Assembly (NCBI GenBank): GCA_017962605.1
Contig: JAGCUY010000070.1
Coordinates: forward strand, 2,095-66,094
Source: Kiritimatiellia bacterium
GTDB taxonomy: Bacteria > Verrucomicrobiota > Kiritimatiellia > RFP12 > JAAYLN01
Reading direction: 5' to 3'
DNA length: 64,000 nucleotides
Part shown: piece after piece, positions 1-64,000 of the stretch
How the letters are laid out: each line of letters begins with the position of its first letter
How positions within the stretch are numbered: the first letter of the stretch is position 1
Made by a program: the position numbers and the translations under genes
Notes under the pieces: model-generated
Databases searched by the model: none
What the model was told of the DNA's origin: nothing
What the model saw: the letters and a program-made list of their open reading frames with translations, nothing else

Positions 1-10
1 GAGAACGCCC

Positions 11-409
11 ATGAAAACAACAATCATCATCGATGCGGAGGATGACCCCAGTGTCGTTGAGGCTTTCATGAAGGTATCCAATGGCTTCTTCGATGCCGCA
101 ACGGACTTCATGGACCGCAGTTTTAAAAGCATGGAGGCCCTCCGCGACCTCATCGCAAAATATGGCTCCGGGAAGAAGGTCATAATCAAGCATTCCTCGA
201 AGATGGACGGTGACGCACGACAGATCTTCAAGGACGCCATGTCTGAAACTTCCGGGTTCACCGTCATCTTCGAGGACGAGGACACGAAGCCCAAAAGAAA
301 AGACCGCAGTTTCTTTACCATGCTCGGGAGAATCGTCCTCATCTTTTTAGCCGCGAGTATCGTAATCACCGCCGTGGCGATGCTGGCGAAAACCCTTTTT
401 GGTCTGTGA
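11..409 (+). CDS. hypothetical small protein with C-terminal transmembrane helix (tail-anchored)
   Basis: ATG at 11, 132 aa. Acidic N-terminal half, single hydrophobic stretch LGRIVLIFLAASIVITAVAMLA at the C-terminus. No recognisable family. Confidence 0.35.
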   Translation: MKTTIIIDAEDDPSVVEAFMKVSNGFFDAATDFMDRSFKSMEALRDLIAKYGSGKKVIIKHSSKMDGDARQIFKDAMSETSGFTVIFEDEDTKPKRKDRSFFTMLGRIVLIFLAASIVITAVAMLAKTLFGL

Positions 410-507
410 GAATATCAATATCATTCTCTGTTTCATGAAGAGCAAAAACATGGTCAATGTTTGCGGTTCCCCCGCTTACTTGTTAGAATGTGTGCGCCCG
501 TTATCAA

Positions 508-1638
508 ATGAGCAAGTATTCCAAATGTAAAAAAGCAGACAGGGGGGGGAGAGTTGCCTTTGTTGAAAAGGTGTTCCTCGACCGCCGCGCCAGCGCCTCT
601 GCGCTGCGCGGCGTGGAGCTCTTCAACCTCCGCCTTGTGCGCGACCTCTGCGCCCACGGCATTGGGGTTGACCTTTTCGCGGAGCCTTCCTGGCACGAGA
701 CGATCCTTCGTGAAATCCCCGGCGCAAAAACGCTGTGCATCGTCGGGGCGAATGGCTCTGGCTCGTCTTTCCTGGCGGGCTTGGCTGCGGCGTTCCGCGT
801 CAGGGGCCTCGCAAGGCGCGAGGGCCGCTACGACGCGCTCCTCTTGGGGAATGTCGCCAACCGCCTCATCCCAGCGATCTGGCTCCTGAAGTCTGGGCGC
901 GACTTCGCCCGCGCGACCCTCGTCGCCCACCGGGAGCCCTCGCCGCGCTTCCTGCGCTCCATTCGCCGCATGCCCGGGCGGGTCGTCGCGGTGAGCGAAC
1001 CCGTCGCGGCCGATTTCCGCGACCAGGGGCTTGCCGCCGATGTCGTCGTCGATTACGGCATCATGGACGCCGACCTCTTCCACCCATCCTCAAGAGAGCC
1101 TGACGGAAAAGTCCGCTTCTGCGTCCTTGGCGCGCTCGACAACGCATGGAAGGGGGCCGACACCGCAATCGCCGCCTTCCGTCTTTTGCCCGATGCCCTG
1201 CGTGCCCGCTGCGAGCTGCACCTGATGGCCTACCGCTCGCCGCCAGCCTTCCCCGGCGAGCCGGGAATCGTAGCCCATCCCTGGCGTGGCGCAACTGGAA
1301 TCCCCGACTTCCTCCGCACGATGGACGTGATGCTCGTTCCCTCACGAGACGAGCATATCATGCGCGAGACATTCTCCCAGTCTGTCGTCCAGGGGATGCT
1401 CACCGGCCTACCAGTAGTCTATGCGCCCATCCCCGTGCTGGCTGAGAAGTTCGACTGCGGCGGCGGATTCCCTGCGGAAACCCCTGAAGCCTATGCGGAG
1501 GCGATGGCGAGGTTGGCAGAAGATCCGAACCTGCGCGCTACCCTTGGCGCGAAGGGACGCGAAACCGCGCTGGCCCGCTACGTATGGGACACCGGGCGTT
1601 TCATCGAACGGCATCTCTTTTCAGGAGACGCGCCATGA
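508..1638 (+). CDS. glycosyltransferase, GT4-like (GT-B fold)
   Basis: Long ORF. C-terminal E-x7-E-like region (MRETFSQSVVQGMLTGLPVVYAPIPVLAEKF) is typical of the GT4/GT1 donor-binding domain. First in-frame ATG at 508; the track start at 490 is a GTG. Confidence 0.55.
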   Translation: MSKYSKCKKADRGGRVAFVEKVFLDRRASASALRGVELFNLRLVRDLCAHGIGVDLFAEPSWHETILREIPGAKTLCIVGANGSGSSFLAGLAAAFRVRGLARREGRYDALLLGNVANRLIPAIWLLKSGRDFARATLVAHREPSPRFLRSIRRMPGRVVAVSEPVAADFRDQGLAADVVVDYGIMDADLFHPSSREPDGKVRFCVLGALDNAWKGADTAIAAFRLLPDALRARCELHLMAYRSPPAFPGEPGIVAHPWRGATGIPDFLRTMDVMLVPSRDEHIMRETFSQSVVQGMLTGLPVVYAPIPVLAEKFDCGGGFPAETPEAYAEAMARLAEDPNLRATLGAKGRETALARYVWDTGRFIERHLFSGDAP

Positions 1639-3380
1639 AGACGCGCGGCGAGGGAATCCCCGGCGGCCGCCTCTGGCTGGGCGGCGAAGGCCCCGATGCG
1701 GAGGCGGTGCGGCGCTTCGTCGTCTCCGGCGAGGCCCTGAAACTCCCGCCGGAATGCCGCCTCGGCCACCATACCCGGCATGGCGCCGTTTACGTCGTTG
1801 AGATCGCGGGTGTCGGGCGCTGCGTCCTGAAGGAGTTCCGGATTCTCCGCGACCGGGGGCTTTTCAGGCGCCTTGAAAGCGCCTTCAAGCTGCTCTTCGT
1901 CCACCGGGGCCTTCGCACGATGCGCCTGGCGGGACGCCTTGCGGCGGCCGGCGTCAGGACAATCGAACCGCTGGCCTTCTGGACGGACACGCGCGGCGCG
2001 ATTCGAAACTTCCTCCTTTATCGCTTCATTGAAGGCGAGGTCTTCGGTGAACATTGGATGGGCGAACTTGCTGCAATCTCGCCCCCGTCAAAGGCCGATG
2101 CCGCTCCCGCTCCGGAGGCGCTTGAGGCGTTCTTCGGCAGGGCAGGGGAGATGGCCCGCCGGATGCATGACGCAGGAGTCGTACACACGGACCTTCATCC
2201 CAAGAACTTTATCGCCGCCGACGTTTCGCATCCAGCGGACACATTGGCGCTGATCGACCTCGACTCAGCCCATCCTTCATCCTCTTCAGGGCGCATCGCG
2301 TTCAACGCAAGGATGCGTTCGCTCCGCCGCCTTGCGCAGTGCTTCAAGGACGAGGACGCCCCACTGCTGCGCCTGTTCGTGCGGGCCTACTCGCAGGAAG
2401 ACCCGGAGACGGAGGCCGCCGTCCTCCGCGCCCTCCGCTTTTGGCGCGGGCGCAAGTGGCACAGCATTTCCGATGTCGTCCTATCCTGGTTGCGATGCCG
2501 TCCGCCTCGCCCCGTGGACAGGCGCGGCCGCACCGAGTACGACGTGGTCTTCTCGATTGGCTACGACTGCAAATGCTCCCAGAGCCTCCGCCGCGCCGGG
2601 CTCCAGCACTTTTCATATCCCTGCGACTGGCTGACAGGAGCTCCGCTGCGGGAGCGCGCGCGCATTGTCGCCGGCGGCTTCCGCGACTGGTTCCGCCTGG
2701 AAGACCTTGAGGACATCGGCACCGCCCGCTTCAACCGCTTCGCCGGCATGAAGCGCATTGCGAAGGACCGCCGCAACGGCCTTGAGTTCCGCCATGACTT
2801 CCCAGCCGAGGGTTCCCTCGCCGAAGGCTTCCCCGAAGCCGCCGCCAAATACGAGAGGCGCTCCGAGAGGCTTCTGGACGCCATCGGCAAGGCCGGACGT
2901 GCGCTGGCCGTCTTCTGCGACGGCTACGGCTGCCCGCCCATCAGCCTCGCAGACCTCCGGGAAGCCCGCGACATCCTCGCCGGACGCTTCGGCGATAAGA
3001 TTGATTTGCTAGGCATCTTCGACGATGCGCCGGGGACGCCCCACGAGGCTGCGGAGGCCGCCTCTGCCGACGGCCATGTCAGGCGCTGGTCTTTGCCCTG
3101 CCTCCGGCGTTCGCCAGACGGCCTCGTTGTCCGCGACCGCGTCGTCGCGCGCGCCCTTGCGGCGCGTGTGTCCTGCCCAGACCCCCATTCGCCTGCGGAG
3201 CGCCGCGCACGCAAGGAGGCCGACCGCGCCGCCCTCTACGCCAAATACAAGGCGAAGTCCTGGCTGGGAATGACCGTCAACCGCCTCCTCTTCCGCCACT
3301 ACCGCAGCCTGACGCGGCTGCTTCAGAAAAAGGGAATCATCCCCGCGAACACCGCCAACAACCCCGTCCCCCAACCATGA
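1635..3380 (+). CDS. two-domain protein: lipopolysaccharide (Kdo/WaaP-family) kinase-like domain fused to a DUF1796-type putative papain-like cysteine peptidase domain
   Basis: N-terminal half has kinase-like catalytic motifs (VHTDLHPKNFI ... LIDLDSA) as in Kdo/WaaP LPS kinases. C-terminal half has SIGYDCKCSQSL...SYPCDWL, which resembles the DUF1796 signature. ATG at 1635 overlaps the upstream stop. Confidence 0.5.
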   Translation: MKTRGEGIPGGRLWLGGEGPDAEAVRRFVVSGEALKLPPECRLGHHTRHGAVYVVEIAGVGRCVLKEFRILRDRGLFRRLESAFKLLFVHRGLRTMRLAGRLAAAGVRTIEPLAFWTDTRGAIRNFLLYRFIEGEVFGEHWMGELAAISPPSKADAAPAPEALEAFFGRAGEMARRMHDAGVVHTDLHPKNFIAADVSHPADTLALIDLDSAHPSSSSGRIAFNARMRSLRRLAQCFKDEDAPLLRLFVRAYSQEDPETEAAVLRALRFWRGRKWHSISDVVLSWLRCRPPRPVDRRGRTEYDVVFSIGYDCKCSQSLRRAGLQHFSYPCDWLTGAPLRERARIVAGGFRDWFRLEDLEDIGTARFNRFAGMKRIAKDRRNGLEFRHDFPAEGSLAEGFPEAAAKYERRSERLLDAIGKAGRALAVFCDGYGCPPISLADLREARDILAGRFGDKIDLLGIFDDAPGTPHEAAEAASADGHVRRWSLPCLRRSPDGLVVRDRVVARALAARVSCPDPHSPAERRARKEADRAALYAKYKAKSWLGMTVNRLLFRHYRSLTRLLQKKGIIPANTANNPVPQP

Positions 3381-4375
3381 ACATCATTCCACTTTGCCTG
3401 CGCAGCGGGAAAAACTCGAAATTCACCTACTTCGCGCGGGCCTTTGCTCGGGAACTTGTGCCGTGGTCGATTTACCGCGCCCGCCGCGAAGGTCTGCTGG
3501 AATCAATTGCCAGCCGCCCCGACCGCGACGAAATCGAGGCGCGCGCGGCCTACTGCTGCCGGCTCGACCCCGCCGCGCCCGTCACGCTTTCCGATGCCGC
3601 CCAGCGTCTGCGCGACCAGCCGCTCCCGAAGAAGAAGCATACCTACTACTTCGACTCCCGCGAGTATCTCCGCTACTTCCCGCGCGACCTGCGCTGGTTC
3701 CATGTCCCCGGCGACGTGACAAAGATCCCACCAGAACCGGCAATCGTGAAGTCCCGCCCCATCGCGGAGGACCTTGGCGGCATGAGCGTCAATGCGCGCT
3801 CTGTGCTGCTCAACGAGGACAAGGTCCGCCATTTCACCTTCGTCCATGACAAGCTCCGCTTCGAGGAGAAGATTTCGCGCGCGATTTTCCGTGGCGTGGT
3901 CCGCGCCAAGCCCAAGCGGATTACCTTGTTCGAGAAATACTTCGGGCGTCCGGGATATGACTTGGGCGACACCTCTTCGCGCCCCGTGCGTCCCGAATGG
4001 CTCGTCGGCAAGATCTCGATTGCCGACCATCTGCGCTGCCGCTACATCCTCGCGATTGAGGGGAACGACGTGGCGTCGAACCTCAAGTGGGTGATGTCGT
4101 CGAACTCCCTTGCCGTGATGCCGTGCCCCCAATATGAGACATGGTTCCAGGAAGGGCTGCTAGTTCCCGGCGTCCATTTCGTTGAGATTCGCAAGGACTA
4201 TGAAGACCTGCCGGAGAAAATCGCATGGTACGACGCGCATCCGGAAGAGGCGGAGAAGATCATCGCAGCCGCCCACGCCTGGGTGGCGCGGTTCCAAGAC
4301 CCCAGCCGCGAACGCCTCGTTTCGCTCCGTGTCCTTGACCGCTACTTCCGCGGAACCGGCCAGCAACCCCACTAA
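3377..4375 (+). CDS. glycosyltransferase family 90 (CAP10/LpsA-like) protein
   Basis: ATGA overlap with the upstream gene. Central/C-terminal motifs (RGVVRAKPKR..., YILAIEGNDVASNLKWVMSSNSLAVMPCPQYETWFQEGLLVPGVHFVEI) match GT90/CAP10 glycosyltransferases as I recall them. Confidence 0.5.
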   Translation: MNIIPLCLRSGKNSKFTYFARAFARELVPWSIYRARREGLLESIASRPDRDEIEARAAYCCRLDPAAPVTLSDAAQRLRDQPLPKKKHTYYFDSREYLRYFPRDLRWFHVPGDVTKIPPEPAIVKSRPIAEDLGGMSVNARSVLLNEDKVRHFTFVHDKLRFEEKISRAIFRGVVRAKPKRITLFEKYFGRPGYDLGDTSSRPVRPEWLVGKISIADHLRCRYILAIEGNDVASNLKWVMSSNSLAVMPCPQYETWFQEGLLVPGVHFVEIRKDYEDLPEKIAWYDAHPEEAEKIIAAAHAWVARFQDPSRERLVSLRVLDRYFRGTGQQPH

Positions 4376-4446
4376 ACTTCCCAACCTCCCAACTTTTCAA
4401 CCTCCCAACTTTTCAACTTCCCAACTTTTCAACTTTTCAACTCCTC
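4376..4446. repeat. tandem octamer repeat (CCAACTTTTCAAC... = (GTTGRRAR)n on the other strand)
   Basis: cttcccaacctcccaacttttcaacctcccaacttttcaacttcccaacttttcaacttttcaactcc read directly. The same family occurs at 28560-28720, 42538-42650 and 52250-52310. Confidence 0.8.
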
Positions 4447-5292
4447 ATGCATCCTCCCGCCCTAATAGCCCTCGACCTCGACGGCACCCTCCTCGATTCC
4501 CAGAAGCGCATTACGCCGCGCACGCTGGCGGCGCTGGAGGCCGCCGCCGCGCGCGGCATCCACATCGTCCCCACAACGGGGCGCTTTTTCGACGGCATGC
4601 CGGAGTGCGTCAAGGCGCTGCCGTTCGTCCGCTACGCCGTCACCTGCAATGGAGCAGCTGTCTTCGACCGCGTGGACAATGTCGTCGTCGCCCGGGAGGA
4701 ACTTGCCCTCGACAAGGCGCTTGCCGCCATAGCCGTGTTCGAGCGCTTCGATGTCATCTACGACTGCTACCAGGACAACTGGGGCTGGATTACCGCCTCG
4801 ATGGTCTCCAAGGCCGACGACTACACGCCGAACGCCTTCTACGCGCGTATGATGACGGAGCTGCGCACCCCTGTGCCTGAACTCAAGGCATACTTGAAGG
4901 AGAAGGGGTGTGACGTGCAGAAAGTGCTGTCATACGCCCGTGACCCGTCTGTTTACGAGACGATGATCCCAATCCTCAAGGCGGAAGTCCCGCACGTTTT
5001 CGTGACGATGTCCAACTCCAAGATGCTGGAGGTGAACGCCGAGAACTGCCACAAGGGGCGGGCGCTGGAGCTTCTGGCTGCGCATCTGGGCTTCGGCATG
5101 GACCGCGTGATGGCATTTGGCGACGGCCTCAATGACCTCACGATGGTGCGCGACTCTGGCATGGGCGTGGCTATGGCCAACGCCGTGCCGGAAGTCCTTG
5201 CCGCCGCGAAGATCAAGACGCTCTCCAACGACGAGGACGGCGTTGCCGCAGTCATCGAGAAGTTCTTGGGGGCTTCCTCGGAGAGCATTTAG
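4447..5292 (+). CDS. Cof-type HAD-IIB family hydrolase
   Basis: N-terminus LIALDLDGTLLDS (HAD motif I), TGR (motif II), C-terminal GDGLNDLTMV (motif IV). 281 aa. Confidence 0.75.
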   Translation: MHPPALIALDLDGTLLDSQKRITPRTLAALEAAAARGIHIVPTTGRFFDGMPECVKALPFVRYAVTCNGAAVFDRVDNVVVAREELALDKALAAIAVFERFDVIYDCYQDNWGWITASMVSKADDYTPNAFYARMMTELRTPVPELKAYLKEKGCDVQKVLSYARDPSVYETMIPILKAEVPHVFVTMSNSKMLEVNAENCHKGRALELLAAHLGFGMDRVMAFGDGLNDLTMVRDSGMGVAMANAVPEVLAAAKIKTLSNDEDGVAAVIEKFLGASSESI

Positions 5293-5360
5293 CCAAGGCG
5301 TTCGCGCAGAATATGATATACTAACAGAAACTTGGATGGAAACCATCCTGTTCTGGTGCA

Positions 5361-6122
5361 TTGATGAGAGGCGCGTTTTTCACAGTTGAATCCAATAGGG
5401 CGTTGGCGCCGGGCGTGTTTGAACTCGTCCTGGCCGGCGACTGCTCGGCCGTCCAGCGGCCGGGGCAGTTCGTCAATGTCGCCGTCCCCGGTCTTTTCCT
5501 GCGCCGCCCGATTTCCATCTGCGACTGGACTGCCGGCTCCATGACGCTTCTCGTCCGCACCGTCGGGCGCGGAACGGCTTGGCTTGAAAAGGTTGTGCGC
5601 GGCGAGAAGCTTGACGTTCTCCTCCCGCTGGGCAATGGCTTCGACATCTCCGCCGTTCCCGATGGCGGCACGGCAATCCTGGCAGGTGGCGGCATCGGCA
5701 TCGCCCCACTGTACGCGCTCGCAAAGGCGCTTCTCGCCTCTGGCCGCCGCTGTGTCGCGGCTCTTGGCTTCCGTTGCGCTTCAGATGTTTTCTACGCCGA
5801 CGAGTTCGCCGCCATTGGCTGCGAGGTCGCCATCGCCACCGAGGATGGCTCCCGAGGCCAGCGCGGTTACGTGACGGATGTCGTAAGCGCCTATTGCACG
5901 CATGGGCGCAGGGGCACGGAGTATCTTTTCGCTTGCGGGCCGGAGCCGATGCTGAAGGCGTTGGCGGCGAATGGATGGACCTCATCTACGCAGTTCAGCC
6001 TTGAGACCCGCATGGGGTGCGGCTTTGGCGCATGCATGGGCTGCACCACGGAAACGACGCATGGCCCTGCCCGCATCTGCCACGAGGGGCCGGTATTCCG
6101 CGTGGAGGACTTGAAATGGTAG
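5361..6122 (+). CDS. pyrK: dihydroorotate dehydrogenase electron transfer subunit
   Basis: FAD/NAD-binding ferredoxin reductase fold with a C-terminal 2Fe-2S cysteine cluster (CGFGACMGC...CHEGPVF). Directly precedes and overlaps pyrD. Confidence 0.8.
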   Translation: MMRGAFFTVESNRALAPGVFELVLAGDCSAVQRPGQFVNVAVPGLFLRRPISICDWTAGSMTLLVRTVGRGTAWLEKVVRGEKLDVLLPLGNGFDISAVPDGGTAILAGGGIGIAPLYALAKALLASGRRCVAALGFRCASDVFYADEFAAIGCEVAIATEDGSRGQRGYVTDVVSAYCTHGRRGTEYLFACGPEPMLKALAANGWTSSTQFSLETRMGCGFGACMGCTTETTHGPARICHEGPVFRVEDLKW

Positions 6123-7045
6123 CCCTCTCCGTCAATCTGGCAGGCGTCAAGCTGAAGAACCCGGTGGTTCCCGCCTCCGGCACCTTCGGCTTCGGGCGCG
6201 AGTTCTCCGAACTCTACGACCTCAACGTCCTTGGCGCGATTTCCGTGAAGGGGATCACCAGGGAGCCGCGCATTGGCAATCCGCTTCCGAGAATCGCCGA
6301 GACGCCATCGGGAATGCTGAATGCGGTGGGGTTGGAGAACCGGGGCATCGACGCCGTCCTGAGCGAGGAGCTGCCATGGCTGCGCGCCCACTTCGACGGC
6401 CCTATCATCGCGAACGTCGGCGGCTTCTCGCCAGAGGAGTATGCCTCGAACTGCGAGCGCCTCGCAGCCAGCGCCGCCGTCTCCATCCTTGAAGTAAACA
6501 TCTCATGCCCGAACGTCCATTGCGGCGGCCGCAATTTCGGCTCGTCGCCTGAGTCTGCCACCGCCATCACGAAGGCCGTGCGCGGCGTCACGGGCAAGCC
6601 GGTCTTCATGAAGCTCTCGCCCAATGTCGCCGACATCGCTGAGGTGGCGCGGGCATGCGAGGGCGAGGGCGCTGACGGCCTCTGCCTCATCAACACGCTT
6701 GTGGGGATGCGCATCGACATCGCCAGGCGGAAGCCCGTCCTCGCGAACGTGACCGGAGGGCTTTCCGGCCCTGCCATTCTGCCTGTCGCCCTGCGAATGG
6801 TCTGGGCGGCCTACGAAGCGGTGAAGATACCGATCATCGGCTGCGGTGGCGTGGCTTCCGCCGAGGACGCGATTGAGATGATGATGGCCGGCGCGACCGC
6901 AGTGGAGGTCGGCGCGGCGAACCTGATCGACCCAATGGCCTCAAGGCGAATTGCCGAGTCCCTTCCGGCGCTCTGCGAGCGCCTCGGCATTGCGGACATC
7001 GCCGGCATCGTCGGCGCGGCACATGATTTCCAACGAACCAAGTAA
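6116..7045 (+). CDS. pyrD: dihydroorotate dehydrogenase catalytic subunit (class 1B)
   Basis: MVALSVNLAGVKLKNPVVPASGTFGFG start, conserved NxSCPN (NISCPNV) and GGV motifs. Coupled to pyrK. ATG at 6116 rather than the track start at 6017. Confidence 0.85.
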   Translation: MVALSVNLAGVKLKNPVVPASGTFGFGREFSELYDLNVLGAISVKGITREPRIGNPLPRIAETPSGMLNAVGLENRGIDAVLSEELPWLRAHFDGPIIANVGGFSPEEYASNCERLAASAAVSILEVNISCPNVHCGGRNFGSSPESATAITKAVRGVTGKPVFMKLSPNVADIAEVARACEGEGADGLCLINTLVGMRIDIARRKPVLANVTGGLSGPAILPVALRMVWAAYEAVKIPIIGCGGVASAEDAIEMMMAGATAVEVGAANLIDPMASRRIAESLPALCERLGIADIAGIVGAAHDFQRTK

Positions 7046-7078
7046 CACTAACCCATAATCAAGTCAAGGAGTAAACAA

Positions 7079-7432
7079 ATGGCATGCTTCACAGCGCCTC
7101 TGGCGCAGGCGATAGCGATAAACGTGACCAAGCCCGCGGATTGCGGCAAGTCGGGCAACCCCTTCGTGCGCAGGCTGGGCGCCTTGCAGAAGATGCTCTA
7201 CGGCGGCGCGGGGCTGCTGGCAATCGAGCACGTGTGGCACGGCGAGATCACCTGGCGGTTCCCATTCCTGACGGCTGTGGCCGAGGGCGAGACGGCAGGG
7301 ATGCTGCGCGAGATCGCCACGTCGGGCGTCGCGATGGCGCTGCTCGTTACGGCGGTCTGGGCCGTTGGCGTCCTCGTCGCGGAAGCTTTTTCACGCTCCG
7401 CCGCGCGCCGCGCTTCGTCGCAGGAGGCGTAG
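7079..7432 (+). CDS. hypothetical small membrane protein
   Basis: 117 aa, C-terminal hydrophobic segment. No family recognised. Confidence 0.3.
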   Translation: MACFTAPLAQAIAINVTKPADCGKSGNPFVRRLGALQKMLYGGAGLLAIEHVWHGEITWRFPFLTAVAEGETAGMLREIATSGVAMALLVTAVWAVGVLVAEAFSRSAARRASSQEA

Positions 7433-7435
7433 GCC

Positions 7436-7708
7436 ATGTGTGAAATCCTCACCATAATCGCGGCGCTGGCCTTTTCGGCGCTGTGGATGTCGAAGCGCCG
7501 CGCCGGACGCGACGCCGGGGCCGAGGGCACAACCGCCTTGGCCTTTTGGGGCGCGGCCCTGATGTGGGCGGTCGATTGCGCCGTCTCGTTCATGGAGGGC
7601 GAGGGGCTTCTCGACCTTTCCTGGGATGACACCGCGCTAGGCGCGGTGATCGTCGCCGCCGGACTGGCCTTCTACGGAATCCTGCGCATACGGCGCGCCA
7701 AGGCCTAA
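7436..7708 (+). CDS. hypothetical small membrane protein (2-3 TM)
   Basis: 90 aa with three hydrophobic stretches. Tightly follows the preceding small ORF. Confidence 0.3.
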   Translation: MCEILTIIAALAFSALWMSKRRAGRDAGAEGTTALAFWGAALMWAVDCAVSFMEGEGLLDLSWDDTALGAVIVAAGLAFYGILRIRRAKA

Positions 7709-7714
7709 CGGGGC

Positions 7715-8602
7715 GTGGAGGCGCGTCAGGCGATGTTTAAGAGCGTAAAGGACCAGATCTGGTTTTTCGACTGCGAATGGGTGCCGGACCCCAAGGCGGG
7801 CCGGCTCCTATACGGACTGAAGGAAGACATGTCCGACAGCGATGTGCTGAAGGAGATGTGGAAACGCGGCGGCGCGACCGAGGAGGATCCGCAGCCCTTC
7901 CTCAAGACGAACCTCTGCAGGGTCGTGTCGATCGCGGCGCTGATGCGCAGGGTCGTCCCGCCCGAGCAGAACGACGGCATTCCTGTGAAGCACCACCTGC
8001 TTTGGCTGCCGCGCGACGTTGACGACGTGGCCGGGCGCTCCGAGGCTGCGGTCATCGGCACCTTCCTCGGCGCGGTCGGCAAGTTCAAGCCGCAGCTCGT
8101 GGGCTTCAACTCGCGTGCCTCCGATTTGCGCATCCTCTTCCAGCGCGCCTTGGTGAACGGCATCTCGGCGCCGGACTTCTGCAAGCGCCCCGACAAGCCC
8201 TGGGAGGGCGTGGACTACTTCGCCCGTGACAACGAGTGGTCCATTGACCTAATGGACTCCCTCTCTGGCTTCGGCTCCAAGCCGCCGTCGCTCAACGAAA
8301 TCGCCGTCTGCTCTGGCATCCCCGGCAAGATGGACGTCTGTGGCGACGACGTGGCTGGCATGTGGCTCGGCGGACGCTGGCGCGAGATAGTCCAATACAA
8401 CTGCTTCGACGCGCTCACTACCTACCTCGTCTGGCTGCGCATGGCGCATCTGGGCGGGTTCCTCACCGACGACGCCTACGAAGAGGAGCAGATGGCCTTC
8501 AACAACATGCTGCTGGAGGAGGCCGAGAAGCCGGGAATGGACTTCCTCAACAAATACATAGACGAGTGGAACAGACTTCAGGAGGCAATTGAAAATGGCT
8601 GA
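7715..8602 (+). CDS. predicted 3'-5' exonuclease, PolB exonuclease-domain-like (RNase H-like fold)
   Basis: N-terminal IWFFDCEWVPD matches the D-x-E Exo I motif of the 'predicted 3'-5' exonuclease related to PolB exo domain' family. 295 aa. Confidence 0.45.
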   Translation: MEARQAMFKSVKDQIWFFDCEWVPDPKAGRLLYGLKEDMSDSDVLKEMWKRGGATEEDPQPFLKTNLCRVVSIAALMRRVVPPEQNDGIPVKHHLLWLPRDVDDVAGRSEAAVIGTFLGAVGKFKPQLVGFNSRASDLRILFQRALVNGISAPDFCKRPDKPWEGVDYFARDNEWSIDLMDSLSGFGSKPPSLNEIAVCSGIPGKMDVCGDDVAGMWLGGRWREIVQYNCFDALTTYLVWLRMAHLGGFLTDDAYEEEQMAFNNMLLEEAEKPGMDFLNKYIDEWNRLQEAIENG

Positions 8603-9110
8603 CAGCAACGGACACGCCGGACACGTCCATGACAAGCGTCCGGACTGGGACTCATATTTCATGCAGATCGCGCATGTCGTGAAACTGCGTGCGAACTGCT
8701 CGCGGCGTATGGTCGCTGCGGTGATCGTGAAGGACAAGCGCATCATCTCGACAGGCTACAACGGCACTCCGCGCGGAGTCAGGAACTGCTTTGAGGGCAG
8801 TTGCGGGCGTTGCTCCGGCCACGCGCCCTCGGGTAGCGGCCTCGACGAGTGCATCTGCTCGCACGCCGAGGAAAACGCCATTACCCAGTCGGCCTACCAC
8901 GGCATCTCGACCAAGGGCGCGACGATGTATGTGACCCTCAACCCCTGCCTGACCTGCGCGAAGATGATCATCAACGCCGGGATCAAGGAGGTCATCTACG
9001 ACGAGGAATACCGTTTTTCGGATCAGACAAAGGCCCTGCTCGCCGAGGGCGGCGTCGTGTGCAGGAAGTTTACCGGCACTCGCCTTGAGATACACTTCCC
9101 GGAGGAGTAG
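8595..9110 (+). CDS. dCMP (deoxycytidylate) deaminase
   Basis: CSHAEENAI (zinc-binding H-A-E) and PCLTCAKMIINAGIKEV (PC-x2-C) motifs of the cytidine/dCMP deaminase superfamily. ATG at 8595. Confidence 0.8.
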   Translation: MADSNGHAGHVHDKRPDWDSYFMQIAHVVKLRANCSRRMVAAVIVKDKRIISTGYNGTPRGVRNCFEGSCGRCSGHAPSGSGLDECICSHAEENAITQSAYHGISTKGATMYVTLNPCLTCAKMIINAGIKEVIYDEEYRFSDQTKALLAEGGVVCRKFTGTRLEIHFPEE

Positions 9111-9112
9111 CG

Positions 9113-9925
9113 ATGAAGCAGCGCATAATCCTCTGCATTGCGGTTGCTGCCGGCCTGGTGGCCGCGTTTCTCACGCGGCAGTATATGGTTGGCAAGGACC
9201 GCGAGGTCGAGCGCGAGCTGGCGAAGCTTGCGCGGCGCTACAGCCGCATTTCCGTGGTCACGGTGAAGCGAGACCTGCCGGCCGGTAGCGTCATCCAGGC
9301 GGCCGACATCGGCGCAATCGAGGTGGTTGAGAGCCAGATGCGCTCCGACCGCATCCTCCAGGACGACTGGCGCTCGGTAATCGGGCGCAAGGCCCTTCAC
9401 CGGCTTGAAAAGGGCGTTCCGCTTTTCTGGACCGACGTCGAGGGCGGCGCTCCGGGGCAGGGGAGGCTCTCCCAGGATGTCAAGGAGACGATGCGCGCCC
9501 TCTCGATCAACGTCTCCGGCGCGGCGGCTGTCAGCGGCATGGTGCGCCCGAACGACCATGTCGATGTCATTGGCACCTTCACATTCCCGTCAAAGGATAG
9601 GCCCGACGAAATGGAGCTGGTCACCTTTACCGTTGTCCAGGACGTCACCGTTCTGGCAACTGGCGCCGAGACTGCCAAGAACGCATCCGGCAATGCCTCC
9701 AAGGCGTCCTCCTACGGGACGGTGACGCTTGAAGTCACGCCGCGCGAGGCGGAGATGCTGGTATTCGCAGAGCAGATTAAGGGACGCCTCGTCCTGGCGC
9801 TGCGCAACCCCTCCGACGTCCACTATGAGAAGGAGCTGCCGCGCGTCGATTTCGACAAGATCGAATCGGAAATCGAGCGCCTCAACCTCTACCGCCAGCA
9901 GACCCTCTTGAAAAAGCGGCAGTAG
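9113..9925 (+). CDS. CpaB/RcpC-like Flp pilus assembly protein (SAF domain)
   Basis: N-terminal TM (ILCIAVAAGLVAAFL), SAF-like segment (ISVVTVKRDLPAGSVIQAADI), C-terminal beta-rich domain. No other tad/cpa genes in the window. Confidence 0.55.
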   Translation: MKQRIILCIAVAAGLVAAFLTRQYMVGKDREVERELAKLARRYSRISVVTVKRDLPAGSVIQAADIGAIEVVESQMRSDRILQDDWRSVIGRKALHRLEKGVPLFWTDVEGGAPGQGRLSQDVKETMRALSINVSGAAAVSGMVRPNDHVDVIGTFTFPSKDRPDEMELVTFTVVQDVTVLATGAETAKNASGNASKASSYGTVTLEVTPREAEMLVFAEQIKGRLVLALRNPSDVHYEKELPRVDFDKIESEIERLNLYRQQTLLKKRQ

Positions 9926-9989
9926 CGAAAGTTGCACTTTTTTCTGGTCTTTGATAGTATTGAAAGCCAATTTTTTGGAAGGACAAAAC

Positions 9990-11558
9990 ATGAACATCTC
10001 AATGCTCGCATCGTTCGGCCTATACTTCGCCGCAATCCTCGCAATCGGAATATACTTCTTCTTGAAGACCAAGGGAGGCGGTGAGAAGGAATACTTCCTC
10101 GGCGGCCGCTCCATGGGGCCTTGGGTCACCGCCATGTCCGCCCAGGCGTCTGACATGTCCGGCTGGCTGCTGATGGGCTTCCCCGGCTCGATCCTCGCGT
10201 TCGGCATGGGAAAGGTGTGGATTGGCATCGGCCTGGCGATTGGCACCATCGCAAACTGGGTTCTCGTTGCCGCGCGCCTGCGCCGCTTCTCTGCGGCGGC
10301 TGGCGATGCCATCACCCTTCCGCAGTATCTCACCAACCGCTTCGCCTCGACGAATCCCGCCCTTAAAATCGCGTGCGCAGTCGTCTTCCTCATTGCCTTC
10401 ACGGTCTATGTGGCGAGCGGTTTCGTGGCCGGAACCAATGTCTTCATCAGCGTCTGCCCCGCCCTCAAGGGCCACGAGCTTCTCGCAATGGAGATTTTCT
10501 CCGCGCTCATCCTCTGCTACACCTTCCTCGGTGGCTACAAGGCCGTCTGCTGGACTGACTTCTTCCAGGGCATCATGATGCTCTGCGCCCTTCTTCTCGT
10601 GCCAATCGCCATGAAGGCCAGCGGCGCCTTTGATCCCGTCTTTGCTGAGAAGACCTGGACGATTACGAACGACGCCGGCGAAGTGGTGAAGGAGATCCCC
10701 GCCTTCGGCAACAGCCCGTGGACGGCGTCGTGGAACGACATCGTCTCTGGCCTCGGCTGGGGCCTCGGCTACTTCGGCATGCCGCACATCCTCGTCCGCT
10801 TCATGGGCATCAAGGATCCCAAGCAGGTCAAGACATCCGCCTGGATTGCCTGCGTCTGGGTGGTGCTTGCGCTTGGCGCCGCCATCGCGGTAGCCATCCT
10901 CGGCCGCACCTTCCTGCTCAAGAACCCCGATGGGACCATCGCCCTCGCCGAGAAGCTCTTCCCCACGCTCACCCAGCAGATGGTGTTCGTTGAAATCGTG
11001 AACGCGATCTTCCCCGCCTTCATCGCCGGCATTCTCCTTGCAGCCATCATCGCCGCATCGATGAGCACGGCGGACTCGCAGCTCCTCGTCGCCTCCTCTG
11101 CCTTCTCAAGCGACTTCTACCAGCCAATCGTCCGCAAGAACAAGGCCACCGACGCCGAGATGCTCTGGGTCGGCCGCTTCATCGTGATGATCGTCGCCTT
11201 TGTCGCCTTCTACATCGCGGCCAGCGGCCTGGGCAAGCCTGGATCTTGGGCTTCCAGCATCATGGACATGGTGGAGAACGCCTGGGGGCTTTTCGGCGCC
11301 GCCTTCGGCCCGGTCGTCATCCTCTCGCTCTTCTGGCGTCGCTTCAACTACGCCGGTGCCCTCGCGGGCATCATTGGTGGCGCGGTCGTGGACATCGTCT
11401 GCCTCTACAACCTCTCCAACTGGCTTGGCGGCACATACCTCTACGAAATCGTTCCCGGCTTCATCGCGAGCTTCATTTGTGCCATTATCGTGACGCTTGT
11501 GACGAAGAAACCCGGCGAAGAAGTCGAAGCCATTTTCGACAAGGCAATTGCCGACTAA
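9990..11558 (+). CDS. putP: sodium:solute symporter family transporter, proline permease-like
   Basis: About 13 TM segments. SSS-family motifs (YFLGGRSMGPWV, GWLLMGFPG). ATG at 9990 (MNISML). Confidence 0.75.
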   Translation: MNISMLASFGLYFAAILAIGIYFFLKTKGGGEKEYFLGGRSMGPWVTAMSAQASDMSGWLLMGFPGSILAFGMGKVWIGIGLAIGTIANWVLVAARLRRFSAAAGDAITLPQYLTNRFASTNPALKIACAVVFLIAFTVYVASGFVAGTNVFISVCPALKGHELLAMEIFSALILCYTFLGGYKAVCWTDFFQGIMMLCALLLVPIAMKASGAFDPVFAEKTWTITNDAGEVVKEIPAFGNSPWTASWNDIVSGLGWGLGYFGMPHILVRFMGIKDPKQVKTSAWIACVWVVLALGAAIAVAILGRTFLLKNPDGTIALAEKLFPTLTQQMVFVEIVNAIFPAFIAGILLAAIIAASMSTADSQLLVASSAFSSDFYQPIVRKNKATDAEMLWVGRFIVMIVAFVAFYIAASGLGKPGSWASSIMDMVENAWGLFGAAFGPVVILSLFWRRFNYAGALAGIIGGAVVDIVCLYNLSNWLGGTYLYEIVPGFIASFICAIIVTLVTKKPGEEVEAIFDKAIAD

Positions 11559-11689
11559 TCTTTCGCCTAATCCGCTGGCCGTCTTGCTAGATGCCATCGG
11601 ATACATTCGCTTCCAAAAGCGAACCACCGGCGCACAGCCCAAAAGGTTGTGCGCCTTGATTATATCTGACGGAATAATAGACTCACCCG

Positions 11690-12340
11690 TTGCTTGTCGA
11701 TGTTGGATTACGGTGCGGAAAAGTCTTTTGACTACGGCACTGAAATGTCGCTAGACTACGGCACGGAAATATCGCTAGACTACGGTGCGGAATAGTCTTC
11801 GGTAAGGCAAGCACACCATACTAATCACTAGCTACTAACGACTAACTACTAACGACTAACCATCCCCAGCGCTCCGCGTCAAACATCTAAACATTCAAGG
11901 CGCGAACGCGCCAAACCTCCCAGGCGCGCCAGCGCCAAACTTCGCCCGAAGGGCTCACCCTTTCACAAGACCACGGTGCGGAAAAGTCTTTTGACTACGG
12001 TTCGGGATGTCATTGGATTACGGATAGGAAATTTGGCTATACTTCGGTGCGGAAAGGTCTTTTGACTACGGTTCGGGATGTCATTGGATTACGGATAGGA
12101 AATTTGGCTAGACTTCGGTGCGGAAAGACAATTAGACCATGGAGCGTAAACATCAATAGACCATGGTTCGGAAAAAACTTTGGATCATGTTTCGGAAAAG
12201 TCGATAGACTATACAGTGCGGGAATGTCGATAGACCATGGTGCGGAAACATCGATAGACTACGGGTCGGAAAGGTCGCTAGACCACGGTGCGGAGAAGTC
12301 GATAGATTACAGTGCAGAAAGGTATTTGATAGGGGATGCA
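11690..12340. repeat. degenerate 24-bp direct tandem repeat array (about 19 units, consensus GGTGCGGAAANRTCGMTAGACTAC), with an internal near-perfect duplication of about 70 bp
   Basis: Units read directly (ggtgcggaaaagtcttttgactac / ggcactgaaatgtcgctagactac / ggcacggaaatatcgctagactac ... ggtgcggagaagtcgatagattac). The segment 11975-12040 is duplicated at 12043-12110. Lies in the convergent intergenic region between putP and the large secreted-protein gene. Confidence 0.8.
11878..11946. repeat. REP-like palindromic element (GGCGCGAACGCGCC / GGCGCGCCAGCGCC cores), copy A
   Basis: tcaaacatctaaacattcaaggcgcgaacgcgccaaacctcccaggcgcgccagcgccaaacttcgcc. Its reverse complement is nearly identical to 34018-34090. 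Confidence 0.6.
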
Positions 12341-12446
12341 CACCATGCGAGCCTTCGCAGGGGGAGTTATGGCACGGGCAACGGCGAGAGCGAGGATTGG
12401 TTGTGGCGAGAGAAAGCTTTGGCGATGGCGGCGTTGTTTCGCGCAC

Positions 12447-15400
12447 TTATTCTACTGTTGCCATCTCGCCTTTGTTCTCGCGGAGAATGGATAGGTTGCG
12501 CTTCGCCATCGCATTTCCTTTTTCAGCAGAACGATTGAGCATTTCAAGCACTGTGGCCTCATGGTATTCCCCGGGATTTGCTATCTCCGCATAGAGAAGA
12601 ACCGCCAGGTTGTTGAGCGCTTCCGCATCGTCGGCCATCGCGTTCAAGACAGTGTTGCCAATCGCCCGTGACGGCAACTCGCTGAAGAAAAACATCTGCG
12701 CGATGCCATCGCTCCCAGCGGTTTTGCGCAAGAAGAAATACTTTCGCGGCCCGAAGTCGTCGCTATGCCGCGCCAGTATCACAAAGCGGATGTCCTGCGA
12801 AATCTGCCACATGGCGATTGCTCGCTCGACCCCTTCAGGCAAATCCCCATATTGGATGGGCTTATCTTCGGAAATAACAGTCTCGTCCCAGTAGTCATAT
12901 CCGAGAACGGGGGAAAGCAATTCTTTTATTTCCTTTTCCCCGCAGCGTTGATACGCCCCGTCGAGTTTGTCGTATGCGTATTCCTCAGCCAAACAGTTCT
13001 GCGTCCAGTATGTATCCCTGACGCAAATGTAGCACTCCTCCTTATCGCCGCCTTTGTCAGCGGGAATGTGAAGCCTATAGACGCCATCGGCCAGTTCCGC
13101 CAGCAAGGCGCCGCTTTCTGCCTCATAGTCATCCATGTCAAGTTCCCAAAGGTCATTCGCCGCCGGTTTCCATGGACAGAAAACCATCCGTTTCAGCGTC
13201 TCCGGAGGAACAAGCCCCTTTTGCCTCAAAGCCACATGGGAATCCTCACGAAGCAGTTCGTTGACGTATTTACGCCAGTCGAGTGTGTCGTGGCGATAAC
13301 CCACATGGCGGTAGTAGCCGAGCATCATCTGGTCAATGAGCGGCAGCGCAAACCCGCTTTCCATGGAGAAATCTGCTCTGAGACAGAGTTCCGGCCTGTA
13401 GCGGAAGGGACGTGGGGGCTTTATAGATGGCTCGCCAACGAGGTCTGCGTCGCTTTTGTATTCGTATTTCCATGCAAGCGTTGACCGAGAGGGGTCTTCC
13501 TCAGTGAGGTCATATTGATGGCCATAGTAGCCAATCTTGGCATTGGCGAGGCCGTTTGTCAGATCTTCAGCGTCTAGCTCTTGCGTCCAAAACGCCTCCA
13601 TGCTTTGGTGGCCCTCAAGAGGTCTTCCAAGCTCATCGCGCGAGTCAATGATGAACCCCTCTCGCGTGAACTCGTTGGTTGATGCGTTGCCGTTGGACGC
13701 AGGTGTCACGCGCGTCCAGCCGATAAGTTCGCCGTCGTTGCCGTAGTGGAACGAATCAATCCACGTTCCCTTGGCGCATCGCCAAGGGCAAAACCCGCCA
13801 ATCTGCCGCTTCGTAAAGTCGCTGACAGCAAGCCGCCCCTGGGCGTCATATTCGCGCGTCTCGTTCGGATTGAAATAAACGCTGGCAATCGCCGGGACCG
13901 AGGCGCGGCCATTGCAGACGAAGAAGCATCCGATATCGACGCGGGAAGACTTGATGGTCGCGCCGCCCGGAAGCGGCGCGTCGAAAGCCCCGTGCCAGTC
14001 TATTTCGATGCGGGCATGTGCGGAGTCTTCTCCCTGCGTTGTTATTCGCACCTTGTCTGCATCCCCTTGCAGCACTTTCCACACGAACTCGCCGCCCGTG
14101 TTGTTTTCATTGAACAGGCCGTCGGGTTCGGGCAGCCTTTGGGCCTCCACCTCCATTATGGCCGTTTTCGCCGCCCAGAAAGCCTGGATTGCGAAATGAT
14201 GGGCGGAACGTGCGACATATTTGCCGGAATCGTCGCCGAAGTCGATGTTCGCCGCAGGAGACGTGTCAAACGGAAGCGACACCTTGATGAACGGCATGTA
14301 GGGCGGTAGCGCGTTCGTCATCGCGCGGGCGTCCGCCAAGGCCCTCCCGACGTCGATGTCCGCGAAGGACAGGACAGGGCGCTGGGCGACCCCATCCATG
14401 AACGCCGCCTCGTTCGTGACGCACCGCTGGGCGTGGCGGATGATGTTCAGCGCGGCAAGCGATGCCCGGTTCGCGAAGTTCGTCGGGAGCGCCACTACGA
14501 TGTCCCTGAAAAGGCCGGCGAACTTCGACGCATCGTCTGCGCCGCTGCTGACGCCGACGCAGACTGGCAGGTTCGCCATGAAGCGGTCGATGCCGTCCGC
14601 GCCATAGTCCGAACCTGCGGCGTAGAATCCGAGCATGTTCCGAAGGCCGTGTCGCCACACCTCGCGGCATGCCCCGCCCCTGTCGAGGGCGATGATGGCC
14701 GCCGTGCCCATCGGCCTGTTCAGGCGGTTGTCTTCACCCGGGCAGTCGCCTGTCGCCACGGTCGGGATGTGCTCCTCCCTGCGTGTGTCCCTGAACCTGA
14801 ATATCGTCTTGCGCTTGTCGTGGCCAGCCTTGCGGAGCGAGTCGGAAAACGAGACGGCCGTCATTCCCAGAGGCGGCTGGACGCGACTTCCCCAGTCGTA
14901 GTTGAGAAGGAGGACGGGCCGCGCGTCTTCGTCGGTATCGACAGAAACAAGATACTCGCCGCCGATGGGGCTTGTAGCCTCGCCGAACTCGTAATACACG
15001 TTGTCGTCGTCAAGTGCAAGCACGCCATCGGCAATCCGGGCGTGCTTGCGCGGCTCGTCCCACTGCTCCTTGATTTCGCCGGCAATGCTGACGAGTCTGT
15101 CGAACCGCGCGTCGCCGCGAATCCCGGCGAGGTCTTCGTCCTCCATCATGTAGTCCGCCTCGTTGTACCCGGCGGCGATGGCCTGTTCCAGGGCTTCGAT
15201 GGCCTCGTCGGCCCGCCCCTGGCGGGCGAGGGCGCAGGCAAGGTTGTAGAACCAGCGCGGCGGGGCGATTCTGAGACGAATTCCCTCGCGGGCGACCCTC
15301 TCGAAAACCTCCGCCCGCCCTCCGATGTCCTCGGAACACCAGTCCTGCGCCCTTTCCAATTCAAAGAAGTCCTCCGCATAGTCGGGCATTTCCGACATCG

Positions 15401-16133
15401 GGACGCGGACGTCCGCGCCGCGCCACTTGCGGCGCAGCGCGGCAAGCGCCTCGGACGCATCTTCGATTGCGTAAACATCGACATTGGCGGCCTCGATGGC
15501 CTCTGCGAAAAGCGCGTCCACCGCGTCGAGGATTGACTTGAAGTCGGTTGGCGGCGCCTCGCAGGGAAGGACGTTGGCGCTCTCGGCAAGCCGGGAGTAG
15601 CGTATCTTCACGAAACGGCCGCGCCATGCGGTGATGAAGGTCAGGGACAAGCACTTCGCCGGGGCGTCGTTCGCGTCAAATGTGAGCGATGTCCAGAGGA
15701 AAGGGAGCTTCGACCTTTCAAGCACTCCCTCCTCGCTTCTGCCAAGCCATTTGAAATTGTGCCTTATTTGCTCGATTTCATGGCATGCCTTTGCAAGTTC
15801 GCGCCTGACCTCGCCCCCTACGCCATCAGGCAGGATTGGATCGTCGCGCATGAAGATAAAGAGGCTCAATAGACGCCCATTACCGCCCAGGGTCGGGTCT
15901 TCACCAGAACTGTAAACGAGTGCGTAGTCGTCATCGCCAGATTCGGTGAAAGTTCTTCTATCCAGCATCGTCAGGCCGTCTATTTTCTCCGGGAATTCGA
16001 CGCGGAGAACAGGCTCCACCCAGGTGCTGCATTGCTGGATTGAGTTCGCCTCGTATTTCTGGGCCGCGCAAGCGTCTGACATTGCCATGCTTGCCGCGCA
16101 AATCAATGCTGCCGCTATTGTTTTTGTGTTCAT
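12447..16133 (-). CDS. large secreted hypothetical protein (1228 aa) with C-terminal Sel1-like repeats
   Basis: N-terminal signal peptide (MNTKTIAAALICAASMAMSDACAAQ). C-terminal AEALNNLAVLLYAEIANPGEYHEATVLEMLNRSAEKGNAMAKRNL resembles Sel1/TPR repeats. Confidence 0.5.
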   Translation of the reverse strand: MNTKTIAAALICAASMAMSDACAAQKYEANSIQQCSTWVEPVLRVEFPEKIDGLTMLDRRTFTESGDDDYALVYSSGEDPTLGGNGRLLSLFIFMRDDPILPDGVGGEVRRELAKACHEIEQIRHNFKWLGRSEEGVLERSKLPFLWTSLTFDANDAPAKCLSLTFITAWRGRFVKIRYSRLAESANVLPCEAPPTDFKSILDAVDALFAEAIEAANVDVYAIEDASEALAALRRKWRGADVRVPMSEMPDYAEDFFELERAQDWCSEDIGGRAEVFERVAREGIRLRIAPPRWFYNLACALARQGRADEAIEALEQAIAAGYNEADYMMEDEDLAGIRGDARFDRLVSIAGEIKEQWDEPRKHARIADGVLALDDDNVYYEFGEATSPIGGEYLVSVDTDEDARPVLLLNYDWGSRVQPPLGMTAVSFSDSLRKAGHDKRKTIFRFRDTRREEHIPTVATGDCPGEDNRLNRPMGTAAIIALDRGGACREVWRHGLRNMLGFYAAGSDYGADGIDRFMANLPVCVGVSSGADDASKFAGLFRDIVVALPTNFANRASLAALNIIRHAQRCVTNEAAFMDGVAQRPVLSFADIDVGRALADARAMTNALPPYMPFIKVSLPFDTSPAANIDFGDDSGKYVARSAHHFAIQAFWAAKTAIMEVEAQRLPEPDGLFNENNTGGEFVWKVLQGDADKVRITTQGEDSAHARIEIDWHGAFDAPLPGGATIKSSRVDIGCFFVCNGRASVPAIASVYFNPNETREYDAQGRLAVSDFTKRQIGGFCPWRCAKGTWIDSFHYGNDGELIGWTRVTPASNGNASTNEFTREGFIIDSRDELGRPLEGHQSMEAFWTQELDAEDLTNGLANAKIGYYGHQYDLTEEDPSRSTLAWKYEYKSDADLVGEPSIKPPRPFRYRPELCLRADFSMESGFALPLIDQMMLGYYRHVGYRHDTLDWRKYVNELLREDSHVALRQKGLVPPETLKRMVFCPWKPAANDLWELDMDDYEAESGALLAELADGVYRLHIPADKGGDKEECYICVRDTYWTQNCLAEEYAYDKLDGAYQRCGEKEIKELLSPVLGYDYWDETVISEDKPIQYGDLPEGVERAIAMWQISQDIRFVILARHSDDFGPRKYFFLRKTAGSDGIAQMFFFSELPSRAIGNTVLNAMADDAEALNNLAVLLYAEIANPGEYHEATVLEMLNRSAEKGNAMAKRNLSILRENKGEMATVE

Positions 16134-16161
16134 GTTGCGTATCCTTTGAAAGTGTAGGCTA

Positions 16162-18228
16162 TCAAAGCAGAATACTCTGTTTTAAAGCATTCCAGTCCTT
16201 TTCGTTCAGCGTATTCACACCAGAATTTGTCACTCGGCCCTTTGCATCAAAGTATAGATCGAGTTCACCTCCTCCGATTGGTGACTGAAAACTCAACCTT
16301 ATATGGTAATCAGAGAATGCTTTTGCAGAAACGAGTTGGAGAGGCTTGCCCTTCAGAGATTGCAAGATGCGAGCGACTATTGTTTCGTGTTGCGGACGGA
16401 CACTAATTTCTGGCTCGGCAACATCTGATTGTTCGGCTTCCTCCCCAAAGACTTCTCCTGTCTTTTTACCAACCAAAGAAGACAAGCGCCTTCGTGCTGC
16501 ATCATCAAGGCCATCGACATGGTTTTCAATGTGGGTAATCATGGCATTCTTGCGGTATATGACATCAACATATCCCGTTTTGTCTTTGCCTTGAACATGT
16601 ATCCGATACCGAGAGGAAAGCTCTTCGATTTGTCCCAATGTCAATCCAATAGATCGAATAACTTCATCGATTGCCGATGACGTCCTTTGAACACAAGTAT
16701 CCACTTCTACAGCCTTATCATAAGACTTATTAGACGCGAAAACATTAGACAAAGCGTCAATATGCGGAGAATTGGCAACGAATAAGTGTTCCTTGGCGCG
16801 TGTTGTAACAGTGTATGCCCAGCGGAAGAAATAACTACTCATGAGATTTAATCCACAATTGTAGTCCGCCCATACATAATTCCATTCACCACCCTGTGAC
16901 TTGTGGCCTGTAACGGCATAGCCGAATTTTACAATTGGTGCGCGAAGCCAAGGCAACTCTGCCATTTTTTCTTTAACCAATTTGTCCCAAAACAGCTTTT
17001 TGCTTCGGTCTTTTCGGAAATCGGGATATTTCTTTCGCAAAATTTCTTCTGCAAAATGTTTTACCCCATTGTAGAGTCCCATTTGGGCAAAACAATCATG
17101 TTCATCCCATTCGGAAAGAATTATGGGTGTAACATTTATCCAGATGTTATCGACCTGACCACGTTCGGGTTCATAAGTCCAACGCAGAGACATCCTCTTA
17201 AACGTGTATGTGAAGGTGAAAGTCTTTTCACTTTCTTTTGGGCGATAATACCCTTGCAAAGAAAAAGTTTCCCCGAAAGTGTTCACAACAGTGAGAAAGT
17301 CGCCATTGAAGAACTGCACCTTCTCTCCAGATGGAAGAAGAATGCGTGTGTTTCTGATGGATAGAAGCCTTTCTCCGTATTCCGGCAATTTGCCAAAATG
17401 CCCCAAAAAACCTCGAATTACAGCATTGTATTCTTGTACTTTGGCATTAGTATGGGCAATGGCAATCTTTTCGTCTATTGAATCCTTCCAATCGGGAACG
17501 ACAGACAATGTCTCTTCAGAGACCATTGAGACATCCTCGTGCGAGGTAAATGAGAAACGATTGAAGTCTTTTGCTTCAAGCGCTGAGCGCAACCTTGTCG
17601 CCTCAGCAAGGATGCCACTCCCTTTGCTTTGACGGAATACCTCGGTAAGTTCTATTACAGTCGGTTTAAATGAGGTTAATTCCTCTATCTTTTCCGCATC
17701 CAGGGCAGGAGGAGTCTCGCATTGCTCCATGACAGGAGGAAGCTGGAAAGAGTCTCCGACGAAAAAAAGAATGTTTGACGTATTTTGAGTCTTAATTCCA
17801 GAATACTGAATCAAATCCCCCAAAAGAGAACCACTGCCGAATTGAAACAACTCACGATCATTATCATGCTTGGAAAGACCGACCATCGAGGCTTCGTCTA
17901 TGATAAAAGCCGTGTTTTCAACATCCTTGTCATCCTTTAGTGGGAAAATCCATTTCAGCGCATCGTCTTGCTCGTCCCGGATTGGTTCATTCACAATGTT
18001 GAAGATTCCTGAATGGATAGTTGAAGTATCAAATCCTGTTCTCTTGTGTAGAACCATCGCAGCCCGACCCGTAGGAGCCATCAGCATCGGGAAGAGTCCG
18101 CGTTCTTGAAGAACTGGCACAAGCGAACGGATAAGGGTTGTTTTACCAGTACCAGCGGCACCCCGGATGATGAAACAGCGGGTACCAGCATCAAGCGCAT
18201 GCAAAATAGTGTCAAGAGGATTTCTCAT
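16162..18228 (-). CDS. SF1B RecD/Pif1-like DNA helicase (AAA_30 + UvrD_C_2-type) with about 200-aa C-terminal extension
   Basis: Motifs I GAAGTGKTT, Ia MAPTGRAA, II IIDEASMV, III VGDSFQLPPV, IV VFRQS, V YAVTGHKSQGGEWNYVW, VI YTVTTRAKEHL. Start codon lies 2 nt after the RT stop. Low-GC gene. Confidence 0.75.
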   Translation of the reverse strand: MRNPLDTILHALDAGTRCFIIRGAAGTGKTTLIRSLVPVLQERGLFPMLMAPTGRAAMVLHKRTGFDTSTIHSGIFNIVNEPIRDEQDDALKWIFPLKDDKDVENTAFIIDEASMVGLSKHDNDRELFQFGSGSLLGDLIQYSGIKTQNTSNILFFVGDSFQLPPVMEQCETPPALDAEKIEELTSFKPTVIELTEVFRQSKGSGILAEATRLRSALEAKDFNRFSFTSHEDVSMVSEETLSVVPDWKDSIDEKIAIAHTNAKVQEYNAVIRGFLGHFGKLPEYGERLLSIRNTRILLPSGEKVQFFNGDFLTVVNTFGETFSLQGYYRPKESEKTFTFTYTFKRMSLRWTYEPERGQVDNIWINVTPIILSEWDEHDCFAQMGLYNGVKHFAEEILRKKYPDFRKDRSKKLFWDKLVKEKMAELPWLRAPIVKFGYAVTGHKSQGGEWNYVWADYNCGLNLMSSYFFRWAYTVTTRAKEHLFVANSPHIDALSNVFASNKSYDKAVEVDTCVQRTSSAIDEVIRSIGLTLGQIEELSSRYRIHVQGKDKTGYVDVIYRKNAMITHIENHVDGLDDAARRRLSSLVGKKTGEVFGEEAEQSDVAEPEISVRPQHETIVARILQSLKGKPLQLVSAKAFSDYHIRLSFQSPIGGGELDLYFDAKGRVTNSGVNTLNEKDWNALKQSILL

Positions 18229-18230
18229 GG

Positions 18231-20069
18231 CTATAGGTCTCCATAAATGCCGAAATTGCTACCAGATTTTTCTTTGCAATAGTAGTCTTGAATCTCTACC
18301 CTTGTTAATCCCTTGAAAGAGCCATAGTAGCTAAATGGCGCTCCATAGTACCCTCGTTTAATTGTCAAGGTCGTGCTGTCGTTTACGGAAAGGTCTTTGT
18401 TGCCATTATCGCAGTCTATCGCCGGAGTTGCGGGATGCTGTTTCCGCCACTCTCTCTTCATGGCCTTTTTCGCCAGTTTCAGAACAGAGTTGCGTGTTCT
18501 ATCGAGGTTTTTAAGTTGAGACACTACTGAAGGACAAGACGAAATGTGGGGCAGAAATACCGCCAGCCAACTTCTGGCAAATCTTGCATTAGCCGGACGA
18601 TCAATCCTTCCCACGCCAATGGCTGTTAGACGCAATTGGAAAACCTTGAAGAGGTCATACCAGGTAAATCCATTCCTAAACTGGGATTGCGCGTCTTTGA
18701 GCATACGAGTAAGTCGCGTCTTTTCCATGTACATTTTATCCTGATGCTTTTTTATAGTTTCCTTTTTTATGCGGACTGCTCCATCATATCGTATCTGATG
18801 GCCCAGAAAACTAATCCATGGCGTACCAGGGCGTCCTAATCCAGTCTCCTTCCAGGCAATGGGGCCTTTTGATTTTTCGGTGAAGTACGCCGATGAATAC
18901 CTCGCACTTTTAGCTATGGGGTGTGTCGGTAGTTTTAATCGTTTCACAGCATCCAAATACCTGTCAAGAGCCTCCTTGCACTTCTTTTTTTCGGGATGTA
19001 CGATAATTATGTCATCGCAAAATCTTGCATAAAACAAGTTCTCATCTGCATCAGCCATAACAGCGCGGTCGGCTTCATCCATGACGATGTTAGCCAAAAG
19101 TGGTGAAAGCGCACCGCCTTGCGGAATCCCTATTTCATGTGGATTCACATCTTCGTCCCCATAAACTGATTGCAGGACACTAATCGGCACACGATCTACA
19201 CACTCGCGCTTAGCAATGATTTCCGGGTCTTCGTATTCGTCAAGATTGCGTGGAAATGCGTAAACATTCAAATATGCTTCAAGCACTTTCCGAGCGCGGT
19301 TGTCAACACCTTGCGGGGCACGGGCGGAAAAAATGTCGAAAGCTCGCCTAATTATATCGTGGTTGATTACGTCAAAGAACTTTTGAATATCGCAATCTGC
19401 CACATAGAGAGTTTGGTTCGTAAAGCGTTTTCTATATTCGATAAGATTGTTTATGGCCGTATGGATGGAATACTTTTTCCCGTTGCGGCGAAAAGCATAG
19501 CAACAGTTCAGCAAATGTGAATCAAAAACATTCCGAAGATATGCGGCAGTTTTTGAAAGAATTACCCGATCTTTTGAATCGGTAAAACACGACAGGCATC
19601 GGTATGAAGATTTCTTGTTCTCTTCGTCCATCGTTTTTACACGTCCTGTATTCTTCCGAATCAACATCAACTCAGGCCTTCTAAATGCGAATTCGCCGAT
19701 GGTTATAGTTTTTTGTATGTCCATGGCAAATGCAACCAGATTTCTGCCCCATTGGGAGTCTTTGAGCTTTCCGGCTTTCAGCATTCCAGAAATAACGCGA
19801 ATGATTGACAATGTGGCAACATCATTTTGCGATAAACCTTTTCGGGCTTCTTTGCCGCCCCGTCGCCACAGACGGCGCGGCGGAAGCATCTTAGTAATGG
19901 ATTCTTCACTTATCTTACTCTTGGGTTCAAGTTCCTTTCCGGCGTCATCGTGCAAAACCAGCCGGTCCCAATACATATGGTATCTATGGCGTGAAGAGGC
20001 AATACGAGTCCGCAAGGCGCACAGCACCTTTACGATGTCATCAAAACTGAAATACTGCTCAAAATCCAT
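18231..20069 (-). CDS. reverse transcriptase (612 aa) with long N- and C-terminal extensions; not intron/retron/DGR-like in context
   Basis: RT motifs 1-2 (CCYAFRRNGKK ... YVADCDIQKFFDVINHD), 4 (IGIPQGGALSPLLANIVMDEAD), 5 (YARFCDDIIIV = YxDD box), 7 (ISFLGHQIRYDG). About 190 aa precede motif 1 and about 200 aa follow the thumb. Low-GC. Confidence 0.8.
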   Translation of the reverse strand: MDFEQYFSFDDIVKVLCALRTRIASSRHRYHMYWDRLVLHDDAGKELEPKSKISEESITKMLPPRRLWRRGGKEARKGLSQNDVATLSIIRVISGMLKAGKLKDSQWGRNLVAFAMDIQKTITIGEFAFRRPELMLIRKNTGRVKTMDEENKKSSYRCLSCFTDSKDRVILSKTAAYLRNVFDSHLLNCCYAFRRNGKKYSIHTAINNLIEYRKRFTNQTLYVADCDIQKFFDVINHDIIRRAFDIFSARAPQGVDNRARKVLEAYLNVYAFPRNLDEYEDPEIIAKRECVDRVPISVLQSVYGDEDVNPHEIGIPQGGALSPLLANIVMDEADRAVMADADENLFYARFCDDIIIVHPEKKKCKEALDRYLDAVKRLKLPTHPIAKSARYSSAYFTEKSKGPIAWKETGLGRPGTPWISFLGHQIRYDGAVRIKKETIKKHQDKMYMEKTRLTRMLKDAQSQFRNGFTWYDLFKVFQLRLTAIGVGRIDRPANARFARSWLAVFLPHISSCPSVVSQLKNLDRTRNSVLKLAKKAMKREWRKQHPATPAIDCDNGNKDLSVNDSTTLTIKRGYYGAPFSYYGSFKGLTRVEIQDYYCKEKSGSNFGIYGDL

Positions 20070-20222
20070 AGGAGAAAAAAAGGAGGCGGCGTCGCGGAAT
20101 TCTACCTAGTTGGCCGCTTTGCGCCCTTTAGGGCGCAGGAATTTGACGCGGGGAACCAATTGGCCTGCAAGCCCCGCCAGAATCACGGTCGTTAGCCGTG
20201 CGCGACGCGCGCCTCCATAAAA
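20070..20222 (-). ncRNA. candidate structured non-coding RNA / regulatory leader immediately upstream of the RT gene
   Basis: 153-nt spacer that is GC-rich inside an AT-rich island. Contains a perfect hairpin TGCGCCC-TTTA-GGGCGCA (about 20119-20136) and further GC palindromes (GCGCGACGCGCGC). No ORF. Confidence 0.25.
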
Positions 20223-22925
20223 TCATTTCACAACCTCCAATGTGACAGCCTTCCACCCAACGCGATCCTTGAGCTTGTCGTAGGATTTCACCGCTACGCC
20301 TCCGATTTCCGTGCCATTTGTTAAGTCCTGAATAAGGCTTTGTGGCACGAAAATATCTTTTGAGTCGCCTGTTCTGTTGCGAACGAAACCATAGTTACGG
20401 CCTTCGGGCCTGTTGAATGTCCCGGAATAAAACATGCCGAAAGAAGGGAACCCTTCGTACTTGACATTTATTATTTCAAGAATATATGATTTGCCGCTTT
20501 TTGCGCTTCTTTCAAGAGCCAATTCGCATACCGTTCCGCTAGGCATGTTAGCCAGACATGGAAGCTTTGCCCAGTCACCTGTGCATGTTTCGCCATTGTT
20601 GCCGATTGTAAACTCTGAACGCCCACGACGTTTGTCTTGATAAGATAGAATGGCAATCTGCTTGGGGTAAATGTCCCATGGGACTCCCTCCTCTCTTTTC
20701 TCAACCTTGAGGACTCGTAGCCGTTCGCCAACCACTTCCGTCCAGATTTTCACGGGCATTCCTGGCGTAGCCATGCCAAGTACGGGAAATCGTCTTGTTT
20801 CAACGCGAACTTCGGTTGAATTTCCAAAATCTGCAAAAATCTTGGCAATTTTCTCATTGCGTTCCTTGTCAACATAGCATGTCATGAGAACGGCATTAAT
20901 GAAAGGCTGGCCGGCAAACGCGATTTCATCTGCCTTGGCCGCAAACTCATGGTACACGTCTTCATTACTATTTGTTGGAGTTGGATCGGTGGTAAACCGC
21001 ATCTTCTCGCCATCTGGAATTGCCTTTATTGTAACCAACTGTTTTTTTAGCAATTCGTCTTTTTTTTGCCGGAGTTGGTAGAGACTCCATTTTTTTGCGG
21101 TTCGGATCTCTTTTACAATCCTCAATTCACATAGAGCCTCAGGTATTTTTCCCATTTCAATGAAGGCGTCAGCAAGCATTTCATGGACGCCTACAAGATA
21201 CGAACTGTCTTTTGCCGGACAAAGCGCTGCGCGGCAAAGGCAGGCAAAGAATTTCTCCCTGTCATCGTGAAATGTTTCGGCAAGAAGTTGCCAAGTCCAA
21301 AACTGAGCCGATTTTTTGCGAGTTATTTTCGCTATATACTCTCTGGCCTTGACGGATTCGCCGCTTTCAACAAGCAGTTTTCCATAATAGAATGGAAACC
21401 ATTCCTGCGAAGGGTATCTTTCCATGGCCATCCTGATGAAATCCAATATCCATTTGTGGCCTACCACGAACGCAAGGTTTTCACTACGGCCTTTTTGTTT
21501 TGCACACTTATAAAGCAATCCTACTACAGTTTCAACAAGAGAAGGAAATGATTTGTTCGGATTGTCTTTCGGGATGAACGGCGCGTAATCTTCTTCGGCG
21601 AAATTGGAGACATCCCAATTTTTGACAAAATGGAGGAATTGAATGGCCAATTGTTCTTGGATATTCTCACCCGCAGCCTTTACTATCTTTGCATAGATTC
21701 GCAGATATTGCGAATAGGCAACCGAAGGCTTCGGAACGGCCGAGCAGCAATTCACCAAATTGAAACCTTCGACGACGCAATTTGTGACGGCATCTTCCTG
21801 CCCGTTCTTTTCTCGTCCCTCTGGGAAAACGTCATTGAGAATTTTCTTCAATGACGCAGGAGTCAAATCTGCCGCATTTGGATTCCAGCCTTTCTTCAAG
21901 GCTTCGTCTATTGTTCGATAAAGCGCCCAGATTGCACTGGTCTGGGCTTTCTCGCTTTCTGGGTTTAGCGGAATGGCGGCACAGTATTCCCTGAAGGCAC
22001 GGGGATAATCACCAAGCTTGTCACAGACAGAAGCCAATGCCATGTGTGCAAGGAAACTTGTTGGCTGTTCACTAATAAGCGATTCTGCCTTTGACAATGC
22101 TTCTGCCAGCGACTCCGGGTTTGCTGCCAATGCTTTTATTTCACCAGTCCCACTCAAAAACTGGTCAGCTTTTTTTAAGTCTATTGGTCTTGTCGCTTTG
22201 ACTTTGCTTTCTCCTGCGGCTTCCTCATTAAGAGAGAGGTTACGCATTTCGTTGGCAAAGAACTCGACTAGCTTTCGATTCTTAAGGTTTTCCATCGATT
22301 GTTTTAGGCAATCATGGAGCGTCCAAAACATATCTAGTTGGCATGAGGTATCATCACATTTATCAAGCAGTTTTGCCCTGCATTCCTCGAATTGTGCCGA
22401 AAGGTGTTCCTCGCTTGAAAGAGCCTCTGAGGCATAATGTTGAATCAGCTTTTTCAAAATCATGTCATATTCACTATCTCCAAGAGAAAGCCCTTGAAGG
22501 ATAGAGACGAATCTTTCTCGCGTTTTCTGAAGAGTTTCTTTTTGTGTTTTTCCAAGAACATGTAGAGACTTAAGGGCGGCGATTGCGTTGCATCCAGCCC
22601 AGCCAACTGCGCTCGCATTTTTAGCGGTGTCGAGATTGTAGAGGTCGCAGGCCATCAGGAACGCTATAATGCGACATGATTGCAATTCAATATTGTCAGA
22701 GCCACAAGTAGTAATTGCAGCTTTTGCCTCCCGTCTTATGGCCGTGCAAACCTTGAATGCATCCTGACGGTTCGCTGCTGCATATGTTATCCATGACTTT
22801 TGCACTTCATCAGCATAGATCCCATTCAAGGCTGCAATGACATCTACGTCTTTGCGCGTCGCAAGGCCGGAAGCTAGCAACTGCTGCAAATCATCTAGTT
22901 TCCATGTTGTCGTGAAGGTTGCCAT
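20223..22925 (-). CDS. 900-aa alpha-helical (TPR-like) protein with C-terminal cold-shock-domain-like OB fold
   Basis: Mostly helical, repeat-like N-terminal 650 aa. C-terminus NYGFVRNRTGDSKDIFVPQSLIQDLTNGTEIGGVAVKSYDKLKDRVGWKAV parallels the CspA RNP1/RNP2 motifs (KGFGFI ... DVFVHFSAI). No nucleotide-binding motifs. Low-GC. Confidence 0.45.
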   Translation of the reverse strand: MATFTTTWKLDDLQQLLASGLATRKDVDVIAALNGIYADEVQKSWITYAAANRQDAFKVCTAIRREAKAAITTCGSDNIELQSCRIIAFLMACDLYNLDTAKNASAVGWAGCNAIAALKSLHVLGKTQKETLQKTRERFVSILQGLSLGDSEYDMILKKLIQHYASEALSSEEHLSAQFEECRAKLLDKCDDTSCQLDMFWTLHDCLKQSMENLKNRKLVEFFANEMRNLSLNEEAAGESKVKATRPIDLKKADQFLSGTGEIKALAANPESLAEALSKAESLISEQPTSFLAHMALASVCDKLGDYPRAFREYCAAIPLNPESEKAQTSAIWALYRTIDEALKKGWNPNAADLTPASLKKILNDVFPEGREKNGQEDAVTNCVVEGFNLVNCCSAVPKPSVAYSQYLRIYAKIVKAAGENIQEQLAIQFLHFVKNWDVSNFAEEDYAPFIPKDNPNKSFPSLVETVVGLLYKCAKQKGRSENLAFVVGHKWILDFIRMAMERYPSQEWFPFYYGKLLVESGESVKAREYIAKITRKKSAQFWTWQLLAETFHDDREKFFACLCRAALCPAKDSSYLVGVHEMLADAFIEMGKIPEALCELRIVKEIRTAKKWSLYQLRQKKDELLKKQLVTIKAIPDGEKMRFTTDPTPTNSNEDVYHEFAAKADEIAFAGQPFINAVLMTCYVDKERNEKIAKIFADFGNSTEVRVETRRFPVLGMATPGMPVKIWTEVVGERLRVLKVEKREEGVPWDIYPKQIAILSYQDKRRGRSEFTIGNNGETCTGDWAKLPCLANMPSGTVCELALERSAKSGKSYILEIINVKYEGFPSFGMFYSGTFNRPEGRNYGFVRNRTGDSKDIFVPQSLIQDLTNGTEIGGVAVKSYDKLKDRVGWKAVTLEVVK

Positions 22926-22961
22926 GTCAATCTCCGGTTATTGTCATTCAATTTGCAATTG

Positions 22962-24170
22962 CTAACCCTCAAAAACTAATCGTATCTTCGGACTTGGGCG
23001 TATACATTTTTCATACGGACGTGGGATGTCAATATCGCTCCCCTCAAAAAAACGTTTCACGTGGTCAACTATCTGACAACGTCTAAACTTCGCATCATCT
23101 CGTTCCAATGAACCATCACCTATGTCCCCGCTATAAGGGTGAAAGGTATTTAAATGGCCATTTTCATCACAGATATCAAGGCCTTCGGGAATCCTCATTG
23201 AGTAAATGCCGCCAACAATTGCACGGTTGTGAAACGTATGCGTCCTCCTAGAGTTATAATCCTTTTTGAGTAGCAAAACACGTATCAACAAACCCATTGC
23301 ATTGTTGTGCCTTATTTTATTGGTTCTTCCCATTTCTTCAATCAGATTAATCACTTCTAAGGCTGAAAACTTTTCATATTCCACAGGGTATTTCGAGATT
23401 ATCGTCAGTTCCGTAATATCAGAATTTGACATAAATGGTTGCAACAACGCTTTTGAGGAATGCTTCCATCGGTTTTGATTGTCAATGTGTTCGGAAGTAT
23501 TATCATCATTAGGTTTCGCAATTGCGCTCCAGTACCGGTCGGCAAGCACTACTTGTCCTTCTGCTGCGGCACAAAAAGCATTCATATAGTCATAAAAAGA
23601 GTTTTTGGAACTATCATCATATGTTTGTTCTCCTATCCATTTTTTACGCAATATTTCTGTATCACTTTCTTCATAGTTATCTATTGATTCACAGACGAAA
23701 GATTGTCGTAAGTTGTTTATTGATAACCCTTCACTAAACTTGTCGGTTATTATAACGAAGCCCTTGATTTCTCGTGGGGTGGCAATACGCCGAGTATGTT
23801 TGGTCCATGCTTGGATACATTCTTTCAAATAGTCATTATCATCGCCCGTGGACTCGTTAATCGCTACTATATGTTTTCGATCTTCATAAAGGCTATCATA
23901 ATTTTTGAGAACGTTGCAAAGATTGCCAAAAAAGCCGCCTTCTTCTAGTTCGGCATATTCCTCCGCATATTGTTCTGCAATGGTCGTAATTAAAGCAAGA
24001 GGTTTGCGCGCTTTACTAAACTCGTCAAGAATGAGAATACCATTGGCTTCAATAGCATTGCGAAGATTGACAAGTCTGCTTTGAAGTTGTACGGCATACA
24101 CTATGTTATTCGCCGCCTTATCGATGCAACGGCGAATATGCATCCAATCTATGAGATACTGAACAATCAC
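22962..24170 (-). CDS. hypothetical 402-aa protein, partner of the adjacent ABC-type ATPase
   Basis: GTGA start/stop overlap with the upstream ATPase gene. Very AT-rich. No confident domain. C-terminal C-x-x-N-G-H...H...C...D-H region is a possible but unconvincing nuclease-like motif. Confidence 0.4.
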   Translation of the reverse strand: MIVQYLIDWMHIRRCIDKAANNIVYAVQLQSRLVNLRNAIEANGILILDEFSKARKPLALITTIAEQYAEEYAELEEGGFFGNLCNVLKNYDSLYEDRKHIVAINESTGDDNDYLKECIQAWTKHTRRIATPREIKGFVIITDKFSEGLSINNLRQSFVCESIDNYEESDTEILRKKWIGEQTYDDSSKNSFYDYMNAFCAAAEGQVVLADRYWSAIAKPNDDNTSEHIDNQNRWKHSSKALLQPFMSNSDITELTIISKYPVEYEKFSALEVINLIEEMGRTNKIRHNNAMGLLIRVLLLKKDYNSRRTHTFHNRAIVGGIYSMRIPEGLDICDENGHLNTFHPYSGDIGDGSLERDDAKFRRCQIVDHVKRFFEGSDIDIPRPYEKCIRPSPKIRLVFEG

Positions 24171-25228
24171 CTCACGCCCTCAATTCCGAAGAATTCATCG
24201 ACAACTCTTGTTCGAGCAGTAAAGAATCCACCCGGCCATCTCGTTCGATAGTTTCCATAGGAGTCGGTCTTTATCTCATCCACTATACTACCCTCTTCGG
24301 TTTTTGTAACATATAGCACGGAAAGGTCATCTGGCGTAATCGTTCCCATCCTAAGGAAGTTTTTTAGTTTCAAAGCCATTAGTTCGCTATGGCTCTCAAC
24401 AATAAGCTGTCTGTCTCGATTCTCATTAGCGGTCTTGAAAATGAAATTCATGAGACTGGATATTTGCCGCTCGTTGACATGGGATTCCGGCTCTTCAAGT
24501 GCAAAAAGATGTTTTTGCCCCGCCCTCCATTTGCAAAGGCTCAGTCCTGTCTCATACAATCCGTCTATCCCTGCTCCTGTATTGTCTCGCACGACAGTTA
24601 TACCAAAAGTTTTGTCTTTAAGTCTGCTAAAGTCAAGGGCCTCATAAGGGACATTTAGTTCCGAAAAAAACTCATTAACAAATTTGATTGCATCCGTCCC
24701 AAGAAGGAGTGCTTCGTCCAGACTCGTTTTTTTCGTTTCGTCGATTCTGGTCCGAATTGGACGAGCGGCTTCTTGGTGAATCATTTCTGGAACGCCATTG
24801 ACATACGGATCTTTCAAACTCTGATGAATACGTTTCCTCTCTTCAACATCGGTCGGCCTTTCATAAAAGCTATGGACAGCCCCTGAATATGGAGTTTCAT
24901 AGCCGATGTACTTTAGAGAATGTCCGTTTTCACTTTCTCGCCCTTCTTGCCTTGCAGAATACTCATATTTTGGGGAGTGTCCCAAAGAATCTGCGGATGT
25001 TGTTATCCTCAATTTGATTTCCAGATTTGTGTCGCCTGAAAAAACATACTCTTTAAAATTAGCACGAATGGCGGCTACTTCGTCGTTGCATATCATGCGC
25101 AACAATTGAAGGAAAGTGCTTTTCCCGGCGCTATTGTCACCAAAGATAAAGTTGATTCGCCGCAGAGAAAAATCTACTCCTGGGTCACCATAGCACTTGA
25201 AGTTTTTCAGTTGAATTCGCCTAATCAT
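24167..25228 (-). CDS. ABC-type (AAA_15/AAA_21, SMC-head-like) ATPase, defence-associated type
   Basis: MIRRIQLKNFKCYG N-terminus typical of the family. Walker A GDNSAGKST. Walker B/D-loop LFALEEPESHV ... LIVESHS. Likely start at 25228 (MIRR) rather than the track start at 25318. Confidence 0.65.
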   Translation of the reverse strand: MIRRIQLKNFKCYGDPGVDFSLRRINFIFGDNSAGKSTFLQLLRMICNDEVAAIRANFKEYVFSGDTNLEIKLRITTSADSLGHSPKYEYSARQEGRESENGHSLKYIGYETPYSGAVHSFYERPTDVEERKRIHQSLKDPYVNGVPEMIHQEAARPIRTRIDETKKTSLDEALLLGTDAIKFVNEFFSELNVPYEALDFSRLKDKTFGITVVRDNTGAGIDGLYETGLSLCKWRAGQKHLFALEEPESHVNERQISSLMNFIFKTANENRDRQLIVESHSELMALKLKNFLRMGTITPDDLSVLYVTKTEEGSIVDEIKTDSYGNYRTRWPGGFFTARTRVVDEFFGIEGVR

Positions 25229-25262
25229 GAGCAAACCTCTCCTCCAAAAACAAACGATAAGA

Positions 25263-26417
25263 TTATACCAAAAAATGGCTTTCTTTGATAAGGTCTGGAC
25301 ATCCGCAGACATCCGCAACTATTTCCCTGTTCCTCCACTTGATTCGTTGCAGGGGGAATGTGACAGGGGCGTTGCGCTTGGGGACAAGTGTTTCCACGGC
25401 TGTGAAGCCGGCGGCGGCAAGGCTTTTGCGGAGGTTCGACATGGTCTTGGTCAGGTCTTCCGCGAACTTCTCGTTGGAGAAGAGCGAACCCTCCTGGAAA
25501 GTGGCTATCCAGTCGCATTTGCCGGATGCATGGTTTTCCGTGCCATGCAGGGCGAGTAGTCGCCTATGGAGGTCACGGATAGGGCACCCGCCAGCAATCA
25601 AAAGGAGCGTCGCAAAGCATGGGCGGCTCATGGGGACTGTCGCCCCGTCGAGTGTCACCCAGCCATTCCATGCGTCGATTTCAATCTCAGGATAAACAAC
25701 GGCTGGCGGTGCGACTTCCTGAACCCGCGAAACAAGTGTTCCGTAATTTGGCGGCAGCGACTTGAACTTCTCCTGATACCACCCACGCATGCGCACATAC
25801 GGCACCTCGAACAGCTCGCTTTTCAGCGAAGCACCCGCATGACTCTTTCCCGTAAGCAGGGACTTGTAGCGCGTTCCCTTTTTGGGGAAGAAGAAGGGCG
25901 GCTCACTTCCACCCTCCAATGCTGGCGGCAGCAACACATGGTAAACCTTGTCGCAATCGCGGCCGAGAAGCGTCATGCAGGAAAACATGAGGGCGCTCAT
26001 TGTCTTTCGTCCGCCTGCAATCGATACGTGGAGTTCCGTCCCGCAATCCTCTGTGAATTGGCGTAGTTGCGAGAGCATGAAGTTTGCTGCGCGGAGATTG
26101 TCGTCGCCCGTCCTGAGATCGTCGATTTCGTTGCCATGCGCATCAGGGATGGCGCGAATGGATGCGCTCCCGAAAACGAGACGCCCTTCGACATCAAGCC
26201 CGCTCCGCTTCATGCAAGCCAACATGTCGTTCCAAACGCCCCCTTCGAGAAGCGCTTCGCAAAGACATCTCTTCCCGCTCTTCGTCGTGATGGCGACGAC
26301 CTCGTCAGGCACAACCGGAACATCACAATGGGCCAGCGCCCATGCGGTCTCCGTGAGAATCGACGGCGTCGTGCCAACAACGGCCACCAAAACTGCCTTC
26401 TTGTCCTTTTCCATCAC
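25263..26417 (-). CDS. CARF-domain protein (CRISPR-associated NE0113-like Rossmann sensor) with uncharacterised C-terminal domain
   Basis: Strand-1 motif VLVAVVGTTPSILTETAWAL and strand-4 motif LHVSIAGGRKTMSA match the two CARF signatures. 384 aa. GC-rich, host-like composition. Directly upstream of the AT-rich island on the same strand. Confidence 0.45.
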   Translation of the reverse strand: MMEKDKKAVLVAVVGTTPSILTETAWALAHCDVPVVPDEVVAITTKSGKRCLCEALLEGGVWNDMLACMKRSGLDVEGRLVFGSASIRAIPDAHGNEIDDLRTGDDNLRAANFMLSQLRQFTEDCGTELHVSIAGGRKTMSALMFSCMTLLGRDCDKVYHVLLPPALEGGSEPPFFFPKKGTRYKSLLTGKSHAGASLKSELFEVPYVRMRGWYQEKFKSLPPNYGTLVSRVQEVAPPAVVYPEIEIDAWNGWVTLDGATVPMSRPCFATLLLIAGGCPIRDLHRRLLALHGTENHASGKCDWIATFQEGSLFSNEKFAEDLTKTMSNLRKSLAAAGFTAVETLVPKRNAPVTFPLQRIKWRNREIVADVCGCPDLIKESHFLV

Positions 26418-27676
26418 TATTCCCCCTCTAGCAGAAAGTCGTAGGCGTTGACTTGGTGGACGCCATTGTTCGAGGCTGGCAGATCCATGTCGAGCGTAAT
26501 CAGCGTCTTGGGGTAGTGGTCGCGTATCGCCAAAAGAGGCGCGTATTCGCGCATCCGCGTCGTTTCGTCCCGCACTGTCTCCGCAACCTGGTAATAGCGG
26601 ATGTCGTCGCCATCCCGCGTGACAAAATCGACTTCTCGGCCGTCATGTTGCCCAACCATGACATTTCCCGAACGGCGCAGCAACTCAAGATAGACGATAT
26701 TCTCCAGCATGCGCCCCGAATCGCCGGAACGGTTGCCCAGAAGACGGTAACGCAATCCCATGTCAACGGCATAGTATTTGCACCCGCTTGTGAGTACATC
26801 CCGTCCGCGAATGTCATAGCGCGGGGCCTTTAGGAAAAGGAAGGCGTCGCACAAGGCATCAACATAGCCCTCGACCGTGTTGCCGTTCGTCCTGGCACCG
26901 GCGGAGGAAAGCGAGGTGGCGATGTTCCTGAGGCTCGTCAGATTGCCGATATTGTCCAAGAGGAAACGAGCTATGCGGTCGACCAGCCCCGCGTCCGTCA
27001 TCTTCCGCCGTCGCAGAACATCCTTCACCAGAACGGTATTGTAGATGCCGTCAAGATACTCGCCTACAAGCCTCGCATCGCCCCGCAGTGACGGAACATA
27101 CGGAAAAGAACCGAAGCGAAGGTAATCTAGGTAATGACGGGTGTAGTCCCCTGTCGCGCCGATGGCGTTGCAGTATTCGCGGAATGACAGCGGCTGCATC
27201 TTGATTTCAACATAGCGGCCGGAGAGAAATGTCGCGAGGTCGCCTGAAAGCATGTTGGCGTTCGAACCCGTGACATAGACGTCGATGTTCTTGCGCGAAT
27301 GGAGTCCGTCAACCAGCTTCTCGAACTCCGGCAAACGCTGAACCTCGTCAAGGAAGACATATGTCTTTCCATGAGTGGCAATCTGCTGCTTGATGAGATT
27401 CCAAGCATCGCGCCATGACGAAAACTCCGGCGTATCGGGATCCTCGAAGTTGAGGGCGACAATCCGGCTGTCAGGTACGCCGGCGCGCTTCAAACTGTCA
27501 CGAAAGATTTCAAGGATCGTGGACTTTCCGCAACGGCGGACGCCTGTCACGACTTTGACAAGATCATGGTCTCGCCAATGTTCCAACTGGCGCACGTAAT
27601 ACGGCCTGCCGAAGATAGTCTTTTCGCTGTTGTCCATAAGCAACTTCCCGATATAAAAACACTTCAATTGAATCAC
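26417..27676 (-). CDS. AAA+ ATPase, AAA_14 + DUF4143 family
   Basis: Walker A GVRRCGKST, Walker B VFLDEVQ, and a C-terminal region typical of DUF4143 ATP-binding proteins. 1-nt overlap with the CARF gene. Confidence 0.65.
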   Translation of the reverse strand: MIQLKCFYIGKLLMDNSEKTIFGRPYYVRQLEHWRDHDLVKVVTGVRRCGKSTILEIFRDSLKRAGVPDSRIVALNFEDPDTPEFSSWRDAWNLIKQQIATHGKTYVFLDEVQRLPEFEKLVDGLHSRKNIDVYVTGSNANMLSGDLATFLSGRYVEIKMQPLSFREYCNAIGATGDYTRHYLDYLRFGSFPYVPSLRGDARLVGEYLDGIYNTVLVKDVLRRRKMTDAGLVDRIARFLLDNIGNLTSLRNIATSLSSAGARTNGNTVEGYVDALCDAFLFLKAPRYDIRGRDVLTSGCKYYAVDMGLRYRLLGNRSGDSGRMLENIVYLELLRRSGNVMVGQHDGREVDFVTRDGDDIRYYQVAETVRDETTRMREYAPLLAIRDHYPKTLITLDMDLPASNNGVHQVNAYDFLLEGE

Positions 27677-27734
27677 ATTTCATCGAGAAAGTCAAGAACT
27701 GCTAAAATATTTGAGCATTTTTAAATAAAACATG

Positions 27735-27762
27735 GGAAATGCTAATCTCGATTAGCATTTCA
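27735..27762 (-). terminator. perfect 11-bp inverted repeat (AAATGCTAATC-N3-GATTAGCATTT) followed by a T-rich tract on the minus strand
   Basis: Read directly. Sits at the 3' end of the ferredoxin-like gene and upstream of the DUF4143 ATPase gene. Could be a terminator or an operator. Confidence 0.3.
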
Positions 27763-28404
27763 CAGGCCATCCTCCATCGTAAGCGTGTGGCGGGGGCAGC
27801 GGTCTATGCAGCGGCGGCACTGGATGCAATCGGGGTTGCGGAAGAGTCCGTCCTGCGTGTCCTTGGGTGGGGTGAATCCGAAGGGGCAGACCCTTGAGCA
27901 GAGCCCGCATTTGACGCAGGTGTCCGCGACGCGGATGGCGGTGCGCTCGGGACGGATCGTCTTGTAGATTTTCCCCATCGGGCAGACGGAACACCAGAAC
28001 CAGCGGTTGAAGACAAGCCACCCGACAAGGCCTACCGTCGTAGTGATGGCGATCATGGCATAGAAGAGGAACCCCCAGCCGCGCACCGTTGATGGCCGCA
28101 TCCAGAGGTAAAGCCCCGCCACCATCGCCACCATGACGAAGAGCGATGTTTTCCGCGAAAGGAGTTTCGTCGGAACCTTGCGCCCGGTGTCGGGCAGCAG
28201 CGAATAGAACGCGCCCCGTGGGCAGAAGTTCCCGCACCCGTGCCGTCCGCCGTGCCGGAGCGCCCCGACAAGCCCCACCGCCACATTCACGAAAAGGCAG
28301 TAGGCGAGATACGGGTATTTCCATCCAAGCGCCAGGACGATTACAAACACCAGCGCCTTGATTCTGTCTTTGGTCTTCCTAGTCATGGTGGTTCTCGGCT
28401 TCAT
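27760..28404 (-). CDS. membrane-bound 4Fe-4S ferredoxin-type protein (NapH/MauN-like)
   Basis: Several TM helices plus two C-x2-C-x2-C-x3-CP clusters (CVKCGLCSRVCP, CIQCRRCIDRCP). Confidence 0.55.
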   Translation of the reverse strand: MKPRTTMTRKTKDRIKALVFVIVLALGWKYPYLAYCLFVNVAVGLVGALRHGGRHGCGNFCPRGAFYSLLPDTGRKVPTKLLSRKTSLFVMVAMVAGLYLWMRPSTVRGWGFLFYAMIAITTTVGLVGWLVFNRWFWCSVCPMGKIYKTIRPERTAIRVADTCVKCGLCSRVCPFGFTPPKDTQDGLFRNPDCIQCRRCIDRCPRHTLTMEDGL

Positions 28405-28559
28405 GAGGCGTTACGACTTCCCAATGACCGCCCTTGTCCGGACCGACGCGGCGGATAACGCCCGGTTGCTTCGCTGACCCGCGCCAATAGCGGGGGAGAA
28501 GTGAATTTGCCTCTCCAAATTCATGCCCGCGAAACGCATTTATTCTAGCACAATGCGCA

Positions 28560-28720
28560 TTAGGAAGCAAATGGAAGTTCTTGAAGTTGAAAAGTTGAGA
28601 GGTTGAAAGGTTGAAAAGTTGAAAAGTTAGGCGCTGACGCACGACAAATAATCTCACACAGAGGCACAAAGACACAGAGGAGAAGTTGAGAGGTTGAGAG
28701 GTGGGGCGAAAGGGCCATGC
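28560..28720. repeat. tandem octamer repeats (GTTGARAR)n with an embedded REP-like fragment (AGGCGCTGACGCACG)
   Basis: gaagttgaaaagttgagaggttgaaaggttgaaaagttgaaaagttaggcgctgacgc...gagaagttgagaggttgagaggtgggg. Confidence 0.75.
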
Positions 28721-28723
28721 CAC

Positions 28724-31519
28724 CTAGTGCATTTCCCTTGAGAGGGAGACGACTTCCATGAGGGTGCGGTCGTCGAGGCCGGCAAGCCAGCTGGCGCCGT
28801 CGGTCACGATGGTGCCTGCAAGCTGGCGCTTGCCGGAGATGAGGTCGTCAATTTTGGACTCAAGTGTCCCGTCGCAGATGAAGGTGTGGACGAAGACTGT
28901 CTTGGTCTGGCCTATGCGGTGGGCACGGTCGGTCGCCTGGCTCTCTGTCGCGGGATTCCACCAGCGGTCGTAGTGGAAGACGTGGTTGGCGCGGGTGAGG
29001 TCGAAGCCAAGTCCGCCCGCGCGGATTGAGATTAGGAAAATCGGCGGCCCCGACGGCTCCTGGAACTTGCGGACCATCTCGGCGCGGGCGGTGGCCGGAA
29101 CTCCACCGTGGAGGAAGGGGACCTCGAAGCCGAACTTCTCCGAGAGGTGGGCGGCCAGGAGGTGTCCGAAGGTAGCATACTGCGTGAATACGAGCGCCGC
29201 CTCGCCAGATGAGACAACCTGGTCGAGCATTTCGTCGAGCGTGGCGAGCTTGCCGGACTGCTCCGGGTCGAGCGTGCCCGAGCCGTCGGTGGGATAGTCG
29301 CAAATCTGCTTGAGGCGCGTAATGAGGGCGAGAACGGCCCCGCGCCTGGATATGCCTTGGCGTCCGGCGAGGTCCTTTTCGGCTGCGGCTGTCTCGGCGG
29401 CGTAGAGCGACGCCTGCGCGACGGTGAGATGGCAGAAGACCTTCTCCTCGACCTTGTCGGGGAGTCCGGCGGCGATTTCCGGGTCGGCCTTGACGCGCCT
29501 CAAAACGAATGGCGCGACAATGCGGCGCAGCTGCGTGGCGGCCTCAGCGCTGGCGTCTGCCGGCGCGGCGGAGCCGAACTTGCGTTCGAACTCGGACTTG
29601 CCGGGGAGAAGCCCGCGGTTGACGAAGTCCATGATGGCCCAGATGTCGGTGATGCCGTTCTCGACGGGCGTGCCGGTGATGGCGAGCCGCCAGGAGGCGT
29701 CGAGCGAACGCGCCGCGCGCGACTTCATTGTCTCGGGGTTCTTGATGTTCTGCGCCTCGTCGAGTGCGACAATCGCCCAGCGGATCTGCCCTATGGACTC
29801 AATCTCCGCCGCGAGCATCTGGTAGCTGGTGATGCAGATGTCCTTCCTGTTGGCCTTCGCAATGAAGTCTGCGCCGTGGGGGCGCTCAAGGCCGTGGTAT
29901 ATCCACGACGAGAGCGATGGGGCAAAGCGCCGCGCCTCATGGAGCCACTTGAGCATGATCGACATCGGGCATACCACGAGGAAGGGGCCGGTCACGCCGT
30001 CGCGGCGCGCGTCGAGGAATGAGACAATCGCCTCGATTGTCTTGCCGAGGCCCATGTCGTCGGCCAGGCATGCGCCAAAGCCCGACCTGCGCAAATAGGA
30101 GAGCCAGTCCAGCCCCTGCCGCTGGTAGGGGCGCAGCGAGCCGGCGAAGTCATCCGGAACTGCGACCTGCTTCAGCCTGCCGCCTCCGCGCAGCGGTGCA
30201 GTGAGGCGACGCGCCTCCGCAGGCAGCGCCGCATCCGGGACCTCAACGGAAATCTCGCCGCCTACGCCCATGCCGAGACGCACAAGGTCGCGCAGGCTCG
30301 TCGTGCGGCTGGCAAGCGTGGCGAGGGTGGATGCGGCCTCCTTGACCAGTTCGGGATCGACATTCATCCACTTGCCGCCGATTTTGGCGACGGGGACTTC
30401 GTTCTCCGCGATCCACTTCAGCTCGCGGGCGGAGATGCCTGTGCCGCCAAGGACGACCTCCCACTTGACATTGACGATGGAGTCGAGGGAGAAGGCGCCC
30501 TCGCGGTGGATGCGTTCAGCCGACACGGCGCGGATGAAGGGGCGTCTCGCGGAGGCGGGCTTCCACCAGCGCGGCGCGAAGACGGGGAACCCGGCGGCGG
30601 CGAGGCGCGGCATCGCCGACTCCATGAAGGAGCGGAGGGCCGCGCCGTCGAGAGTCGCGGCGGCGAAGCGTCCGGCTGAGCCGCCGTCCTCATCCGAGAG
30701 GCCGTGGAAGAGGCGCGAAGCGCCGCCGAGGGCCAGGAGGATGCGGCGTGCTGCGGCGGGGCCGATTTCATCGAGCAGCTTGCGCGTTACGGGGCGCGCG
30801 GAGGAGTCGGTAATCGCCACTGGGACAAGCCGCCAGAGCGGGCTGACGGAATCGCTGCCGGTGGGGTCGGCGATTTTGAAGCCGAGCGCGGGGGATTCGC
30901 ACTGCGCGGGCATGGCCTGGCCGCGCCAGGTTTCGAGCGATGATGCGAGTTTGGCTAGGTCGGCGTCGCTGCCGACGGCGACCTCGCCATTAGGCGTGGC
31001 CAGAGACGCGAGGAAGAAGGAGTGCGGGTTGCTTGGTGAGAAGCGCTCGAGGAGCAGGCTCTTGAAGGGAAGGCAGAACTTCCGCATCTGGATATCGACG
31101 GCGTCGAGGAAGAATGCGTAGGGGGCGGATACGCAGGACAGAGCCTGCGAATCAGGACAGGAGGGTGAGGGAACGCAGGACGGAGCCGGAGAATCAGGAC
31201 GGGAGACGACGGACTCAGGGCGGAAGGCGCTGGCCGCAGCCTCGCAGAGGGTGGCGAGGCGGGCGCGGTCGGCGGCGCAGAGCAGGGGCGTCCAGCGGCT
31301 GCGGCGGCCGCTCAGCGAGGGCAGAACGCATTTCGCCTCAATGGCCTCGGTGGCGAAGCGCCAGAGCGCGGCGAGGGCCTTGAGGTCTGCGCCGAGTTCG
31401 GTGCCTTCCGGCGGCTTCGCGAAGAGCGCTGCCGGATTGGGGCAGGGGACGGGGCGTTGCGCCCCTTCCTTCCACACCCAGAGGCGTCCGCGAGTCCAAT
31501 TGCCGTGAAGGATGTCCAT
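28724..31519 (-). CDS. SNF2-family helicase (RapA/HepA-like) with long N-terminal region
   Basis: DEXD box (LADDMGLGKTIEAI, DEAQNIKN) and helicase-C motifs (GGLGFDLTRANHVFHYDRWWNPATESQATDRAHRIGQ). Confidence 0.8.
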   Translation of the reverse strand: MDILHGNWTRGRLWVWKEGAQRPVPCPNPAALFAKPPEGTELGADLKALAALWRFATEAIEAKCVLPSLSGRRSRWTPLLCAADRARLATLCEAAASAFRPESVVSRPDSPAPSCVPSPSCPDSQALSCVSAPYAFFLDAVDIQMRKFCLPFKSLLLERFSPSNPHSFFLASLATPNGEVAVGSDADLAKLASSLETWRGQAMPAQCESPALGFKIADPTGSDSVSPLWRLVPVAITDSSARPVTRKLLDEIGPAAARRILLALGGASRLFHGLSDEDGGSAGRFAAATLDGAALRSFMESAMPRLAAAGFPVFAPRWWKPASARRPFIRAVSAERIHREGAFSLDSIVNVKWEVVLGGTGISARELKWIAENEVPVAKIGGKWMNVDPELVKEAASTLATLASRTTSLRDLVRLGMGVGGEISVEVPDAALPAEARRLTAPLRGGGRLKQVAVPDDFAGSLRPYQRQGLDWLSYLRRSGFGACLADDMGLGKTIEAIVSFLDARRDGVTGPFLVVCPMSIMLKWLHEARRFAPSLSSWIYHGLERPHGADFIAKANRKDICITSYQMLAAEIESIGQIRWAIVALDEAQNIKNPETMKSRAARSLDASWRLAITGTPVENGITDIWAIMDFVNRGLLPGKSEFERKFGSAAPADASAEAATQLRRIVAPFVLRRVKADPEIAAGLPDKVEEKVFCHLTVAQASLYAAETAAAEKDLAGRQGISRRGAVLALITRLKQICDYPTDGSGTLDPEQSGKLATLDEMLDQVVSSGEAALVFTQYATFGHLLAAHLSEKFGFEVPFLHGGVPATARAEMVRKFQEPSGPPIFLISIRAGGLGFDLTRANHVFHYDRWWNPATESQATDRAHRIGQTKTVFVHTFICDGTLESKIDDLISGKRQLAGTIVTDGASWLAGLDDRTLMEVVSLSREMH
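31120..31225. repeat. in-frame tandem repeats (GGACGGAGCCGGAGAATCAGGAC-type) inside the SNF2 gene, encoding SRPDSPAPSCVPSPSCPDSQALSCV
   Basis: Same repeat family as 33075-33205, 33580-33675 and 35785-35875. Confidence 0.7.
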
Positions 31520-31520
31520 T

Positions 31521-32966
31521 TTACCGCCGTTTGACGGCGGTGCCGCCGCTCAGTTTTGCCACGAGGTCGTAGCCTTCGTGGCCGGTGATTTCGACTTCGG
31601 CAAAGTCGCCAGGCCGGAGGCTGGCGGGAGGATTTGCAATCAGCGTGGCGCCATCGACGTCGGGCGCCTGGAATTCGGCGCGGGCGACGGCGCGGTCGCC
31701 GTCAACTTGCTCGACGAGGACGCGGGCGCGGATGCCGGCCATCGAGGCGAGACGGCGCTCCACGATCTCCTGCTGAGCCTCCATGAGACGGCTGCGGCGG
31801 AGCTCGGCCATTTCCGGCGCGACGGTGCCGTCCATCTTCGCGGCCGGAGTGCCCTCTTCGGGCGAGAAGGTGAATACGCCAAGCTGGTCGAACTCCGAGG
31901 CGCGGACGAAGTCGAGGAGGTGCTCGAAGTGGGCCTCGGTCTCGCCGGGGAAGCCGACGATGAAGGTGGTGCGCAGGGCGATACCTGGGACGGCGGCGCG
32001 GAGGCGGCCGACGATGGAGCCGATGTGGCGCACTGTGTCGGCGCGGCGCATGGCGCGTAGCATCTCAGGGTGGCTGTGCTGGAGCGGGAGGTCGATGTAG
32101 CGGCAGACATGGCGGGCGGAGGCCATGACGGAGAGAAGTTCGTCGCTGATGAGCGACGGATAGCCGTAGAGGAGGCGGAGCCAGAAGTCGCCGCGAATCC
32201 GGTCGAGGCTGGTGAGGAGCGAGGCGAGCGATGTGCCGTCGCGCAGGTCGCGGCCGTAGGCGGTGACATCCTGCGCGACGACATCGAGTTCGCGGATGCC
32301 GGAGCGGACTAGCGCCCTGGCCTCGGCAAGTATGTCGCGAGGCCGGCGCGAGCGCAGATGGCCGCGGATGGCGGGGATGGCGCAGTAGGCGCATGCGTGG
32401 TTGCAGCCATCGGCGACCTTGAGGAAGGCGTGGACTCCGCCGGTGATGGTGAAGTCGGGAACTGGCGGCTCAAAGAGGGTGTCGCGGGCGGTGGAGACGA
32501 GGACGGGGGCGGCCGCTGGCGCGGCCGCCGTGGAAGGCGCGGTTTGAAGAACCGCGCCGACAAGACGGGAGGCGACAGACTTAGGACGGTCGGGAGCTGA
32601 GAGGGAGCGGAGAAGTGCGGGGAGGTCGAAGAGGTGGTCTATGCCGAGCCAGCCATCGACTTCCGGGTATTTGGCGGCGAGGGAGGCTCCGTAGCGCTGC
32701 GGAAGGCAACCTGTAACAACGACGAACCGCGCCTTGCCCGAACGCTTGAGGTCGCATGCGCGGAGAATTTCGTCGTTGGCCTCCTGTCGTGCCGCCTCAA
32801 TGAAGGCGCATGTGTTCACGAGAATGCAGTCGGCGCGATCAGGATTTGACGACAGCGCGATGCCCTCTGTGAGGAGGGCGCCTGCCATTACCTGAAGATC
32901 GACGGCGTTCTTGGCGCAGCCCAGGCTGACAAGCCCCACCGAAAACTGGCGCCTTTTATTCGGCAT
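31521..32966 (-). CDS. rimO: ribosomal protein S12 methylthiotransferase (MiaB-family radical SAM MTTase)
   Basis: MTTase N-domain, radical-SAM CxxxCxxC (DGCNHACAYCAIP), C-terminal TRAM. Carries a Pro/Ala-rich insertion that contains the hairpin repeat element. Confidence 0.7.
   Translation of the reverse strand: MPNKRRQFSVGLVSLGCAKNAVDLQVMAGALLTEGIALSSNPDRADCILVNTCAFIEAARQEANDEILRACDLKRSGKARFVVVTGCLPQRYGASLAAKYPEVDGWLGIDHLFDLPALLRSLSAPDRPKSVASRLVGAVLQTAPSTAAAPAAAPVLVSTARDTLFEPPVPDFTITGGVHAFLKVADGCNHACAYCAIPAIRGHLRSRRPRDILAEARALVRSGIRELDVVAQDVTAYGRDLRDGTSLASLLTSLDRIRGDFWLRLLYGYPSLISDELLSVMASARHVCRYIDLPLQHSHPEMLRAMRRADTVRHIGSIVGRLRAAVPGIALRTTFIVGFPGETEAHFEHLLDFVRASEFDQLGVFTFSPEEGTPAAKMDGTVAPEMAELRRSRLMEAQQEIVERRLASMAGIRARVLVEQVDGDRAVARAEFQAPDVDGATLIANPPASLRPGDFAEVEITGHEGYDLVAKLSGGTAVKRR
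32527..32590. repeat. GC-rich hairpin repeat element (GGCGCGGTT-TGAAG-AACCGCGCC core), copy 1, in frame within rimO
   Basis: gccgtggaaggcgcggtttgaagaaccgcgccgacaagacgggaggcgacag. Encodes ASRLVGAVLQTAPSTA on the minus strand. Confidence 0.8.
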
Positions 32967-33972
32967 AGCTGTCGGGGGGTGGAAGAAGGTTGTCGGTGAG
33001 GGCGCTGCCGACTATGGTGATTCGGGCCTGTGAACTGGGGGCATCCAGGCTTTCGCTAGCAGGTTCGGCAGATTCGGCTACGGTGGACGGAGCCGGTGGG
33101 GCAGGAGGTGTGGGCGTGGCTACGCTGGACGGAGCCGGCGAATCAGGTTGGGGGGCCACGGCTATGTTGGATGGAGCCGGTGAATCTGGATTGGAGGGTT
33201 CGGGGCCGCCGATGGAGAGCGTGCAGATCCAGGCTGCGGCGGCCAAAACCAGCACTGCCGCGCATGCACGCTGGAAAAGGGGAGTGCGCGCAATGCGGCC
33301 AGCGGCTGTGATGGCTTGCGAGAGGATGGCCTTGGCCTGTGAACTGAGGGCCTTCGTGCGATTGCGGGAAGGCGCAGTTACGCGGGACGGGGCTGGCGAC
33401 TCAGGCCGCGAGGGGGCGACCTCTGGCGCGACCGCCGTGGCAGGCGCGGTTTGAAGAACCGCGCCGACAGGACGGGAACCGACAGAATCAGGGCGAGTGG
33501 GGGCGGGGGGTGGAGTTGGGCGCGGTGTTTCCTCGAAGAGATCGCCTTGGGCCTGTGTGCTGGCGCTTGTGGGCGCGGATACGCTGGACGGAGCTGGGGA
33601 ATCAGGATGGGAGGGAGATACGCGGGACGGAGCCCGCGAATCAGGACGGGAAGGGGCTGGCTCAGGGCGGGCGGGGGCGCGGTGGCTGGAGAACTTCTGC
33701 GGCGGGGCCTTGGTCTTGGGCAGGGCGGTGTGGGCCTCTACCCATGCCTGGTATTCCTGTGCGAATGTTTCGCGGAGGGGGGCGGCGTCCACGCCGTAGT
33801 ATTTGGCGAGGATTTTTATGAAGCCGCTGCCGTAAATGGCCGCAGAGATTCTGGAATAGTCGCCGGCCTCAAATTCCCTGAGGACATGCGGGCCGATGTG
33901 GGTTTCCTCGGAAAGCTTTTCAATCGTGAGGCCTTTTGCCTCGCGCAGTTTTACAAGTTCAGTGCCTAACAT
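32956..33972 (-). CDS. RodZ-like protein: N-terminal XRE-type HTH, Pro-rich linker, one TM, periplasmic C-terminus
   Basis: MLGTELVKLREAKGLTIEKLSEETHIGPHVLREFEAGDY resembles the RodZ/HTH_25 N-terminus. TM LFQRACAAVLVLAAAAWICTL. Linkers are built from the repeat elements. Confidence 0.5.
   Translation of the reverse strand: MLGTELVKLREAKGLTIEKLSEETHIGPHVLREFEAGDYSRISAAIYGSGFIKILAKYYGVDAAPLRETFAQEYQAWVEAHTALPKTKAPPQKFSSHRAPARPEPAPSRPDSRAPSRVSPSHPDSPAPSSVSAPTSASTQAQGDLFEETPRPTPPPAPTRPDSVGSRPVGAVLQTAPATAVAPEVAPSRPESPAPSRVTAPSRNRTKALSSQAKAILSQAITAAGRIARTPLFQRACAAVLVLAAAAWICTLSIGGPEPSNPDSPAPSNIAVAPQPDSPAPSSVATPTPPAPPAPSTVAESAEPASESLDAPSSQARITIVGSALTDNLLPPPDSYAE
33075..33205. repeat. in-frame tandem repeats (GGACGGAGCCGGYGAATCAGG) inside the rodZ-like gene
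   Basis: ctacggtggacggagccggtggggcagg...gctggacggagccggcgaatcaggttgggg...ggatggagccggtgaatctggattggaggg. Confidence 0.7.
33434..33477. repeat. GC-rich hairpin repeat element, copy 2, in frame within the rodZ-like gene
   Basis: gccgtggcaggcgcggtttgaagaaccgcgccgacaggacggga. Encodes SRPVGAVLQTAPATA. Confidence 0.8.
33580..33675. repeat. in-frame tandem repeats (GGACGGAGCYSGGGAATCAGGA) inside the rodZ-like gene
   Basis: gatacgctggacggagctggggaatcaggatgggagggagatacgcgggacggagcccgcgaatcaggacgggaagggg. Confidence 0.7.
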
Positions 33973-33985
33973 GGGATGGTGAGGG

Positions 33986-34120
33986 GAGGTTTAGAAGTTT
34001 AGAAGTTTGGCGCAAGCGCCTTGGATGTTTAGAAGTTTGGCGCTGACGCGCCTGGGAGGTTTGGCGCTGACGCGCCTTGGAGGTTTAGATGTTTAGAAGT
34101 TGGGAGGATGGGAAGTTGGG
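33986..34120. repeat. intergenic composite repeat: (GTTTAGAA)n octamers plus REP-like palindromes GGCGCTGACGCGCC x2, copy B of the 11878-11946 element
   Basis: aggtttagaagtttagaagtttggcgcaagcgccttggatgtttagaagtttggcgctgacgcgcctgggaggtttggcgctgacgcgccttggaggtttagatgtttagaagttggg. Confidence 0.7.
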
Positions 34121-34122
34121 GG

Positions 34123-36780
34123 TTATTCGTCGGCGGGGACATCGGTGGGGATTTCGCCGTCGAGGTCAATGAGGATTTCGCGCGGGAGGGCGCCGCGTGA
34201 CGGCCCGACTATGCCGCGCTCTTCGAGCTGGTCGAAGATGCGGGCGGCGCGGCCGTAGCCGATGCCGAGGGCGCGTTGGAGCGACGAAGTCGATGCGCGG
34301 CGCGTCCTGCGGATGACGGCGATGGCGTCCTGGAAGAGCGGGTCGGTGCCGTCGCCGGAGTCCGCCGCGACATCGGGGCTTGCCTCCATCGCCGTGGAGG
34401 CGGGTGCGCTGGAGTGGCCGCCAGAACGGTCCTTCTCCTTGTCCTTGCCCTCGCCGGTGGTGGCCTCCAGCTGGCGCTGCGCCTCCTCGCTGTATTTCGG
34501 GCGGGCCTGGGAGCGGATGTATGTGGTGACCGCTTCGGCGTCGCCATCGGTGATGAAGGCGCCCTGCGCACGGATGGTCTTTCCGGTGCGCGGGTTGAGG
34601 AAAAGCATGTCGCCCTTGCCGATGAGGGATTCCGCGCCCATGCGGTCGATGATGGTCTTGCTGTCGTTCTTCTGCGCCACCTGGAAGGCGATACGGCCTG
34701 CGATGTTGGCCTTGATGGTGCCGGTGACGATGTTCACCGTGGGGCGCTGGGTGGCGAGGATGAGGTGGATGCCGACGGCGCGTGACTTCTGCGCGAGGCG
34801 GGTGATGCCGTCCTCGATCTCCTTCTTCACCTGAAGCATCAGGTCGGCCATTTCGTCGATGACGATGAGGATGTAGGGGAGCTTGTCGGGGAGTTCGCTG
34901 GCGGGGTCGTCGTCTTGCGTGTCCTCGAACATGTCCTGCTGGACGGGAACGTGCTTGCGGTTGTTGAAGGAAGCGATGTTCTTTACCCCGGCGGTGCTCA
35001 GCATCTGGTAGCGGCGCTCCATCTCGTGGATGGCCCAGATGAGGCCAAGCGCAACCTTCTTGGGGTCGGTGATGACGGGGACGACCAGGTGCGGGATGTC
35101 CCTGTATCCGGCGAACTCGACGACCTTGGGGTCAACGAGGATGAGCTTCAGCTCTTCGGGCGTGCGGCTCATCAGGAGGCCGGTGAGCATGGCGTTCATG
35201 CAAACGGACTTGCCGGAACCGGTGGCGCCGGCGACGAGGAGGTGCGGCATTTCCGTCATGTCAACGACGAGGTCGTGGCCGCTGGCGTCCTTGCCGAGCA
35301 GGAGCGGGAGGTTGTACTTACGGACGGCGGCGCGCCAGGTGTCGCCTTCGAGGACCTCGCGGACGGTGACGGAGCGGGCGACGCGGTTGGGGACCTCAAT
35401 GCCGCAGACGCCCTTGCCGGGAATTGGAGCCTCGATGCGAAGGGACTTGGCCTTGATGCGCATCTCAAGGGTCTTGTCCATCGCGGCGACCTGCTCGGGG
35501 CGAATGCGCTGCGCGGGGAGGAACTCGTAGGTGGTGATGACCGGCCCGACCTCGACATGGGTGATGTCGCCGGGAACGCGGAACTCGGCGAGTGTGGCGG
35601 CGATGTTCGCCGCAGTCTCCTCGGTGTCGCCGGCGTCGGCCTCGCCCTCGGGGATAGGTGAGAGCAGGTCGATGGAGGGGGAGACATAGGGCTTTTCTTC
35701 GGCGGAGAGGGCGGCCGCTGGTGTGCCCGCCGTGGCAGGCGCGGTTTGAAGAACCGCGCCGACAGGACGGGAGACGACGGAATCAGGACGGGAGGGGGAT
35801 ACGCGGGACGGAGCCCGCGAATCAGGACAGGAGGGTATGCTGGACGGAGCCGGAGAATCGGGGCGGGAGGGGGCGGGTTCGGGTTGTGGCTCTGGTTCGG
35901 ATTCGCGCCGGGCCTCCTCGATGGCGGCGCGGCGGCGCTCCTCGGCGGCTTCTCGTTCAAGGCGCAGGCGCTCCTTTTCCGCCTCGTATGCGCGCTCGCG
36001 TTCGGCGCGTTGCTCCTCTTTGGCGCGCAGACGCTCCTCCTTCTCAAAGCGGCGCTGCTCCTTCTCGGCCTCGCGCTCCTGGCGCAGGCGATCCTTCTCG
36101 GCCTGCTTCGCGGCCTTGGCCTCCTCGCGGAGACGACGCAGCTCCTCCTGTTCCGCACGTCGGCCCTCATCCATGCGGGCCATTCGCCAAGCGCGGAATT
36201 TTTCCCAAAGAGATGCGAAAAGGTTGCGCCAGTTCCGCCAGCCAACACCGAAGACAATCGCGATTATGGCAAGCACAAGGACAATCTGCGTGCTCCCCAC
36301 TCGCCCGAGGACTGGCCGCAGGCATTCGGTCATCATGAACCAGCCAATTGCGCCGCCAGCGCTCTTGAGGTTCAGGGCCTCGCATTTCGCCTGGAAGCCG
36401 CCGGCCTCAAGCAGCGCCGAAATGCAAGACTGAAGAAGCAGCGCCCAAAGTAACTTGCGCCAGGGGTGCGGCATCTTGTCCGTGACCATCAAGTAGCCGA
36501 AAAGCAGCATCCAAACGGGCAGGAGCCAAATCCCGAGGCCGAAAAGTGTGTAGCCAAAGAAAGTGCCAATAGCGCCCGCCATGCCTACAAGGTTGCGGAC
36601 ATCGCCGGTACCGCCGGCGTGGAGCCACGGGACATCGTGCCAGTCATAGCTCGCTATGCTCAGCAGTGGAAAGCTTACAAGCAAAATGAGAACGAACCCC
36701 ACGATACGTGTCGTGACGGTTGGTTCGTATTCTTCTTCTTCCAAACGTTTGTTGGATCGACCTTTCGAATTCAGCATCAT
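34123..36780 (-). CDS. ftsK: DNA translocase FtsK
   Basis: N-terminal 4-TM domain, Pro/Glu/Ala-rich linker, motor domain with Walker A (GATGSGKS) and a C-terminal gamma winged-helix (TSSLQRALGIGYGRAARIFDQLEERGIV). Confidence 0.85.
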   Translation of the reverse strand: MMLNSKGRSNKRLEEEEYEPTVTTRIVGFVLILLVSFPLLSIASYDWHDVPWLHAGGTGDVRNLVGMAGAIGTFFGYTLFGLGIWLLPVWMLLFGYLMVTDKMPHPWRKLLWALLLQSCISALLEAGGFQAKCEALNLKSAGGAIGWFMMTECLRPVLGRVGSTQIVLVLAIIAIVFGVGWRNWRNLFASLWEKFRAWRMARMDEGRRAEQEELRRLREEAKAAKQAEKDRLRQEREAEKEQRRFEKEERLRAKEEQRAERERAYEAEKERLRLEREAAEERRRAAIEEARRESEPEPQPEPAPSRPDSPAPSSIPSCPDSRAPSRVSPSRPDSVVSRPVGAVLQTAPATAGTPAAALSAEEKPYVSPSIDLLSPIPEGEADAGDTEETAANIAATLAEFRVPGDITHVEVGPVITTYEFLPAQRIRPEQVAAMDKTLEMRIKAKSLRIEAPIPGKGVCGIEVPNRVARSVTVREVLEGDTWRAAVRKYNLPLLLGKDASGHDLVVDMTEMPHLLVAGATGSGKSVCMNAMLTGLLMSRTPEELKLILVDPKVVEFAGYRDIPHLVVPVITDPKKVALGLIWAIHEMERRYQMLSTAGVKNIASFNNRKHVPVQQDMFEDTQDDDPASELPDKLPYILIVIDEMADLMLQVKKEIEDGITRLAQKSRAVGIHLILATQRPTVNIVTGTIKANIAGRIAFQVAQKNDSKTIIDRMGAESLIGKGDMLFLNPRTGKTIRAQGAFITDGDAEAVTTYIRSQARPKYSEEAQRQLEATTGEGKDKEKDRSGGHSSAPASTAMEASPDVAADSGDGTDPLFQDAIAVIRRTRRASTSSLQRALGIGYGRAARIFDQLEERGIVGPSRGALPREILIDLDGEIPTDVPADE
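35729..35875. repeat. GC-rich hairpin repeat element copy 3 plus adjacent tandem GGACGGAGCC-GAATCAGG repeats, in frame within the ftsK linker
   Basis: gccgtggcaggcgcggtttgaagaaccgcgccgacaggacgggagacgacggaatcaggacgggagggggatacgcgggacggagcccgcgaatcaggacaggagggtatgctggacggagccggagaatcgggg. Confidence 0.8.
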
Positions 36781-36887
36781 TGCGTCCGCCTAAAACAAAA
36801 CACCATATTTTATTATAATTCGACAAGAATATCCACTTTGCCACAGCCGCGTTGCCGATTCCGCAAAAATGATAGAATCTTTTAATC

Positions 36888-38522
36888 ATGAAACTCGATT
36901 GCACGCTAGTTCCTTCCACACTTCGCATTTTCCCGAACGACGCCCTTCCGGCGCGTTCACTGTCCTCGATTGACGCCGCCCTAAACGAGCGGTTCTCTTT
37001 CCAATTGGGGCTTCGCGCCGACGAGGCGGTTCGCGTCCGCGTGTCGCTAGTCGGCCCGGAAGGGTGGTCGTTGAGAGTCCGCCGCGTGGGCTTCGTCCCC
37101 ATGCCGCACCACAACACCCTCATCATAAGAGACCCGCTGGACACCGACGGCCTCGGCCGCATCCCAGGCTTCGTCCCAGACCCGCTCTTCGACGAAAGCG
37201 AATTCTCCCTCCCGCAATCTGAAACGAACGCCTTTTGGTTCACGGTGACGCCATCTGCAGGCGCCGATCCTGGGCGCCACCGCCTCCAAGTGACGGTTGA
37301 GACATTCGACGAAAAAGGCAACCCGGCGGGGCGTCCGCGCCGCCTTGCGCTCATCGTGCGGCTGCACAACGTGCGCCTCGCCAAGCGCAGCGGGTTCCAT
37401 GTCACCCACTGGCTCTACACCGACTGCCTAATGGACCGTTACGGAACTGACGGCTTCGACGAAAAGTTCTGGCGCATCCTTCCCGCCTATTTGCGCAACG
37501 TCGTCGAGCATGGGCAGGACACGATCTACGTGCCGATGTTCACGCCGCCGCTCGACGGAGTGAAGCGCCCCTCGCAGCTCCTGCGCGTCAAGCGCCGCAA
37601 AGGCGGCGGCTATGAATTCGACTGGACGGATGTGCGGCGCTACGTCCGGCTGGCGAAAAAGTGCGGGCTCGGCACATTCGAGTGGTGCCACCTCTTCGCG
37701 CAATGGGGGTGCCGCCATGCCCTCCGCATCTACGAAGGGCAGGGGAAAGACGAAAAACTCCTCTGGCCGGAAGAGACACCCGCGACCTCGCCAATCTACC
37801 GCGACTTCCTAGCGCAGCTGCTTCCCGAACTGCGCGCCTTCCTGCGCGACGAACGCATACTTGGCGCGTCGCTCTTCCACCTCTCGGACGAACCGTCTGG
37901 GGAGGAGGCGCGCGTCAACTACGCGGCGGCAAAGAGCATGCTGGTCGGCATCGCGCCATGGATGCGCTTCATCGACGCAGTTTCGGAAATCGAATTCGGC
38001 AAGGGCGGCCTCATAGACACGCCGGTTCCGAGCATCCATACGGCACTCGACTTCCATGCGGCAGGCATATCGAGCTGGTGCTACTACTGCTGCGGGCCTC
38101 GCGGCCCCTTCCTCCAGCATCTGCTCGACACGCCTCTGGCAAAGGTCGCCATGCACGGGTTCCTCTTCTGGCGCTGGCCCTTCCTCGGCTTCCTGCACTG
38201 GGGGCTCAACTATTGGAACCAGCGCGGCACGCGCACGCCCATCGACCCATTTGCCGTGTGCGACGCGGGCGCCTGGCCGATTTGGGCCTACGGCGACACC
38301 TTCCTCATCTACCCCGGCCCAGATGGCCCGATTGACTCGATGCGCTGGGAGGTCTTTGCCGAAGCAATGCAGGACTACGCCCTTTTGCAGACGCTGGGCG
38401 TCGCCCGCGACAATGCCATTCTCGCGCCGCTGCGCTCCTTCTCCGATTTCCCGAAAGACGCGGAGTGGCGCATTGCCGCCCGCCGCCGCCTATTCGCCCT
38501 TGCGGAGCGCTCCGCTCTTTGA
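36888..38522 (+). CDS. hypothetical protein, possibly DUF4091/glycoside-hydrolase-like
   Basis: 544 aa, no signal peptide seen. HLSDEPSGEE and W/Y/C-rich C-terminal segment are only vaguely reminiscent of DUF4091 (GH123-like) proteins. Confidence 0.3.
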   Translation: MKLDCTLVPSTLRIFPNDALPARSLSSIDAALNERFSFQLGLRADEAVRVRVSLVGPEGWSLRVRRVGFVPMPHHNTLIIRDPLDTDGLGRIPGFVPDPLFDESEFSLPQSETNAFWFTVTPSAGADPGRHRLQVTVETFDEKGNPAGRPRRLALIVRLHNVRLAKRSGFHVTHWLYTDCLMDRYGTDGFDEKFWRILPAYLRNVVEHGQDTIYVPMFTPPLDGVKRPSQLLRVKRRKGGGYEFDWTDVRRYVRLAKKCGLGTFEWCHLFAQWGCRHALRIYEGQGKDEKLLWPEETPATSPIYRDFLAQLLPELRAFLRDERILGASLFHLSDEPSGEEARVNYAAAKSMLVGIAPWMRFIDAVSEIEFGKGGLIDTPVPSIHTALDFHAAGISSWCYYCCGPRGPFLQHLLDTPLAKVAMHGFLFWRWPFLGFLHWGLNYWNQRGTRTPIDPFAVCDAGAWPIWAYGDTFLIYPGPDGPIDSMRWEVFAEAMQDYALLQTLGVARDNAILAPLRSFSDFPKDAEWRIAARRRLFALAERSAL

Positions 38523-38557
38523 TATCATTGAAGCGAACTAACCCCAAATCACCCAAA

Positions 38558-39865
38558 ATGTCAGAAATTCGCGTAAGATTCGCCCCGTCGCCAACGGGAC
38601 AGGTGCACATCGGAAACATCCGTGCCGCTATTTTCAACTGGCTATACGCGCGCCATGTCGGAGGCAAGTTCCTCCTGCGCGTCGAGGACATCGACCTCGA
38701 ACGCTCCACGCCGGAAGCCATAAAGGCGCTGCTCGACGTCATGCAGTGGCTGCGCCTCGACTACGACGAACCAGAAGTTTACCAGACCCACAATGTCGCC
38801 CGTCACCTCGCCTGTGCCGAAGCCCTCCTGGCCTCCGGCCACGCCTACAAGGCCGAGAAAGCCACCAAGGACGGCAAGACCGGCGAAGTCGTGATCTTCC
38901 GCATGCCGAAGGAAGGCATCCTCTCCTACGACGACCTTGTCAAGGGTCACATGGAGAAGAAGGCCGCCGACACGCAGGACTTCGTTATCGTGCGGTCCGA
39001 TGGCTCGCCGGTCTTCCACCTAGCCAATGTCGTCGATGACCTCGACCAGGGCATCACCCACGTCATCCGCGGCGACGACCACGTGGAGAACACCTTCAAG
39101 CACCTGGCCCTCTTCCGCGCCCTAGGGGCCGAACCCCCGCGCTACGGCCACCTGCCGATGATCGTGAACGCCCAGGGCAAGCCCTACTCCAAACGCGACG
39201 GAGCGGCCTTCGTGGGCGAGTTCCGCGACCAGGGCTATCTGCCCGACGCCCTCTTCAACTACCTCCTGCTCCTCGGCTGGAATCCGGGCGACGACCGCGA
39301 GGTCCTCACCCGCGACGAGATGGTCGATCTCTTCACGCTGGAGGCGTGCCACAGCTCCCCGGCGAAGTTCGACATCAAGAAACTCACCTGGATGAACGGC
39401 GAATACATCCGTCGCGCGCCTGCGGCAGAGTTCGAGGCCGAGCTGCGCCGCCGCGTCGCCGCCGCCGGACTCACCATCCCCGAAGGCTTCGATGTTCCGT
39501 TCCTCGTCCAGCAGCTTCAAGTGCGCACGAAGTTCTGGGGCGACATCCCCGGCAACTGCGCCTACTTCTTCACCGACGACTACGAGTTCGACCAGAAGGC
39601 AGTCGAGAAGCGCCTGTCTGGACCGGAGGTTCCGGCGCTGCTGGAAGACCTCGCCAACCGCTTCGAGGCGCTTGAACCCTGGACGGCGGCCGCCGGCGAG
39701 GAAATGGTGAAGCAACTCTCGCAAGGCAACGGCATGGGACCGTGGGTCCACCCCATCCGCGTGGCCGTCTCAGGCCGCATGGAAGGGCCGGGATTATTCG
39801 AGATGCTCCAGCTCCTCGGCCGCGAAAAGACGGTGGCGCGCCTCCGCCGCGCCGCGAGAAGGTAG
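38558..39865 (+). CDS. gltX: glutamate--tRNA ligase
   Basis: Class I aaRS HIGH (PSPTGQVHIGN) and KMSKS-like (KFDIKKLTWMNG region) motifs. Typical GluRS N-terminus MSEIRVRFAPSPTG. ATG at 38558. Confidence 0.85.
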   Translation: MSEIRVRFAPSPTGQVHIGNIRAAIFNWLYARHVGGKFLLRVEDIDLERSTPEAIKALLDVMQWLRLDYDEPEVYQTHNVARHLACAEALLASGHAYKAEKATKDGKTGEVVIFRMPKEGILSYDDLVKGHMEKKAADTQDFVIVRSDGSPVFHLANVVDDLDQGITHVIRGDDHVENTFKHLALFRALGAEPPRYGHLPMIVNAQGKPYSKRDGAAFVGEFRDQGYLPDALFNYLLLLGWNPGDDREVLTRDEMVDLFTLEACHSSPAKFDIKKLTWMNGEYIRRAPAAEFEAELRRRVAAAGLTIPEGFDVPFLVQQLQVRTKFWGDIPGNCAYFFTDDYEFDQKAVEKRLSGPEVPALLEDLANRFEALEPWTAAAGEEMVKQLSQGNGMGPWVHPIRVAVSGRMEGPGLFEMLQLLGREKTVARLRRAARR

Positions 39866-39884
39866 GGTGGTGTCGGAGGCCAGC

Positions 39885-41186
39885 ATGGCAAGGCAGCAGT
39901 CAAAGACATCCAAGACAGTGACCGCGCCAGCACTGGCCATCGACGGCGGCCCGAAGACACTTTCGCGGCCGCTGCCGCCCTGGCCGCAATTCGACCGCGC
40001 CACCGACGCCAAGGTCCTCGACATCCTCCACAGCGGCCGCGTCAACTACTGGACGGGCCCCTGCGGCCGCGCCTTCGAGGAGGCCTTCGCAAAATGGCTG
40101 GGGACAGGCAACGCCGTAGCCGTGACCAACGGCACGGCCGCCCTGCATGTGACCCTAGCAGCATTGGGCGTAGGCCCGGGCGACGAGGTCGTCTGCACGC
40201 CATATTCATTCATGGCCTCCTCCTTCTGCGCCCTCCAGGCCGGGGCGCGTCCGGTCTTCGCCGATGTCGGCGAAGACCATCTCCTCAACGCCAAAACGAT
40301 CGAGGCGGCGATCACGCCGCGCACGAAGGCGGTTGTGGTAGTCCACCTCTACGGCCTCGTGGCCGACATGGATCCGATTGTCGAAATGGCGCGGCGGCGG
40401 GGGATATTCATAATAGAAGACTGCGCCCAATGCCTCGGCGGCACCTACAAGGGTAGAAAAGTCGGAACACTTGGCGACGTCGGCTGCTTCTCCTTCTGCC
40501 AGAGCAAGCACTTCACCACAGGCGGCGAAGGCGGCATGGTCTGCTGCAACGACGACGCCCTGGCATGGGAGTGCCGTTCGCTGCGTGATCACGGCTGCGA
40601 CATCGCGGCGCGGCTACTCGGCACCGGCAACGGCAAGGCGACAATATTCAAGCGCGTGGGCTACAACTTCCGCATGACCGAACTCCAGAGCGCGATTGGC
40701 CTCGGCGAACTCGCCCGCTTTGACAAATGGAACCTCCCACGCCGCGCCAGGCTCGCAAAGGCGCTCCTCGATGGCCTCGCCGGACACCCGCTCGTGAAGC
40801 GGCTCCCTCAGCCAACGCCAGAGCGGACGCCATCCTTCTGGCTCGTTCCGGTGACATTGGACATGAAGCGGCTAAAGAAAGGCGTAACGGCGTTGCGCTT
40901 CGCCCAGGCGCTACAGGCGGAAGGGGTTGGCGCATACGCAATCCTCTGGCCGGAGATGTTCCGAGAAGAAGCCTTCCAGAAAAGGCGCGGCTTTGGATCA
41001 AAGGGCTACCCATTTGGGGACCCTTCCTTTGGCGAACCCATCGACTACACCAAGTGCCGCTGCCCGGTGGCGCATAGGCTGCTGGCATCGACCATTGGCT
41101 TCTGGGTTCACCCCACCTACGCTCCGGCGCACATGCGCGCCGCCGTGGCCGCATTCAGGAAAGTGGCCGACGCCTGGATGGCGTAG
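39885..41186 (+). CDS. DegT/DnrJ/EryC1/StrS-family PLP-dependent aminotransferase
   Basis: Fold-type I aminotransferase. NGTAALHV, C-terminal domain, and the catalytic-Lys region (FSFCQSKHFTTGEGG) typical of DegT-family sugar aminotransferases. A GTG at 39867 is an alternative start. Confidence 0.7.
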   Translation: MARQQSKTSKTVTAPALAIDGGPKTLSRPLPPWPQFDRATDAKVLDILHSGRVNYWTGPCGRAFEEAFAKWLGTGNAVAVTNGTAALHVTLAALGVGPGDEVVCTPYSFMASSFCALQAGARPVFADVGEDHLLNAKTIEAAITPRTKAVVVVHLYGLVADMDPIVEMARRRGIFIIEDCAQCLGGTYKGRKVGTLGDVGCFSFCQSKHFTTGGEGGMVCCNDDALAWECRSLRDHGCDIAARLLGTGNGKATIFKRVGYNFRMTELQSAIGLGELARFDKWNLPRRARLAKALLDGLAGHPLVKRLPQPTPERTPSFWLVPVTLDMKRLKKGVTALRFAQALQAEGVGAYAILWPEMFREEAFQKRRGFGSKGYPFGDPSFGEPIDYTKCRCPVAHRLLASTIGFWVHPTYAPAHMRAAVAAFRKVADAWMA

Positions 41187-41226
41187 TGGCGTTTGATTGT
41201 TTTTTCGGGAATGGAGAACTGACTCT

Positions 41227-42537
41227 ATGAGCGATAAAAGAACGGAACAGGACGCGGGCGCGCCACGGCTGGAAGTAGTGGCCGGGCCTGACAAAGGGCT
41301 TGTTTTCGCCCTGCCGGAAGGCGTGGCGACAGTAGGTCGCGCCGGAAACAGCACCCTTGCCCTGAAGGACCCGCTGCTCTCGCGGCAGCACTGCCAGTTT
41401 TCGCGCAACGGCTCAAAGGTCGAGGTCGCCGACCTCGACAGCGCCAATGGCACAATCGTGAACGGAGTAGAGGTGCCGTCCGCCACGCTGAAGGACGGCG
41501 ACGAGATCCTCCTCGGCGACACCCGCCTCATTTTCAGGGCAGGGGGGAGCGCCGCAGAGGCGCCACTCGTTGACCTCGGCTTCGACTCGCCGGAGGACGT
41601 GGCGTCCGATTCAGCCACGCGCCCGAACTGGCGTCCGCTGATTTGGGCCATCGCGGCAGTGGCGGTCGTGGCGATAGCCGCGTCATTCATACTTCGCGGC
41701 GGCTCGGCGCCAACGGAGCCGAAGATCGTGGCACCAGTGGAGGCACCTGTCCTGCCGCTTGTGGTGCGCTACGAGAAGGTCGAGGCAAACGACTCCAACA
41801 TCTTCCGCTACGGGATGGAGCTTTCCCCATCGCGGATGCTCTCCATTGAAATCGACGACCTAAGCGAAGACCGCCATGTGCGCAAGAGCGCCGAAGTGCC
41901 CGTCGAGAATGTGGAGCGGCTGGCCCGGCGCCTGGAGAAGGCCGGGATGTTCGCTCTTGAAAGCCCATCGCAGGGAATCTCGCCGGATGGCTCGCTCATG
42001 CGCAGGTCGGTGTCGGTCGCGTCGGGCAAGCGCTTTGGCGAGGCGGTCGTTGAGAACCGCGTCGTTCCGCCCGCCATTTCCGATGTATGCGACCTGCTTG
42101 AGACATTCGGGCGAAACGAGCTTGGAATCTGGGCCGTCCAGTATCCCACCGAGAAGTTAATTGAGCTGGCGCGCGAGTCATTCACCAGGGCGCGGAACCT
42201 CTTTGAGCAGCGCGACATCTCCCACGGGAACCTATATGACTCGGTCAAGGCTTGCCGCGAGTCGATCTTCTACTTGGAGACAGTAGAGCCAAAGCCTGAC
42301 TTCAACGTCGAGATGCTAGATCTGCTCGAAGACGCGGAGGCCGAACTCTCCCGCCGCTACGAGGAGCAGCGTTTCCGCGCCGACCGCGCAATCAACCTGA
42401 AGGAGTGGCAGACTGCCGCAGAGGAGCTGCGCATCCTGCGGGAGCAGATTCCAGACGAGGACGATCCGCGCAACGCGGACGCCACTCGCAAGCTGCTTGA
42501 CGTTGAGAACCGCATAAGGAAGGGGAAGGGGAAATGA
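41227..42537 (+). CDS. FHA-domain membrane protein
   Basis: FHA signature (TVGRAGNSTLALKDPLLSRQHCQF ... GSKVEVADLDSANGTIVNGVEV), followed by a single TM (LIWAIAAVAVVAIAASFIL) and a C-terminal helical domain. Confidence 0.65.
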   Translation: MSDKRTEQDAGAPRLEVVAGPDKGLVFALPEGVATVGRAGNSTLALKDPLLSRQHCQFSRNGSKVEVADLDSANGTIVNGVEVPSATLKDGDEILLGDTRLIFRAGGSAAEAPLVDLGFDSPEDVASDSATRPNWRPLIWAIAAVAVVAIAASFILRGGSAPTEPKIVAPVEAPVLPLVVRYEKVEANDSNIFRYGMELSPSRMLSIEIDDLSEDRHVRKSAEVPVENVERLARRLEKAGMFALESPSQGISPDGSLMRRSVSVASGKRFGEAVVENRVVPPAISDVCDLLETFGRNELGIWAVQYPTEKLIELARESFTRARNLFEQRDISHGNLYDSVKACRESIFYLETVEPKPDFNVEMLDLLEDAEAELSRRYEEQRFRADRAINLKEWQTAAEELRILREQIPDEDDPRNADATRKLLDVENRIRKGKGK

Positions 42538-42650
42538 AGTTGGGAAGTTGGGAAGTTGGGAAGTTGAAAGGTTGGGAAGTTGAAAAGTTGAAAGGTAGAA
42601 AGGTTGAAAAGTTGGGAAGGGGAAGTTTAGATGTTTGGAAGGTAGGAAGG
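42538..42650. repeat. tandem octamer repeats (GTTGGGAA / GTTGAAAG)n
   Basis: aagttgggaagttgggaagttgaaaggttgggaagttgaaaagttgaaaggtagaaaggttgaaaagttgggaagg. Confidence 0.8.
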
Positions 42651-42671
42651 GCGCTGGTGGCGGTGGTGATG

Positions 42672-43973
42672 GAGGCGCCGGTGGTGGCTGCCGTTCCGGC
42701 GCAGCCTGCCTGTAGGGTCGAGATAGAGGCTGATCCGGCTGGCGCGGAAATCTTGCTGGACCACAAGCCGCTTGCGGACTGGCCTGGAGCGATGTCCGTA
42801 GAGCCTGGCAAGTGGGAAGTGCGGCTTGATCCGGGCGACTACCTCGTCGGCTTCAAGGCCGAGGACTACGATCCGGCTACCGCGCCGCTGCGTGTCAGGC
42901 AGGGCGATGCCCGCGCCCTCGTGGCCCGCACGCTGGCCAAGACCACCGGTCTTGCGCTGCTGACAAGTGATCCGCCAGAGGCGGAGATCACCATTGACGG
43001 CGTTTCATTTGGCAGAACGCCGCGCATGATTTCCGATTTGGCCCTTGGCACATGGCAGGCGACATTCTCTCTGCCCAGCTTCAAGGCGCAGACTCTCCAG
43101 TTCACCCTCAAGGACCGCACACCAGTGGCGGTCGCCGCTAAGCTGTCTTCCGACTCCGCCACGCTAGAGATCGTAGCCAACGTGGCCGATGCCGAGATTA
43201 GCGTGAACGGCGCACCACGCGGACGAGCCCCTTGCACAGTCGAGCGCATCCCCGCTGGCGAAGTCGTAATTGAGGCGAAAGCCCATGGCTACCGCGACTT
43301 CACACTGAAGGTTCGCGTCGGCGAGGCGGAGCGCCTGCCAGTCGATGTGCGCATGGAGCCGCTTCCGGCCTCCCTCTCCGTGTATTCCATCCCCGTCGGC
43401 GCACGCGTCTATATCGACAACAACTACCGAGGGGAGTCGTCGCTTACGCTGGATGACCTCGCGCCCGGTGTCCACCGCATCCGCGTCGAGAAGGACGGGT
43501 TCGACCCGATGGCGCGCACAGTCTCGCTAGGGCGCGGCGACAGCGCGACAGAGGAGTTCAGGCTGCGGGCCAACACGGGCAAGCTCTCCATTACCTCCGT
43601 TCCGGCCGGCGTCACCGTGTTCGTCGATGGCGTGAAGTCCGGCGAAACGCCTCCAGGCGAAGTCAAAGACCTTTCGGGCGTCTTGGAAATTGACAGCGTC
43701 GCCGAGGGGCCCCATTCGCTGAAGTTCTCCAAGCCCGGATATTATGAGAAGAGTGCAGAATGCCTTGTCCGGCGCGGCGAGACGACGCTCCAGCGCATCG
43801 AGTTGGCGCGCCAGTTCATTCCCGACTACGAGGTGGTCACTGAGACAGGTGCGCACAAGGGCATATTCCTCTCGATCACACCCACGGCTGTGCGCATGGA
43901 GACAAGCCCCGGCGTGGTGAGCCAATACCCGATTTTGAACATCATCAGCCACGGGCCATTGAAGGAGAAATGA
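42672..43973 (+). CDS. PEGA-domain repeat protein (about 5 PEGA domains)
   Basis: Repeated PEGA-type motifs: PAGAEILLD, PEAEITIDGVSFGRTP, ADAEISVNGAPRGRAP, GARVYIDNNYRGES, PAGVTVFVDGVKSGETP. The 5' end of the track ORF (from 42534) translates the octamer repeat, so the true start is probably downstream, near 42672. Confidence 0.55.
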   Translation, partial: EAPVVAAVPAQPACRVEIEADPAGAEILLDHKPLADWPGAMSVEPGKWEVRLDPGDYLVGFKAEDYDPATAPLRVRQGDARALVARTLAKTTGLALLTSDPPEAEITIDGVSFGRTPRMISDLALGTWQATFSLPSFKAQTLQFTLKDRTPVAVAAKLSSDSATLEIVANVADAEISVNGAPRGRAPCTVERIPAGEVVIEAKAHGYRDFTLKVRVGEAERLPVDVRMEPLPASLSVYSIPVGARVYIDNNYRGESSLTLDDLAPGVHRIRVEKDGFDPMARTVSLGRGDSATEEFRLRANTGKLSITSVPAGVTVFVDGVKSGETPPGEVKDLSGVLEIDSVAEGPHSLKFSKPGYYEKSAECLVRRGETTLQRIELARQFIPDYEVVTETGAHKGIFLSITPTAVRMETSPGVVSQYPILNIISHGPLKEK

Positions 43974-46036
43974 AAGTGACAAATTCGAAAGGCGGCTATG
44001 TGGGCGGCTGGGCGCTTGGCTGCCTTTTCCAGATTGGGCTGCTGATCATACTGGCCGCCGTTTTCTCAAAGGAAACGTTTGCGAGCATCTGCACCTATGC
44101 CGTGGCCTTGTCTATCCCGGCGGTGATCACGCGTTTCGTCTGCCATGAGTTCGACATCGAGGACGGGTGGTTCGAGCGGCTGCTAGGCCCTGGATATCTC
44201 ATCCTCGCAATTGCCTTGGCACTCATATTCCCCATAGGCGACAAGGTCAATCCGCAGGGTGGCGGCGATGCGCCCGTGGCGGCAACGGACGGCCCCGACA
44301 AGGACGCTGATGGCGGCGACGGCGGCGAAGCTGCGGACGGCGGCAACGTAAGCATCCAGCAAGTCGAGGAGGCGACGCTGGAAGAGGCGCTTGCGGAACT
44401 GGACGAGCTCGTGGGGCTGGAGCCTGTAAAGGCCGAGGTTCGCAAGATCGCCAATGGCGTGAAAATCGCGCAGGCCCGCAAGGCCGCCGGGATGCAGGTG
44501 CCGACAGTGTCATACCACATGGTCTTCACAGGCAATCCCGGCACTGGCAAGACTACAGTCGCCCGCATTCTCGCAAAGATATTCCGTGCGTTGGGCGTGC
44601 TGGAGAAAGGGCAGCTCGTCGAAACCGACCGCTCGGGACTGGTCGCCGGCTACCAGGGCCAGACGGCTATCAAGGCGAGCGAGACGATTGACAAGGCAAT
44701 CGGCGGAATTCTGTTCATTGACGAGGCATACTCCCTCGCAGGCAAGGACGGGAAGGGCGACTCCTACGGCGACGAGGCCATCGCCACACTGCTCAAGCGC
44801 ATGGAAGACGACCGCGACCGCCTGATTGTAGTCGTCGCCGGATACACCGACGAGATGCGCGACTTTATCAACGCCAACCCAGGACTGAAGTCGCGCTTCA
44901 ACCGCTACCTTGACTTCCCCGACTACTCCGGCGCGGAACTGGCCGAGATGTTCCGCCGCCGCGCCGCCAAGAACGAGTATTCGCTCACGCCAGAGGCCAA
45001 CGCGGCCCTAGAAAAACTCCTGGCCGACGCGGTGAAGAAGCGCGACCGCCAGTTTGGCAACGGGCGCTTCGTCCGCAACCTCTTCGAGAAGGCGCTTGAG
45101 CGCCAGGCGGAACGCCTTGCCGCCTTGGACAACCTAACGCCAGAGGCCCTGGCCACACTGGAAGCCGATGACATCAAGCTGGAGAAACCGGCCGACGTCG
45201 GCCGTCCATCTTTGGAGGAGGCGCTTGCGGAACTGGACGGGCTCGTGGGGCTTGAGCCCGTCAAGGAAGAGGTGCGCAAACTAGCGGCCTACTGCAAGAT
45301 GGCCAAGGAGAGAGAGGCGCAGGGGCTGGAGACGGCCTCTGTCTCATACCACTTCGTGTTTACCGGCAACCCTGGCACGGGCAAGACCACAGTCGCGCGC
45401 ATCCTCGCAAAGATTTTCCGCGCGCTAGGCGTGCTGGAGAAAGGGCAGCTCGTCGAGACCGACCGCTCTGGACTCGTCGCGGAATACGTGGGCCAGACGG
45501 CAGTCAAGACCAACCGCAAGATAGACGAGGCAATCGGCGGCATTCTATTCATTGACGAGGCATACGCCCTGGCGGGCGACGCCTACGGCAAGGAAGCCGT
45601 AGCCACCCTGCTCAAGCGCATGGAAGACAGCCGCGACAGTTTGGTAGTAATAGTCGCCGGATACTCCAAGGAGATGAAGGACTTCATGGAGACCAACTCG
45701 GGGCTGGAAAGCCGCTTCAATCGCCGCATTGACTTCCCCGACTACAATGCGCGGGAACTTGGCGCCATCTTCCGCCTCACGGTGAAGAAGAACAAGTACG
45801 TCCTCTCTGCCGATCTGGAACACTGGCTAGACCCGGCGATCGCGCTTTGGACAAAGAACCGGGACCGCTCCTTCGGCAACGGGCGCTACGTGCGCAACCT
45901 CTTTGAAAAGGCAGTCGAGCGCCAGGCCATGCGGCTGTCGGAAATCGACTCGCCGACGAAGGAGCAACTGGTGACCCTCACACTCTCGGACGTTGGCATC
46001 TCGCTGAAAGACCCCGACGCCTCGGATGAGGACTAA
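43970..46036 (+). CDS. membrane-anchored protein with two tandem CbbX/SpoVK-type AAA+ ATPase domains
   Basis: N-terminal 2 TM. Two near-identical modules, each with VSYH(M/F)VFTGNPGTGKTTVARILAKIFRALGVL Walker A, DEAY Walker B and an arginine-finger region. ATGA overlap with the PEGA gene. Confidence 0.7.
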   Translation: MKVTNSKGGYVGGWALGCLFQIGLLIILAAVFSKETFASICTYAVALSIPAVITRFVCHEFDIEDGWFERLLGPGYLILAIALALIFPIGDKVNPQGGGDAPVAATDGPDKDADGGDGGEAADGGNVSIQQVEEATLEEALAELDELVGLEPVKAEVRKIANGVKIAQARKAAGMQVPTVSYHMVFTGNPGTGKTTVARILAKIFRALGVLEKGQLVETDRSGLVAGYQGQTAIKASETIDKAIGGILFIDEAYSLAGKDGKGDSYGDEAIATLLKRMEDDRDRLIVVVAGYTDEMRDFINANPGLKSRFNRYLDFPDYSGAELAEMFRRRAAKNEYSLTPEANAALEKLLADAVKKRDRQFGNGRFVRNLFEKALERQAERLAALDNLTPEALATLEADDIKLEKPADVGRPSLEEALAELDGLVGLEPVKEEVRKLAAYCKMAKEREAQGLETASVSYHFVFTGNPGTGKTTVARILAKIFRALGVLEKGQLVETDRSGLVAEYVGQTAVKTNRKIDEAIGGILFIDEAYALAGDAYGKEAVATLLKRMEDSRDSLVVIVAGYSKEMKDFMETNSGLESRFNRRIDFPDYNARELGAIFRLTVKKNKYVLSADLEHWLDPAIALWTKNRDRSFGNGRYVRNLFEKAVERQAMRLSEIDSPTKEQLVTLTLSDVGISLKDPDASDED

Positions 46037-47391
46037 ATTTCAAGAGACTTGCCGCTGGCCAGGGCGCGGACGACGAGCGACGCGCCTGAGGCGCAGTCGC
46101 CAACGCAGTAGATGTTGCGCGCCGGATCCTGGATGAGCGCCGTTCGCGGTGTCTGCGAGAGACCCAGCTGCGAGACAATCGGGTTGTCCGCCGGAACGCC
46201 GGTGAAGCCCATTGCGAGGAATATGAGGTCCGCCTCGATGATCTCCTTGGTATCGGGAACCGCGTGGAACTTCATCGGCCTGCCCTCAGGCGAGAACTCC
46301 CACTCAACAGTCTCGACTTCAACTCCCGTCGTTTGATTGTCGGCGCCGATGAAGCGCAAGGAGTTGAGGTTCCAGCGCCGTTCGCAGCCCTCCTTGTGGC
46401 TGGAGCTGGTGCGGAGCATGTAGGGCCATAGCGGCCATGGCGTTGACGGGTCGCGTTCGTCCGGCGGGCGCGGCATGATTTCGATTTGCGTGACGCTGGC
46501 CGCGCCGTGGCGGATGGCGGTGCCAACGCAGTCGCTACCGGTGTCGCCGCCGCCGATGACGAGGACCTTCTTGCCCTTGGCATTGATGGGCGGGGCGTCA
46601 ATCTCGCCGGTGAGGAACCTGTTCTCCCCTTCGAGGAGTTCAAGGGCCAGGTGGATGCCGTTTAGCTCGCGGCCGGGGATCTTGAGGTCGCGTGCCGCCG
46701 GGGTGCCGATGGCGACGATCACGGCGTCGTTTGTCTTGGCAAGCCAATCCGCCGAAAGGTCCTTGCCGACCTCGATGCCGGTTACGAAGCGGATGCCCTC
46801 TTCCTCGAGGATTTTGCGGCGGCGGTCGATGAGGGCCTTGTCGAGCTTGAAGCAGGGGATTCCGTAGCGGAGGAGGCCGCCGATGTTCGCGCGGCGTTCA
46901 TAGACCGTCACCGCCCAGCCGCGCCGCCGCAGAGTGACGGCGGCTGAGAGGCCGGACGGGCCGCCGCCGATGACTGCGGCGCGCTTCCCGTTCTCCGTGG
47001 CGGGAGGATGCGGGACAACCCAGCCGTTGTCGAATGCGGTCTCGATGATGCGCTTCTCGCTCTGGCGGATCATTACGGCCTCCTCGTCGAGGCCATGGAC
47101 GCACGATGCCTCGCAGAGGGCGGGGCAGATGCGCGAGGTGAACTCCGGGAAGTCGGAGTGTTCGGAAAGGAGGTCGTAGGCGCGGTGCCAGTTGCCCTGC
47201 GCCACGGCGCGGTTCTGGTCGGGCACGAGGTTCCCGAGCGGGCAGCCGTAGGCATGGCAGAAAGGCTGGCCGCAGTTCATGCAGCGGGATGTCTGCTCAA
47301 CAAGCTCCTCATCGGTGAGGAAGCGCTCGACTTCGCGCCAGTCGCTCTTGCGCTCGTCAGTTGGACGGTAGATGTCGTGAATTCTTTCCAT
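46033..47391 (-). CDS. glutamate synthase small-subunit-like NAD(P)H-dependent FAD oxidoreductase
   Basis: N-terminal 4Fe-4S-type cysteine cluster (CMNCGQPFCHAYGCP), two Rossmann GxGxxG motifs (IGGGPSGLSAA, VIGGGDTGSDC). GltD/DPD family. Confidence 0.7.
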   Translation of the reverse strand: MERIHDIYRPTDERKSDWREVERFLTDEELVEQTSRCMNCGQPFCHAYGCPLGNLVPDQNRAVAQGNWHRAYDLLSEHSDFPEFTSRICPALCEASCVHGLDEEAVMIRQSEKRIIETAFDNGWVVPHPPATENGKRAAVIGGGPSGLSAAVTLRRRGWAVTVYERRANIGGLLRYGIPCFKLDKALIDRRRKILEEEGIRFVTGIEVGKDLSADWLAKTNDAVIVAIGTPAARDLKIPGRELNGIHLALELLEGENRFLTGEIDAPPINAKGKKVLVIGGGDTGSDCVGTAIRHGAASVTQIEIMPRPPDERDPSTPWPLWPYMLRTSSSHKEGCERRWNLNSLRFIGADNQTTGVEVETVEWEFSPEGRPMKFHAVPDTKEIIEADLIFLAMGFTGVPADNPIVSQLGLSQTPRTALIQDPARNIYCVGDCASGASLVVRALASGKSLEI

Positions 47392-47415
47392 AGTATGCAG
47401 GCTCCTATGCCATGT

Positions 47416-49155
47416 TCAATAGGATCGTTCGTTTTTGCGGTCGAGGTAGTTTTGCAGCGCCTTGCGCAGCACCTTGTAGCCGCCAGGAGTGGGATAGTTG
47501 CCGGAGAAGCACCAGTCGCCGACAGCATAAGAAGAGTTCTGGGTTTTGGGGGCAAGGGGTGGAGTGAGTGGTTTGAGGCAGCGGCGCAGATTGCCGACCG
47601 TCTGGAAGACAACGGCGACTTCGGCCTTCATCCCAGGCGGGGTGAGGAGGCGTGCGATCTCGGCGCTGTGCTGCTCCTCCGTGAAGCGGGCGTAGAGAGG
47701 GGCCAGAGGGTCTTGGTCAGGGGCAATGCCTGCAGGGGAGGCAATGGCGGAGCGAAGTTCTCCTTCCGCGCCCTCGCCAAGGAGATGAACAAGGGCGCGG
47801 AAGGCGACGAGTTCGCCGAGAGTGGACATGTCAATGCCGTAGCAGTCGGGATAGCGGATTGGCGGCGCGGAGGAGGCTACGACGATGCGCTTTGGCCCTA
47901 GGCGGTCGAGCATCGGCAGGATGGCGTCGCGCATCGTGTTGCCGCGCACGATGGAGTCGTCGAGGACGACGAGGGTGTCCTGGCCTGGCCGAACGAGGCC
48001 GTAGGTGACATCGTAGATGTGTTTGTAGAACTCGCTGCGGGCAGTGGCGTCGGCGATGAAGGTGCGGAACTTGGCGTCCTTGACGGCGACCTCGCCGAAG
48101 CGGGGAATGGTTAATGACGAAGCCTCGCTCGAAGGCGTGGAGGTGCGGAGACGTTCCTGAAGAAGCTCTTCCAGAAGCCCGTGGAAGGCGATGCGGGCGG
48201 AGTTGGGGATATAGGAGAAGAAAATGTCGGGAAGGTCCGCCTTGGCCGCTTTGAGGATGTCCGGCAGCAGCGCCGCGCCGAGGGCCTTGCGCTCGCGATG
48301 GATGTCGGCGTCGTTGGCTCGGGAGAAGTAGATGCGCTCGAAGGCGCAGGGGGTGTGGGGCTGTTTGACAGAACATAGTTCTGCCATCTGGACTTCACCA
48401 GAAGGGGAGACGAGGAGGGCCTGGCCGGGAGGCAGTTCGCGCACGGATTCGGGCGGGACGTTGAAGGCCGCCTGGATTGCGGGGCGCTCGCTCGCCACTA
48501 CGACAACGTCGTCGTCGATTAGACAGTAGCCGGGGCGGATGCCGTGCGGGTCGCGGGTGGCGAAGGCCCAGCCGTCGCCGGTCATGCCGCAGAGAGTCCA
48601 GGCACCGTCGGCGTCGGCCAGGGCCTTGGAAAGCGCATCGGCGAGATTGCTGCCGCGCGAAAGCTCGTGCGCGACAAGTTCGGCGATCAGGTAGCCATCG
48701 GCCTTGCTTGTGGGGAACTCCCCCTGGCGGCTGTAGCGCTCAAAGAGCTCCGGCGTGTTGGTGAGGTTGAAGTTGCCGGCTAGGATAAGAGTGTGCTCAA
48801 GCTCGCTTGCCTGGTGGACGAACGGGTGGCAGAAGGCGTCGTCGTTCTTGCCGAAAGTTGCGTAGCGCAGATGGCCGAGGAAAATGCGCTCGGCGTTCCT
48901 CTTCCGCCTGGAGATTGCGGCAAGGACGTCGGCAAGGGGTGTGGCGGAGGCCGATTTGCTGATCCAGTAAGGCGATTCGCCCGGTTCGGGGTGGGCGTCG
49001 AGGATTGCCGCGCCAGCGCCGTCCTGGCCTCGGTTGTGCTGCTTCTCAAGCAGAAGCGACAGCTTGGCGCCGCCGAAGTCGCCGGCCTCCGCCGGAAGCG
49101 GCTTCCGCAGCACAACCATTGCCACGGCGCATTCATGCTTGAGATCGTCGGACAT
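47416..49155 (-). CDS. class II glutamine amidotransferase + PRTase, amidophosphoribosyltransferase-like
   Basis: N-terminal nucleophile Cys (ECAVAMVV), GHLRYATFG (like GHNRYSTAG), PRTase motif VLDDSIVRGNT. Longer than canonical PurF (579 aa). Confidence 0.6.
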   Translation of the reverse strand: MSDDLKHECAVAMVVLRKPLPAEAGDFGGAKLSLLLEKQHNRGQDGAGAAILDAHPEPGESPYWISKSASATPLADVLAAISRRKRNAERIFLGHLRYATFGKNDDAFCHPFVHQASELEHTLILAGNFNLTNTPELFERYSRQGEFPTSKADGYLIAELVAHELSRGSNLADALSKALADADGAWTLCGMTGDGWAFATRDPHGIRPGYCLIDDDVVVVASERPAIQAAFNVPPESVRELPPGQALLVSPSGEVQMAELCSVKQPHTPCAFERIYFSRANDADIHRERKALGAALLPDILKAAKADLPDIFFSYIPNSARIAFHGLLEELLQERLRTSTPSSEASSLTIPRFGEVAVKDAKFRTFIADATARSEFYKHIYDVTYGLVRPGQDTLVVLDDSIVRGNTMRDAILPMLDRLGPKRIVVASSAPPIRYPDCYGIDMSTLGELVAFRALVHLLGEGAEGELRSAIASPAGIAPDQDPLAPLYARFTEEQHSAEIARLLTPPGMKAEVAVVFQTVGNLRRCLKPLTPPLAPKTQNSSYAVGDWCFSGNYPTPGGYKVLRKALQNYLDRKNERSY

Positions 49156-50816
49156 CAGCCTTTCCTCCTGGCGAGGGCGGCGGCCACGAGGCCGACGAAC
49201 AGCGGGTGCGGGGCTGTGGGCCGCGACTTGAATTCGGGGTGGAACTGGCAGGCGATGAAGTAAGGGTGCTTCGACTGCGGAAGTTCGATGACCTCGACAA
49301 GTCGCCCGTCTGGCGAAGTTCCGGAGACCTGAAGCCCGGCATCGACGAGTGCCTTCCGCGCCTCGCCCTCGTTGTCTAACTCGTAGCGATGGCGGTGGCG
49401 CTCGGAGATAGTCAGCGAAGAGTTGCGGGAGGCGTGTGAAGAGTTGTAAAGCTTTGCGGCGAGGGAGCCTTTCCTGAGATCGCAGGGGTATGCGCCGAGG
49501 CGCATGGTGCCGCCCTTCTGCGTGATGCCGCGCTGCTCCTCCATGAGGTCGATCACGGGATGGTTTGTTCCAGCGTTGAACTCAGTAGAGTTGGCGTCCT
49601 TCCAGCCAAGGACGTCGCGGGCGTATTCGATAACGGCGCACTGCATTCCTAGGCAGATGCCAAGGAGCGGCACCTTGTGTTCGCGTGCGTATTTGATAGC
49701 CGCGATCTTCCCCTCGACGCCACGGGAGCCAAAACCGCCGGGAATGAGAAAGCCGTCGAAATCCTTCAGGGAACTTGAGGCGCGAGACGCGCCTTTCTCC
49801 AGCTCTTCCGCTTCGATAGGTATGACCTCGACATGGCAGTCCTTGGCCATGCCTGCGTGCTGCAAGGCCTCGTGGATGGACTTGTAGGCGTCGCGGACGG
49901 CGACATATTTGCCGATGAGGGCGATGCGGCAGTGCTTCTTCGGCTGGGTCGCCTTGCGAACGAGGGTGTCCCAGACGGTATGGCGGATAGGCCAGATGTC
50001 AAGGTGGAGGAGGCGCAGCACCTGTTCGTCGAGGCCCTGCTCGCGCAATTCGCGCGGAACGGCGTAAACGCTGTCGGCCACATCCTTCTCCTCGATGACA
50101 CATTCGCGGCGGACATTGCAGAAGAGGGCGAGCTTGTCGAGGTGTTCGGGCGGGATGGTGCGCTCGGTGCGGCAGACGAGGATATCGGGGATGATGCCGA
50201 TGGCGCGCAGCTGGCCGACCGAGTGCTGGGAAGGCTTCGTCTTGAGCTCGCCGGCGGCCTTGAGGTATGGCACGAGGGTGAGGTGGACGAAGCAGACGTT
50301 GCCGTCGCCGGCCTCGAAGCGGAACTGCCTGGCCGCTTCGAGGAAGGGCAGGGACTCGATGTCGCCGGAGACGCCGCCGATTTCGCAGAGGACGATGTCC
50401 GGCGCTGGCTCGTCGCCGTGCGGTTCTCCGGCTGAGCGGATGGCCGCCTTGATTTCATCGGTGATGTGCGGGACGACCTGGACAGTGCCGCCCAAGTAGC
50501 CACCGGCGCGTTCGCGGGCCAGAACTGCCGAGTAGATGCGGCCGGAGGTGTAGTTGCTGGCCTTGGTGCAGGTAACGCCGGCGAAGCGCTCGTAGTGGCC
50601 GAGGTCGAGGTCGGTTTCCGCGCCGTCGTCGGTCACGAAGACCTCGCCGTGCTGGTATGGCGACATCGTGCCGGGATCGACGTTCAGGTAGGGGTCGAGC
50701 TTCTGCATGAAGACGCGGTAGCCGCGACTCTTGAGAAGCAGGGCGAGGGAGGCGCTCGTAACCCCCTTGCCCAGGGAGCTCACGACGCCGCCCGTGATGA
50801 AAATGTATTTGGACAT
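49155..50816 (-). CDS. pyrG: CTP synthase
   Basis: MSKYIFITGGVVSSLGKG N-terminus, and a C-terminal class-I GATase domain (GICLGMQ ... HPEF). Confidence 0.9.
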   Translation of the reverse strand: MSKYIFITGGVVSSLGKGVTSASLALLLKSRGYRVFMQKLDPYLNVDPGTMSPYQHGEVFVTDDGAETDLDLGHYERFAGVTCTKASNYTSGRIYSAVLARERAGGYLGGTVQVVPHITDEIKAAIRSAGEPHGDEPAPDIVLCEIGGVSGDIESLPFLEAARQFRFEAGDGNVCFVHLTLVPYLKAAGELKTKPSQHSVGQLRAIGIIPDILVCRTERTIPPEHLDKLALFCNVRRECVIEEKDVADSVYAVPRELREQGLDEQVLRLLHLDIWPIRHTVWDTLVRKATQPKKHCRIALIGKYVAVRDAYKSIHEALQHAGMAKDCHVEVIPIEAEELEKGASRASSSLKDFDGFLIPGGFGSRGVEGKIAAIKYAREHKVPLLGICLGMQCAVIEYARDVLGWKDANSTEFNAGTNHPVIDLMEEQRGITQKGGTMRLGAYPCDLRKGSLAAKLYNSSHASRNSSLTISERHRHRYELDNEGEARKALVDAGLQVSGTSPDGRLVEVIELPQSKHPYFIACQFHPEFKSRPTAPHPLFVGLVAAALARRKG

Positions 50817-50960
50817 GTGTAAATATGGAAGTGTGAAAATGTGAAAATGTGGAAATGTGGAAATGTGGAAGTGTGGAAATGTGGAAGTGTGGAAATGTAA
50901 AGTGCTTATATCATTGGCTGTTGGCTGTTGGTTGTTTTCACATTTTCACACTTCCACATT
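50817..50960. repeat. (AARTGTGG)n octamer tandem repeat forming a long inverted repeat (arms about 50826-50851 and 50933-50958)
   Basis: gtgtaaatatggaagtgtgaaaatgtgaaaatgtggaaatgtggaaatgtggaagtgtgg...ggttgttttcacattttcacacttccacattc. The right arm is the reverse complement of the left arm. Lies between amt (3' end) and pyrG (5' end). Confidence 0.8.
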
Positions 50961-52244
50961 CTATATGTTGCTGAAGAATTGGAAGGATGCGTAGGCGTCT
51001 TGGCCGTGCTCGACGATGTCGAGGCCCTTGAGTTCGGTCTTGGCGGAGACGCGCAGGATTCCGGCTTTCTTCAGGACTGCGAAGATGACTGTGCCGCAGC
51101 CGAAGGCCCAGACGGCAGTGCATAGGGCGCCGAGCGCCTGGACGCCGAGGAATTTGATTCCGCCGCCGTAGAAGAGACCGACGAGGTCGTTGCCGTATCC
51201 GGCCGAGACTGGCGCGGCGAAGAGGCCAACGGCCAGGGTGCCCCAGACGCCGTTCACGCAGTGCACCGAGACTGCGCCGACGGGGTCGTCGATGTGGAGC
51301 TTATCGAAGGCGAATACCGACAGGACGACGAGGACGCCGGCGACTGCCCCGATTGCCAGCGATGCGTTGGCGGTGACGATGTCGCACGGCGCGGTGATGG
51401 CGACGAGTCCGGCGAGCGAGCCGTTGAGGGCCATGGTGAGGTCAGGCTTGCCCATGATCGCCCATGCGGTGACGAGGGCGGCGCATGTTCCGGCGCAGGC
51501 GGCGAGGTTGGTGGTCATGGCGACGCGGCCGATGGAGCCGATGCCCGCCGTGTAGCTGCCGGGGTTGAAGCCGAACCAGCCAATCCAGAGCAGGAATACG
51601 CCGAGGGTGCCGAGGACGAGCGAGTGGCCTGGAATGGGGTTGGCCGAGCCGTCGTGGCGGTATTTGCCGATGCGCGGGCCGAGGGCCATCGCGCCGGCCA
51701 GGGCGATCCAGCCGCCGACGGAGTGGACGACCGTCGATCCGGCGAAGTCGTGGAAGCCTAGTTTCTCAAGCCATCCGGCTGAAGCCTCCCCCGCGAGCGA
51801 ACCCCACATCCAGTGGCCGCTGATGGGATAAACTATCGCCGAGACGAGTACGGAGTAGATGAGGTAGCTCTTGAACTCGATGCGCTCGGCGACGGCGCCC
51901 GACACGATGGTCGCGGCAGTCGCGGCGAACATCGTCTGGAAGAATAGGAAGGTCCAGTCCCACGAGCCTTCGCCCGAGGAGAGCTGCGGCATTCCGAGAC
52001 CGCCCCAGCCGAGGAATCCGCCGGCGAAGGTGGCGCCGAACATGAGCGCCGCGCCGAGGATGTAGAAGGCGAGGGAGCCGGCCGCGAAGTCCATGAGGTT
52101 CTTCATCATGATGTTGGCGGCGTTCTTCGCACGGGTGAACCCCGTCTCGACAAGGGCGAAGCCCGCCTGCATTGTGAAGACGAGTATGCCTGCGATTAGG
52201 GTCCATACGACATTTAGGTTGGTTTGAACAATTTCTGGGTTCAT
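50961..52244 (-). CDS. amt: ammonium transporter
   Basis: 11 TM Amt/MEP/Rh family. Conserved DFAGSTVVH and GxxxxG segments. Directly downstream of glnK. Confidence 0.85.
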   Translation of the reverse strand: MNPEIVQTNLNVVWTLIAGILVFTMQAGFALVETGFTRAKNAANIMMKNLMDFAAGSLAFYILGAALMFGATFAGGFLGWGGLGMPQLSSGEGSWDWTFLFFQTMFAATAATIVSGAVAERIEFKSYLIYSVLVSAIVYPISGHWMWGSLAGEASAGWLEKLGFHDFAGSTVVHSVGGWIALAGAMALGPRIGKYRHDGSANPIPGHSLVLGTLGVFLLWIGWFGFNPGSYTAGIGSIGRVAMTTNLAACAGTCAALVTAWAIMGKPDLTMALNGSLAGLVAITAPCDIVTANASLAIGAVAGVLVVLSVFAFDKLHIDDPVGAVSVHCVNGVWGTLAVGLFAAPVSAGYGNDLVGLFYGGGIKFLGVQALGALCTAVWAFGCGTVIFAVLKKAGILRVSAKTELKGLDIVEHGQDAYASFQFFSNI

Positions 52245-52249
52245 GGTAG

Positions 52250-52310
52250 AAGGGTTGAAAAGTTGAGAGGTTGAAAAGTTGGGAAGTTGAGAGGTTGAGA
52301 GGTTGAAACG
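52250..52310. repeat. tandem octamer repeats (GTTGARAR)n
   Basis: agggttgaaaagttgagaggttgaaaagttgggaagttgagaggttgagaggttgaaacgg. Confidence 0.8.
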
Positions 52311-52337
52311 GGGAAACGGACAAAGAATTGATCGGCG

Positions 52338-52679
52338 TTAGCCGATTGCCTCCGGGCCGCGTTCGCCGGTCCTGATTCTCACGCACTCCTCCATCGGGAG
52401 GACAAAAATCTTGCCGTCGCCGATGTCGCCGGTGCGTGCTCCTTCGATGATTGCCTCGATCGTCTTCTCGATGAAGTCATCGTTGACGCCGATGGCGAGG
52501 CGCATCTTCTTGTGGAGCGAGACCTCCTCGGTCGCGCCGCGATACATGTGGACATATCCGCCCTGCTGCCCGCAACCGAGGGCGTTGGTTACGGACATCT
52601 TGTAGATTTCGCGGGCGAACAGCGCCTGCTTGACGGCATTCAGCCTCTCGGGCTGGATGTATGCGATAATGAGCTTCAT
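52338..52679 (-). CDS. glnK: nitrogen regulatory protein P-II
   Basis: [20 protein letters not shown] ... T-loop YRGATEEV ... [20 protein letters not shown]. 113 aa. Start at 52679 (MKLII) rather than the track start at 52808. Upstream of amt. Confidence 0.85.
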
Positions 52680-52728
52680 TGTTTTAACATTTAATAGAGC
52701 CGCGCCCATCGCGGCTGCACGCTTGTTA

Positions 52729-52748
52729 GAAGCACATCCCGTGCCAAC
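52729..52748 (-). promoter_or_regulatory. candidate sigma54 (-24/-12) promoter for glnK-amt
   Basis: Minus strand reads TGGCACG-GGAT-GTGCTT, against the consensus TGGCACG-N4-TTGCW. About 45-55 nt upstream of the glnK start. The palindrome GCCGCG-CCCAT-CGCGGC lies in the leader. Confidence 0.35.
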
Positions 52749-52891
52749 TGGCGGCGGGGAGGGGGAGACGGGGTTGTATTTACATTTTCTGTAATTGTTG
52801 CCATTCACGCCCCCGCGCCATTGTAAACTGGCAATTGGAGCGGAAAAGGTGTAAAATAGATAGCTTGTTTTACTGGAAACGAGGCTAAACT

Positions 52892-53137
52892 ATGGATGAT
52901 AAAGGCAATGGATCCCCGGCACTGCCGAGGCCGGTCTTCAACGAAGACCACTGCAAGGGGTGCGGTCGCTGCGTGGCGGCCTGCCCGCGCAAGGTTCTGC
53001 GCATCAAGGATACGCTCAATGTCCGCGGCGTGAACCCCGCCGAGTATGTTGGCGAGGGCTGCATTGGCTGCGCAATTTGCTTCTACAACTGCCCGGAACC
53101 TTATGCCATCCAGGTGCATAAGCCCGAGAAGAAATAG
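52892..53137 (+). CDS. 4Fe-4S dicluster ferredoxin subunit of 2-oxoacid:ferredoxin oxidoreductase (delta subunit)
   Basis: Two CxxCxxCxxxCP motifs ([24 protein letters not shown]). 81 aa. Precedes the alpha subunit. Confidence 0.6.
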
Positions 53138-53149
53138 GAGGGCTACAAG

Positions 53150-54193
53150 ATGACTAAATTCGTGAAAGGCAACGAGGCCGTGGTTATCGGCGCGCTCTAT
53201 GCGGGCTGCGACGCCTTCTTCGGCTATCCCATCACCCCCGCCAGCGAGGTCGCCCAGATGGCGGCCCTGTATTTCCCCTCGGTCGGGAAGGAGTTCCTCC
53301 AGGCGGAGTGCGAGACTTCCTCCATCAACATGGTCTATGGCGCCGCCTCGACGGGCAAGCTTTCCATGACGGCCACTTCCGGCCCCGGCATGAGCCTGAT
53401 GCAGGAAGGCATCTCCTACCTCGCCGGCGCAGAACTTCCGGGCGTGATCGTCACGGTGCAGCGCGCGGGGCCGGGCCTGGGCAACGTCTATCCCGAACAG
53501 GGCGACTACAACCAGGCCGTCAAGGGCGGCGGGCACGGCAATTACCACTGCCTCGTCCTCGCTCCCGGAAACGTCCAGGAGATGTGCGATCTTACGATGA
53601 AGGCCTTTGAGCTTTCGTTCAAGTACCGCAACCCGGTGATCGTAATCGCCGATGCCGTCCTCGGGCAGATGATGGAGACGCTGCGGCTTCCCGAAAAGGA
53701 GTCGCCCCGTCCTGACACCTCCGCTTGGGCAGCCGAAGGCAACGCCAAGACGCGTGGCAACCTCATCACCTCAATCTTCCTCAACGCGCCCCAGCAGGAG
53801 GAGCACAACATCCACCTGCAGGCGAAATACCGCAAGATCGAGGCCGCCGAGCAGATGGCCGAGTGCTACCGCACCGACGACGCGGAGATCGTCCTCTGCG
53901 CATACGGGACGTCGAGCCGCATCTGCCGTTCGGCGGTGGACGCCCTCCGCGAGGGCGGCGTGAAGGTCGGCATGTTCCGTCCGCAGACGCTCTATCCCTT
54001 CCCGGAGAAGGCGCTGGCCGAGGTCGCGGAAGGCCGCAAGCTGATGGTGGTCGAGATGAGCGCGGGGCAGTTCCGCGACGACATCGCGCTCCATCTGGGC
54101 CGCCGCGCCGAGACGATTCCGCTGGTGAACCGCATGGGTGGCATCCTCGTGACCGTCGAGCAGGTCATTGACGCGGTGAAGGGGCTTGCGTAG
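53150..54193 (+). CDS. 2-oxoacid (2-oxoglutarate/pyruvate):ferredoxin oxidoreductase alpha subunit
   Basis: MTKFVKGNEAVVIGALYAGCDAFFGYPITPASEV is the typical KorA/PorA N-terminus. Confidence 0.8.
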   Translation: MTKFVKGNEAVVIGALYAGCDAFFGYPITPASEVAQMAALYFPSVGKEFLQAECETSSINMVYGAASTGKLSMTATSGPGMSLMQEGISYLAGAELPGVIVTVQRAGPGLGNVYPEQGDYNQAVKGGGHGNYHCLVLAPGNVQEMCDLTMKAFELSFKYRNPVIVIADAVLGQMMETLRLPEKESPRPDTSAWAAEGNAKTRGNLITSIFLNAPQQEEHNIHLQAKYRKIEAAEQMAECYRTDDAEIVLCAYGTSSRICRSAVDALREGGVKVGMFRPQTLYPFPEKALAEVAEGRKLMVVEMSAGQFRDDIALHLGRRAETIPLVNRMGGILVTVEQVIDAVKGLA

Positions 54194-54219
54194 CGAGGCA
54201 AGAATTGGTAATGGTTCAA

Positions 54220-54420
54220 AGAAGAAAGTCCAGGTTTCGGAATTTGAAATTTGAGATTTAAGATTTCAGATTTGAGATTTCAGGATTTAGGATTTAAGAT
54301 TTCAGATTTGAGATTTCAGGATTTCAGGATTTGAAATTACAGATTTGAGATTTGAAATTTGGAATTTGAGATTTGAAACTTTAGATTTCTAATTTAGGAT
54401 TTGGACTTTCAGGCAAGGAA
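54220..54420. repeat. tandem heptamer repeats (GATTTSA)n, about 25 units
   Basis: gaatttgaaatttgagatttaagatttcagatttgagatttcaggatttaggatttaagatttcagatttgagatttcaggatttcaggatttgaaattacagatttgagatttgaaatttggaatttgagatttgaaactttagatttctaatttaggatttggactttcagg. Confidence 0.85.
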
Positions 54421-54444
54421 ATAGATTTTCAAGGAGGCAAACAA

Positions 54445-55854
54445 ATGGCTGTAATAAAGGCAAAGGGCTTCTACGATACTTTCGACCGTTCGGGCACGCC
54501 AACCCGCGACACCCACTACTGTCCAGGATGCGGCCACGGCATCATCCACAAGCTTCTCTGCGAGGCGATGGCCGACATGGGCATCCAGGACAGGACGGTC
54601 ATCGTCAACCCGATCGGCTGCGCCGTCTTCGGCTACTACTACTGGGACGTGGGCAACGTCGGCGCGGCGCACGGCCGTGCGCAGTCGGTGGCGACCGCCA
54701 TCAACCGCACGCGCCCCGACAGCATCGTCATCTCCTACCAGGGCGACGGCGACCTCGCGGCAATCGGCTTCAACGCCACCTTCCAGGCGGCGAACCGCGG
54801 CGAGCACGTGGCGACCTTCTTCGTGAACAACTCGACCTACGGCATGACCGGCGGCCAGATGGCCCCGACGACGCTCCTCGGCCAGAAGACGAAAACCACG
54901 CCATTCGGCCGCGCCGCCGACCACGAGGGCTACCCGCTCTGCGTCTGCGAGGCGCTGAACCAGCTCAAGGCCCCGGTTTACATCGCCCGCGTCTCCGTGG
55001 CCGACACGAAGCGCATCATGGAGGCCAAGAAGGCCATCCGCAAGGCGCTTGAAATCCAGGTGCAGAAGAAGGGCTTCGCCTTCGTGGAAATCCTCTCGCC
55101 CTGCCCGACGAACCTCGGCCTCGACCCGCTCAAGGCCGCGCAGTGGGAAATCGAGCAGTCCGAGCAGATCTTCCCGCTCGGCACCTTCCGCGACATCTCG
55201 GCCGAAGCCGAGTCGCGCAAGGATCCGGAACCCAAGCCGACCCCGAGCGAGTTCTTCGGCGGCGGCACCGACGTCAAAGCGCCGGAACCCGACTACGCAT
55301 TTGGCACCAAGCACATCAAGATCGCCGGCTTCGGCGGCCAGGGCATCCTGTCGCTCGGCCTCGCCATCGCTGAGGCGGCCCGCTATTCGGCCCGCTACTC
55401 CTCCTGGTTCCCCAGCTACGGGCCTGAGCAGCGCGGCGGATCGTCTTCCTGCAACGTCATCGTCAGCGGCACCCCGATTGGCTCGCCCGACGCGCCCCAG
55501 CCCGACGTCCTCGTCTGCATGAACCGCCCCTCCTACGACCGCTTCGCGAAGGACGTGCCTAAGGGTGGCGTGATCCTCTGCGACGCCACGGTGGAGATCA
55601 CCGAGCAGCCGCCGGAGGGCGTGAAGCTCTTCATGATGCCGTCGCTGAAGCTCGCCACCGAGTTCGGCGTCCCGAAGGCCACCAACACCGTGATGCTCGC
55701 GGCGTTGGCGCACCTCGGCGTAACCGGCCTCGCCACGGAGCAGCTGCTGAACGCGCTCGACGACAGCTTCAAGAAAAAGCCGAAACTAATCCCGATCAAC
55801 CGCGACATCTTCCAGAAGGCCTACGCATGGTGCGAGGCGAATTGGAAGGCGTAG
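54445..55854 (+). CDS. 2-oxoacid:ferredoxin oxidoreductase beta subunit fused to gamma subunit
   Basis: N-terminal TPP-binding beta subunit (CPGCGHG, GDGD). C-terminal 180 aa (IKIAGFGGQGILSLG ...) is the gamma/CoA-binding subunit. A Pro/Glu-rich linker joins them. Confidence 0.7.
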   Translation: MAVIKAKGFYDTFDRSGTPTRDTHYCPGCGHGIIHKLLCEAMADMGIQDRTVIVNPIGCAVFGYYYWDVGNVGAAHGRAQSVATAINRTRPDSIVISYQGDGDLAAIGFNATFQAANRGEHVATFFVNNSTYGMTGGQMAPTTLLGQKTKTTPFGRAADHEGYPLCVCEALNQLKAPVYIARVSVADTKRIMEAKKAIRKALEIQVQKKGFAFVEILSPCPTNLGLDPLKAAQWEIEQSEQIFPLGTFRDISAEAESRKDPEPKPTPSEFFGGGTDVKAPEPDYAFGTKHIKIAGFGGQGILSLGLAIAEAARYSARYSSWFPSYGPEQRGGSSSCNVIVSGTPIGSPDAPQPDVLVCMNRPSYDRFAKDVPKGGVILCDATVEITEQPPEGVKLFMMPSLKLATEFGVPKATNTVMLAALAHLGVTGLATEQLLNALDDSFKKKPKLIPINRDIFQKAYAWCEANWKA

Positions 55855-55879
55855 GCGGCTGGCGCACGGACTCACGCCC

Positions 55880-56152
55880 ATGGACAAAGTAGTAATCACA
55901 GTCGTCGGCAAGGATACCGTCGGCATAATAGCGAACGTCTGCAACTGCCTTGCGGAAGCCAATGTCAATGTCCTGGACATAGCCCAGACAACTGTCCAGA
56001 ACTTCTTCAACATGATGATGGTCGCCGACTTCACCAGGGCCGTGCGCCCCTTTGACACCATCGCCGCCGACCTCCGCGCCGTCGGCGACAGGATGGGGCT
56101 GCAGATCCGCTGCCAGCGCGAGGAAATCTTCGACATGATGCACCGCATCTAG
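55880..56152 (+). CDS. ACT-domain protein (UPF0237 family)
   Basis: MDKVVITVVGKDTVGIIANV... is the classic ACT start. 90 aa. Paired with the UPF0210 gene. Confidence 0.7.
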   Translation: MDKVVITVVGKDTVGIIANVCNCLAEANVNVLDIAQTTVQNFFNMMMVADFTRAVRPFDTIAADLRAVGDRMGLQIRCQREEIFDMMHRI

Positions 56153-56161
56153 GGGGCCGCC

Positions 56162-57526
56162 ATGATCAGCATCCGCGAGGTCGTAGAGACCAACCAGATG
56201 ATCGCCCACGAGAATCTGGACGTTCGCACGATCACATTGGGCGTAAGCCTCCTTGACTGCGCCTCGTCAGACCTGAAGGAAACCTGCGCCAACATCCGCA
56301 AGAAACTCCTGCGGCTTGGCGGGAAGCTGGTAGAGACCGGCGAGGAGATTTCACGTGACTACGGCATCCCGATTGTGAACAAGCGCATTTCGGTGACGCC
56401 GGCGGCGCTCGTTGGCGCTTCGTGCGCACGCGGGCCCGAGGACTTCGTGAAAATCGCCGAGACGCTTGACGGCGCGGCGCGCGACCTGGGCGTGAACTTC
56501 CTGGGCGGCTTCTCGGCGATTGTCTCAAAGGGAATGACCGCCGCCGACGAGAACCTGATCCGCTCTATCCCAGCGGCGCTGGCCTCAACGGAGCGCGTCT
56601 GCTCCAGCGTGAACGTGGGCTCCACCAAGACCGGCATCGACATGGATGCCGTCCGCCTCATGGGCGAGACGATCCTGGAGGCGGCGCGCCTCACGGCAGA
56701 CCGCGACTCGCTAGGCTGCGCCAAGCTGGTGGTGCTTTGCAACGCGCCAGACGACAACCCCTTCATGGCCGGCGCCTTCCATGGCGTCAGCGAGGGCGAC
56801 GCCGTAATCAACGTGGGCGTTTCTGGGCCGGGCGTGGTCAAGCACGCGCTTTCGCAGATTCGCGGCGCGAACTTCGAGACCCTTTGCGAAACCATCAAGA
56901 AGACGGCCTTCAAAATCACGCGCGTCGGGCAGCTCGTCGCGCAGGAGGCGTCGCGCAGGCTTGGCGTGCCATTCGGCATTGTCGATTTGTCGCTTGCCCC
57001 GACGCCGGCCGTTGGCGACAGCGTCGCCGACATCCTCAAGGAGATTGGCCTTGAGCAGCCTGGCGCGCCTGGAACGACCGCCGCGCTGGCGCTGCTGAAC
57101 GACCAGGTGAAGAAGGGCGGCGTAATGGCCTCCTCATACGTGGGCGGACTTTCCGGAGCCTTCATCCCGGTGTCCGAGGACCAGGGGATGATCGAGGCCG
57201 TAGAGGCAGGTGCGCTTTCCATTGAGAAGCTTGAGGCAATGACCTGCGTCTGCTCGGTTGGACTGGACATGATCGCCATTCCCGGCGACACTCCCGCGGC
57301 GACGATTGCCGGCATAATCGCCGACGAGGCGGCCATCGGCATGGTGAACCAGAAGACCACAGCCGTGCGCATCATCCCCGTTATTGGGAAGAAGGTCGGC
57401 GACAAGGTGGAGTTCGGCGGACTCCTCGGCCATGCGCCGGTGATGCCGGTGAGCCGCTTTGACTCGGAGAATTTCATTGTCCGTCGCGGCCGCATCCCCG
57501 CGCCCATCCACTCCTTCAAGAATTGA
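56162..57526 (+). CDS. UPF0210 (DUF711, PFL-like) family protein
   Basis: [33 protein letters not shown] matches the UPF0210 N-terminus. 454 aa. Confidence 0.7.
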
Positions 57527-57534
57527 GGATGGAG

Positions 57535-57705
57535 AAGGCGAGAAGATGGGGTTGAATTTCGGAATTTCAAATTTGAAATTTATGATTTGAGATTTCAGAA
57601 TTTGAGATTTGAGATTTGAGATTTGAAATTTGAAATTTCAGGATTTGAGATTTCAGGATTTGAGATTTGAGATTTGAAATTTGAAATTTCAGGATTTGAG
57701 ATTTG
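57535..57705. repeat. tandem heptamer repeats (GATTTSA)n with an internal duplication of about 40 bp
   Basis: gaatttcaaatttgaaatttatgatttgagatttcagaatttgagatttgagatttgagatttgaaatttgaaatttcaggatttgagatttcaggatttgagatttgagatttgaaatttgaaatttcaggatttgagatttg. Confidence 0.85.
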
Positions 57706-57731
57706 ATTATTACCAACAGGCTTGCAAGACC

Positions 57732-60269
57732 ATGAGGCGCTTCTTAAAATCCTACTGGCCATTCGCCATCCTTATTGCCGCAATCGCAGTCGTCTTCTCG
57801 CCCACATGGGGGAAGTTCGTGGTGCTGCCGTCGCCCGACAGCAGTCCTGGCGAATTCACCCGCCCGATCTTCAGGTTGAACGAGTGCCTCTCCGGCCTAA
57901 TGACCATTGACTTCTACAGCCTCCTTGAAGTCATCCTCCCGCCCTACACCTTCTGCGACATAACCTACCCGATTGACACCTTCCTCATTGCCGTCGGGCT
58001 TGCTTGGTTCCTGCGTGCTCGTGGACTGGGCCGCACTGCTGCGTCCGTTGGCGGCGGCATCTTCGCCCTGATGGGTTACTCGCTGACGCTCGTGTCGGCT
58101 GGCCATCGAGGCTTCTTCTACCTGACGGTAAACATGATGTTCCTCTACGCCTTCTTCGCGCGAGGACTCGCCGGGGGGCGCCTTGCCAATTACGCGCTTG
58201 CCGGCGTGTGCGCCGCATGGGGGTTGCGCCACCAGCCCGACTTCGCCGCCATCTACCTGATCCTCCTCGCCATCTACGGCATCTGCGCCATAATCCATCA
58301 GGCGAGGTCTATTGACGATCGCGGCGCATTCTTCAAGCGGTTGGGCAAGGGCGTTGCCTTGACCGCAGCCACCTTCGCCCTTTGCGTCATCCCCATCTTC
58401 CGCAGCACGCTGCTGAGTTCCCTACAAGGTCGCCAGGAGACAATCGGTGAAAGCGGCGAGACGCAGGCTGAACAAGCGGAAGCGAAAAAGACTTCCGGCG
58501 AGACATTGGAGGAAGAGCTGAAGAGCAAATGGATTTTCACGACCAACTGGTCCCTGCCGCCCGATGAGGCGCTGGAGTTCGTGGCGCCTTCGGTCAAGGG
58601 CCGCCAGACTGGAGATCAGGCGCTTCCATACTGGGGGCGTCTGGGTCGGACCTGGAAATGGGAGGAAACCCACCAGGGCTTCATGAACTACCGCCAGCAT
58701 CTGGTTTATTTGGGCGTGGTTCCGCTGATGCTGGCGCTTCTCGCGGCCCTCACGGTGTTCGGGCCGCGAGAAGGGGGAGGGCTGAAGCCCACCCCTCCGA
58801 TACAAGCCGGGAAGACGCCCGAAGAACCGATATATGACGGGAAGACGCCCACCCCTTCGATAGCGCGGGGATTGCGCTTCGAGGTGTGGTTCTGGGGCGT
58901 TGTGTGGGTGGTGGCGCTGTTGCTGGCCTTTGGCCGCTACACGCCATTCTACAAGCTCTTCTACGCCCTGCCGTATGTCTCCCTGATGCGTGCGCCGGTG
59001 AAGTTCGTGCGACTGGTCGAACTGGCCACTGCAATCCTCGCCGCCATCGGCGCGCAGGCGTTTTTGGAGGCCGGCGTCGCAAAGCGCCAATTTAGGCGCT
59101 TTGCCGCAGTTTCCGGAATCCTCTTTGCAATCTTCGCCATCTTTGCGGTCACGGTATCGGCGAAGCCTTCGATTTACCTTTCGCCGCTGATGGCGCTAGG
59201 CGCTGATGAAAGGCTAATGGCGGCGATGTCCGCCAATGCAGTAAACGCGCTGCTGCATGCCGTGATTGGCCTTGCGGTTGTGGCGGCAGTGGCATGGTGG
59301 CGCGGACGCGATGGAACCAAAAACTCCTTTGCACCGTTTGGGCTGGCAGTCCTCTTCGTCGCTGCGGTGATTTCGGCCGCTGTCGCCGAACGCCCCTTCG
59401 CCGCCGCGAACGACATTGAATTCAAATACACCACGCGCAACCCCGTCTCGCAGATGGCGCTTGAGGGTGGTGTGGCCAATGGCCATCCGGCCGTCTGGAG
59501 CGCCGTCCAGAGCCGCTTCCATGACTACGCCCTGAAGCAGAACCTCATATGCCATGGTGTCGATGACGCCCCGCACGATTTCGACCAAAGGGGCTTTTTC
59601 GCCAATGCCGGGAACGACGCCTTCTTCCGCGCCATGGAGCTTTCCGGATGCCAGTATGCCGTTGTTCCCGCCTCGCAGGCCAAGGCGCTGCCAAAAGGTC
59701 GCTTTGAGCCGGTCTGCGGACTTGCCCTCCGTAACCCTCCGGCCCTCTTTGAAAAGACAATGGCCCCAGGCAAGGACGACTATCTGCTAGCCCGTGTTGT
59801 CTCGCCGTTGCCGGACGCGCAGTTCTTCACACGCTGGGCGCCGACAACCTACGAGAACCTCATGCGCGACGTTGCGCTCAAGATGCGCGGCGACTGGTCG
59901 CAATGGACGCTTCCAGTCGTCGATGCGCCGGACTCCAGTCCGGAAGAGGCCAAGATGCCGCCCAAGGCGAGCCAGGCAATAAAGTCCGTCCTCGCACTTT
60001 TGGGGGCGCGCAAGACCCTTGTGGAAGTCGATGCACCTGCCGATGGCTATTTGCTTCTCCGCTGGGGATACTGGGAACGCAATGCCGCCTGGGTGGATGG
60101 GAAGACGGTTCCGCAGCTCCGTGCCGGCTACAACCATACGGCTATATTCGTGCCGGCGGGGCGCCACACGGTGGAATTTTCGAACATTGGCCGCTCGCCG
60201 GCGTGGACTCCGGTGTTGGCCATTGTCCTTGTCGCCTTCGCAATCGGCTTTGTCCGCGAGGCCATTTAG
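57732..60269 (+). CDS. large polytopic membrane protein (YfhO-like / possible membrane glycosyltransferase)
   Basis: More than 12 hydrophobic segments spread over 846 aa with large loops. Overall organisation is similar to the YfhO/DUF2298 families. No catalytic motif confirmed. ATG at 57732. Confidence 0.4.
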   Translation: MRRFLKSYWPFAILIAAIAVVFSPTWGKFVVLPSPDSSPGEFTRPIFRLNECLSGLMTIDFYSLLEVILPPYTFCDITYPIDTFLIAVGLAWFLRARGLGRTAASVGGGIFALMGYSLTLVSAGHRGFFYLTVNMMFLYAFFARGLAGGRLANYALAGVCAAWGLRHQPDFAAIYLILLAIYGICAIIHQARSIDDRGAFFKRLGKGVALTAATFALCVIPIFRSTLLSSLQGRQETIGESGETQAEQAEAKKTSGETLEEELKSKWIFTTNWSLPPDEALEFVAPSVKGRQTGDQALPYWGRLGRTWKWEETHQGFMNYRQHLVYLGVVPLMLALLAALTVFGPREGGGLKPTPPIQAGKTPEEPIYDGKTPTPSIARGLRFEVWFWGVVWVVALLLAFGRYTPFYKLFYALPYVSLMRAPVKFVRLVELATAILAAIGAQAFLEAGVAKRQFRRFAAVSGILFAIFAIFAVTVSAKPSIYLSPLMALGADERLMAAMSANAVNALLHAVIGLAVVAAVAWWRGRDGTKNSFAPFGLAVLFVAAVISAAVAERPFAAANDIEFKYTTRNPVSQMALEGGVANGHPAVWSAVQSRFHDYALKQNLICHGVDDAPHDFDQRGFFANAGNDAFFRAMELSGCQYAVVPASQAKALPKGRFEPVCGLALRNPPALFEKTMAPGKDDYLLARVVSPLPDAQFFTRWAPTTYENLMRDVALKMRGDWSQWTLPVVDAPDSSPEEAKMPPKASQAIKSVLALLGARKTLVEVDAPADGYLLLRWGYWERNAAWVDGKTVPQLRAGYNHTAIFVPAGRHTVEFSNIGRSPAWTPVLAIVLVAFAIGFVREAI

Positions 60270-60329
60270 TTGAAATTTTGTCCGGCTTGCGCTAGAATGG
60301 CCATTAGAATGTAAGGTGAATAGACGGCA

Positions 60330-61340
60330 ATGGCAGACATTCCTCCAAGACAACAGGTGAGCGGTTCCGATACGATCCGCATGGGTCAGACTAAAGGTCT
60401 GCCCCAGTACCGAGACCCGAACGCCGCACAGCGCAGCGCAACGCAACGCGCCGAAGTAAGGACAGAGGCGCTGGCGCGCCGCACCCCGGAAAACAACGAC
60501 CAGGCATTTGCCATACTCAAGGCGTTTCAGGATTATCTTGAGCATGAGCGGCAGCGTGCCCAGCGCCGCACAGCGATAGCCATCACCGTATTCTCCGTGC
60601 TGCTCGTAATCGTAATCATCAGCTTCATCGCGGTCTGGCTCTCCACCATGGGCAGCATGCAGGGAACGCAGACCGATCTGCTGCGCATGGCCCTTGCGGC
60701 GCGTGAGGAGCGCGAGGCTGCGCATACGCAGGCCGACATTTCCGCTACGGTTAATGCCGCCGTGGCGCAGGCCGTGGCTCAGGCCGAGAGGGAGGCAAAC
60801 GAGAAGGCCGCGCGCGAGAGGGCGCTTCGCGAAGCCGAGGATGCACGCCGTGCCGCAGAGGCTGAGGCCCTTGAAAAGCGCCTTGCCGAAGAGCGGCGCA
60901 AAAACGCCGAGGAGGCCGCCGCAAAGGAGGCGGCCTTGGCCCAGGCGCTGAAGTCGCTCAACGAGACGGTGGAGGCGCTCCGCAAGGACAACGACATGCT
61001 TCGTGGAAGGATTTCGCGCCCCTCGGCGGCCGTACCCGCGCAAAAACAGCCCGCCCAGACAACGCAAGCGACGGCCGCGCCAAAGCCAGCAGCTGCTAAG
61101 TCCGCCGCCCAAAACAATGCGCCCTCGGCTGCTTCGGAAACTCCGGCTTCTTCGGCTCAGCCCGCAGCGCCCAAAAAGAATGTGGCCCAGGTCGGCACCA
61201 TTGTTCCGCCACTTACGATCAAGCGTCCGGTTCCCCCCAAGGGATATGCCGCCGAATCAATCACCATCCCAGTCGGTCAGGATGGCGCAAGCCAGGTTAA
61301 CTGGCGGCTTCTCCTCCCGAACGAACTCCCGGCGCAATGA
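60330..61340 (+). CDS. hypothetical membrane-anchored coiled-coil protein (Ala/Glu/Arg-rich)
   Basis: One TM ([22 protein letters not shown]), then a long AEAR-rich predicted coiled coil and a Pro/Ala-rich tail. Confidence 0.4.
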
Positions 61341-62197
61341 GCGCGGAATGCCAATACGCGCTGCTTGACAGCGGCCTGGGGCGCAAGCTTGAGCGCTTCG
61401 GCTCAATTTCCCTTGTCCGACCCTGCTCGCAGGCGATATGGCGTCCGACGCTCCCTGACGAAGCATGGCGCCGCGCCGACGCCACGTTTGACCGCGAAGG
61501 TGGCCTGAACTGGCGCGGGCGCGAGGCCCTGCCATCCGATTGGACAATAGCCGTAGAGGGAATGCGTCTCCGTCTCTCCTCCACCGACTTCGGCCATCTG
61601 GGCGTGTTCCCCGAGCAGAGGGCTTCATGGCGCTGGCTGCAGGAGACAGTCCGCGCCTTCCCCGGCCGCCGCCTATCCGTCTTGAACCTCTTCGCCTATT
61701 CTGGTGGCTCCACCCTGGCATGCGCCCTGGCCGGCGCAGATGTCTGCCATCTCGACGCCTCCCAGGGCATGGTGGATTGGGCGAGGAAGAACGCCGAACT
61801 CAACGGCCTGAAGGCGCATCCGATCCGCTGGATTACCGACGACGTCCACAAGTTCCTGACGCGCGAGGTCAAGCGCGGCCGCAAATACGACGGCATTGTC
61901 CTGGATCCTCCGTCATTCGGCCGCGGCGCCCGGGGCGAAGTTTACAAACTCGAGCGCGATTTGCCAAAGACCCTTGCCCTCTGCCGCGAGGTCCTGTCGT
62001 CGAAGCCGGCCTTCATGCTCCTGAGCGCGCATACGCCCGGCGTGACGCCAGTCGTCCTCAACCACCTGCTTTGTGACGCCCTTTCCGGAATTGGAATTCC
62101 GGGAACCTTCGAGTGCGGCGAGATGCTCCTCGAAGGGGAAGGGGATGTCCGCCCTGTCCCGAGCGGCTGCATGGCGAGGTGGAGGGCGGAGCCTTGA
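61337..62197 (+). CDS. class I SAM-dependent methyltransferase, RlmI/YccW-like rRNA methyltransferase core
   Basis: [20 protein letters not shown] (motif I), [30 protein letters not shown] (motif IV). Confidence 0.55.
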
Positions 62198-63723
62198 CAC
62201 GCGGCGCATCCAGAATAGCCCGCTGGCTGTCCTTCGGCTTCCTCTGCCTGTATGCGCTCACCGCGCAGCGAGGCGTCTCCTGGCAAGACAGCGGCGTTTT
62301 CCAACTGCGGATCTTATATCGCGACCTCTACGGCACCGACGGAATCGCCCTGGCACATCCCCTCTATGTGTTATTGACCCACGCCTTCTGCGCCCTGTTT
62401 GGCGACTTCTTCTCAATTGAAGCGCCAACGGCGGCAAACATTGCCAGCGGAATATGGATGGCAATGGCGTTATGGCTATTCCATGACTGCGCCATGCGGC
62501 TTTCCCGCTCAAGGGCCGCCGCCATGCTCGCAACGCTTACTTTGGGCTTCTCCCACCTCGCATGGTGGCTTTCAACCATTGCCGAGGTTTACACGCTCTC
62601 GCTGTGCCTTCTTCTGGCCGAGGCGAGATGCGTCATAAGACTACTCCAAGGTGAGCGCTCGCGTCGGCTGTTTGTGGGCGCGGCGGCTTTTTCCGGCCTG
62701 GGATTCGCCGTCCACAATTTTGCGCTTCTGTCTCTCCCTGTGACTGTTGGCGCAATCGCGATTTCAATAGCGCGCCAATGGCATGACAACAATACGCGGA
62801 TATCGGTTCCATCCTTTTTGCTAAAGACGGCTCTCCTGTTCGTCGTCTGGGCCTCCTGCGCGGGGCTGGTCCTGTGTCCGGCGCTGAAGTTGCTTGCAGG
62901 GGGCATGGCGCCAGGACAGGTCATCTCGGAGTTGCTTGTTGGAAAATATGGCACCCAGGTGGCAGGCCGCTCCAGCCTTTCCATTGGCATGACAATCGCG
63001 AATTTCGGAATTGCGGCCATCAGCCTCTTGTCTCCATGCTGGCTTGCAGGCGCCGTGGCCTTGCGCCGGAGTTTCGGCCGCGCGGCAAGCCTTGGCGGAT
63101 TCGTCAGGGCAATCAGTCCGGCGATGCGCTACACCATAGCCCTCTTCCTAGTCCACGCCCTATTCGCGCTGCGCTACCGCGTTCCCGACCAGGCGCTCTT
63201 CCTCCTCCCGACGCTTTCGTTTGCGGCGCTGCTCCTGGCTCCGTTGCTTTCGCGCATCGGGAAATGCGGCTTGTTAGCCCCCGCTCTCCTGGCGGTCGCC
63301 ACTGTTGTCTGCGGCGTTGCCATGCCGCTGGCTGCAAATGCCGTGCTTCACCTTCCGCCTTTCCAGAACCGCATCGTGGCCTCCAGAAGCAGGATACTGC
63401 CATTCCGCGACGAGGTCCGCTACTGGGCGCTCCCCTGGAAGCACGACGAAAGCTCGGCGGAACGCTTCTCGGCTGCGGCAATAGCCGCGATGGACGCCAA
63501 GGGGGATGCTTCGCTATTTGCCGACTCCACCTCCGCGCCACCCTTGTCTCTGCGGCTTGAGGATGCCTCTCCGTCCTGGCATCTCTACACGCCGTGGAAC
63601 GACTGTTCGCGCTTTACCGCTGAAGCCGTTGAGGGCAGGCAGACCTTCGCAGTCTCGCCAGTGCCGGGCTATTGCCCCAATGCCGCCCTGGCCACAGGGA
63701 ATGTGAAGCCGCTTTTCCCGTAA
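62194..63723 (+). CDS. DUF2723-family polytopic membrane protein (TMEM260-like putative glycosyltransferase)
   Basis: [11 protein letters not shown] ... [10 protein letters not shown] matches the DUF2723 N-terminal signature (VSFWDSGEF ... LGIAHPPGYPL). About 11 TM. Start uncertain: TTG at 62194 or GTG at 62179, overlapping the methyltransferase stop. Confidence 0.5.
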
Positions 63724-63729
63724 GCGGGC

Positions 63730-64000
63730 TCAAATGCCGAGGTTTGGCAGGGCGGCCTGGAATGAGGCTGCCGTGAGGCCGCGCAGGAGGATGCGCTTGT
63801 GCTTCGAAGTGGCGCCGCCCTTGATTTCAGCGGCGGACTTGGGGATTCCGAAGATGCGGGCAAGGGTCTCCGTAAGTTCCTTGTTGGCCTTGCCTTCGAC
63901 GGGCGCGGCCTTGATGCGGACCTTCAGCGCCTCGTCGCCGTAGAGGCCGTCAATGCCTGCTGTCGATGAGCGCGGAACGGCCTTGACGCTGACGACTACG
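63730..64000 (-). CDS. YggU/DUF167-family protein, 5'-truncated by window end
   Basis: Minus-strand translation ...LKVRIKAAPVEGKANKELTETLARIFGIPKSAAEIKGGATSKHKRILLRGLTAASFQAALPNLGI* matches the DUF167 pattern. Stop at 63730-63732. Confidence 0.5.
   Translation of the reverse strand, partial: VVVSVKAVPRSSTAGIDGLYGDEALKVRIKAAPVEGKANKELTETLARIFGIPKSAAEIKGGATSKHKRILLRGLTAASFQAALPNLGI

What the first reader, a model, noticed from the sequence alone, without database searches (positions are those of the whole stretch)
20070..20222. GC-rich 153-nt spacer with a perfect hairpin directly upstream of the RT: a candidate template/guide ncRNA
The spacer is GC-rich (about 60%) and palindrome-rich inside an otherwise roughly 40% GC island. 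It contains a perfect TGCGCCC-TTTA-GGGCGCA hairpin plus GCGCGACGCGCGC.

In retrons and DRT2/DRT9-type systems, the RT's RNA template lies immediately upstream of the RT gene on the same strand. This is exactly that position. It could also simply be an intra-operon terminator/attenuator.
Basis: partly seen in the sequence, partly recalled or inferred. Interest (0 to 1): 0.55.

Follow-up and report, generated by a model that had tools for sequence, protein, structure and literature searches.

The report
Conserved structured RNA preceding a defence RT
The GC-rich spacer encodes a roughly 140-nt, four-helix RNA that is conserved with compensatory base changes directly upstream of this family of bacterial defence reverse transcriptases (UG39), so it is most likely the enzyme's previously undescribed partner RNA rather than a plain terminator.

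Summary
The spacer at 20070-20222 is 59.5% GC in a 42-48% GC operon and contains the stated hairpin and GC-rich run.

On the minus (RT-sense) strand it folds into one domain. P1 is followed by U7 and then the RT start codon.

A covariance model built from five loci finds the same element in 63 loci in total. It is always on the RT strand and lies a median of 17 nt before the RT start, at RT identities down to about 30%, whatever the neighbouring genes are. In the 35-sequence alignment, 31 of 35 pairs show compensatory changes.

The RT is UG39 (PADLOC E 3e-131). Its predicted fold is closest to DRT9 RT structures. No Rfam family matches, and the model does not hit DRT9 ncRNAs. I found no paper describing a UG39 ncRNA.

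Best reading (about 0.6): it is the RT's cognate scaffold/template ncRNA, as in DRT2, DRT9 and DRT10. P1 plus the U-run would also act as a terminator or attenuator. Here the RT-RNA module sits inside a TOTE/PDC-M16 operon.

The template and the cDNA product remain unknown. Tests for a DRT2-like endless ORF and for DRT10-like A-B-A repeats were negative.

The parts
20075..20216 (-). Structured ncRNA: four-way junction P1-P2-P3-P4 plus 3' U-run, about 142 nt
   Evidence: Covariance model R1 hit at 20073-20222, 127.5 bits. MFE fold z = -3.3. Helix coordinates.
20201..20216 (-). P1 5' strand, GGAGGCGCGCGUCGCG.
   Evidence: Pairs with 20082-20096. 15 of the 16 P1 pairs show compensatory changes in the 35-sequence alignment.
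20184..20200 (-). P2 hairpin, CACGG-CUAACGA-CCGUG
   Evidence: All 4 modelled pairs covary and 100% of cells are paired.
20178..20183 (-). J2/3, conserved single-stranded segment (family consensus UUYGAGC running into P3)
   Evidence: It is part of the most conserved unpaired sequence in the 35-sequence alignment.
20148..20177 (-). P3, a two-part hairpin: GCGGGG...CCCCGC enclosing GGCC-AAUU-GGUU
   Evidence: 7 of 10 pairs covary. The invariant G-U pair (24 sequences) fits only the RT-sense strand.
20138..20147 (-). J3/4 linker, GUCAAAUUCC
   Evidence: Unpaired in the consensus structure.
20120..20137 (-).
   Evidence: The hairpin is kept in about half to two-thirds of the aligned sequences (10-18 of 35 rows are gapped at its pairs). 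Its sequence varies and all 5 modelled pairs show compensatory changes.
20097..20119 (-). J4/1, a 23-nt A-rich unpaired strand ending in the conserved UUC/AUC + C. Candidate template by analogy with DRT9.
   Evidence: Length is about 18-27 nt and the sequence varies across loci. The predicted DRT9 ncRNA fold has its U-rich template loop at the same relative position (PMC12483538). The template assignment is inference only.
20082..20096 (-). P1 3' strand, CGCGACGCCGCCUCC
20075..20081 (-). U7 run directly after P1, 5 nt before the RT start codon. Terminator-like tail.
   Evidence: A U/pyrimidine-rich tail follows P1 in most loci.
18231..20069 (-). Reverse transcriptase, 612 aa, UG39 group (Class 2 UG/Abi)
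   Evidence: PADLOC RT_UG39 E 3.2e-131 over the whole model, against Drt2 1e-25 and Drt9 5e-22. Pfam RVT_1. AF2 pLDDT 87.5 and Foldseek top six hits are DRT9 RT structures. Invariant FYARxCDD and C-terminal GxPFSY.
20223..22925 (-). Upstream gene, 900 aa: TPR + DUF7017 + S1/CSD-TOTE-2 (PDC-M16B, the TOTE 'TPR-OB' protein)
   Evidence: The same gene family precedes the RNA in L001-L004, L008, L042, L081-L083, L085-L091 and others.
16162..18228 (-). Downstream gene, 688 aa: SF1 helicase (AAA_30/AAA_19/UvrD_C_2) with a weak C-terminal TBP-TOTE match (PDC-M16A)
   Evidence: PADLOC PDC-M16A E 9e-116. Pfam TBP-TOTE E 0.008. The same order is seen in L081 and L094.
22962..25318 (-). Two further operon genes: a 402-aa protein with no family match and a 383-aa AAA_15/AAA_21 ATPase
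   Evidence: The ATPase - variable gene - M16B - RNA - RT order recurs in L002, L004, L008 and L042.
12447..16133 (-). 1228-aa TPR protein downstream of the helicase; possibly part of the system
   Evidence: Homologues lie next to UG39 RTs in L016, L067 and L092. Its GC content is much higher than that of the rest of the operon.

Best explanation
The spacer encodes, on the RT-sense (minus) strand, a roughly 142-nt structured non-coding RNA that is the cognate partner of the UG39 reverse transcriptase encoded 5 nt downstream.

Shown by the data: it is a four-way junction. A 15-16-bp closing stem P1 encloses hairpins P2, P3 and P4, with conserved unpaired strands J2/3 and J4/1.

Inferred from the RT's best-studied relatives (DRT9, DRT2, DRT10):
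- The RT binds this RNA as a scaffold.
- The RT copies a short internal stretch of it repeatedly into DNA. The most likely stretch is the unpaired J4/1 strand just 5' of the P1 3' strand.
- Synthesis is probably primed from a hydroxyl residue in the RT's conserved C-terminal tail (GxPFSY, Y581).
- The DNA product, or the RT-DNA adduct, would then be the signal or substrate for the other operon proteins: the TPR-S1/CSD OB-fold protein, the SF1 helicase with a TBP-like tail, and the ATPase. These form a TOTE/PDC-M16 conflict system.

P1 followed by U7 probably also acts as an intrinsic terminator or attenuator. This would set the RNA's 3' end and keep RT expression low relative to the RNA. Because P1 starts 6 nt after the upstream stop codon, ribosomes finishing the upstream gene would transiently open it.
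For: (1) The fold is real. The MFE z-score is -3.3.
- A MAFFT-only alignment of 9 loci gives the same structure. 14 of 33 pairs change on both sides, and 97.9% of cells are paired against 40-61% when partners are slid.
- In the 35-sequence model alignment, 31 of 35 pairs are compensatory, 95.7% of cells are paired against 40-53% slid, and 0 of 500 shuffles reach any of the five measures.

(2) The strand is the RT strand. Abundant G-U pairs, such as one G-U kept in 24 sequences, are tolerated only on that strand.

(3) The element goes with the RT.
- It is found in 63 loci, always on the same strand, a median of 17 nt from the RT start.
- RT identity runs from 82% down to about 30%.
- Neighbours vary: M16B-like, DprA-like, helicase-HEPN, Schlafen/AlbA and ADP-ribosylglycohydrolase genes.

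(4) Purifying selection. The spacer is 83-87% identical to L080/L081, while RT third codon positions are 66-69% identical.

(5) Canonical Bacteroidota UG39 loci (VirE/PriCT-2 neighbour) have a longer leader with the same logic. A TAnnTTTG promoter box lies 6-10 nt before a conserved closing stem, followed by a U-run and ATG.

(6) The RT is a Class 2 UG/Abi enzyme. RT_UG39 scores E 3e-131. The six best structural matches are DRT9 RT-ncRNA complexes aligned over about 565 columns.
- UG39 was split from UG28/DRT9 (PMC9226505).
- DRT2, DRT9 and DRT10 all use an adjacent ncRNA as scaffold and template (PMC12483538; PMC12489045; 10.1101/2025.10.16.682844).
- DRT9 primes from conserved C-terminal tyrosines (PMC12483538). 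This RT has an invariant C-terminal PFSY.

(7) Variant copies of the RNA occur without an RT directly behind them: L082:5003-5158 and L096:592-749. This fits an RNA gene better than a pure RT leader.
Against: - There are no expression, binding or cDNA data.
- The RNA is not detectably homologous to the DRT9 ncRNA and has no internal U-tract.
- No template could be pinned down. The P1-enclosed loop is not a multiple of 3 and has stops in all frames. J4/1 has no excess of A-B-A direct repeats (3.59 against 3.37 nt in shuffles).
- No pseudoknot signal was found.
- P1 plus the U-run immediately before the start codon is exactly what a cis-acting terminator or attenuator would look like, and a complex leader can be purely regulatory.
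- In this window there is no room for a promoter between the upstream stop codon and P1. The RNA must therefore come from the operon transcript or from a promoter inside the upstream gene.
- The model-fitted alignment leans towards the structure, and the model's E-values are rough.
Confidence: 0.62

Rival explanations
1. The element is purely a cis-acting leader. The structured domain is a transcription terminator/attenuator or translational regulator of the RT gene, possibly bound by the RT or another operon protein for feedback. It has no templating or scaffold role.
For: - The 15-16-bp GC-rich P1 is followed at once by U7 and then the start codon.
- A U/pyrimidine-rich tail after the closing stem is widespread. 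54 of 81 long closing stems have at least 5 T in the next 10 nt.
- P1 starts 6 nt after the upstream stop codon, so upstream translation could control its formation.
- The element is nearly always directly in front of the RT.
Against: - A terminator needs only one hairpin. Here three further helices and conserved unpaired strands are maintained by covariation across phyla.
- The P1 'loop' is 104 nt and multi-branched, which is atypical for an intrinsic terminator. The consensus terminator scan did not call it.
- Copies occur in front of non-RT genes or of nothing: L096:592-749 and L082:5003-5158.
- Every characterised relative of this RT uses its upstream RNA as scaffold and template (PMC12483538; 10.1101/2025.10.16.682844).
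- The two roles are not exclusive.
Confidence: 0.25
2. The RNA is a ligand or decoy for the TOTE proteins rather than for the RT. The candidates are the S1/CSD OB-fold of the upstream M16B protein and the TBP-like tail of the helicase. It would hold the system inactive until infection.
For: - The gene ending 6 nt upstream encodes a C-terminal S1/CSD nucleic-acid-binding domain.
- M16B-like genes precede the RNA in about 20 loci.
Against: - Most RNA-positive loci have no M16B-like or M16A-like gene at all. All have the RT.
- PDC-M16 is represented in PADLOC by A and B protein models. That it is a two-protein system without an RNA is my recollection, not something these results show.
Confidence: 0.07
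3. It belongs to another known retroelement RNA: a retron msr-msd, a DGR template repeat, or a group II intron domain.
For: - It has a closing inverted repeat reminiscent of retron a1/a2.
- It sits upstream of an RT.
- The database name of the identical protein is 'group II intron reverse transcriptase domain-containing protein'.
Against: - The RT is UG39, not a retron, DGR or intron RT.
- No Rfam family (group II intron, retron or any other) matches, even at E <= 1.
- There is no second, VR-like copy of the spacer anywhere in the 64-kb window.
Confidence: 0.02
4. It is chance GC-rich palindromes in a non-functional spacer.
For: None beyond the a priori possibility.
Against: Covariation and conservation across 63 loci, plus positional constancy.
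Confidence: 0.01

Closest known systems
DRT9 (UG28) RT-ncRNA system
   Same: - It is the closest RT. UG39 was split from UG28 (PMC9226505), and the six best PDB fold matches are DRT9 RT structures.
- The ncRNA lies directly upstream on the same strand.
- The predicted DRT9 ncRNA also has a long-range closing helix around several hairpins. An unpaired loop, which is its template, lies just 5' of the closing helix's 3' strand, and there is a U-run at the 3' end.
- Conserved C-terminal Tyr-containing tail (PMC12483538).
   Different: - The covariance model of this RNA does not hit DRT9 ncRNAs.
- There is no internal conserved U-tract, which is the DRT9 template.
- There is no 5' SL1 and no separate terminator hairpin. 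Here the closing stem itself precedes the U-run.
- The RT is about 110 aa longer.
- DRT9 is a stand-alone RT+ncRNA system, whereas this one sits inside a multi-gene operon.
DRT10 (UG17) RT-ncRNA-SLATT system (telomerase-like tandem repeats)
   Same: - Class 2 UG RT with an adjacent structured ncRNA and a partner effector gene.
- Its template loop varies in sequence between homologues (10.1101/2025.10.16.682844), as J4/1 does here.
   Different: - No enrichment of the A-B-A repeat signature in J4/1.
- Different RT group: RT_UG17 scores E 2e-21 against UG39 at 3e-131.
- No SLATT gene.
DRT2 (UG2) RT-ncRNA (rolling-circle 'neo' gene synthesis)
   Same: - Upstream ncRNA on the same strand.
- A looped region closed by a helix could in principle support rolling-circle copying.
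   Different: The P1-enclosed loop (86-188 nt; 104 nt in the window) is not a multiple of 3. In the window, and in most loci, it has stop codons in every frame on both strands. A DRT2-type endless ORF is therefore not supported.
TOTE / PDC-M16 conflict systems (TPR-OB protein, TBP domain, effector)
   Same: - The flanking genes match PDC-M16B (TPR+DUF7017+S1CSD-TOTE-2) and PDC-M16A (SF1 helicase, weak TBP-TOTE).
- TOTE is defined as in PMC12458937, citing Aravind et al. 2022.
   Different: An RT gene and its structured RNA are inserted between the two genes. Neither the PADLOC models matched nor the one TOTE description I could read (PMC12458937) mentions an RT or an RNA component.
Rho-independent terminators / leader attenuators
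   Same: A GC-rich helix is followed directly by a U-run, upstream of a start codon.
   Different: The helix closes a 104-nt multi-helix domain that is itself conserved by covariation. Extra copies occur away from RT genes.

Membership tests
Class 2 UG/Abi RT-associated ncRNA systems (DRT2/DRT9/DRT10 type) | The RT belongs to Class 2 UG/Abi | tested here: met
   PADLOC RT_UG39 E 3.2e-131 over the full model. The next-best DRT group models are Drt2, Drt9 and UG17. Foldseek top hits are DRT9 RT structures. That UG39 falls in Class 2 rests on its split from UG28 (PMC9226505) and my reading of that paper.
Class 2 UG/Abi RT-associated ncRNA systems (DRT2/DRT9/DRT10 type) | A sizeable non-coding region adjacent to the RT on the same strand, conserved across homologues | tested here: met
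   63 loci have the element on the RT strand, a median of 17 nt before the RT start.
Class 2 UG/Abi RT-associated ncRNA systems (DRT2/DRT9/DRT10 type) | Conserved secondary structure supported by covariation | tested here: met
   31 of 35 pairs are compensatory. 14 of 33 are compensatory in a structure-blind MAFFT alignment.
Class 2 UG/Abi RT-associated ncRNA systems (DRT2/DRT9/DRT10 type) | The ncRNA is expressed, binds the RT and is reverse-transcribed; the system defends against phage | not testable with these tools
   This needs RNA-seq, RIP-seq, cDNA sequencing and plaque assays.
DRT9 (UG28) ncRNA family | Sequence/structure homology to the DRT9 ncRNA | tested here: not met
   With filters off, model R1 gives no hit upstream of the RT in two DRT9 loci, L160 and L161.
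DRT9 (UG28) ncRNA family | Universally conserved internal poly-U template loop | tested here: not met
   No conserved U-run lies inside P1. The only U-run is the 3' tail after P1.
DRT2 ncRNA (neo gene) | Looped template whose concatemer gives a stop-free ORF | tested here: not met
   Loop lengths mod 3 are spread 12/10/13. The window has stops in every frame on both strands, as do most loci; a few (e.g. L006, L010, L088) have a stop-free frame. This assumes the whole P1-enclosed loop is the template.
DRT10 ncRNA (telomerase-like) | A-B-A repeat flanking the template in the template loop | tested here: inconclusive
   The longest direct repeat in J4/1 averages 3.59 nt against 3.37 nt in shuffles across 27 sequences. 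This shows no enrichment, but a 3-4-nt A element cannot be excluded.
Retron msr-msd | Retron-clade RT | tested here: not met
   The best family is UG39. In the part of the PADLOC table shown, retron-type RT models (RT_I-B, RT_III-A) score only 5.5e-11 and 9.4e-10. Retron RT structures rank far below DRT9.
Diversity-generating retroelement | A template repeat with a near-identical variable repeat in a nearby target gene | tested here: not met
   There is no second copy of the spacer in the 64-kb window by blastn or covariance model.
Any Rfam 15 family | A match at gathering score or at E <= 1 | tested here: not met
   The only overlapping match is a chance-level hit on the opposite strand (Ysr224, 21.7 bits against a gathering score of 70).
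Intrinsic (Rho-independent) terminator | A GC-rich hairpin followed immediately by a U-run | tested here: inconclusive
   The stem (15-16 bp) and U7 are present. The 'loop' is a 104-nt multi-helix domain, and the consensus scan did not call it. Term-seq is needed.
TOTE / PDC-M16 conflict system (operon context) | A TPR + OB (S1/CSD) protein | tested here: met
   Pfam TPR, DUF7017 (3.5e-27) and S1CSD-TOTE-2 (5e-13). PADLOC PDC-M16B E 4.6e-65.
TOTE / PDC-M16 conflict system (operon context) | A TBP-like domain and an effector/helicase partner | tested here: inconclusive
   PADLOC PDC-M16A scores E 9e-116, but the Pfam TBP-TOTE match is weak (E 0.008, below cut-off).

The most novel reading that the evidence does not exclude
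UG39 RTs with this RNA form a new, uncharacterised type of defence-associated RT system with its own ncRNA fold. In this locus the RT-RNA pair has been plugged into a TOTE (TPR-OB / TBP-helicase / ATPase) operon. RNA-templated, protein-primed DNA made by the RT would then be the molecule that the OB-fold, TBP-like and helicase proteins bind, unwind or sense. That would be a link between DNA-synthesis-based immunity and a separate conflict-system family that has not been described.
Probability: 0.3. Interest if true: 0.8.

Novelty: new variant of a known kind. Interest (0 to 1): 0.62.

Why it matters
Every Class 2 UG/Abi reverse transcriptase studied so far (DRT2, DRT9, DRT10, and the UG3 enzyme of DRT3) makes a different and unexpected DNA product from its own small RNA. 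These include a de novo gene, poly-dA and telomere-like repeats.

UG39 is the unstudied sister of DRT9, and no RNA partner has been reported for it. A defined, covariation-supported ~140-nt RNA with exact boundaries and helices gives experimenters what they need:
- a construct to clone;
- helices to mutate and restore;
- a short list of candidate template strands.

It also supplies a covariance model that finds the element in dozens of gut and rumen Kiritimatiellia/Verrucomicrobiota-type loci.

The placement of the RT-RNA pair between the two core genes of a TOTE/PDC-M16 system suggests that some multi-gene defence operons use an RT product as an internal signal. That idea can now be tested directly.

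Tried and rejected
- **Rfam.** An E-value scan of 15-28 kb and a gathering-score scan of the whole window found nothing.
- **tRNA/tmRNA.** None found.
- **DRT9 ncRNA homology.** I fetched two DRT9 loci (L160, L161) through a UG28 protein sequence from the supplement of PMC12483538. Model R1 does not hit their ncRNAs.
- **DRT2-type endless ORF over the P1-enclosed loop.** Length is not a multiple of 3, and stops occur in all frames in the window and in most loci.
- **DRT10-type A-B-A repeats in J4/1.** No enrichment over shuffles.
- **Pseudoknots or tertiary pairs.** A scan of all column pairs found only trivial G-rich/U-rich compatibility.
- **DGR template repeat or dispersed repeat.** No second copy in the window.
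- **Conserved small ORF.** The AUG in UUUUAUGGAGG is absent in L002, L003 and L004.
- **Promoter and terminator consensus scan.** Uninformative and at chance level.
- **Rebuilding a broader covariance model from the 35-sequence alignment.** I used filters-off searches and a crude closing-helix scan instead. That scan is only moderately discriminating: at least 10 bp in 98 of 132 real windows against 60 of 131 decoy windows.
- **Flavobacterial variant.** A MAFFT/RNAalifold run recovered only the closing stem.
- **Literature.** Aravind et al. 2022 (TOTE) and a 2026 'Minerva' preprint could not be read. Searches for UG39, TOTE plus RT, and VirE/PriCT plus DRT found no description of a UG39 ncRNA.
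- **Extra operon proteins.** Pfam scans gave no informative domains.
Full report
**1. The observation**

The spacer at 20070-20222 lies between two minus-strand genes. Upstream is a 900-aa gene (20223-22925) and downstream a 612-aa gene (18231-20069).

- It is 153 nt and 59.5% GC. The surrounding operon is 42-48% GC.
- GCGCGACGCGCGC is at 20200-20212.
- Folded as RNA, the minus strand gives -69.4 kcal/mol against -54.3 +/- 4.5 for dinucleotide shuffles (z = -3.3).

The fold is a single domain. A long closing stem (GGAGGCGCGCGUCGCG / CGCGACGCCGCCUCC) encloses several hairpins. It is followed by U7, then CUCCU, then the ATG of the downstream gene. The GC-rich 'palindrome' is really one strand of that long-range stem.

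**2. The genes around it**

The downstream gene is a reverse transcriptase.
- Pfam RVT_1 matches at 1.6e-19.
- PADLOC RT_UG39 matches at E 3.2e-131 across the whole model. Drt2 (1e-25) and Drt9 (5e-22) are far weaker.

The upstream gene has TPR, DUF7017 and S1CSD-TOTE-2 domains and matches PDC-M16B. The gene after the RT is an SF1 helicase with a weak TBP-TOTE tail and matches PDC-M16A at E 9e-116. Further upstream are a 402-aa protein without matches and an AAA_15/AAA_21 ATPase.

TOTE stands for 'TPR, OB, TBP, Effector' conflict systems (PMC12458937, citing Aravind et al. 2022, which I could not read). The RT and the spacer therefore sit between the two core genes of a TOTE/PDC-M16 system. 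The identical RT protein is on record from a Kiritimatiellae MAG.

**3. Conservation and covariation**

Using an alignment of RT homologues, I fetched 79 genome loci and 80 metagenome loci.

In the closest loci (L001-L004, RT identity 44-50%) the spacer has the same length, and the helices are visibly kept through compensatory changes. RNAalifold on five sequences gave the consensus structure: P1 (16 bp), P2, a two-part P3, and P4.

A covariance model built from those five sequences (R1) found the element widely.
- 15 further genome loci.
- About 30 metagenome loci.
- With speed filters off, nine loci that had been missed.

That makes 63 loci in all. Every hit taken as the element is on the RT strand, and its 3' end lies a median of 17 nt from the RT start.

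On the 35-sequence model alignment:
- 95.7% of cells are standard pairs, against 40-53% when partners are slid.
- 31 of 35 pairs have changes on both sides.
- No shuffle out of 500 reaches any measure.

That alignment is fitted to the structure, so I repeated the count on a structure-blind MAFFT alignment of nine loci. The same fold came out. 14 of 33 pairs were compensatory, and 97.9% of cells were paired against 40-61% slid.

Frequent G-U pairs, one of them kept in 24 sequences, fit only the RT-sense strand. The spacer is 83-87% identical to its nearest relatives, while RT third codon positions are 66-69% identical. It is therefore under purifying selection.

**4. The element goes with the RT, not with a neighbouring gene**

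Clustering all ORFs of the loci and scanning representatives against Pfam shows the RNA-RT pair next to many different genes:
- M16B-like genes (about 20 loci);
- DprA-like genes;
- a helicase-HEPN fusion;
- Schlafen/AlbA-type proteins;
- ADP-ribosylglycohydrolases;
- OLD-type ATPases.

These look like typical defence-island neighbourhoods.

The window's own cassette (ATPase, variable gene, M16B, RNA, RT, helicase) recurs in whole or in part in L081, L001, L002, L004, L008 and L042.

Bacteroidota relatives carry the divergently transcribed VirE-N/PriCT-2 gene that defines UG39 in Mestre et al. (PMC9226505). R1 did not match them at default filters. They were not searched with filters off.
- They have a 200-260-nt leader with the same logic. 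A Bacteroidetes-type TAnnTTTG box lies 6-10 nt before a conserved closing stem (GGCGUAG.../...CUACGCC), followed by a U-run and the ATG.
- The inner P1 motif GU(A/C)G(C/U)G is shared between the two groups.
- A crude scan for a closing helix is only moderately discriminating: at least 10 bp in 98 of 132 real windows against 60 of 131 decoy windows.

I therefore regard 'family-wide' as likely but not proven for the Bacteroidota form.

**5. Relationship to known RT RNAs**

UG39 was carved out of UG28, the DRT9 group (PMC9226505). No ncRNA is reported for it there or in any paper I could search.

An AlphaFold2 model of the RT (pLDDT 87.5) has DRT9 RT-ncRNA complexes as its six best PDB matches, at E 3e-15 to 3e-13 over about 565 aligned columns.

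I retrieved two DRT9 loci. R1 does not hit their ncRNAs, and no Rfam family matches the spacer. This is a distinct RNA family.

Architecturally there is a parallel. The predicted DRT9 ncRNA fold also has a long-range closing helix around several hairpins. Its U-rich template loop lies just 5' of the helix's 3' strand (template identity from PMC12483538 and PMC12489045). The equivalent position here is J4/1 (20097-20119), an A-rich unpaired strand. Its length is roughly constant and its sequence varies, but it ends in a conserved (A/U)UC-C.

DRT9 primes synthesis from conserved C-terminal tyrosines (PMC12483538). This RT family has an invariant C-terminal GxPFSY (S580, Y581) and a nearly invariant Y609.

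**6. Mechanism: what is shown and what is inferred**

Shown:
- A conserved, strand-specific, four-helix RNA structure is physically coupled to UG39 RT genes.
- The RT's closest structural relatives are RNA-templated, protein-primed DRT9 enzymes.

Inferred:
- The RNA binds the RT as scaffold and supplies a short template, with J4/1 the best candidate.
- Synthesis is protein-primed.
- The product feeds into the TOTE proteins (OB fold, TBP-like helicase, ATPase).
- P1 plus U7 probably doubles as a terminator or attenuator, giving an excess of RNA over RT mRNA as reported for DRT2 and DRT9 (PMC9226505).
- Because P1 begins 6 nt after the upstream stop codon, terminating ribosomes would transiently melt it.

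Attempts to identify the product type failed.
- No DRT2-like stop-free circular ORF.
- No excess A-B-A repeats as in DRT10.
- No internal U-tract as in DRT9.
- No pseudoknot signal.

**7. Rivals**

- **Purely cis-regulatory leader or terminator.** This is the main alternative (about 0.25). It explains P1 plus the U-run. It does not explain the extra conserved helices, or the variant copies that lie in front of non-RT genes or nothing (L096:592-749, L082:5003-5158).
- **Ligand for the M16B OB fold.** Unlikely, because most RNA-positive loci lack M16B.
- **Retron, DGR or group II intron RNA.** Rejected.
- **Chance.** Excluded by the comparative data.

**8. Verdict**

The spacer is a new, well-defined structured RNA family attached to UG39 reverse transcriptases. 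Here it is embedded in a TOTE/PDC-M16 operon.

It works like the DRT2/DRT9/DRT10 class in genetic layout and probably in principle. It fails the membership tests for each of those specific RNA families.

- Novelty: new variant of a known kind.
- Interest: 0.62.
- Confidence that the structured RNA is real: about 0.95.
- Confidence that it is the RT's scaffold/template: about 0.6.

Noticed in passing
window 11709-12323: About 25 copies of a 24-nt tandem unit (CGGAAAAGTCGATAGACTACGGTG-like, with 48-, 71- and 98-nt super-periods). They lie just beyond the 3' end of the 1228-aa gene that closes the operon. They are not CRISPR-like, as there are no spacers.
   Followed up: no
window 4375-4442, 28584-28628, 42536-42649, 50810-50898, 52253-52308, 54242-54388, 57552-57706: Many short arrays of 7-8-nt tandem units are scattered through the window: AACTTCCC, AAGTTGAA, GAAGTTGG, TGGAAATG, GGTTGAGA, and ATTTGAG x ~20. 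They may be a genome-wide intergenic feature of this organism.
   Followed up: no
window 25263-27676: A CARF/Csx1-like gene (Cas_NE0113, E 4e-28) and an AAA_14/DUF4143 ATPase (PADLOC PDC-S01, E 4e-145) lie directly upstream of the RT operon. The region is therefore a defence island. Tandem Repeats Finder (the only scan run) showed no CRISPR-like array in the window.
   Followed up: partly
window 12447-16133: The 1228-aa TPR protein after the helicase is 53-68% GC, against 42-48% for the RT operon. Even so, homologues of it lie next to UG39 RTs in L016, L067 and L092. It may belong to the system despite its different composition.
   Followed up: partly
L082:5003-5158; L096:592-749; L118:1504-1656: Second copies of a variant of the RNA occur in the same locus but are not followed by an RT. 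In L096 the copy precedes an ADP-ribosylglycohydrolase gene. In L082 it is followed by a hairpin and an unrelated ORF.
   Followed up: partly
L096:2450-2500; L118:2415-2500; L098:2401-2500; L012:4840-5000: In one clade the 60-150 nt between the RNA's U-run and the RT start are filled with UAG-rich heptamer repeats (UAGUGAAUAGGUAAUAGUGGAUAGUGAAUAG...). Their function is unknown.
   Followed up: no
L006:2685-4493 and 4854-6650: Two UG39-like RT genes lie in tandem in one Kiritimatiellaeota locus. Model R1 hit only the spacer before the second gene.
   Followed up: no
L045, L047, L049, L052, L054, L063, L066, L037, L069 (about 4760-4800 in each): In Bacteroidota UG39 loci a TAnnTTTG box (the Bacteroidetes -7 promoter element) lies 6-10 nt before the closing stem of the leader RNA. 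The transcript would therefore start at the RNA.
   Followed up: partly
window 20201-20216 and 20082-20096: The P1 5' strand is a near-perfect Shine-Dalgarno sequence (GGAGG, GGAGGUG in relatives). The 3' strand plus tail (CACCUCCUUU in relatives) resembles the 3' end of 16S rRNA. The purine-rich SD-like character recurs in most PVC-type loci, though the exact GGAGG motif is not universal. Its significance is unknown.
   Followed up: no

Follow-up and report, generated by a model that had tools for sequence, protein, structure and literature searches.

An RT-Linked Variant of the TOTE TPR-OB Protein Encoded with a Conserved Structured RNA and a UG39-Type Reverse Transcriptase

Introduction

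TOTE (TPR, OB, TBP, Effector) conflict systems are said to have been described by Aravind, Iyer and Burroughs in 2022. A canonical TOTE locus is a gene pair in which a helicase gene precedes that for a TPR-OB protein of ∼495–650 aa with two detectable OB folds. The contents of these systems are taken here from Pfam family names and from PMC12458937, which cites the TOTE definition with its core of TPR-CSD and TBP proteins. No experimental paper on a TOTE or PDC-M16 member was present in the literature searched, and the label “PDC” in PADLOC denotes a candidate.

Reverse transcriptases (RTs) of the UG39 type were separated from UG28 in the work of Mestre et al. 2022 (PMC9226505), which reports their association with a primase-like VirE + PriCT-2 protein and calls their role in defense inconclusive. 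DRT2 and DRT9, two class 2 UG RTs, make single-stranded DNA (ssDNA) using an upstream noncoding RNA (ncRNA; PMC12483538). Small CSD proteins of 67–86 aa are carried by type V retrons (Retron-Sen1/Se72; PMC7736814), and the remark in a first-pass annotation of the present locus that a CSD protein accompanies one retron type is therefore correct for type V.

Here, we describe a gene cassette in a 64,000-nt stretch of DNA (the window) from a Kiritimatiellae MAG. In the order of transcription, the cassette encodes an AAA_15 ATPase, a 402-aa partner protein, a 900-aa TPR-OB protein with three OB folds (TPR-3xOB), an ncRNA of ∼150 nt, a UG39-type RT and, in many loci, a helicase with a putative TBP-like domain (table 1). 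Judged against TOTE as it is known from the Pfam names and the citation in PMC12458937, this RT-linked TOTE variant is new.

The TPR-OB Protein

The TPR-3xOB gene begins with ATG, preceded by a GGAG 8 nt upstream, and its 900-aa product shares its N-terminus with homologs at 80–83% identity. In Pfam, the protein matches DUF7017 (PF22860; residues 508–616, 95.5 bits against a cut-off of 27.5, E = 3.5e-27) and S1CSD-TOTE-2 (PF22707; residues 833–895, 49.3 bits against a cut-off of 27, E = 5e-13), and in PADLOC it matches PDC-M16B over residues 197–898 (E = 4.6e-65). On these sequence matches it is very probably the TPR-OB member of the computationally predicted TOTE conflict family. The protein thus already has a family name, TOTE TPR-S1/CSD, and a candidate designation. 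The TOTE/PDC-M16 family is large, comprising 4744 clusters at 50% identity with E ≤ 1e-3 in a representative search; most of its members are ∼630 aa long and their match is confined to profile positions ∼290–853.

Table 1. Features of the cassette and its surroundings in the window
Feature	Position	Strand	Evidence
SF1 (RecD2/Pif1-like) helicase, 688 aa, putative C-terminal TBP-like domain (PDC-M16A)	16162..18228	-	Pfam, PADLOC
Reverse transcriptase, 612 aa, UG39 type (class 2 UG/Abi)	18231..20069	-	RVT_1, RT_UG39
Conserved structured noncoding RNA, ∼150 nt	20068..20221	-	Folding energy, covariance model, covariation
TPR/alpha-solenoid + 3xOB gene (TOTE TPR-S1/CSD subunit; PADLOC PDC-M16B)	20223..22925	-	ORF, Pfam, PADLOC, full-length model
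OB fold 3 (OB3), residues 830–893, CSD-like	20247..20438	-	Pfam S1CSD-TOTE-2, invariant motifs, CspA superposition
OB fold 2 (OB2), residues 755–820	20466..20663	-	Models, Foldseek (tandem CSD/OB proteins)
OB fold 1 (OB1), residues 675–743	20697..20903	-	Models
All-helical TPR-like solenoid, residues 1–632	21030..22925	-	Secondary structure of model, Foldseek
402-aa conserved partner of ATPase	22962..24170	-	Alignment of 9 homologs, conserved cassette position
ABC-type ATPase (AAA_15/AAA_21, DUF3696)	24167..25228	-	Pfam, PADLOC, sequence
CARF-domain protein (Cas_NE0113/Csx1-like), 384 aa	25263..26417	-	Pfam E = 4e-28, NCBIfam TIGR02584 E = 1e-42

The protein had been annotated as TPR-like with a terminal CSD-like OB fold. 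Pfam TPR matches are weak (residues 273–328), and it is an AlphaFold2 model built from a 13-sequence alignment (mean pLDDT 78) that bears out the first half of this description, with ∼34 helices in the solenoid. Foldseek relates the solenoid to the long TPR scaffolds Ski3, Ctr9, IFT-A, TTC7, APC/C and OGT, a resemblance to scaffolds of multi-enzyme complexes such as Ski3 in the Ski2 helicase complex. An N-terminal extension, residues 1 to ∼260, sets the RT-linked subfamily apart.

The second half of the description is right about the fold, on the evidence of Pfam, the model and superposition on CspA, but not about a single domain. Structure prediction of residues 640–900 (pLDDT 84.7) yields three tandem five-stranded OB barrels, for which Foldseek returns Unr CSD456 (E = 2e-6), the baculovirus ssDNA-binding protein LEF-3, HIN-200 domains, the CSDs of RNase II/R and CspA; superposition on the last gives a TM-score of 0.72 and an rmsd of 2.8 Å over 69 columns. 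OB3 carries RNP1/RNP2-like motifs, GFV (846–848) and FVP (859–861), that are invariant in 13 sequences. No further Pfam S1/CSD model matches residues 640–900 at E ≤ 10, although OB1 and OB2 are modeled there; from the “-2” in S1CSD-TOTE-2, a Pfam model S1CSD-TOTE-1 presumably exists. With an HMM of the region spanning the three OB folds, OB1 finds no match in canonical two-gene TOTE proteins, and the canonical proteins of ∼495 aa align mainly to OB2–OB3.

Pfam, NCBIfam, PADLOC, PDB sequence and fold searches found no catalytic domain (nuclease, TIR or ATPase) in the protein, in line with the earlier remark that no catalytic motif is visible, and the PDB sequence search returned only designed or consensus TPRs. 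As modeled, the protein is most likely a nonenzymatic helical-repeat scaffold with predicted nucleic-acid-binding OB folds at its end.

The Reverse Transcriptase and Its Structured RNA

The RT is encoded on the same strand as the TPR-3xOB gene, after a gap of 153 nt, confirming that the latter is immediately upstream. The RT matches RVT_1 in Pfam (E = 1.6e-19) and RT_UG39 in PADLOC over its full length (E = 3e-131). Its active site, FCDD, is intact within the sequence FYARFCDD, which is invariant in the alignment of homologs. Invariant positions comprise F346–D353, Y581 in a C-terminal G-x-P-F-S-Y motif, and Y609, and from its sequence the RT looks active. The RT is of UG39 type and falls outside the retrons, as the NCBIfam retron models score far below their cut-offs (42.4 bits against 235, 30.2 against 600 and 19.5 against 450). 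The PADLOC HMMs for Drt2 (E = 1e-25) and Drt9 (E = 5e-22) match the RT core, the latter over residues 153–446 as against the full-length RT_UG39 match, and the RT does not belong to the UG28 group. None of the 15 RT-bearing sources (the window and 14 loci, Pfam-annotated) contains a VirE + PriCT-2 gene. The primase-like neighborhood reported for UG39 thus fails for the large clade studied here.

The ncRNA between the two genes has a long closing stem around three hairpins and a variable single-stranded segment of ∼25 nt, followed by a pyrimidine/U-rich tail. Its minimum free energy is −69.6 kcal/mol (z = −3.26), both partners vary in 24 of the 36 pairs, and pairing holds for 96.9% of the cells in the alignment, versus 42–57% with the partners slid. 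Of the 15 RT-bearing sources, 14 have a single match to covariance model R1, located directly 5′ of the RT, and the remaining one has a weak match; RT-less TOTE loci yielded no R1 match. The ncRNA is confined to the position immediately 5′ of RTs of this family. A search of metagenomes with the ncRNA pattern gave nine matches, six of which were discarded as chance hits in GC-rich coding DNA lacking the system genes, and viral contigs gave 0 matches. An Rfam scan of positions 15500–28500 at E ≤ 1 returned chance miRNA and sRNA matches only and none for the ncRNA, which constitutes a new family of structured RNAs absent from Rfam. Most homologs of the ncRNA, not all, have a 3′ U-run of four or more; L002 and L022 carry TCTTCTTCTTC.

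Two other readings of this element were considered. A simple intrinsic terminator is out on account of four covarying helices, the restriction to this RT family, and the presence of the ncRNA in a locus that has no TPR-OB gene (L025). A DRT2-like “de novo gene” is unsupported, as each of the six frames contains stop codons in the window and every frame is interrupted in at least one homolog. This count covers the whole ncRNA element and speaks against an open reading frame running across it, without being a strict exclusion.

Conservation of the Cassette

Among 14 related RT loci, which span 36–83% RT identity, 13 encode a TPR/DUF7017 + OB protein directly 5′ of the RT, and in all 13 the ncRNA lies in the intervening gap. 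The exception, L025, has the ncRNA and the RT and lacks the TPR-OB gene, indicating that the RT can work in another context. Conversely, canonical TOTE loci encode the TPR-OB protein in the absence of any RT, and the ancestral OB ligand therefore cannot be the RT product. The TPR-OB gene has a patchy, mostly metagenomic distribution, and distant relatives are found on plasmids beside transposases, recombinases and toxin–antitoxin genes. In the window, the cassette occupies a low-GC island (44–48% vs. 62%).

The helicase gene follows the RT stop codon by 2 nt and belongs to the same operon. The protein matches AAA_30, AAA_19 and UvrD_C_2 in Pfam and PDC-M16A in PADLOC (E = 9e-116), with intact Walker A (GAAGTGKTT) and Walker B (IIDEAS) motifs. 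Against TBP-TOTE (PF22721; cut-off 27) it scores 16.2 bits as a whole protein and 21.2 bits, in two stretches, as a C-terminal fragment, and all seven aligned helicase homologs match this family (best E = 1.4e-19). The position of the helicase-TBP gene varies between loci, and the gene was not seen in some.

The ABC-type ATPase matches AAA_15 in Pfam (E = 1.2e-16) and NsnB in PADLOC (E = 2e-26), with further AriA and GajA-like matches, and has the Walker A motif GDNSAGKST; its start is likely Met31 of the listed ORF 24167..25318. In 10 loci, its gene is kept directly 5′ of that for the 402-aa partner. The partner in the window has no family match in Pfam, PADLOC or NCBIfam, its profile finds nothing in the PDB, and a large homolog search retrieved three proteins only. 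D211, H314-x-R316 and G330-x-D332 are invariant in nine homologs. One homolog matches MIT_C weakly (E = 2e-4, 21.8 bits, below the cut-off of 25), a weak lead from sequence that the partner possibly has a PLD-like (MIT_C-like) fold.

The neighbors of a defense type are the CARF gene, PDC-S01 and the AAA_15 ATPase. The CARF gene is present in the window and in L011, L012, L016 (as a fragment) and L017, and absent near L022, L023, L024 and L028; its presence beside the cassette is limited to the closer subclade, and whether it is a member of the cassette is uncertain. A 1228-aa TPR protein encoded downstream (12447–16133) was rejected as a component because it differs in GC content and is not kept in related loci.

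Proposed Mechanism and Alternatives

Starting from the domain architecture, family membership, gene cassette and structured RNA described above, we infer nucleic-acid binding, protein contacts and a defense role as follows. Single-stranded nucleic acid is the most likely ligand of the tandem array of three S1/CSD-like OB folds, since the OB matches include ssDNA and RNA binders and the RNP1/RNP2-like aromatics of OB3 are invariant. OB folds can mediate protein contacts too. The TPR-like solenoid of ∼630 residues would most likely serve to dock partner proteins. We predict that the UG39-type RT makes single-stranded cDNA with the ncRNA located upstream and that the OB array reads this cDNA, or the ncRNA–RT complex itself. 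The solenoid would couple the state sensed by the OB folds to the SF1 helicase-TBP and to the ABC-type ATPase with its conserved partner, and a change caused by phage infection would switch these effectors on.

Taken whole, the statement that the 900-aa protein is the TOTE TPR-OB subunit of an RT-built variant, linking the RT/ncRNA state to the enzymes, seems to us evenly poised between right and wrong. That the protein reads the RT product in particular is plausible, if somewhat doubtful. A scaffold that binds the RT product was one of the options in the first-pass annotation, and it is the reading favored here too. The fixed position of the TPR-OB gene directly before the ncRNA–RT unit offers a testable ligand, namely the RT's own cDNA or the ncRNA, and a cassette of five to six genes is tractable for heterologous phage challenge, RIP-seq/cDIP-seq and cryo-EM.

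A bolder form of this proposal, which we put forward tentatively, is that the RT-linked TOTE cassette constitutes a distinct, undescribed multi-component RT defense system in which TPR-3xOB binds the cDNA specifically and switches the effector enzymes. The cDNA would perhaps be protein-primed from the invariant tyrosine of the C-terminal G-x-P-F-S-Y motif, and TPR-3xOB would couple its state to the SF1 helicase-TBP and to an ABC-ATPase/PLD-like effector pair. If true, this would give the TOTE family its first concrete ligand and show that a DRT-type system can include a protein acting as a “reader” of cDNA.

Alternatively, the OB array may sense the invader directly, as it presumably does in RT-less TOTE systems, binding phage ssDNA or RNA (replication or transcription intermediates) and thereby licensing the RT and helicase as downstream effectors. 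Canonical two-gene TOTE loci, which work without an RT, are in keeping with this idea, as is TALON, where the TPR-CSD + TBP pair combines with other helicases and nucleases (PMC12458937), suggesting a portable sensor module. The RT-linked subfamily, however, has gained its own N-terminal extension and an extra OB fold, and its gene is kept directly before the ncRNA–RT unit across 36–100% RT identity. These subfamily-specific additions and the fixed place of the gene point to a function bound up with the RT module itself, and we consider direct sensing unlikely.

Less probable still is a role confined to serving the RT, with no part in signaling. In this view the CSD-like domains would allow reverse transcription to go ahead by melting or holding the structured ncRNA, or by covering the growing cDNA as an SSB does and shielding it from host exonucleases. 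CspA-type CSDs are RNA chaperones, which counts in favor of such a cofactor, and the TPR-3xOB gene ends ∼10 nt before the closing stem of the ncRNA. Moreover, the small CSD proteins of type V retrons have been proposed to destabilize RNA structure (PMC7736814), and exonuclease and SSB-like proteins govern how much of the DRT9 product accumulates (PMC12483538). A conserved solenoid of 630 residues nevertheless far exceeds the needs of a chaperone, the same family functions without an RT, and L025 retains the RT and ncRNA without the TPR-OB protein.

The first-pass annotation also raised the prospect of a new toxic mechanism, an idea that gained no support here. A nonenzymatic toxin acting, for instance, by sequestering cellular RNA or ssDNA would fit the lack of a recognizable effector domain in both the RT and the 900-aa protein, and three OB folds could titrate nucleic acids. 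We nevertheless judge it highly improbable, given that likelier effectors adjoin the gene and are kept in the cassette: the SF1 helicase, and the ABC-type ATPase with its partner, in which D, H-x-R and G-x-D are invariant. In the TOTE and TALON relatives, likewise, the effectors are helicases and nucleases (PMC12458937).

A housekeeping factor of RNA metabolism, either a Ski3-like helicase scaffold or an RNase II/R-type cofactor with no conflict role, is scarcely credible, as the likeness to Ski3 and to RNase II/R CSDs is one of fold at just 8–14% identity rather than clear housekeeping homology, and the gene lies in a low-GC island, is patchily distributed and mostly metagenomic with relatives on plasmids beside transposases, recombinases and toxin–antitoxin genes, and lies next to an RT gene of the UG/Abi family.

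Comparison with Known Systems

The cassette has the DUF7017 TPR solenoid of TOTE, ending in S1/CSD-like OB folds, together with an SF1 helicase partner whose C-terminus is putatively TBP-like, and both PADLOC models match over their full length. It differs from canonical TOTE in the length of its TPR-OB protein (900 aa), with an additional N-terminal region of ∼260 residues and a third OB fold, and in the placement of an ncRNA and RT after the TPR-OB gene and of an ABC-ATPase and its partner before it. Relative to the UG39 systems of PMC9226505, the RT is of the same type, whereas the neighbors here are TOTE components instead of VirE + PriCT-2.

TALON has in common with the window a TPR-CSD fusion and TBP proteins that form a module with a helicase and, in its case, a nuclease (PMC12458937). 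Its helicase, YprA, is of SF2 and carries a fused, inactive RNase H fold, and its nuclease is of the NERD type. Neither RT nor ncRNA is reported for TALON, which is largely confined to the Chloroflexota, whereas the window comes from a Kiritimatiellae MAG.

As in Retron-Eco7 (Ec78) and Septu PtuAB, the RT–ncRNA unit here is accompanied by an ABC-type ATPase and a further protein. The ATPase in the window matches the PtuA, GajA, AriA and NsnB models weakly (PtuA 18 bits vs. a cut-off of 500). The cassette differs in its 402-aa partner, which has no HNH motif or match and shows just the weak MIT_C signal in one homolog. Type V retrons likewise encode a CSD-fold protein alongside their RT and ncRNA (PMC7736814). 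Their CSD protein, however, is one domain of 67–86 aa, as against a 900-aa solenoid with three OB folds, and their RT belongs to the retron clade, outside which the RT of the window falls (20–42 bits vs. cut-offs of 235–600).

DRT9 (UG28) and DRT2 share with the window a structured ncRNA of ∼150 nt directly 5′ of the RT, an analogy of layout only, with no similarity in sequence or in Rfam. The U/pyrimidine-rich stretch near the 3′ end of the ncRNA and the invariant tyrosines near the C-terminus of the RT may be set beside features of DRT9, whose poly-U template tract is universally conserved and whose priming tyrosines lie near the RT C-terminus (PMC12483538); the U-run of the window family is not universal. 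Finally, DRT9 and DRT2 consist of two components, RT and ncRNA, to which the window cassette adds TPR-OB, helicase and ATPase partners.

TPR-OB Protein Architecture and Family Membership

The gene for the 900-aa protein lies within a low-GC island (positions ~16000-26000; 44-48% G+C vs. 62% for the chromosome) that holds the entire cassette. It begins with ATG, with GGAG 8 nt before the start, and is a real open reading frame, as the first-pass annotation had called it. Housekeeping genes flank the island, and neither a tRNA nor an integrase was seen in the 64-kb window.

Features of the low-GC island and its surroundings, with predicted barrels of the 900-aa protein
Feature	Position	Strand	Remarks
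Solute symporter	9951-11558		Housekeeping, island flank
1228-aa protein	12447-16133	-	Directly downstream of the helicase gene; "TPR end-of-group" domain NF047558 (E 2e-17); weak A/B-hydrolase-like match at N-terminus; GC above island level; not kept in related loci
RT	18231-20069	-	PADLOC model RT_UG39 matched at full length, E 3e-131
Structured RNA, about 150 nt	20068-20221	-	Between TPR-3xOB and RT genes
900-aa TPR-3xOB protein	20223-22925	-	PDC-M16B
Partner, 402 aa	22962-24170	-	
ATPase (AAA_15)	24167-25228	-	
CARF-domain protein, 384 aa	25263-26417	-	Cas_NE0113/Csx1-like
AAA_14/DUF4143 ATPase	26417-27676	-	PADLOC candidate PDC-S01, E 4e-145; upstream end of the cassette's gene string, at island edge; overlaps CARF gene start
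SNF2-family helicase with DUF3670, 931 aa	28724-31519	-	Just outside the island
MiaB-like	31521-32966		Housekeeping, island flank
FtsK	34123-36780		Housekeeping, island flank
OB1, OB2 and OB3 of the 900-aa protein	Residues 675-743, 755-820 and 830-893		Predicted models

In an AlphaFold2 model of the full-length protein made from a 13-homologue alignment (mean pLDDT 78), residues 1-632 form a solenoid of about 34 helices, in agreement with the TPR-like, all-helical body annotated previously, followed by a disordered linker (630-654), one helix, and then beta-barrels. The first-pass annotation had placed a single cold-shock domain (CSD)-like OB fold at the terminus and proposed structure prediction as the check. 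When modeled separately, residues 640-900 (pLDDT 84.7, pTM 0.76) comprise three five-stranded barrels in tandem, with a short helix inserted after strand 3 of each and before strand 4, so that the predicted fold stands and the number does not. Foldseek matches of this triple-OB model in the PDB include CSD456 of Drosophila Unr (E 2e-6), the baculovirus ssDNA-binding protein LEF-3, the tandem OB domains of HIN-200 proteins, the CSDs of RNase II/R, and CspA (TM 0.72, rmsd 2.8 Å, 69 columns), and OB3 carries RNP1/RNP2-like GFV and FVP motifs that are invariant in 13 of 13 sequences. Because models, Foldseek matches, and OB3 motifs agree, the earlier description is correct except for the number of OB folds. 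Sequence search of the PDB returned no solved structure of any relative, and computation found no enzyme fold in the 900-aa protein, consistent with the lack of a visible catalytic motif noted previously.

The 900-aa protein is a member of a known, computationally predicted family. Its Pfam matches, DUF7017 at 95.5 bits and, at 49.3 bits, "S1/CSD-like domain 2 of the TOTE conflict systems," lie far over the cut-offs, and PADLOC candidate PDC-M16 is matched twice in the window, by this protein (PDC-M16B, E 4.6e-65) and by the 688-aa protein encoded after the RT (PDC-M16A, E 9e-116). The latter, an SF1 helicase of RecD2/Pif1-like type, keeps its Walker motifs intact, and its C-terminus matches the TOTE TBP-like domain model below threshold; seven of seven aligned homologues match that model, with a best E-value of 1.4e-19. 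The definition of TOTE (TPR, OB, TBP, Effector) is that of Aravind, Iyer and Burroughs (2022), as cited in PMC12458937, a preprint on YprA/TALON systems that also reports the TPR-CSD and TBP pair joined to other helicases and nucleases. When 1.84 billion representatives were searched with a profile, 4744 clusters reached E <= 1e-3, and 398 of them E <= 1e-30; most of the clusters found are about 630 aa long and cover only profile positions about 290-853. Distant relatives on annotated plasmids are labeled "hypothetical" or "tetratricopeptide repeat protein." The literature searched yielded no paper with an experimental test of TOTE or PDC-M16.

An RT-Linked Subfamily and Its Conserved Cassette

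RT-less relatives (loci L003-L008, Sulfurospirillum plasmid) consist of two genes, encoding a helicase-TBP and then a TPR-OB protein whose length is about 495-650 aa; in L003-L009, where the protein has ~495 aa, the triple-OB HMM aligns chiefly through OB2-OB3. The subfamily of the window protein has an additional N-terminal region of ~260 residues, with invariant motifs including WTLHDC and EEHLS, and a third OB. Related loci were gathered with the 900-aa protein, with the ncRNA sequence pattern, and with RT homologues down to 36% identity. Their recurrent gene order runs from an ABC-type AAA_15 ATPase (often with a divergent LysR) through a conserved unknown protein (310-400 aa) to the TPR-3xOB protein and then, across a ~155-nt gap, to the RT. 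In 13 of the 14 related RT loci, L025 being the exception, the RT is preceded by a TPR/DUF7017 protein that carries an OB module, shortened in L026; in the window the two genes share a strand and lie 153 nt apart, in line with the adjacency annotated previously. The helicase-TBP gene is placed variably, standing after the RT in the window, L011, and L016, between the partner and TPR-OB genes in L023 and L027, and upstream in L012, L017, and L024 (on the opposite strand in L012 and L017).

Several loci carry further genes. The divergent LysR-type regulator lies upstream of the ATPase gene in L012, L023, L024, L027, and L028 and is absent from the window. Directly after the RT, the more distant loci L024 (10707-12584) and L028 (10920-12833) encode a further DUF7017 protein, about 630 aa long and bearing OB folds, and the RT is therefore flanked by two TPR-OB paralogues. 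L025 (8825-14767) keeps the ncRNA and an RT relative (46% identity) with no TPR-OB gene, and genes for DUF1848 and a different helicase (888 aa) follow instead; a DUF1848 fragment is also found after the helicase on the P0003 contig (L016). These arrangements suggest modular swapping of partners.

The gap between the TPR-3xOB and RT genes encodes a structured RNA that is GC-rich amid the AT-rich island and better conserved than the proteins flanking it. In its predicted fold a long closing stem surrounds three hairpins (MFE -69.6 kcal/mol, z -3.26), with a variable single-stranded segment of ~25 nt just before the 3' strand of that stem and a pyrimidine/U-rich tail after it, in which a run of at least four U is not universal. 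In 14 of the 15 RT-bearing sources (the window and 14 loci), a covariance model made from eight gap sequences has exactly one match, immediately before the RT; with filters off it has a weak match at the expected site in the last source, and it has none in the RT-less TOTE loci. Among these sources the element occurs nowhere but just ahead of this RT family. In a 14-sequence alignment fitted to this model, 24 of 36 pairs changed on both sides and 96.9% of cells pair, compared with 42-57% for slid partners, values attained by none of 500 shuffles; in an independent MAFFT alignment of eight sequences 7 pairs covary, where shuffling gives 2.1 on average. The RNA has no match in Rfam and is new to that database. 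Stop codons occur in six of six frames of the element, and a DRT2-like open frame spanning the whole of it is therefore not supported.

In the RT itself FYARFCDD is invariant, as is G-x-P-F-S-Y near the C-terminus (residues 576-581), and the terminal Tyr609 is conserved, across 33-100% identity. By analogy only, these C-terminal tyrosines recall the protein-priming tyrosines of DRT9 (PMC12483538). A Kiritimatiellae MAG has an annotated RT protein identical to that of the window.

ATPase, Partner, and CARF Genes

In related loci the ATPase and partner genes keep their place immediately ahead of the TPR-3xOB gene, and the pair may be the effector. Translation of the ATPase probably begins at Met31 of the listed open reading frame. 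The enzyme's Walker A (GDNSAGKST) is intact and its Walker B is EEPE; its matches to NsnB, AriA, GajA, and PtuA-type models are weak or partial. The partner has no family match, and D211, H314-x-R316, and G330-x-D332 are invariant in nine homologues; one homologue matches the PLD-like MIT_C domain below threshold over the region of these residues. We regard a PLD-like fold as a lead from sequence rather than a finding. The CARF gene has no CRISPR-Cas genes near it and accompanies the cassette only in a closer subclade (the window, L011, L016, L012, where it directly follows the RT, and L017), not being found near L022-L024 or L028; it may be accessory, or a mere island neighbor.

Proposed Role and Relation to Known Systems

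The computed architecture, family membership, and tight, conserved association with both the ncRNA-RT unit and the enzymes, with no enzyme fold in the TPR-OB protein itself, are most economically read as those of a reader of the RT's cDNA or of the RT-ncRNA complex. The triple OB array would bind single-stranded nucleic acid and the solenoid would dock partners, much as Ski3-type scaffolds serve the Ski2 helicase, thereby coupling the reading both to the helicase-TBP and to the ATPase with its partner. We favor this role because the RT-linked subfamily gained an N-terminal region and an extra OB and precedes the ncRNA-RT unit in nearly all related RT loci. Its nearest rival is direct sensing of phage nucleic acid, the presumed ancestral role in RT-less TOTE; the protein could alternatively serve the RT as a chaperone or SSB-like cofactor. 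There is little support for the TPR-OB protein being itself a toxin, or a housekeeping factor.

UG39 RTs were split from UG28 (DRT9) and described with a VirE + PriCT-2 protein, their defense status being left unresolved (Mestre et al., PMC9226505). The window RT matches the UG39 model, but no such neighbor was found in any RT locus examined (window and related loci). The TPR-OB family is already known as a prediction; the cassette linked to the RT and ncRNA appears to be a variant of TOTE not described before.

Follow-up and report, generated by a model that had tools for sequence, protein, structure and literature searches.

In Menshen defence systems, predicted models show the DUF3696 region of the ABC ATPase NsnB clamping the N-domain of its partner NsnC (Li et al., NAR 2025, PMC12065111). 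In type I-A retrons, a reverse transcriptase (RT), its ncRNA/msDNA, four ABC ATPases and a nuclease assemble, and DNA degradation activates the nuclease (PMC11974896). HEC-03 represents another ATPase-partner combination, its partner being a PIN-domain protein. The TOTE systems (for TPR, OB, TBP and Effector; Aravind et al. 2022), or PDC-M16, are candidates only, and the literature that we searched contained neither the name 'PDC-M16' nor a mechanism for TOTE systems. Among RTs, the UG39 group has been tied to a VirE/PriCT-2 protein (Mestre et al. 2022).

The stretch of DNA analysed here (64,000 nt, hereafter the window) encodes an ABC ATPase and a partner protein. A description made from the DNA alone (hereafter the sequence-only reading) had placed this pair at the 5' end of an island and had asked whether it is a second defence system or part of a system built around an RT. 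Our analyses answer in favour of the latter: the pair probably forms the transducer-effector arm of one RT-based defence operon, a multi-gene unit of the TOTE type. The operon reads on the minus strand in the order (CARF regulator), ABC ATPase, partner, TPR-DUF7017-S1/CSD protein, ncRNA, RT and SF1 helicase, with the CARF gene directly upstream of the pair, here and in many related loci, rather than the pair being outermost. Its features are the following:

25263-26417, minus strand: Cas_NE0113/CARF-domain protein of 384 residues (Pfam, NCBIfam, PADLOC)
25262-25291, minus strand: promoter-like site, TTATCA-18 nt-TGnTATAAT (consensus pattern match only)
24167-25228, minus strand: NsnB-like ABC ATPase of 353 residues (Pfam, PADLOC, AF2, invariant columns)
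22962-24170, minus strand: partner protein of 402 residues, GTG start, no Pfam, PADLOC or NCBIfam model
20223-22925, minus strand: TOTE-type TPR-DUF7017-S1/CSD (OB-fold) protein of 900 residues (Pfam, PADLOC)
20082-20216, minus strand: conserved, structured, GC-rich RNA element between the TPR and RT genes, a candidate RT-associated ncRNA
18231-20069, minus strand: RT of 612 residues, UG/Abi class (Pfam, PADLOC)
16162-18228, minus strand: SF1 (RecD/Pif1-like) helicase of 688 residues with a weak TBP-TOTE-like C-terminus

Both genes of the pair exist as they had been described, including the 402-residue partner and the GTGA overlap. Homologues were found for each protein, and neither is therefore a chance ORF. 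The ATPase has the expected size of ~353 residues and the MIRRIQLKNFKCYGD N-terminus that had been read; GGAGGAGAGG is found directly 5' of its ATG, and P0003, a 353-residue protein, is 100% identical to it. A longer ORF starting with TTG, up to 25318, had no backing from homologues. The promoter-like site is located 34 nt upstream of the ATPase ATG, within the 3' end of the CARF gene, and matches 10 of 12 consensus positions with an extended -10 TG (consensus scan). The GTG start of the partner gene overlaps the TGA stop of the ATPase gene as GTGA, and a 4-nt overlap or near-abutment recurs in related loci. The two genes are translationally coupled.

The ATPase harbours a Walker A motif, GDNSAGKST (G30-K36-S37), and a Walker B motif, LFALEEPE (E245-E246), and its ABC signature is replaced by GAG (218-220), with G218-A-G220 invariant. 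The SHS motif previously taken for the D-loop is part of ESHSEL, whose invariant H280 corresponds to the H-loop/switch histidine. The protein ends with a DUF3696 region (297-336) harbouring an invariant W331-P332-G-G334-F-F336 motif, followed by a terminal helix (337-352). Pfam signatures include AAA_15 (9.4e-17), AAA_21 and DUF3696 (5.4e-5; 23.8 bits for a cutoff of 22). The top PADLOC profiles are NsnB, PDC-M55A, AriA and GajA; NsnB (1.7e-26, residues 1-345 on 1-341 of 345) outscores AriA (9.8e-19) and GajA, and the C-terminal part resembles AriA and a HEC-03 model (8.3e-17). The NCBIfam PtuA model gave an E value of 0.008, far below cutoff. Foldseek searches with the AF2 model (pLDDT 86.6) retrieved Rad50/SMC heads, OLD, GajA and PtuA/retron-IA ATPases (9n69, 9l7p, 8ee4). 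The nearest relatives outside the TOTE/RT context belong to ATPase-unknown-DUF262 trios (PDC-M55, NsnA/NsnB matches). The protein is thus an ABC ATPase of the NsnB (Menshen) type that carries DUF3696 at its C-terminus, and these profiles, together with the absence of a coiled coil, bear out its assignment to defence ATPases rather than to housekeeping SMC/RecF proteins. OLD and Gabija GajA were discarded as assignments, since the 353-residue ATPase ends with DUF3696 and a helix and has no TOPRIM domain. The architecture had been likened to those of PARIS, Septu and OLD; the general class, in which an ATPase holds an effector, was rightly recognized, but the closest named system is Menshen (NsnB/NsnC).

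The partner gene has the lowest GC content of the genes here (39.8%, where the rest of the operon has 43-46% and the window as a whole 59.4%), in agreement with its description as AT-rich. Its product matches no Pfam, PADLOC or NCBIfam model, including those for the HNH, TOPRIM/DUF4435 and PD-(D/E)xK nucleases that had been considered, and the C..NGH..H...C..DH patch on which attention had been drawn is not conserved in the family. Only 2 close homologues were found among 5.8 billion proteins, and the family as a whole comprises 44 cluster representatives among 1.84 billion, making it small and hyper-divergent. Profiles of the whole protein or of its PLD domain only yielded nothing meaningful against the PDB. 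The AF2 model (pLDDT 90.4, pTM 0.89) consists of three parts, the first of which begins with a distinct tip:

24015-24170, minus strand: N-terminal tip, residues 1-52 (beta1, two helices, beta2; motif MIxxYxIDW)
23586-24170, minus strand: alpha/beta N-domain, residues 1-195 (DSSP of the AF2 model)
23127-23585, minus strand: MIT_C-like PLD domain, residues 196-348 (invariant columns, hhalign, Foldseek)
22965-23126, minus strand: C-terminal tail, residues 349-402 (AF2 secondary structure)

The secondary structure elements of the N-domain follow the order of PIN domains (b1-a-a-b2-a-a-b3-a-b4-a-b5-a), and Foldseek matches to FEN/PIN-like folds (5hml, 3zdc) were non-significant. A genuine PIN nuclease, with four conserved acidic residues and a 3-2-1-4-5 parallel sheet, was rejected because D8 alone, the first of these residues, is conserved. 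The tail consists of one short helix and three strands, with a mean identity of 12.5% across the family.

The conserved positions of the family are D211, H314, R316, G330 and D332, in addition to the N-terminal I7-D8-W9. In the PLD domain, D211 (codon 23538-23540), H314 (23229-23231) and R316 (23223-23225) are invariant and G330 and D332 nearly so, giving the family signature [IV]-x-D-[PR]-Y ... F-H-[DN]-R-F-[IV] ... I-G-x-G-L-D. D211 directly follows a strand (205-210), and H314/R316 directly precede another (317-320). Comparison of the partner with the C-domain profile of MITD1 using hhalign gave 94.6% (E 7e-8) over 110 columns, with the DPY, HDR and GxGLD motifs aligned; this value was reached only once divergent partner subfamilies had been added, earlier comparisons having given 12% with a single sequence and 62% with a shallow profile. 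Pfam MIT_C yields weak matches with 1-2 members of the family. The top Foldseek matches all belong to the PLD superfamily (PLD3, PLD1, PssA, poxvirus F13), the best of them being weak (PLD3, E 7e-3, prob 0.90; others E >= 7e-3). The partner thus combines an alpha/beta N-domain of PIN-like element order with a MIT_C-like PLD domain, in place of the HNH, TOPRIM/DUF4435 or PD-(D/E)xK fold that the sequence-only reading had suggested looking for. PARIS was accordingly rejected, with no DUF4435/TOPRIM match, a PLD-like model and AriA models that score below NsnB.

The MIT_C domain of MITD1 is known for membrane binding and is not known to be catalytic. The partner might likewise be a non-catalytic sensor or adaptor of the RT system, i.e. 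a decoy or a MIT_C-like module that binds membranes or nucleic acids, with killing performed elsewhere by the RT product, the helicase or a host factor. We consider this rather unlikely. The canonical PLD motif, HxK(x)4D, is absent and the partner has HxR, which would suit a binding role, as would the rapid evolution of the protein, a pattern typical of surfaces that contact phage proteins; a target-recognition role has also been proposed for the variable N-domain in Menshen (PMC12065111). However, the Asp, His-x-Arg and Gly-x-Asp residues are invariant in a family of ~20% overall identity, and the motif persists in its most divergent subfamilies, scoring only 25-50 bits, a pattern that fits an active site better than a binding surface. 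Moreover, when the minimal operon of four genes described below was searched with Pfam and PADLOC, no further domain with an obvious toxic effector role came up.

The partner evolves much faster than any other component of the operon (36% identity, versus 76% for the ATPase, 83% for the TPR protein and 82% for the RT). The N-terminal tip is its best-conserved segment and is co-inherited with the ATPase: between the window and P0002/L002 it shows 75% identity, compared with 28-31% for the remainder of the protein. At the DNA level, similarity extends from the ATPase gene through the first ~170 nt of the partner gene, where it ends. The body of the partner gene shows no nucleotide similarity, next to a single block of 81.6% identity that runs from 22938, shortly before the TPR start, across the RT gene and reaches the first part of the helicase gene (17527). 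The body of the partner is thus a hypervariable cassette, of which the first ~50 residues track the ATPase, and by analogy with Menshen we propose that the tip may serve as an ATPase-docking element. Variability of this degree is, however, as common a trait of sensor surfaces as it is of effectors.

As the partner alignment is too little conserved to serve for searches, we collected related loci with an ATPase profile, and we defined orthologous ATPases as those scoring 240 bits or more (33 loci). The partner gene comes next in 32 of these, the exception being a contig that ends 0.5 kb past the ATPase gene. A TOTE TPR gene follows the partner gene in all 28 loci that reach far enough, and the RT gene follows the TPR gene wherever the contig extends to it. 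The order is thus ATPase, partner, TPR-DUF7017-S1/CSD protein, structured ncRNA and UG39-like RT, usually accompanied by the SF1 helicase and by a regulator of the CARF or LysR type. ATPases below 110 bits never have partner, TPR or RT genes as neighbours. In the window, all operon genes are on the same strand, and the TPR gene begins 36 nt past the partner stop. The short gap and the constant synteny lead us to read the pair as one arm of an RT-based system; of the two options initially envisaged, membership of the RT system is therefore the favoured one, and an independent second system finds no support.

The pair might nevertheless be an autonomous two-gene ABC-ATPase/effector system, of the HEC-03 or PARIS kind or a Menshen devoid of its sensor, that travels beside an RT/TOTE system. 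Two-gene systems that combine an ABC ATPase with a PIN, NERD or TOPRIM protein do function alone (HEC-02/03), a promoter-like site precedes the ATPase gene, and the pair was exchanged as a unit between operons that are otherwise 82% identical, a cassette-like swapping that fits an autonomous module too. We nonetheless find this quite improbable, given that the TPR gene accompanies the pair in 28/28 loci and that no terminator-like site is present in the 36-nt gap between them. The minimal islands L007 and L008, which lack the helicase and show it to be dispensable, consist of exactly four genes, ATPase-partner-TPR-RT, with unrelated genes on either side. Synteny also outlasts sequence divergence, being maintained across several PVC-group lineages at partner identities of 16-27%, and across PVC-group and gut/rumen metagenome lineages as these fall to ~16-25%. 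None of the related loci recovered has the pair alone or outside the TPR/RT context, and no relatives turned up among the viral contigs of IMG/VR, although portable two-gene systems are frequent there.

A third possibility is that the pair forms an addiction, toxin-antitoxin-like module that stabilizes the island, in which the ATPase neutralizes a toxic partner with no sensing of infection. The tight translational coupling of the two genes would be consistent with this, as would the AAA_21 annotation ('putative AbiEii toxin, Type IV TA system') and an AbiEi/AbiEii pair at the end of one related contig. We give this view very little credence: no integrase, tRNA or other mobility gene adjoins the island (and the window contains no tRNA), the strictly kept order of the pair, TPR gene, ncRNA and RT speaks for a joint function, and Walker A, Walker B and H-loop are all intact, which would suit a regulated ATPase cycle better than simple sequestration.

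Of the remaining components, the TPR protein matches DUF7017 (3.5e-27), S1CSD-TOTE-2 (5e-13) and TPRs in Pfam, and PDC-M16B in PADLOC (4.6e-65). The helicase corresponds to AAA_30, AAA_19 and UvrD_C_2 in Pfam and to PDC-M16A in PADLOC (9.2e-116); its TBP-TOTE region is below the cutoff (E 0.0082, 16.2 bits for a cutoff of 27) and clearer in orthologous helicases (L020, L026, L028). The RT matches RVT_1 (1.6e-19) and, over its full length, the PADLOC RT_UG39 model (3.2e-131), and scores at most 42 bits against retron RT models, whose cutoffs are at least 235. The VirE/PriCT-2 partner of UG39 RTs (Mestre et al. 2022) is not what this operon shows. The CARF protein matches Cas_NE0113 (Pfam, 4.2e-28; NCBIfam cas_NE0113, 9.9e-43) and CARF5 (PADLOC, 7.7e-56), and its gene adjoins the ATPase gene upstream in L001-L006, L019, L028, L030, L033, L035, L039 and others. 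This 'regulator slot' is occupied by a LysR-type gene in L008, L023 and L026.

The RNA element comprises a 15-bp closing stem and three hairpins and is followed by a U-tract (20075-20081). It has a GC content of 65% within a 45% GC operon and a minimum free energy of -69.4 kcal/mol (z -3.3). No Rfam family corresponds to it. A covariance model detected it in 19 loci, invariably in the TPR-RT gap, and in 0 of 8 control loci. Among its 32 pairs, 21 show compensatory changes, with 91.5% paired, a result obtained in none of 500 shuffles.

We propose a mechanism by analogy with the predicted NsnB4-NsnC2 complexes, PARIS, Septu and type I-A retrons. An ATPase oligomer would hold the N-terminal tip of the partner through its C-terminal DUF3696 region, and this grip would leave the PLD domain, which has a single HxR, monomeric and inactive. 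Sensing might fall to the TPR-OB protein, the helicase and the RT together with the product derived from its ncRNA, all of which would take the place of NsnA. Infection would perturb this sensing complex, and ATP binding or hydrolysis may then free or re-orient the partner. The freed partner could dimerize, completing a PLD-type active site, and would cleave a phosphodiester substrate, probably nucleic acid, leading to growth arrest or to degradation of the invader. The ATPase-partner complex, its stoichiometry, the dimerization step and any nuclease activity are expectations carried over from those systems. More tentatively, and as a possibility rather than a probability, the whole operon may represent a class of RT-based immunity that has not been described before and in which the logic of type I-A retrons would have been reached by convergence, with a product of the RT and the covarying ncRNA of ~135 nt, monitoring by the TPR-OB protein and helicase, and an ATPase-caged PLD phosphodiesterase active after release and dimerization.

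According to our preferred reading, the system would be one unit of five or six genes plus an RNA, in which a Menshen transducer-effector pair, separable from its DUF262 sensor, is joined to a front end made of RT, ncRNA and TPR-OB protein. A modular, 'sensor-swap' view of ABC-ATPase defence systems thereby gains support. The analysis also provides a mutable catalytic hypothesis (D211, H314, R316) for the MIT_C-type PLD domain, which is found as well in human MITD1 and at the C-terminus of BrxL of BREX, where catalysis is only suspected. With a conserved RNA beside the RT and a defined effector pair, TOTE systems become experimentally tractable. If the more tentative reading of the operon as an undescribed class is true, it would provide the first evidence that 'HDR' PLD domains of the MIT_C type are enzymes, that unrelated sensors can be connected to the Menshen B-C module as a portable effector cartridge, and that TOTE systems use a templating RNA.

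Compared with known systems, the pair shares with HEC-03, PARIS, Septu and Gabija/OLD a defence ABC ATPase paired with or fused to an effector. It differs from them by a partner devoid of TOPRIM/DUF4435, HNH or NERD domains, in which the PIN acidic residues are not conserved except D8, and those systems are autonomous, unlike a pair never seen alone. The PLD domain is colinear with the MIT_C domain of MITD1 (PDB 2YMB/4A5Z), with a strand followed by D-P-Y, H-D-R before a strand, and I-G-R/K-G-L-D. However, the two share only ~17% sequence identity; in MITD1 the MIT_C domain has no known catalytic role and is coupled to a MIT domain that serves ESCRT-III binding, whereas that of the partner is joined to an N-domain of PIN-like topology in a bacterial defence operon.

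With Menshen (Li et al., NAR 2025, PMC12065111), the similarities include the AAA_15 ABC ATPase with its DUF3696 C-terminus and a GxG in place of the ABC signature, a coupled, downstream and highly polymorphic partner, and the DUF262-linked trios in which the nearest ATPase relatives outside the TOTE/RT context are found. By its description, NsnC ('PB-PLD1') combines an inactive PIN-like N-domain with a MIT_C-like PLD domain harbouring a conserved Asp and HDR. The C-domain of the partner agrees with this description, and its N-domain may do so by the order of its elements. The partner matches neither the NsnC nor the PDC-M55B model of PADLOC, and comparison of its profile with the NsnC-like partners encoded in the DUF262-linked trios (L011, L014) revealed no similarity. 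Walker B is EE here, whereas EN was reported for NsnB. NsnA (ParB/DUF262) is missing: DUF262/GmrSD_N was absent from the neighbours scanned between 9113 and 31519 and from the genes called or scanned in the related loci examined, and was present beside the distant ATPase relatives L011 and L014. The TPR-OB protein, the RT with its ncRNA and the helicase are found instead.

With type I-A retrons (Retron-Septu, PMC11974896), the operon has in common an RT, a structured ncRNA that directly precedes the RT and is closed by a long stem, an ABC ATPase that matches PtuA/retron-IA structures and a small, nuclease-type partner, a parallel suggesting that the RT product may restrain the ATPase-nuclease effector as it does there. 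In contrast, the RT is UG39-like (42 bits with retron models, cutoff 235), the effector is PLD-like instead of HNH (PtuB), a TPR-OB protein and a SF1 helicase are additional, the gene order is different, and the RNA is known here as a candidate only. Membership of Septu or type I-A retrons was therefore rejected, the partner having no HNH match and no conserved Cys/His patch and the RT falling far short of the cutoffs of the retron models.

Finally, the operon shares with TOTE/PDC-M16 the TPR-DUF7017-S1/CSD protein (PDC-M16B) and the SF1 helicase (PDC-M16A), the C-terminus of which is weakly TBP-TOTE-like in the window. Two genes define PDC-M16, whereas the pair, the RT and the ncRNA are equally constant here and the helicase is dispensable. 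In the minimal operon, the ATPase-partner pair is the only nuclease-like candidate and may provide the 'E' of TOTE.

The two genes of the pair are located in a low-GC stretch (approximately 16.1–25.3 kb) of the window, in which every gene is on the minus strand:

25228 to 24167, minus strand: ATPase gene, 353 aa, ATG start with GGAGGAGAGG in front
24170 to 22962, minus strand: partner gene, 402 aa, GTG start overlapping the TGA stop of the ATPase gene as GTGA

The overlap and the high AT content of the partner gene, both noted in the sequence-only reading, were borne out, the latter gene being the most AT-rich (39.8% GC, versus 59.4% for the window). The 4-nt overlap, or a near-abutment, was also found in related loci. 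A mechanical ORF list gives a longer, TTG-initiated ORF for the ATPase gene, which we rejected because a 100% identical 353-residue protein has been recorded from a Kiritimatiellae MAG and every homologue begins with MI(K/R)RIQ.

We scanned 80 fetched loci with HMM profiles of the ATPase and partner families and of the other proteins of the window. ATPases scoring at least 240 bits were found in 33 loci, with the partner gene directly downstream in 32 of them, the single exception being a contig that ends 0.5 kb past the ATPase gene. The TPR-DUF7017-S1/CSD gene (hereafter called TPR gene) comes next in 28 of the 28 loci extending far enough, followed by the reverse transcriptase (RT) gene wherever the contig reaches. 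None of the ATPases below 110 bits in the 80 loci had these neighbours. The operons originate from Kiritimatiellae, Lentisphaeraceae, a Verrucomicrobia MAG, rumen and gut metagenomes and other sources, and no related locus was found in the IMG/VR viral contigs scanned. Two of the loci, L007 and L008, harbour just the ATPase, partner, TPR and RT genes between unrelated ones (DinB-like polymerase, LysR, polysaccharide export) and define these four genes as the core. From this context, the pair, the TPR gene and the RT probably constitute one system, not two. The sequence-only reading had considered the pair either as a second, independent system or as part of the RT system; the synteny without exception supports the latter and, together with the minimal four-gene islands, disfavours an autonomous two-gene system, a plain addiction module being unlikely as well. 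In most loci, the RT gene is followed by that of the SF1 helicase (PDC-M16A, TBP-TOTE-like C-terminus); elsewhere the helicase gene can lie upstream, sometimes divergent with a LysR gene. No DUF262 gene was seen in the neighbourhood of the window pair or in the related operon loci examined.

Additional genes accompany some operons. A shorter second DUF7017 TPR protein (~630 aa) is coded after the RT in several of them (L009 16584–18476, L020 13157–15049, L037, L042 and L045), between RT and helicase in L009 and L020. A DUF1848 gene repeatedly adjoins the helicase end (L002, L026 and the contig of the homologous protein P0002, GCA_016648615.1), with an AbiEi/AbiEii pair beyond it on one contig. 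The window has no DUF1848 gene; its helicase gene is followed by a 1228-aa gene (59% GC) with matches to TPR and to a hydrolase-like N-terminal domain. Upstream of one operon (L020/L021, 250–3941), two AAA_15 and DUF3696 ATPases (486 and 453 aa) flank a 285-aa protein devoid of Pfam matches, possibly as another variant of DUF3696-ATPase defence.

The pair had been placed at the 5' end of the island, but a Cas_NE0113/CARF gene (25263–26417, minus strand) lies directly upstream and is syntenic in other loci, and therefore the conserved unit extends beyond the pair on this side. The CARF protein harbours a ~170-aa C-terminal extension of no assigned family, and neither CRISPR-Cas nor cyclase genes are found near its gene in the window. 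Depending on the locus, the position directly upstream of the ATPase gene holds NE0113/CARF, as in L028, or LysR (L008, L023 and L026), suggesting a regulator slot and control of operon transcription by a ligand. An AAA_14/DUF4143 ATPase gene (26417–27676, minus strand; PADLOC candidate PDC-S01, 3.8e-145) separates the CARF gene of the window from a 4Fe-4S protein. In the syntenic locus L006, it is Fer4 that adjoins the CARF gene, with a divergent AAA_14 gene (25% identity) located beyond Fer4; the window AAA_14 gene therefore looks like a separate insertion. Past the 4Fe-4S protein, a few kb upstream of the island, a gene of host-like composition (28724–31519, minus strand, 67% GC) codes for a 931-aa SNF2-family helicase with DUF3670.

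The ATPase harbours the Pfam signatures AAA_15, AAA_21 and AAA_23, plus a C-terminal DUF3696 over the gathering score. Its best and sole full-length PADLOC match is NsnB, the ATPase of the Menshen system (1.7e-26, residues 1–345 versus 1–341 of 345), with lower scores for PDC-M55A, AriA, a HEC-03 model and GajA. The Walker B motif reads LFALEEPE, and GAG stands in for the ABC signature. Li et al. gave a similar description of NsnB, an AAA_15 ABC ATPase ending in DUF3696, with GxG replacing SGG (PMC12065111). In 31 family members, no variation is seen in Walker A, the EE of Walker B, the H-loop, GxG or a C-terminal WPxGxF motif; the 'SHS' first taken for the D-loop belongs in fact to the H-loop (ESHSEL, with invariant H280). 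The AlphaFold2 model (pLDDT 86.6) ends with a beta-hairpin and a terminal helix, has no coiled-coil insertion and resembles Rad50/SMC heads, OLD, GajA and PtuA/retron-IA ATPases. A motif-seeded scan of species genomes for relatives returned two kinds of locus. Close relatives have the same neighbours as in the window, and distant ones (22–27% identity, Bacteroidales) are found in the order ATPase(DUF3696), ~350-aa protein without known family, GmrSD_N/DUF262 protein. The latter match PADLOC PDC-M55A/B/C and NsnA/NsnB and are thus Menshen-like trios.

The partner has no match in Pfam, PADLOC or NCBIfam. A word-indexed search of 5.8 billion proteins yielded two homologues (85% and 37% identity), and a profile search of 1.84 billion yielded 44 cluster representatives, nearly all 360–430 residues long. 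The AlphaFold2 model (pLDDT 90.4, pTM 0.89, 41-sequence alignment) predicts three parts:

residues 1–195: alpha/beta N-domain, elements b-a-a-b-a-a-b-a-b-a-b-a in PIN order
residues 196–348: second alpha/beta domain
residues 349–402: small beta tail

Judged by its element order, the N-domain may be PIN-like. M1, D211, H314 and R316 are invariant, and I7-D8-W9, N43-G44, W178, S238, N249, G330, D332 and F343 nearly so; the weak Cys/His patch noted earlier is not kept across the family. In the model, D211 immediately follows strand 205–210 and H314-x-R316, an HxR and not an HxK motif, immediately precedes strand 317–320. Even subfamilies at a mere 25–50 bits against the profile keep MIxDYx[IV]D, I[IF]DRY and FHDRF[IV]CS...IG[KR]GLD.

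Foldseek searches of the PDB with the partner model placed only members of the PLD superfamily at the top ranks (PLD3, PLD1, PssA and poxvirus F13), the statistics being weak (best E 7e-3, probability 0.90), and a BFVD search agreed with this picture. We also built a MITD1 profile from the C-domain sequence, checked against PDB 2YMB. Using hhalign, the second domain matched it at 62% with the first partner alignment, and at 94.6% (E 7e-8, 110 columns) after addition of the divergent subfamilies, with DPY, HDR and GxGLD aligned. Li et al. described a domain of just this kind, 'PB-PLD1', in which a conserved Asp/Glu comes after one strand and HDR precedes a later one, and whose best structural and profile match is MIT_C; it counts among the C-terminal effectors of NsnC, the N-terminus of which is an inactive PIN-like domain (PMC12065111). 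The partner appears to have the architecture of NsnC, yet no NsnC model detects it.

Comparisons with related loci revealed mosaic evolution, with the following protein identities to the window:

L001: CARF 64%, ATPase 76%, partner 36%, TPR 83%, RT 82%, helicase 51%
L005/L006: CARF 66–83%, ATPase 53%, TPR 83%, RT 82%, helicase 52% (L005)

For the L005/L006 partners, BLASTP finds nothing and alignment gives about 16% identity. At the DNA level, one unbroken block of 81.6% identity to L006 runs from 22938, within the 36 nt that precede the TPR start codon, through the RT into the start of the helicase gene (17527). The CARF gene and the 5' portion of the ATPase gene show 69–77% similarity. Blocks of DNA similarity reach from the ATPase gene ~170 nt into the partner gene and end there, the partner body showing no detectable nucleotide similarity. 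In the region 22938–24370, comparison with L001, L005 and L006 reveals a sharp recombination or divergence boundary, the identity of about 82% setting in exactly at 22938. Partner residues 1–52 are 75% identical to those of P0002/L002, versus 28–31% for the remainder. This variability of the body and the conservation of the N-terminal tip along with the ATPase argue that the body is a hypervariable cassette, the tip apparently co-evolving with the ATPase. NsnC is similarly polymorphic, and two NsnB DUF3696 regions are predicted to clamp its N-domain (PMC12065111).

The TPR and RT genes are 153 nt apart, and this interval (65% GC) harbours an additional element:

20082–20216 (20075–20216 including the U-tract), minus strand: structured RNA, 15-bp closing stem, three hairpins, then U-tract

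Its predicted fold has an MFE of -69.4 kcal/mol (z -3.3). A covariance model built from 8 loci matches 19, always between TPR stop and RT start (same position in L001, L002, L005–L009, L019, L020, L026, L028, L031–L033, L037, L039, L044 and L045), and none of 8 control loci. In the 19 sequences, aligned by fitting to the model, 32 pairs are 91.5% paired, 21 with compensatory changes, and no shuffle reached these values. No Rfam family matches the element. We regard it as a candidate RNA for templating or priming the RT; as in retrons, DRT2 and DRT9, an ncRNA with a long closing stem directly precedes the RT. The full length of the RT (18231–20069) is covered by its match to PADLOC RT_UG39 (3.2e-131). 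UG39 was tied to VirE/PriCT-2 primase-polymerases, not to TOTE or ATPase genes (Mestre et al. 2022); either the label spans two gene contexts, or the model is wider than the published group.

Alongside the observed domain identities, coupling, invariant synteny, cassette behaviour and RNA, we infer a mechanism in which an ATPase oligomer would grip the N-terminal tip of the partner and hold its single-motif PLD domain inactive. The sensing part, in the place of NsnA, would consist of the TPR-OB protein, the helicase and the RT with its RNA. Perturbation of this part by infection would cause ATP-dependent release or rearrangement, upon which the PLD domain would dimerise and cleave nucleic acid. 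Single-motif PLD nucleases such as Nuc and BfiI need to dimerise to form one active site. Weak points of this catalytic reading are the HxR motif in place of HxK and the binding role of the MIT_C domain in MITD1. That the partner is instead a non-catalytic sensor or adaptor is a serious, if rather improbable, alternative: its variability and the precedent of MITD1, whose MIT_C domain is a binding module, fit such a role, but the invariant triad argues against it.

Every part of the operon has a described relative, namely NsnB, NsnC with PB-PLD1, TOTE TPR-OB and helicase (PDC-M16), and UG/Abi RTs. The combination, a Menshen-type B–C module that lacks DUF262 and is hard-wired to an RT, a covarying ncRNA and a TOTE-type TPR-OB protein, was not found in the literature searched, which did not cover the original TOTE description; an earlier mention there is possible. 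The operon opens TOTE systems as well as the MIT_C-type PLD domain to direct tests. The type I-A retron provides a solved precedent for the proposed RT/RNA–ATPase–nuclease logic: its RT and ncRNA/msDNA are assembled with four ABC ATPases and an HNH nuclease into a single complex, in which the nuclease is set free to act once phage nucleases degrade the DNA (PMC11974896).
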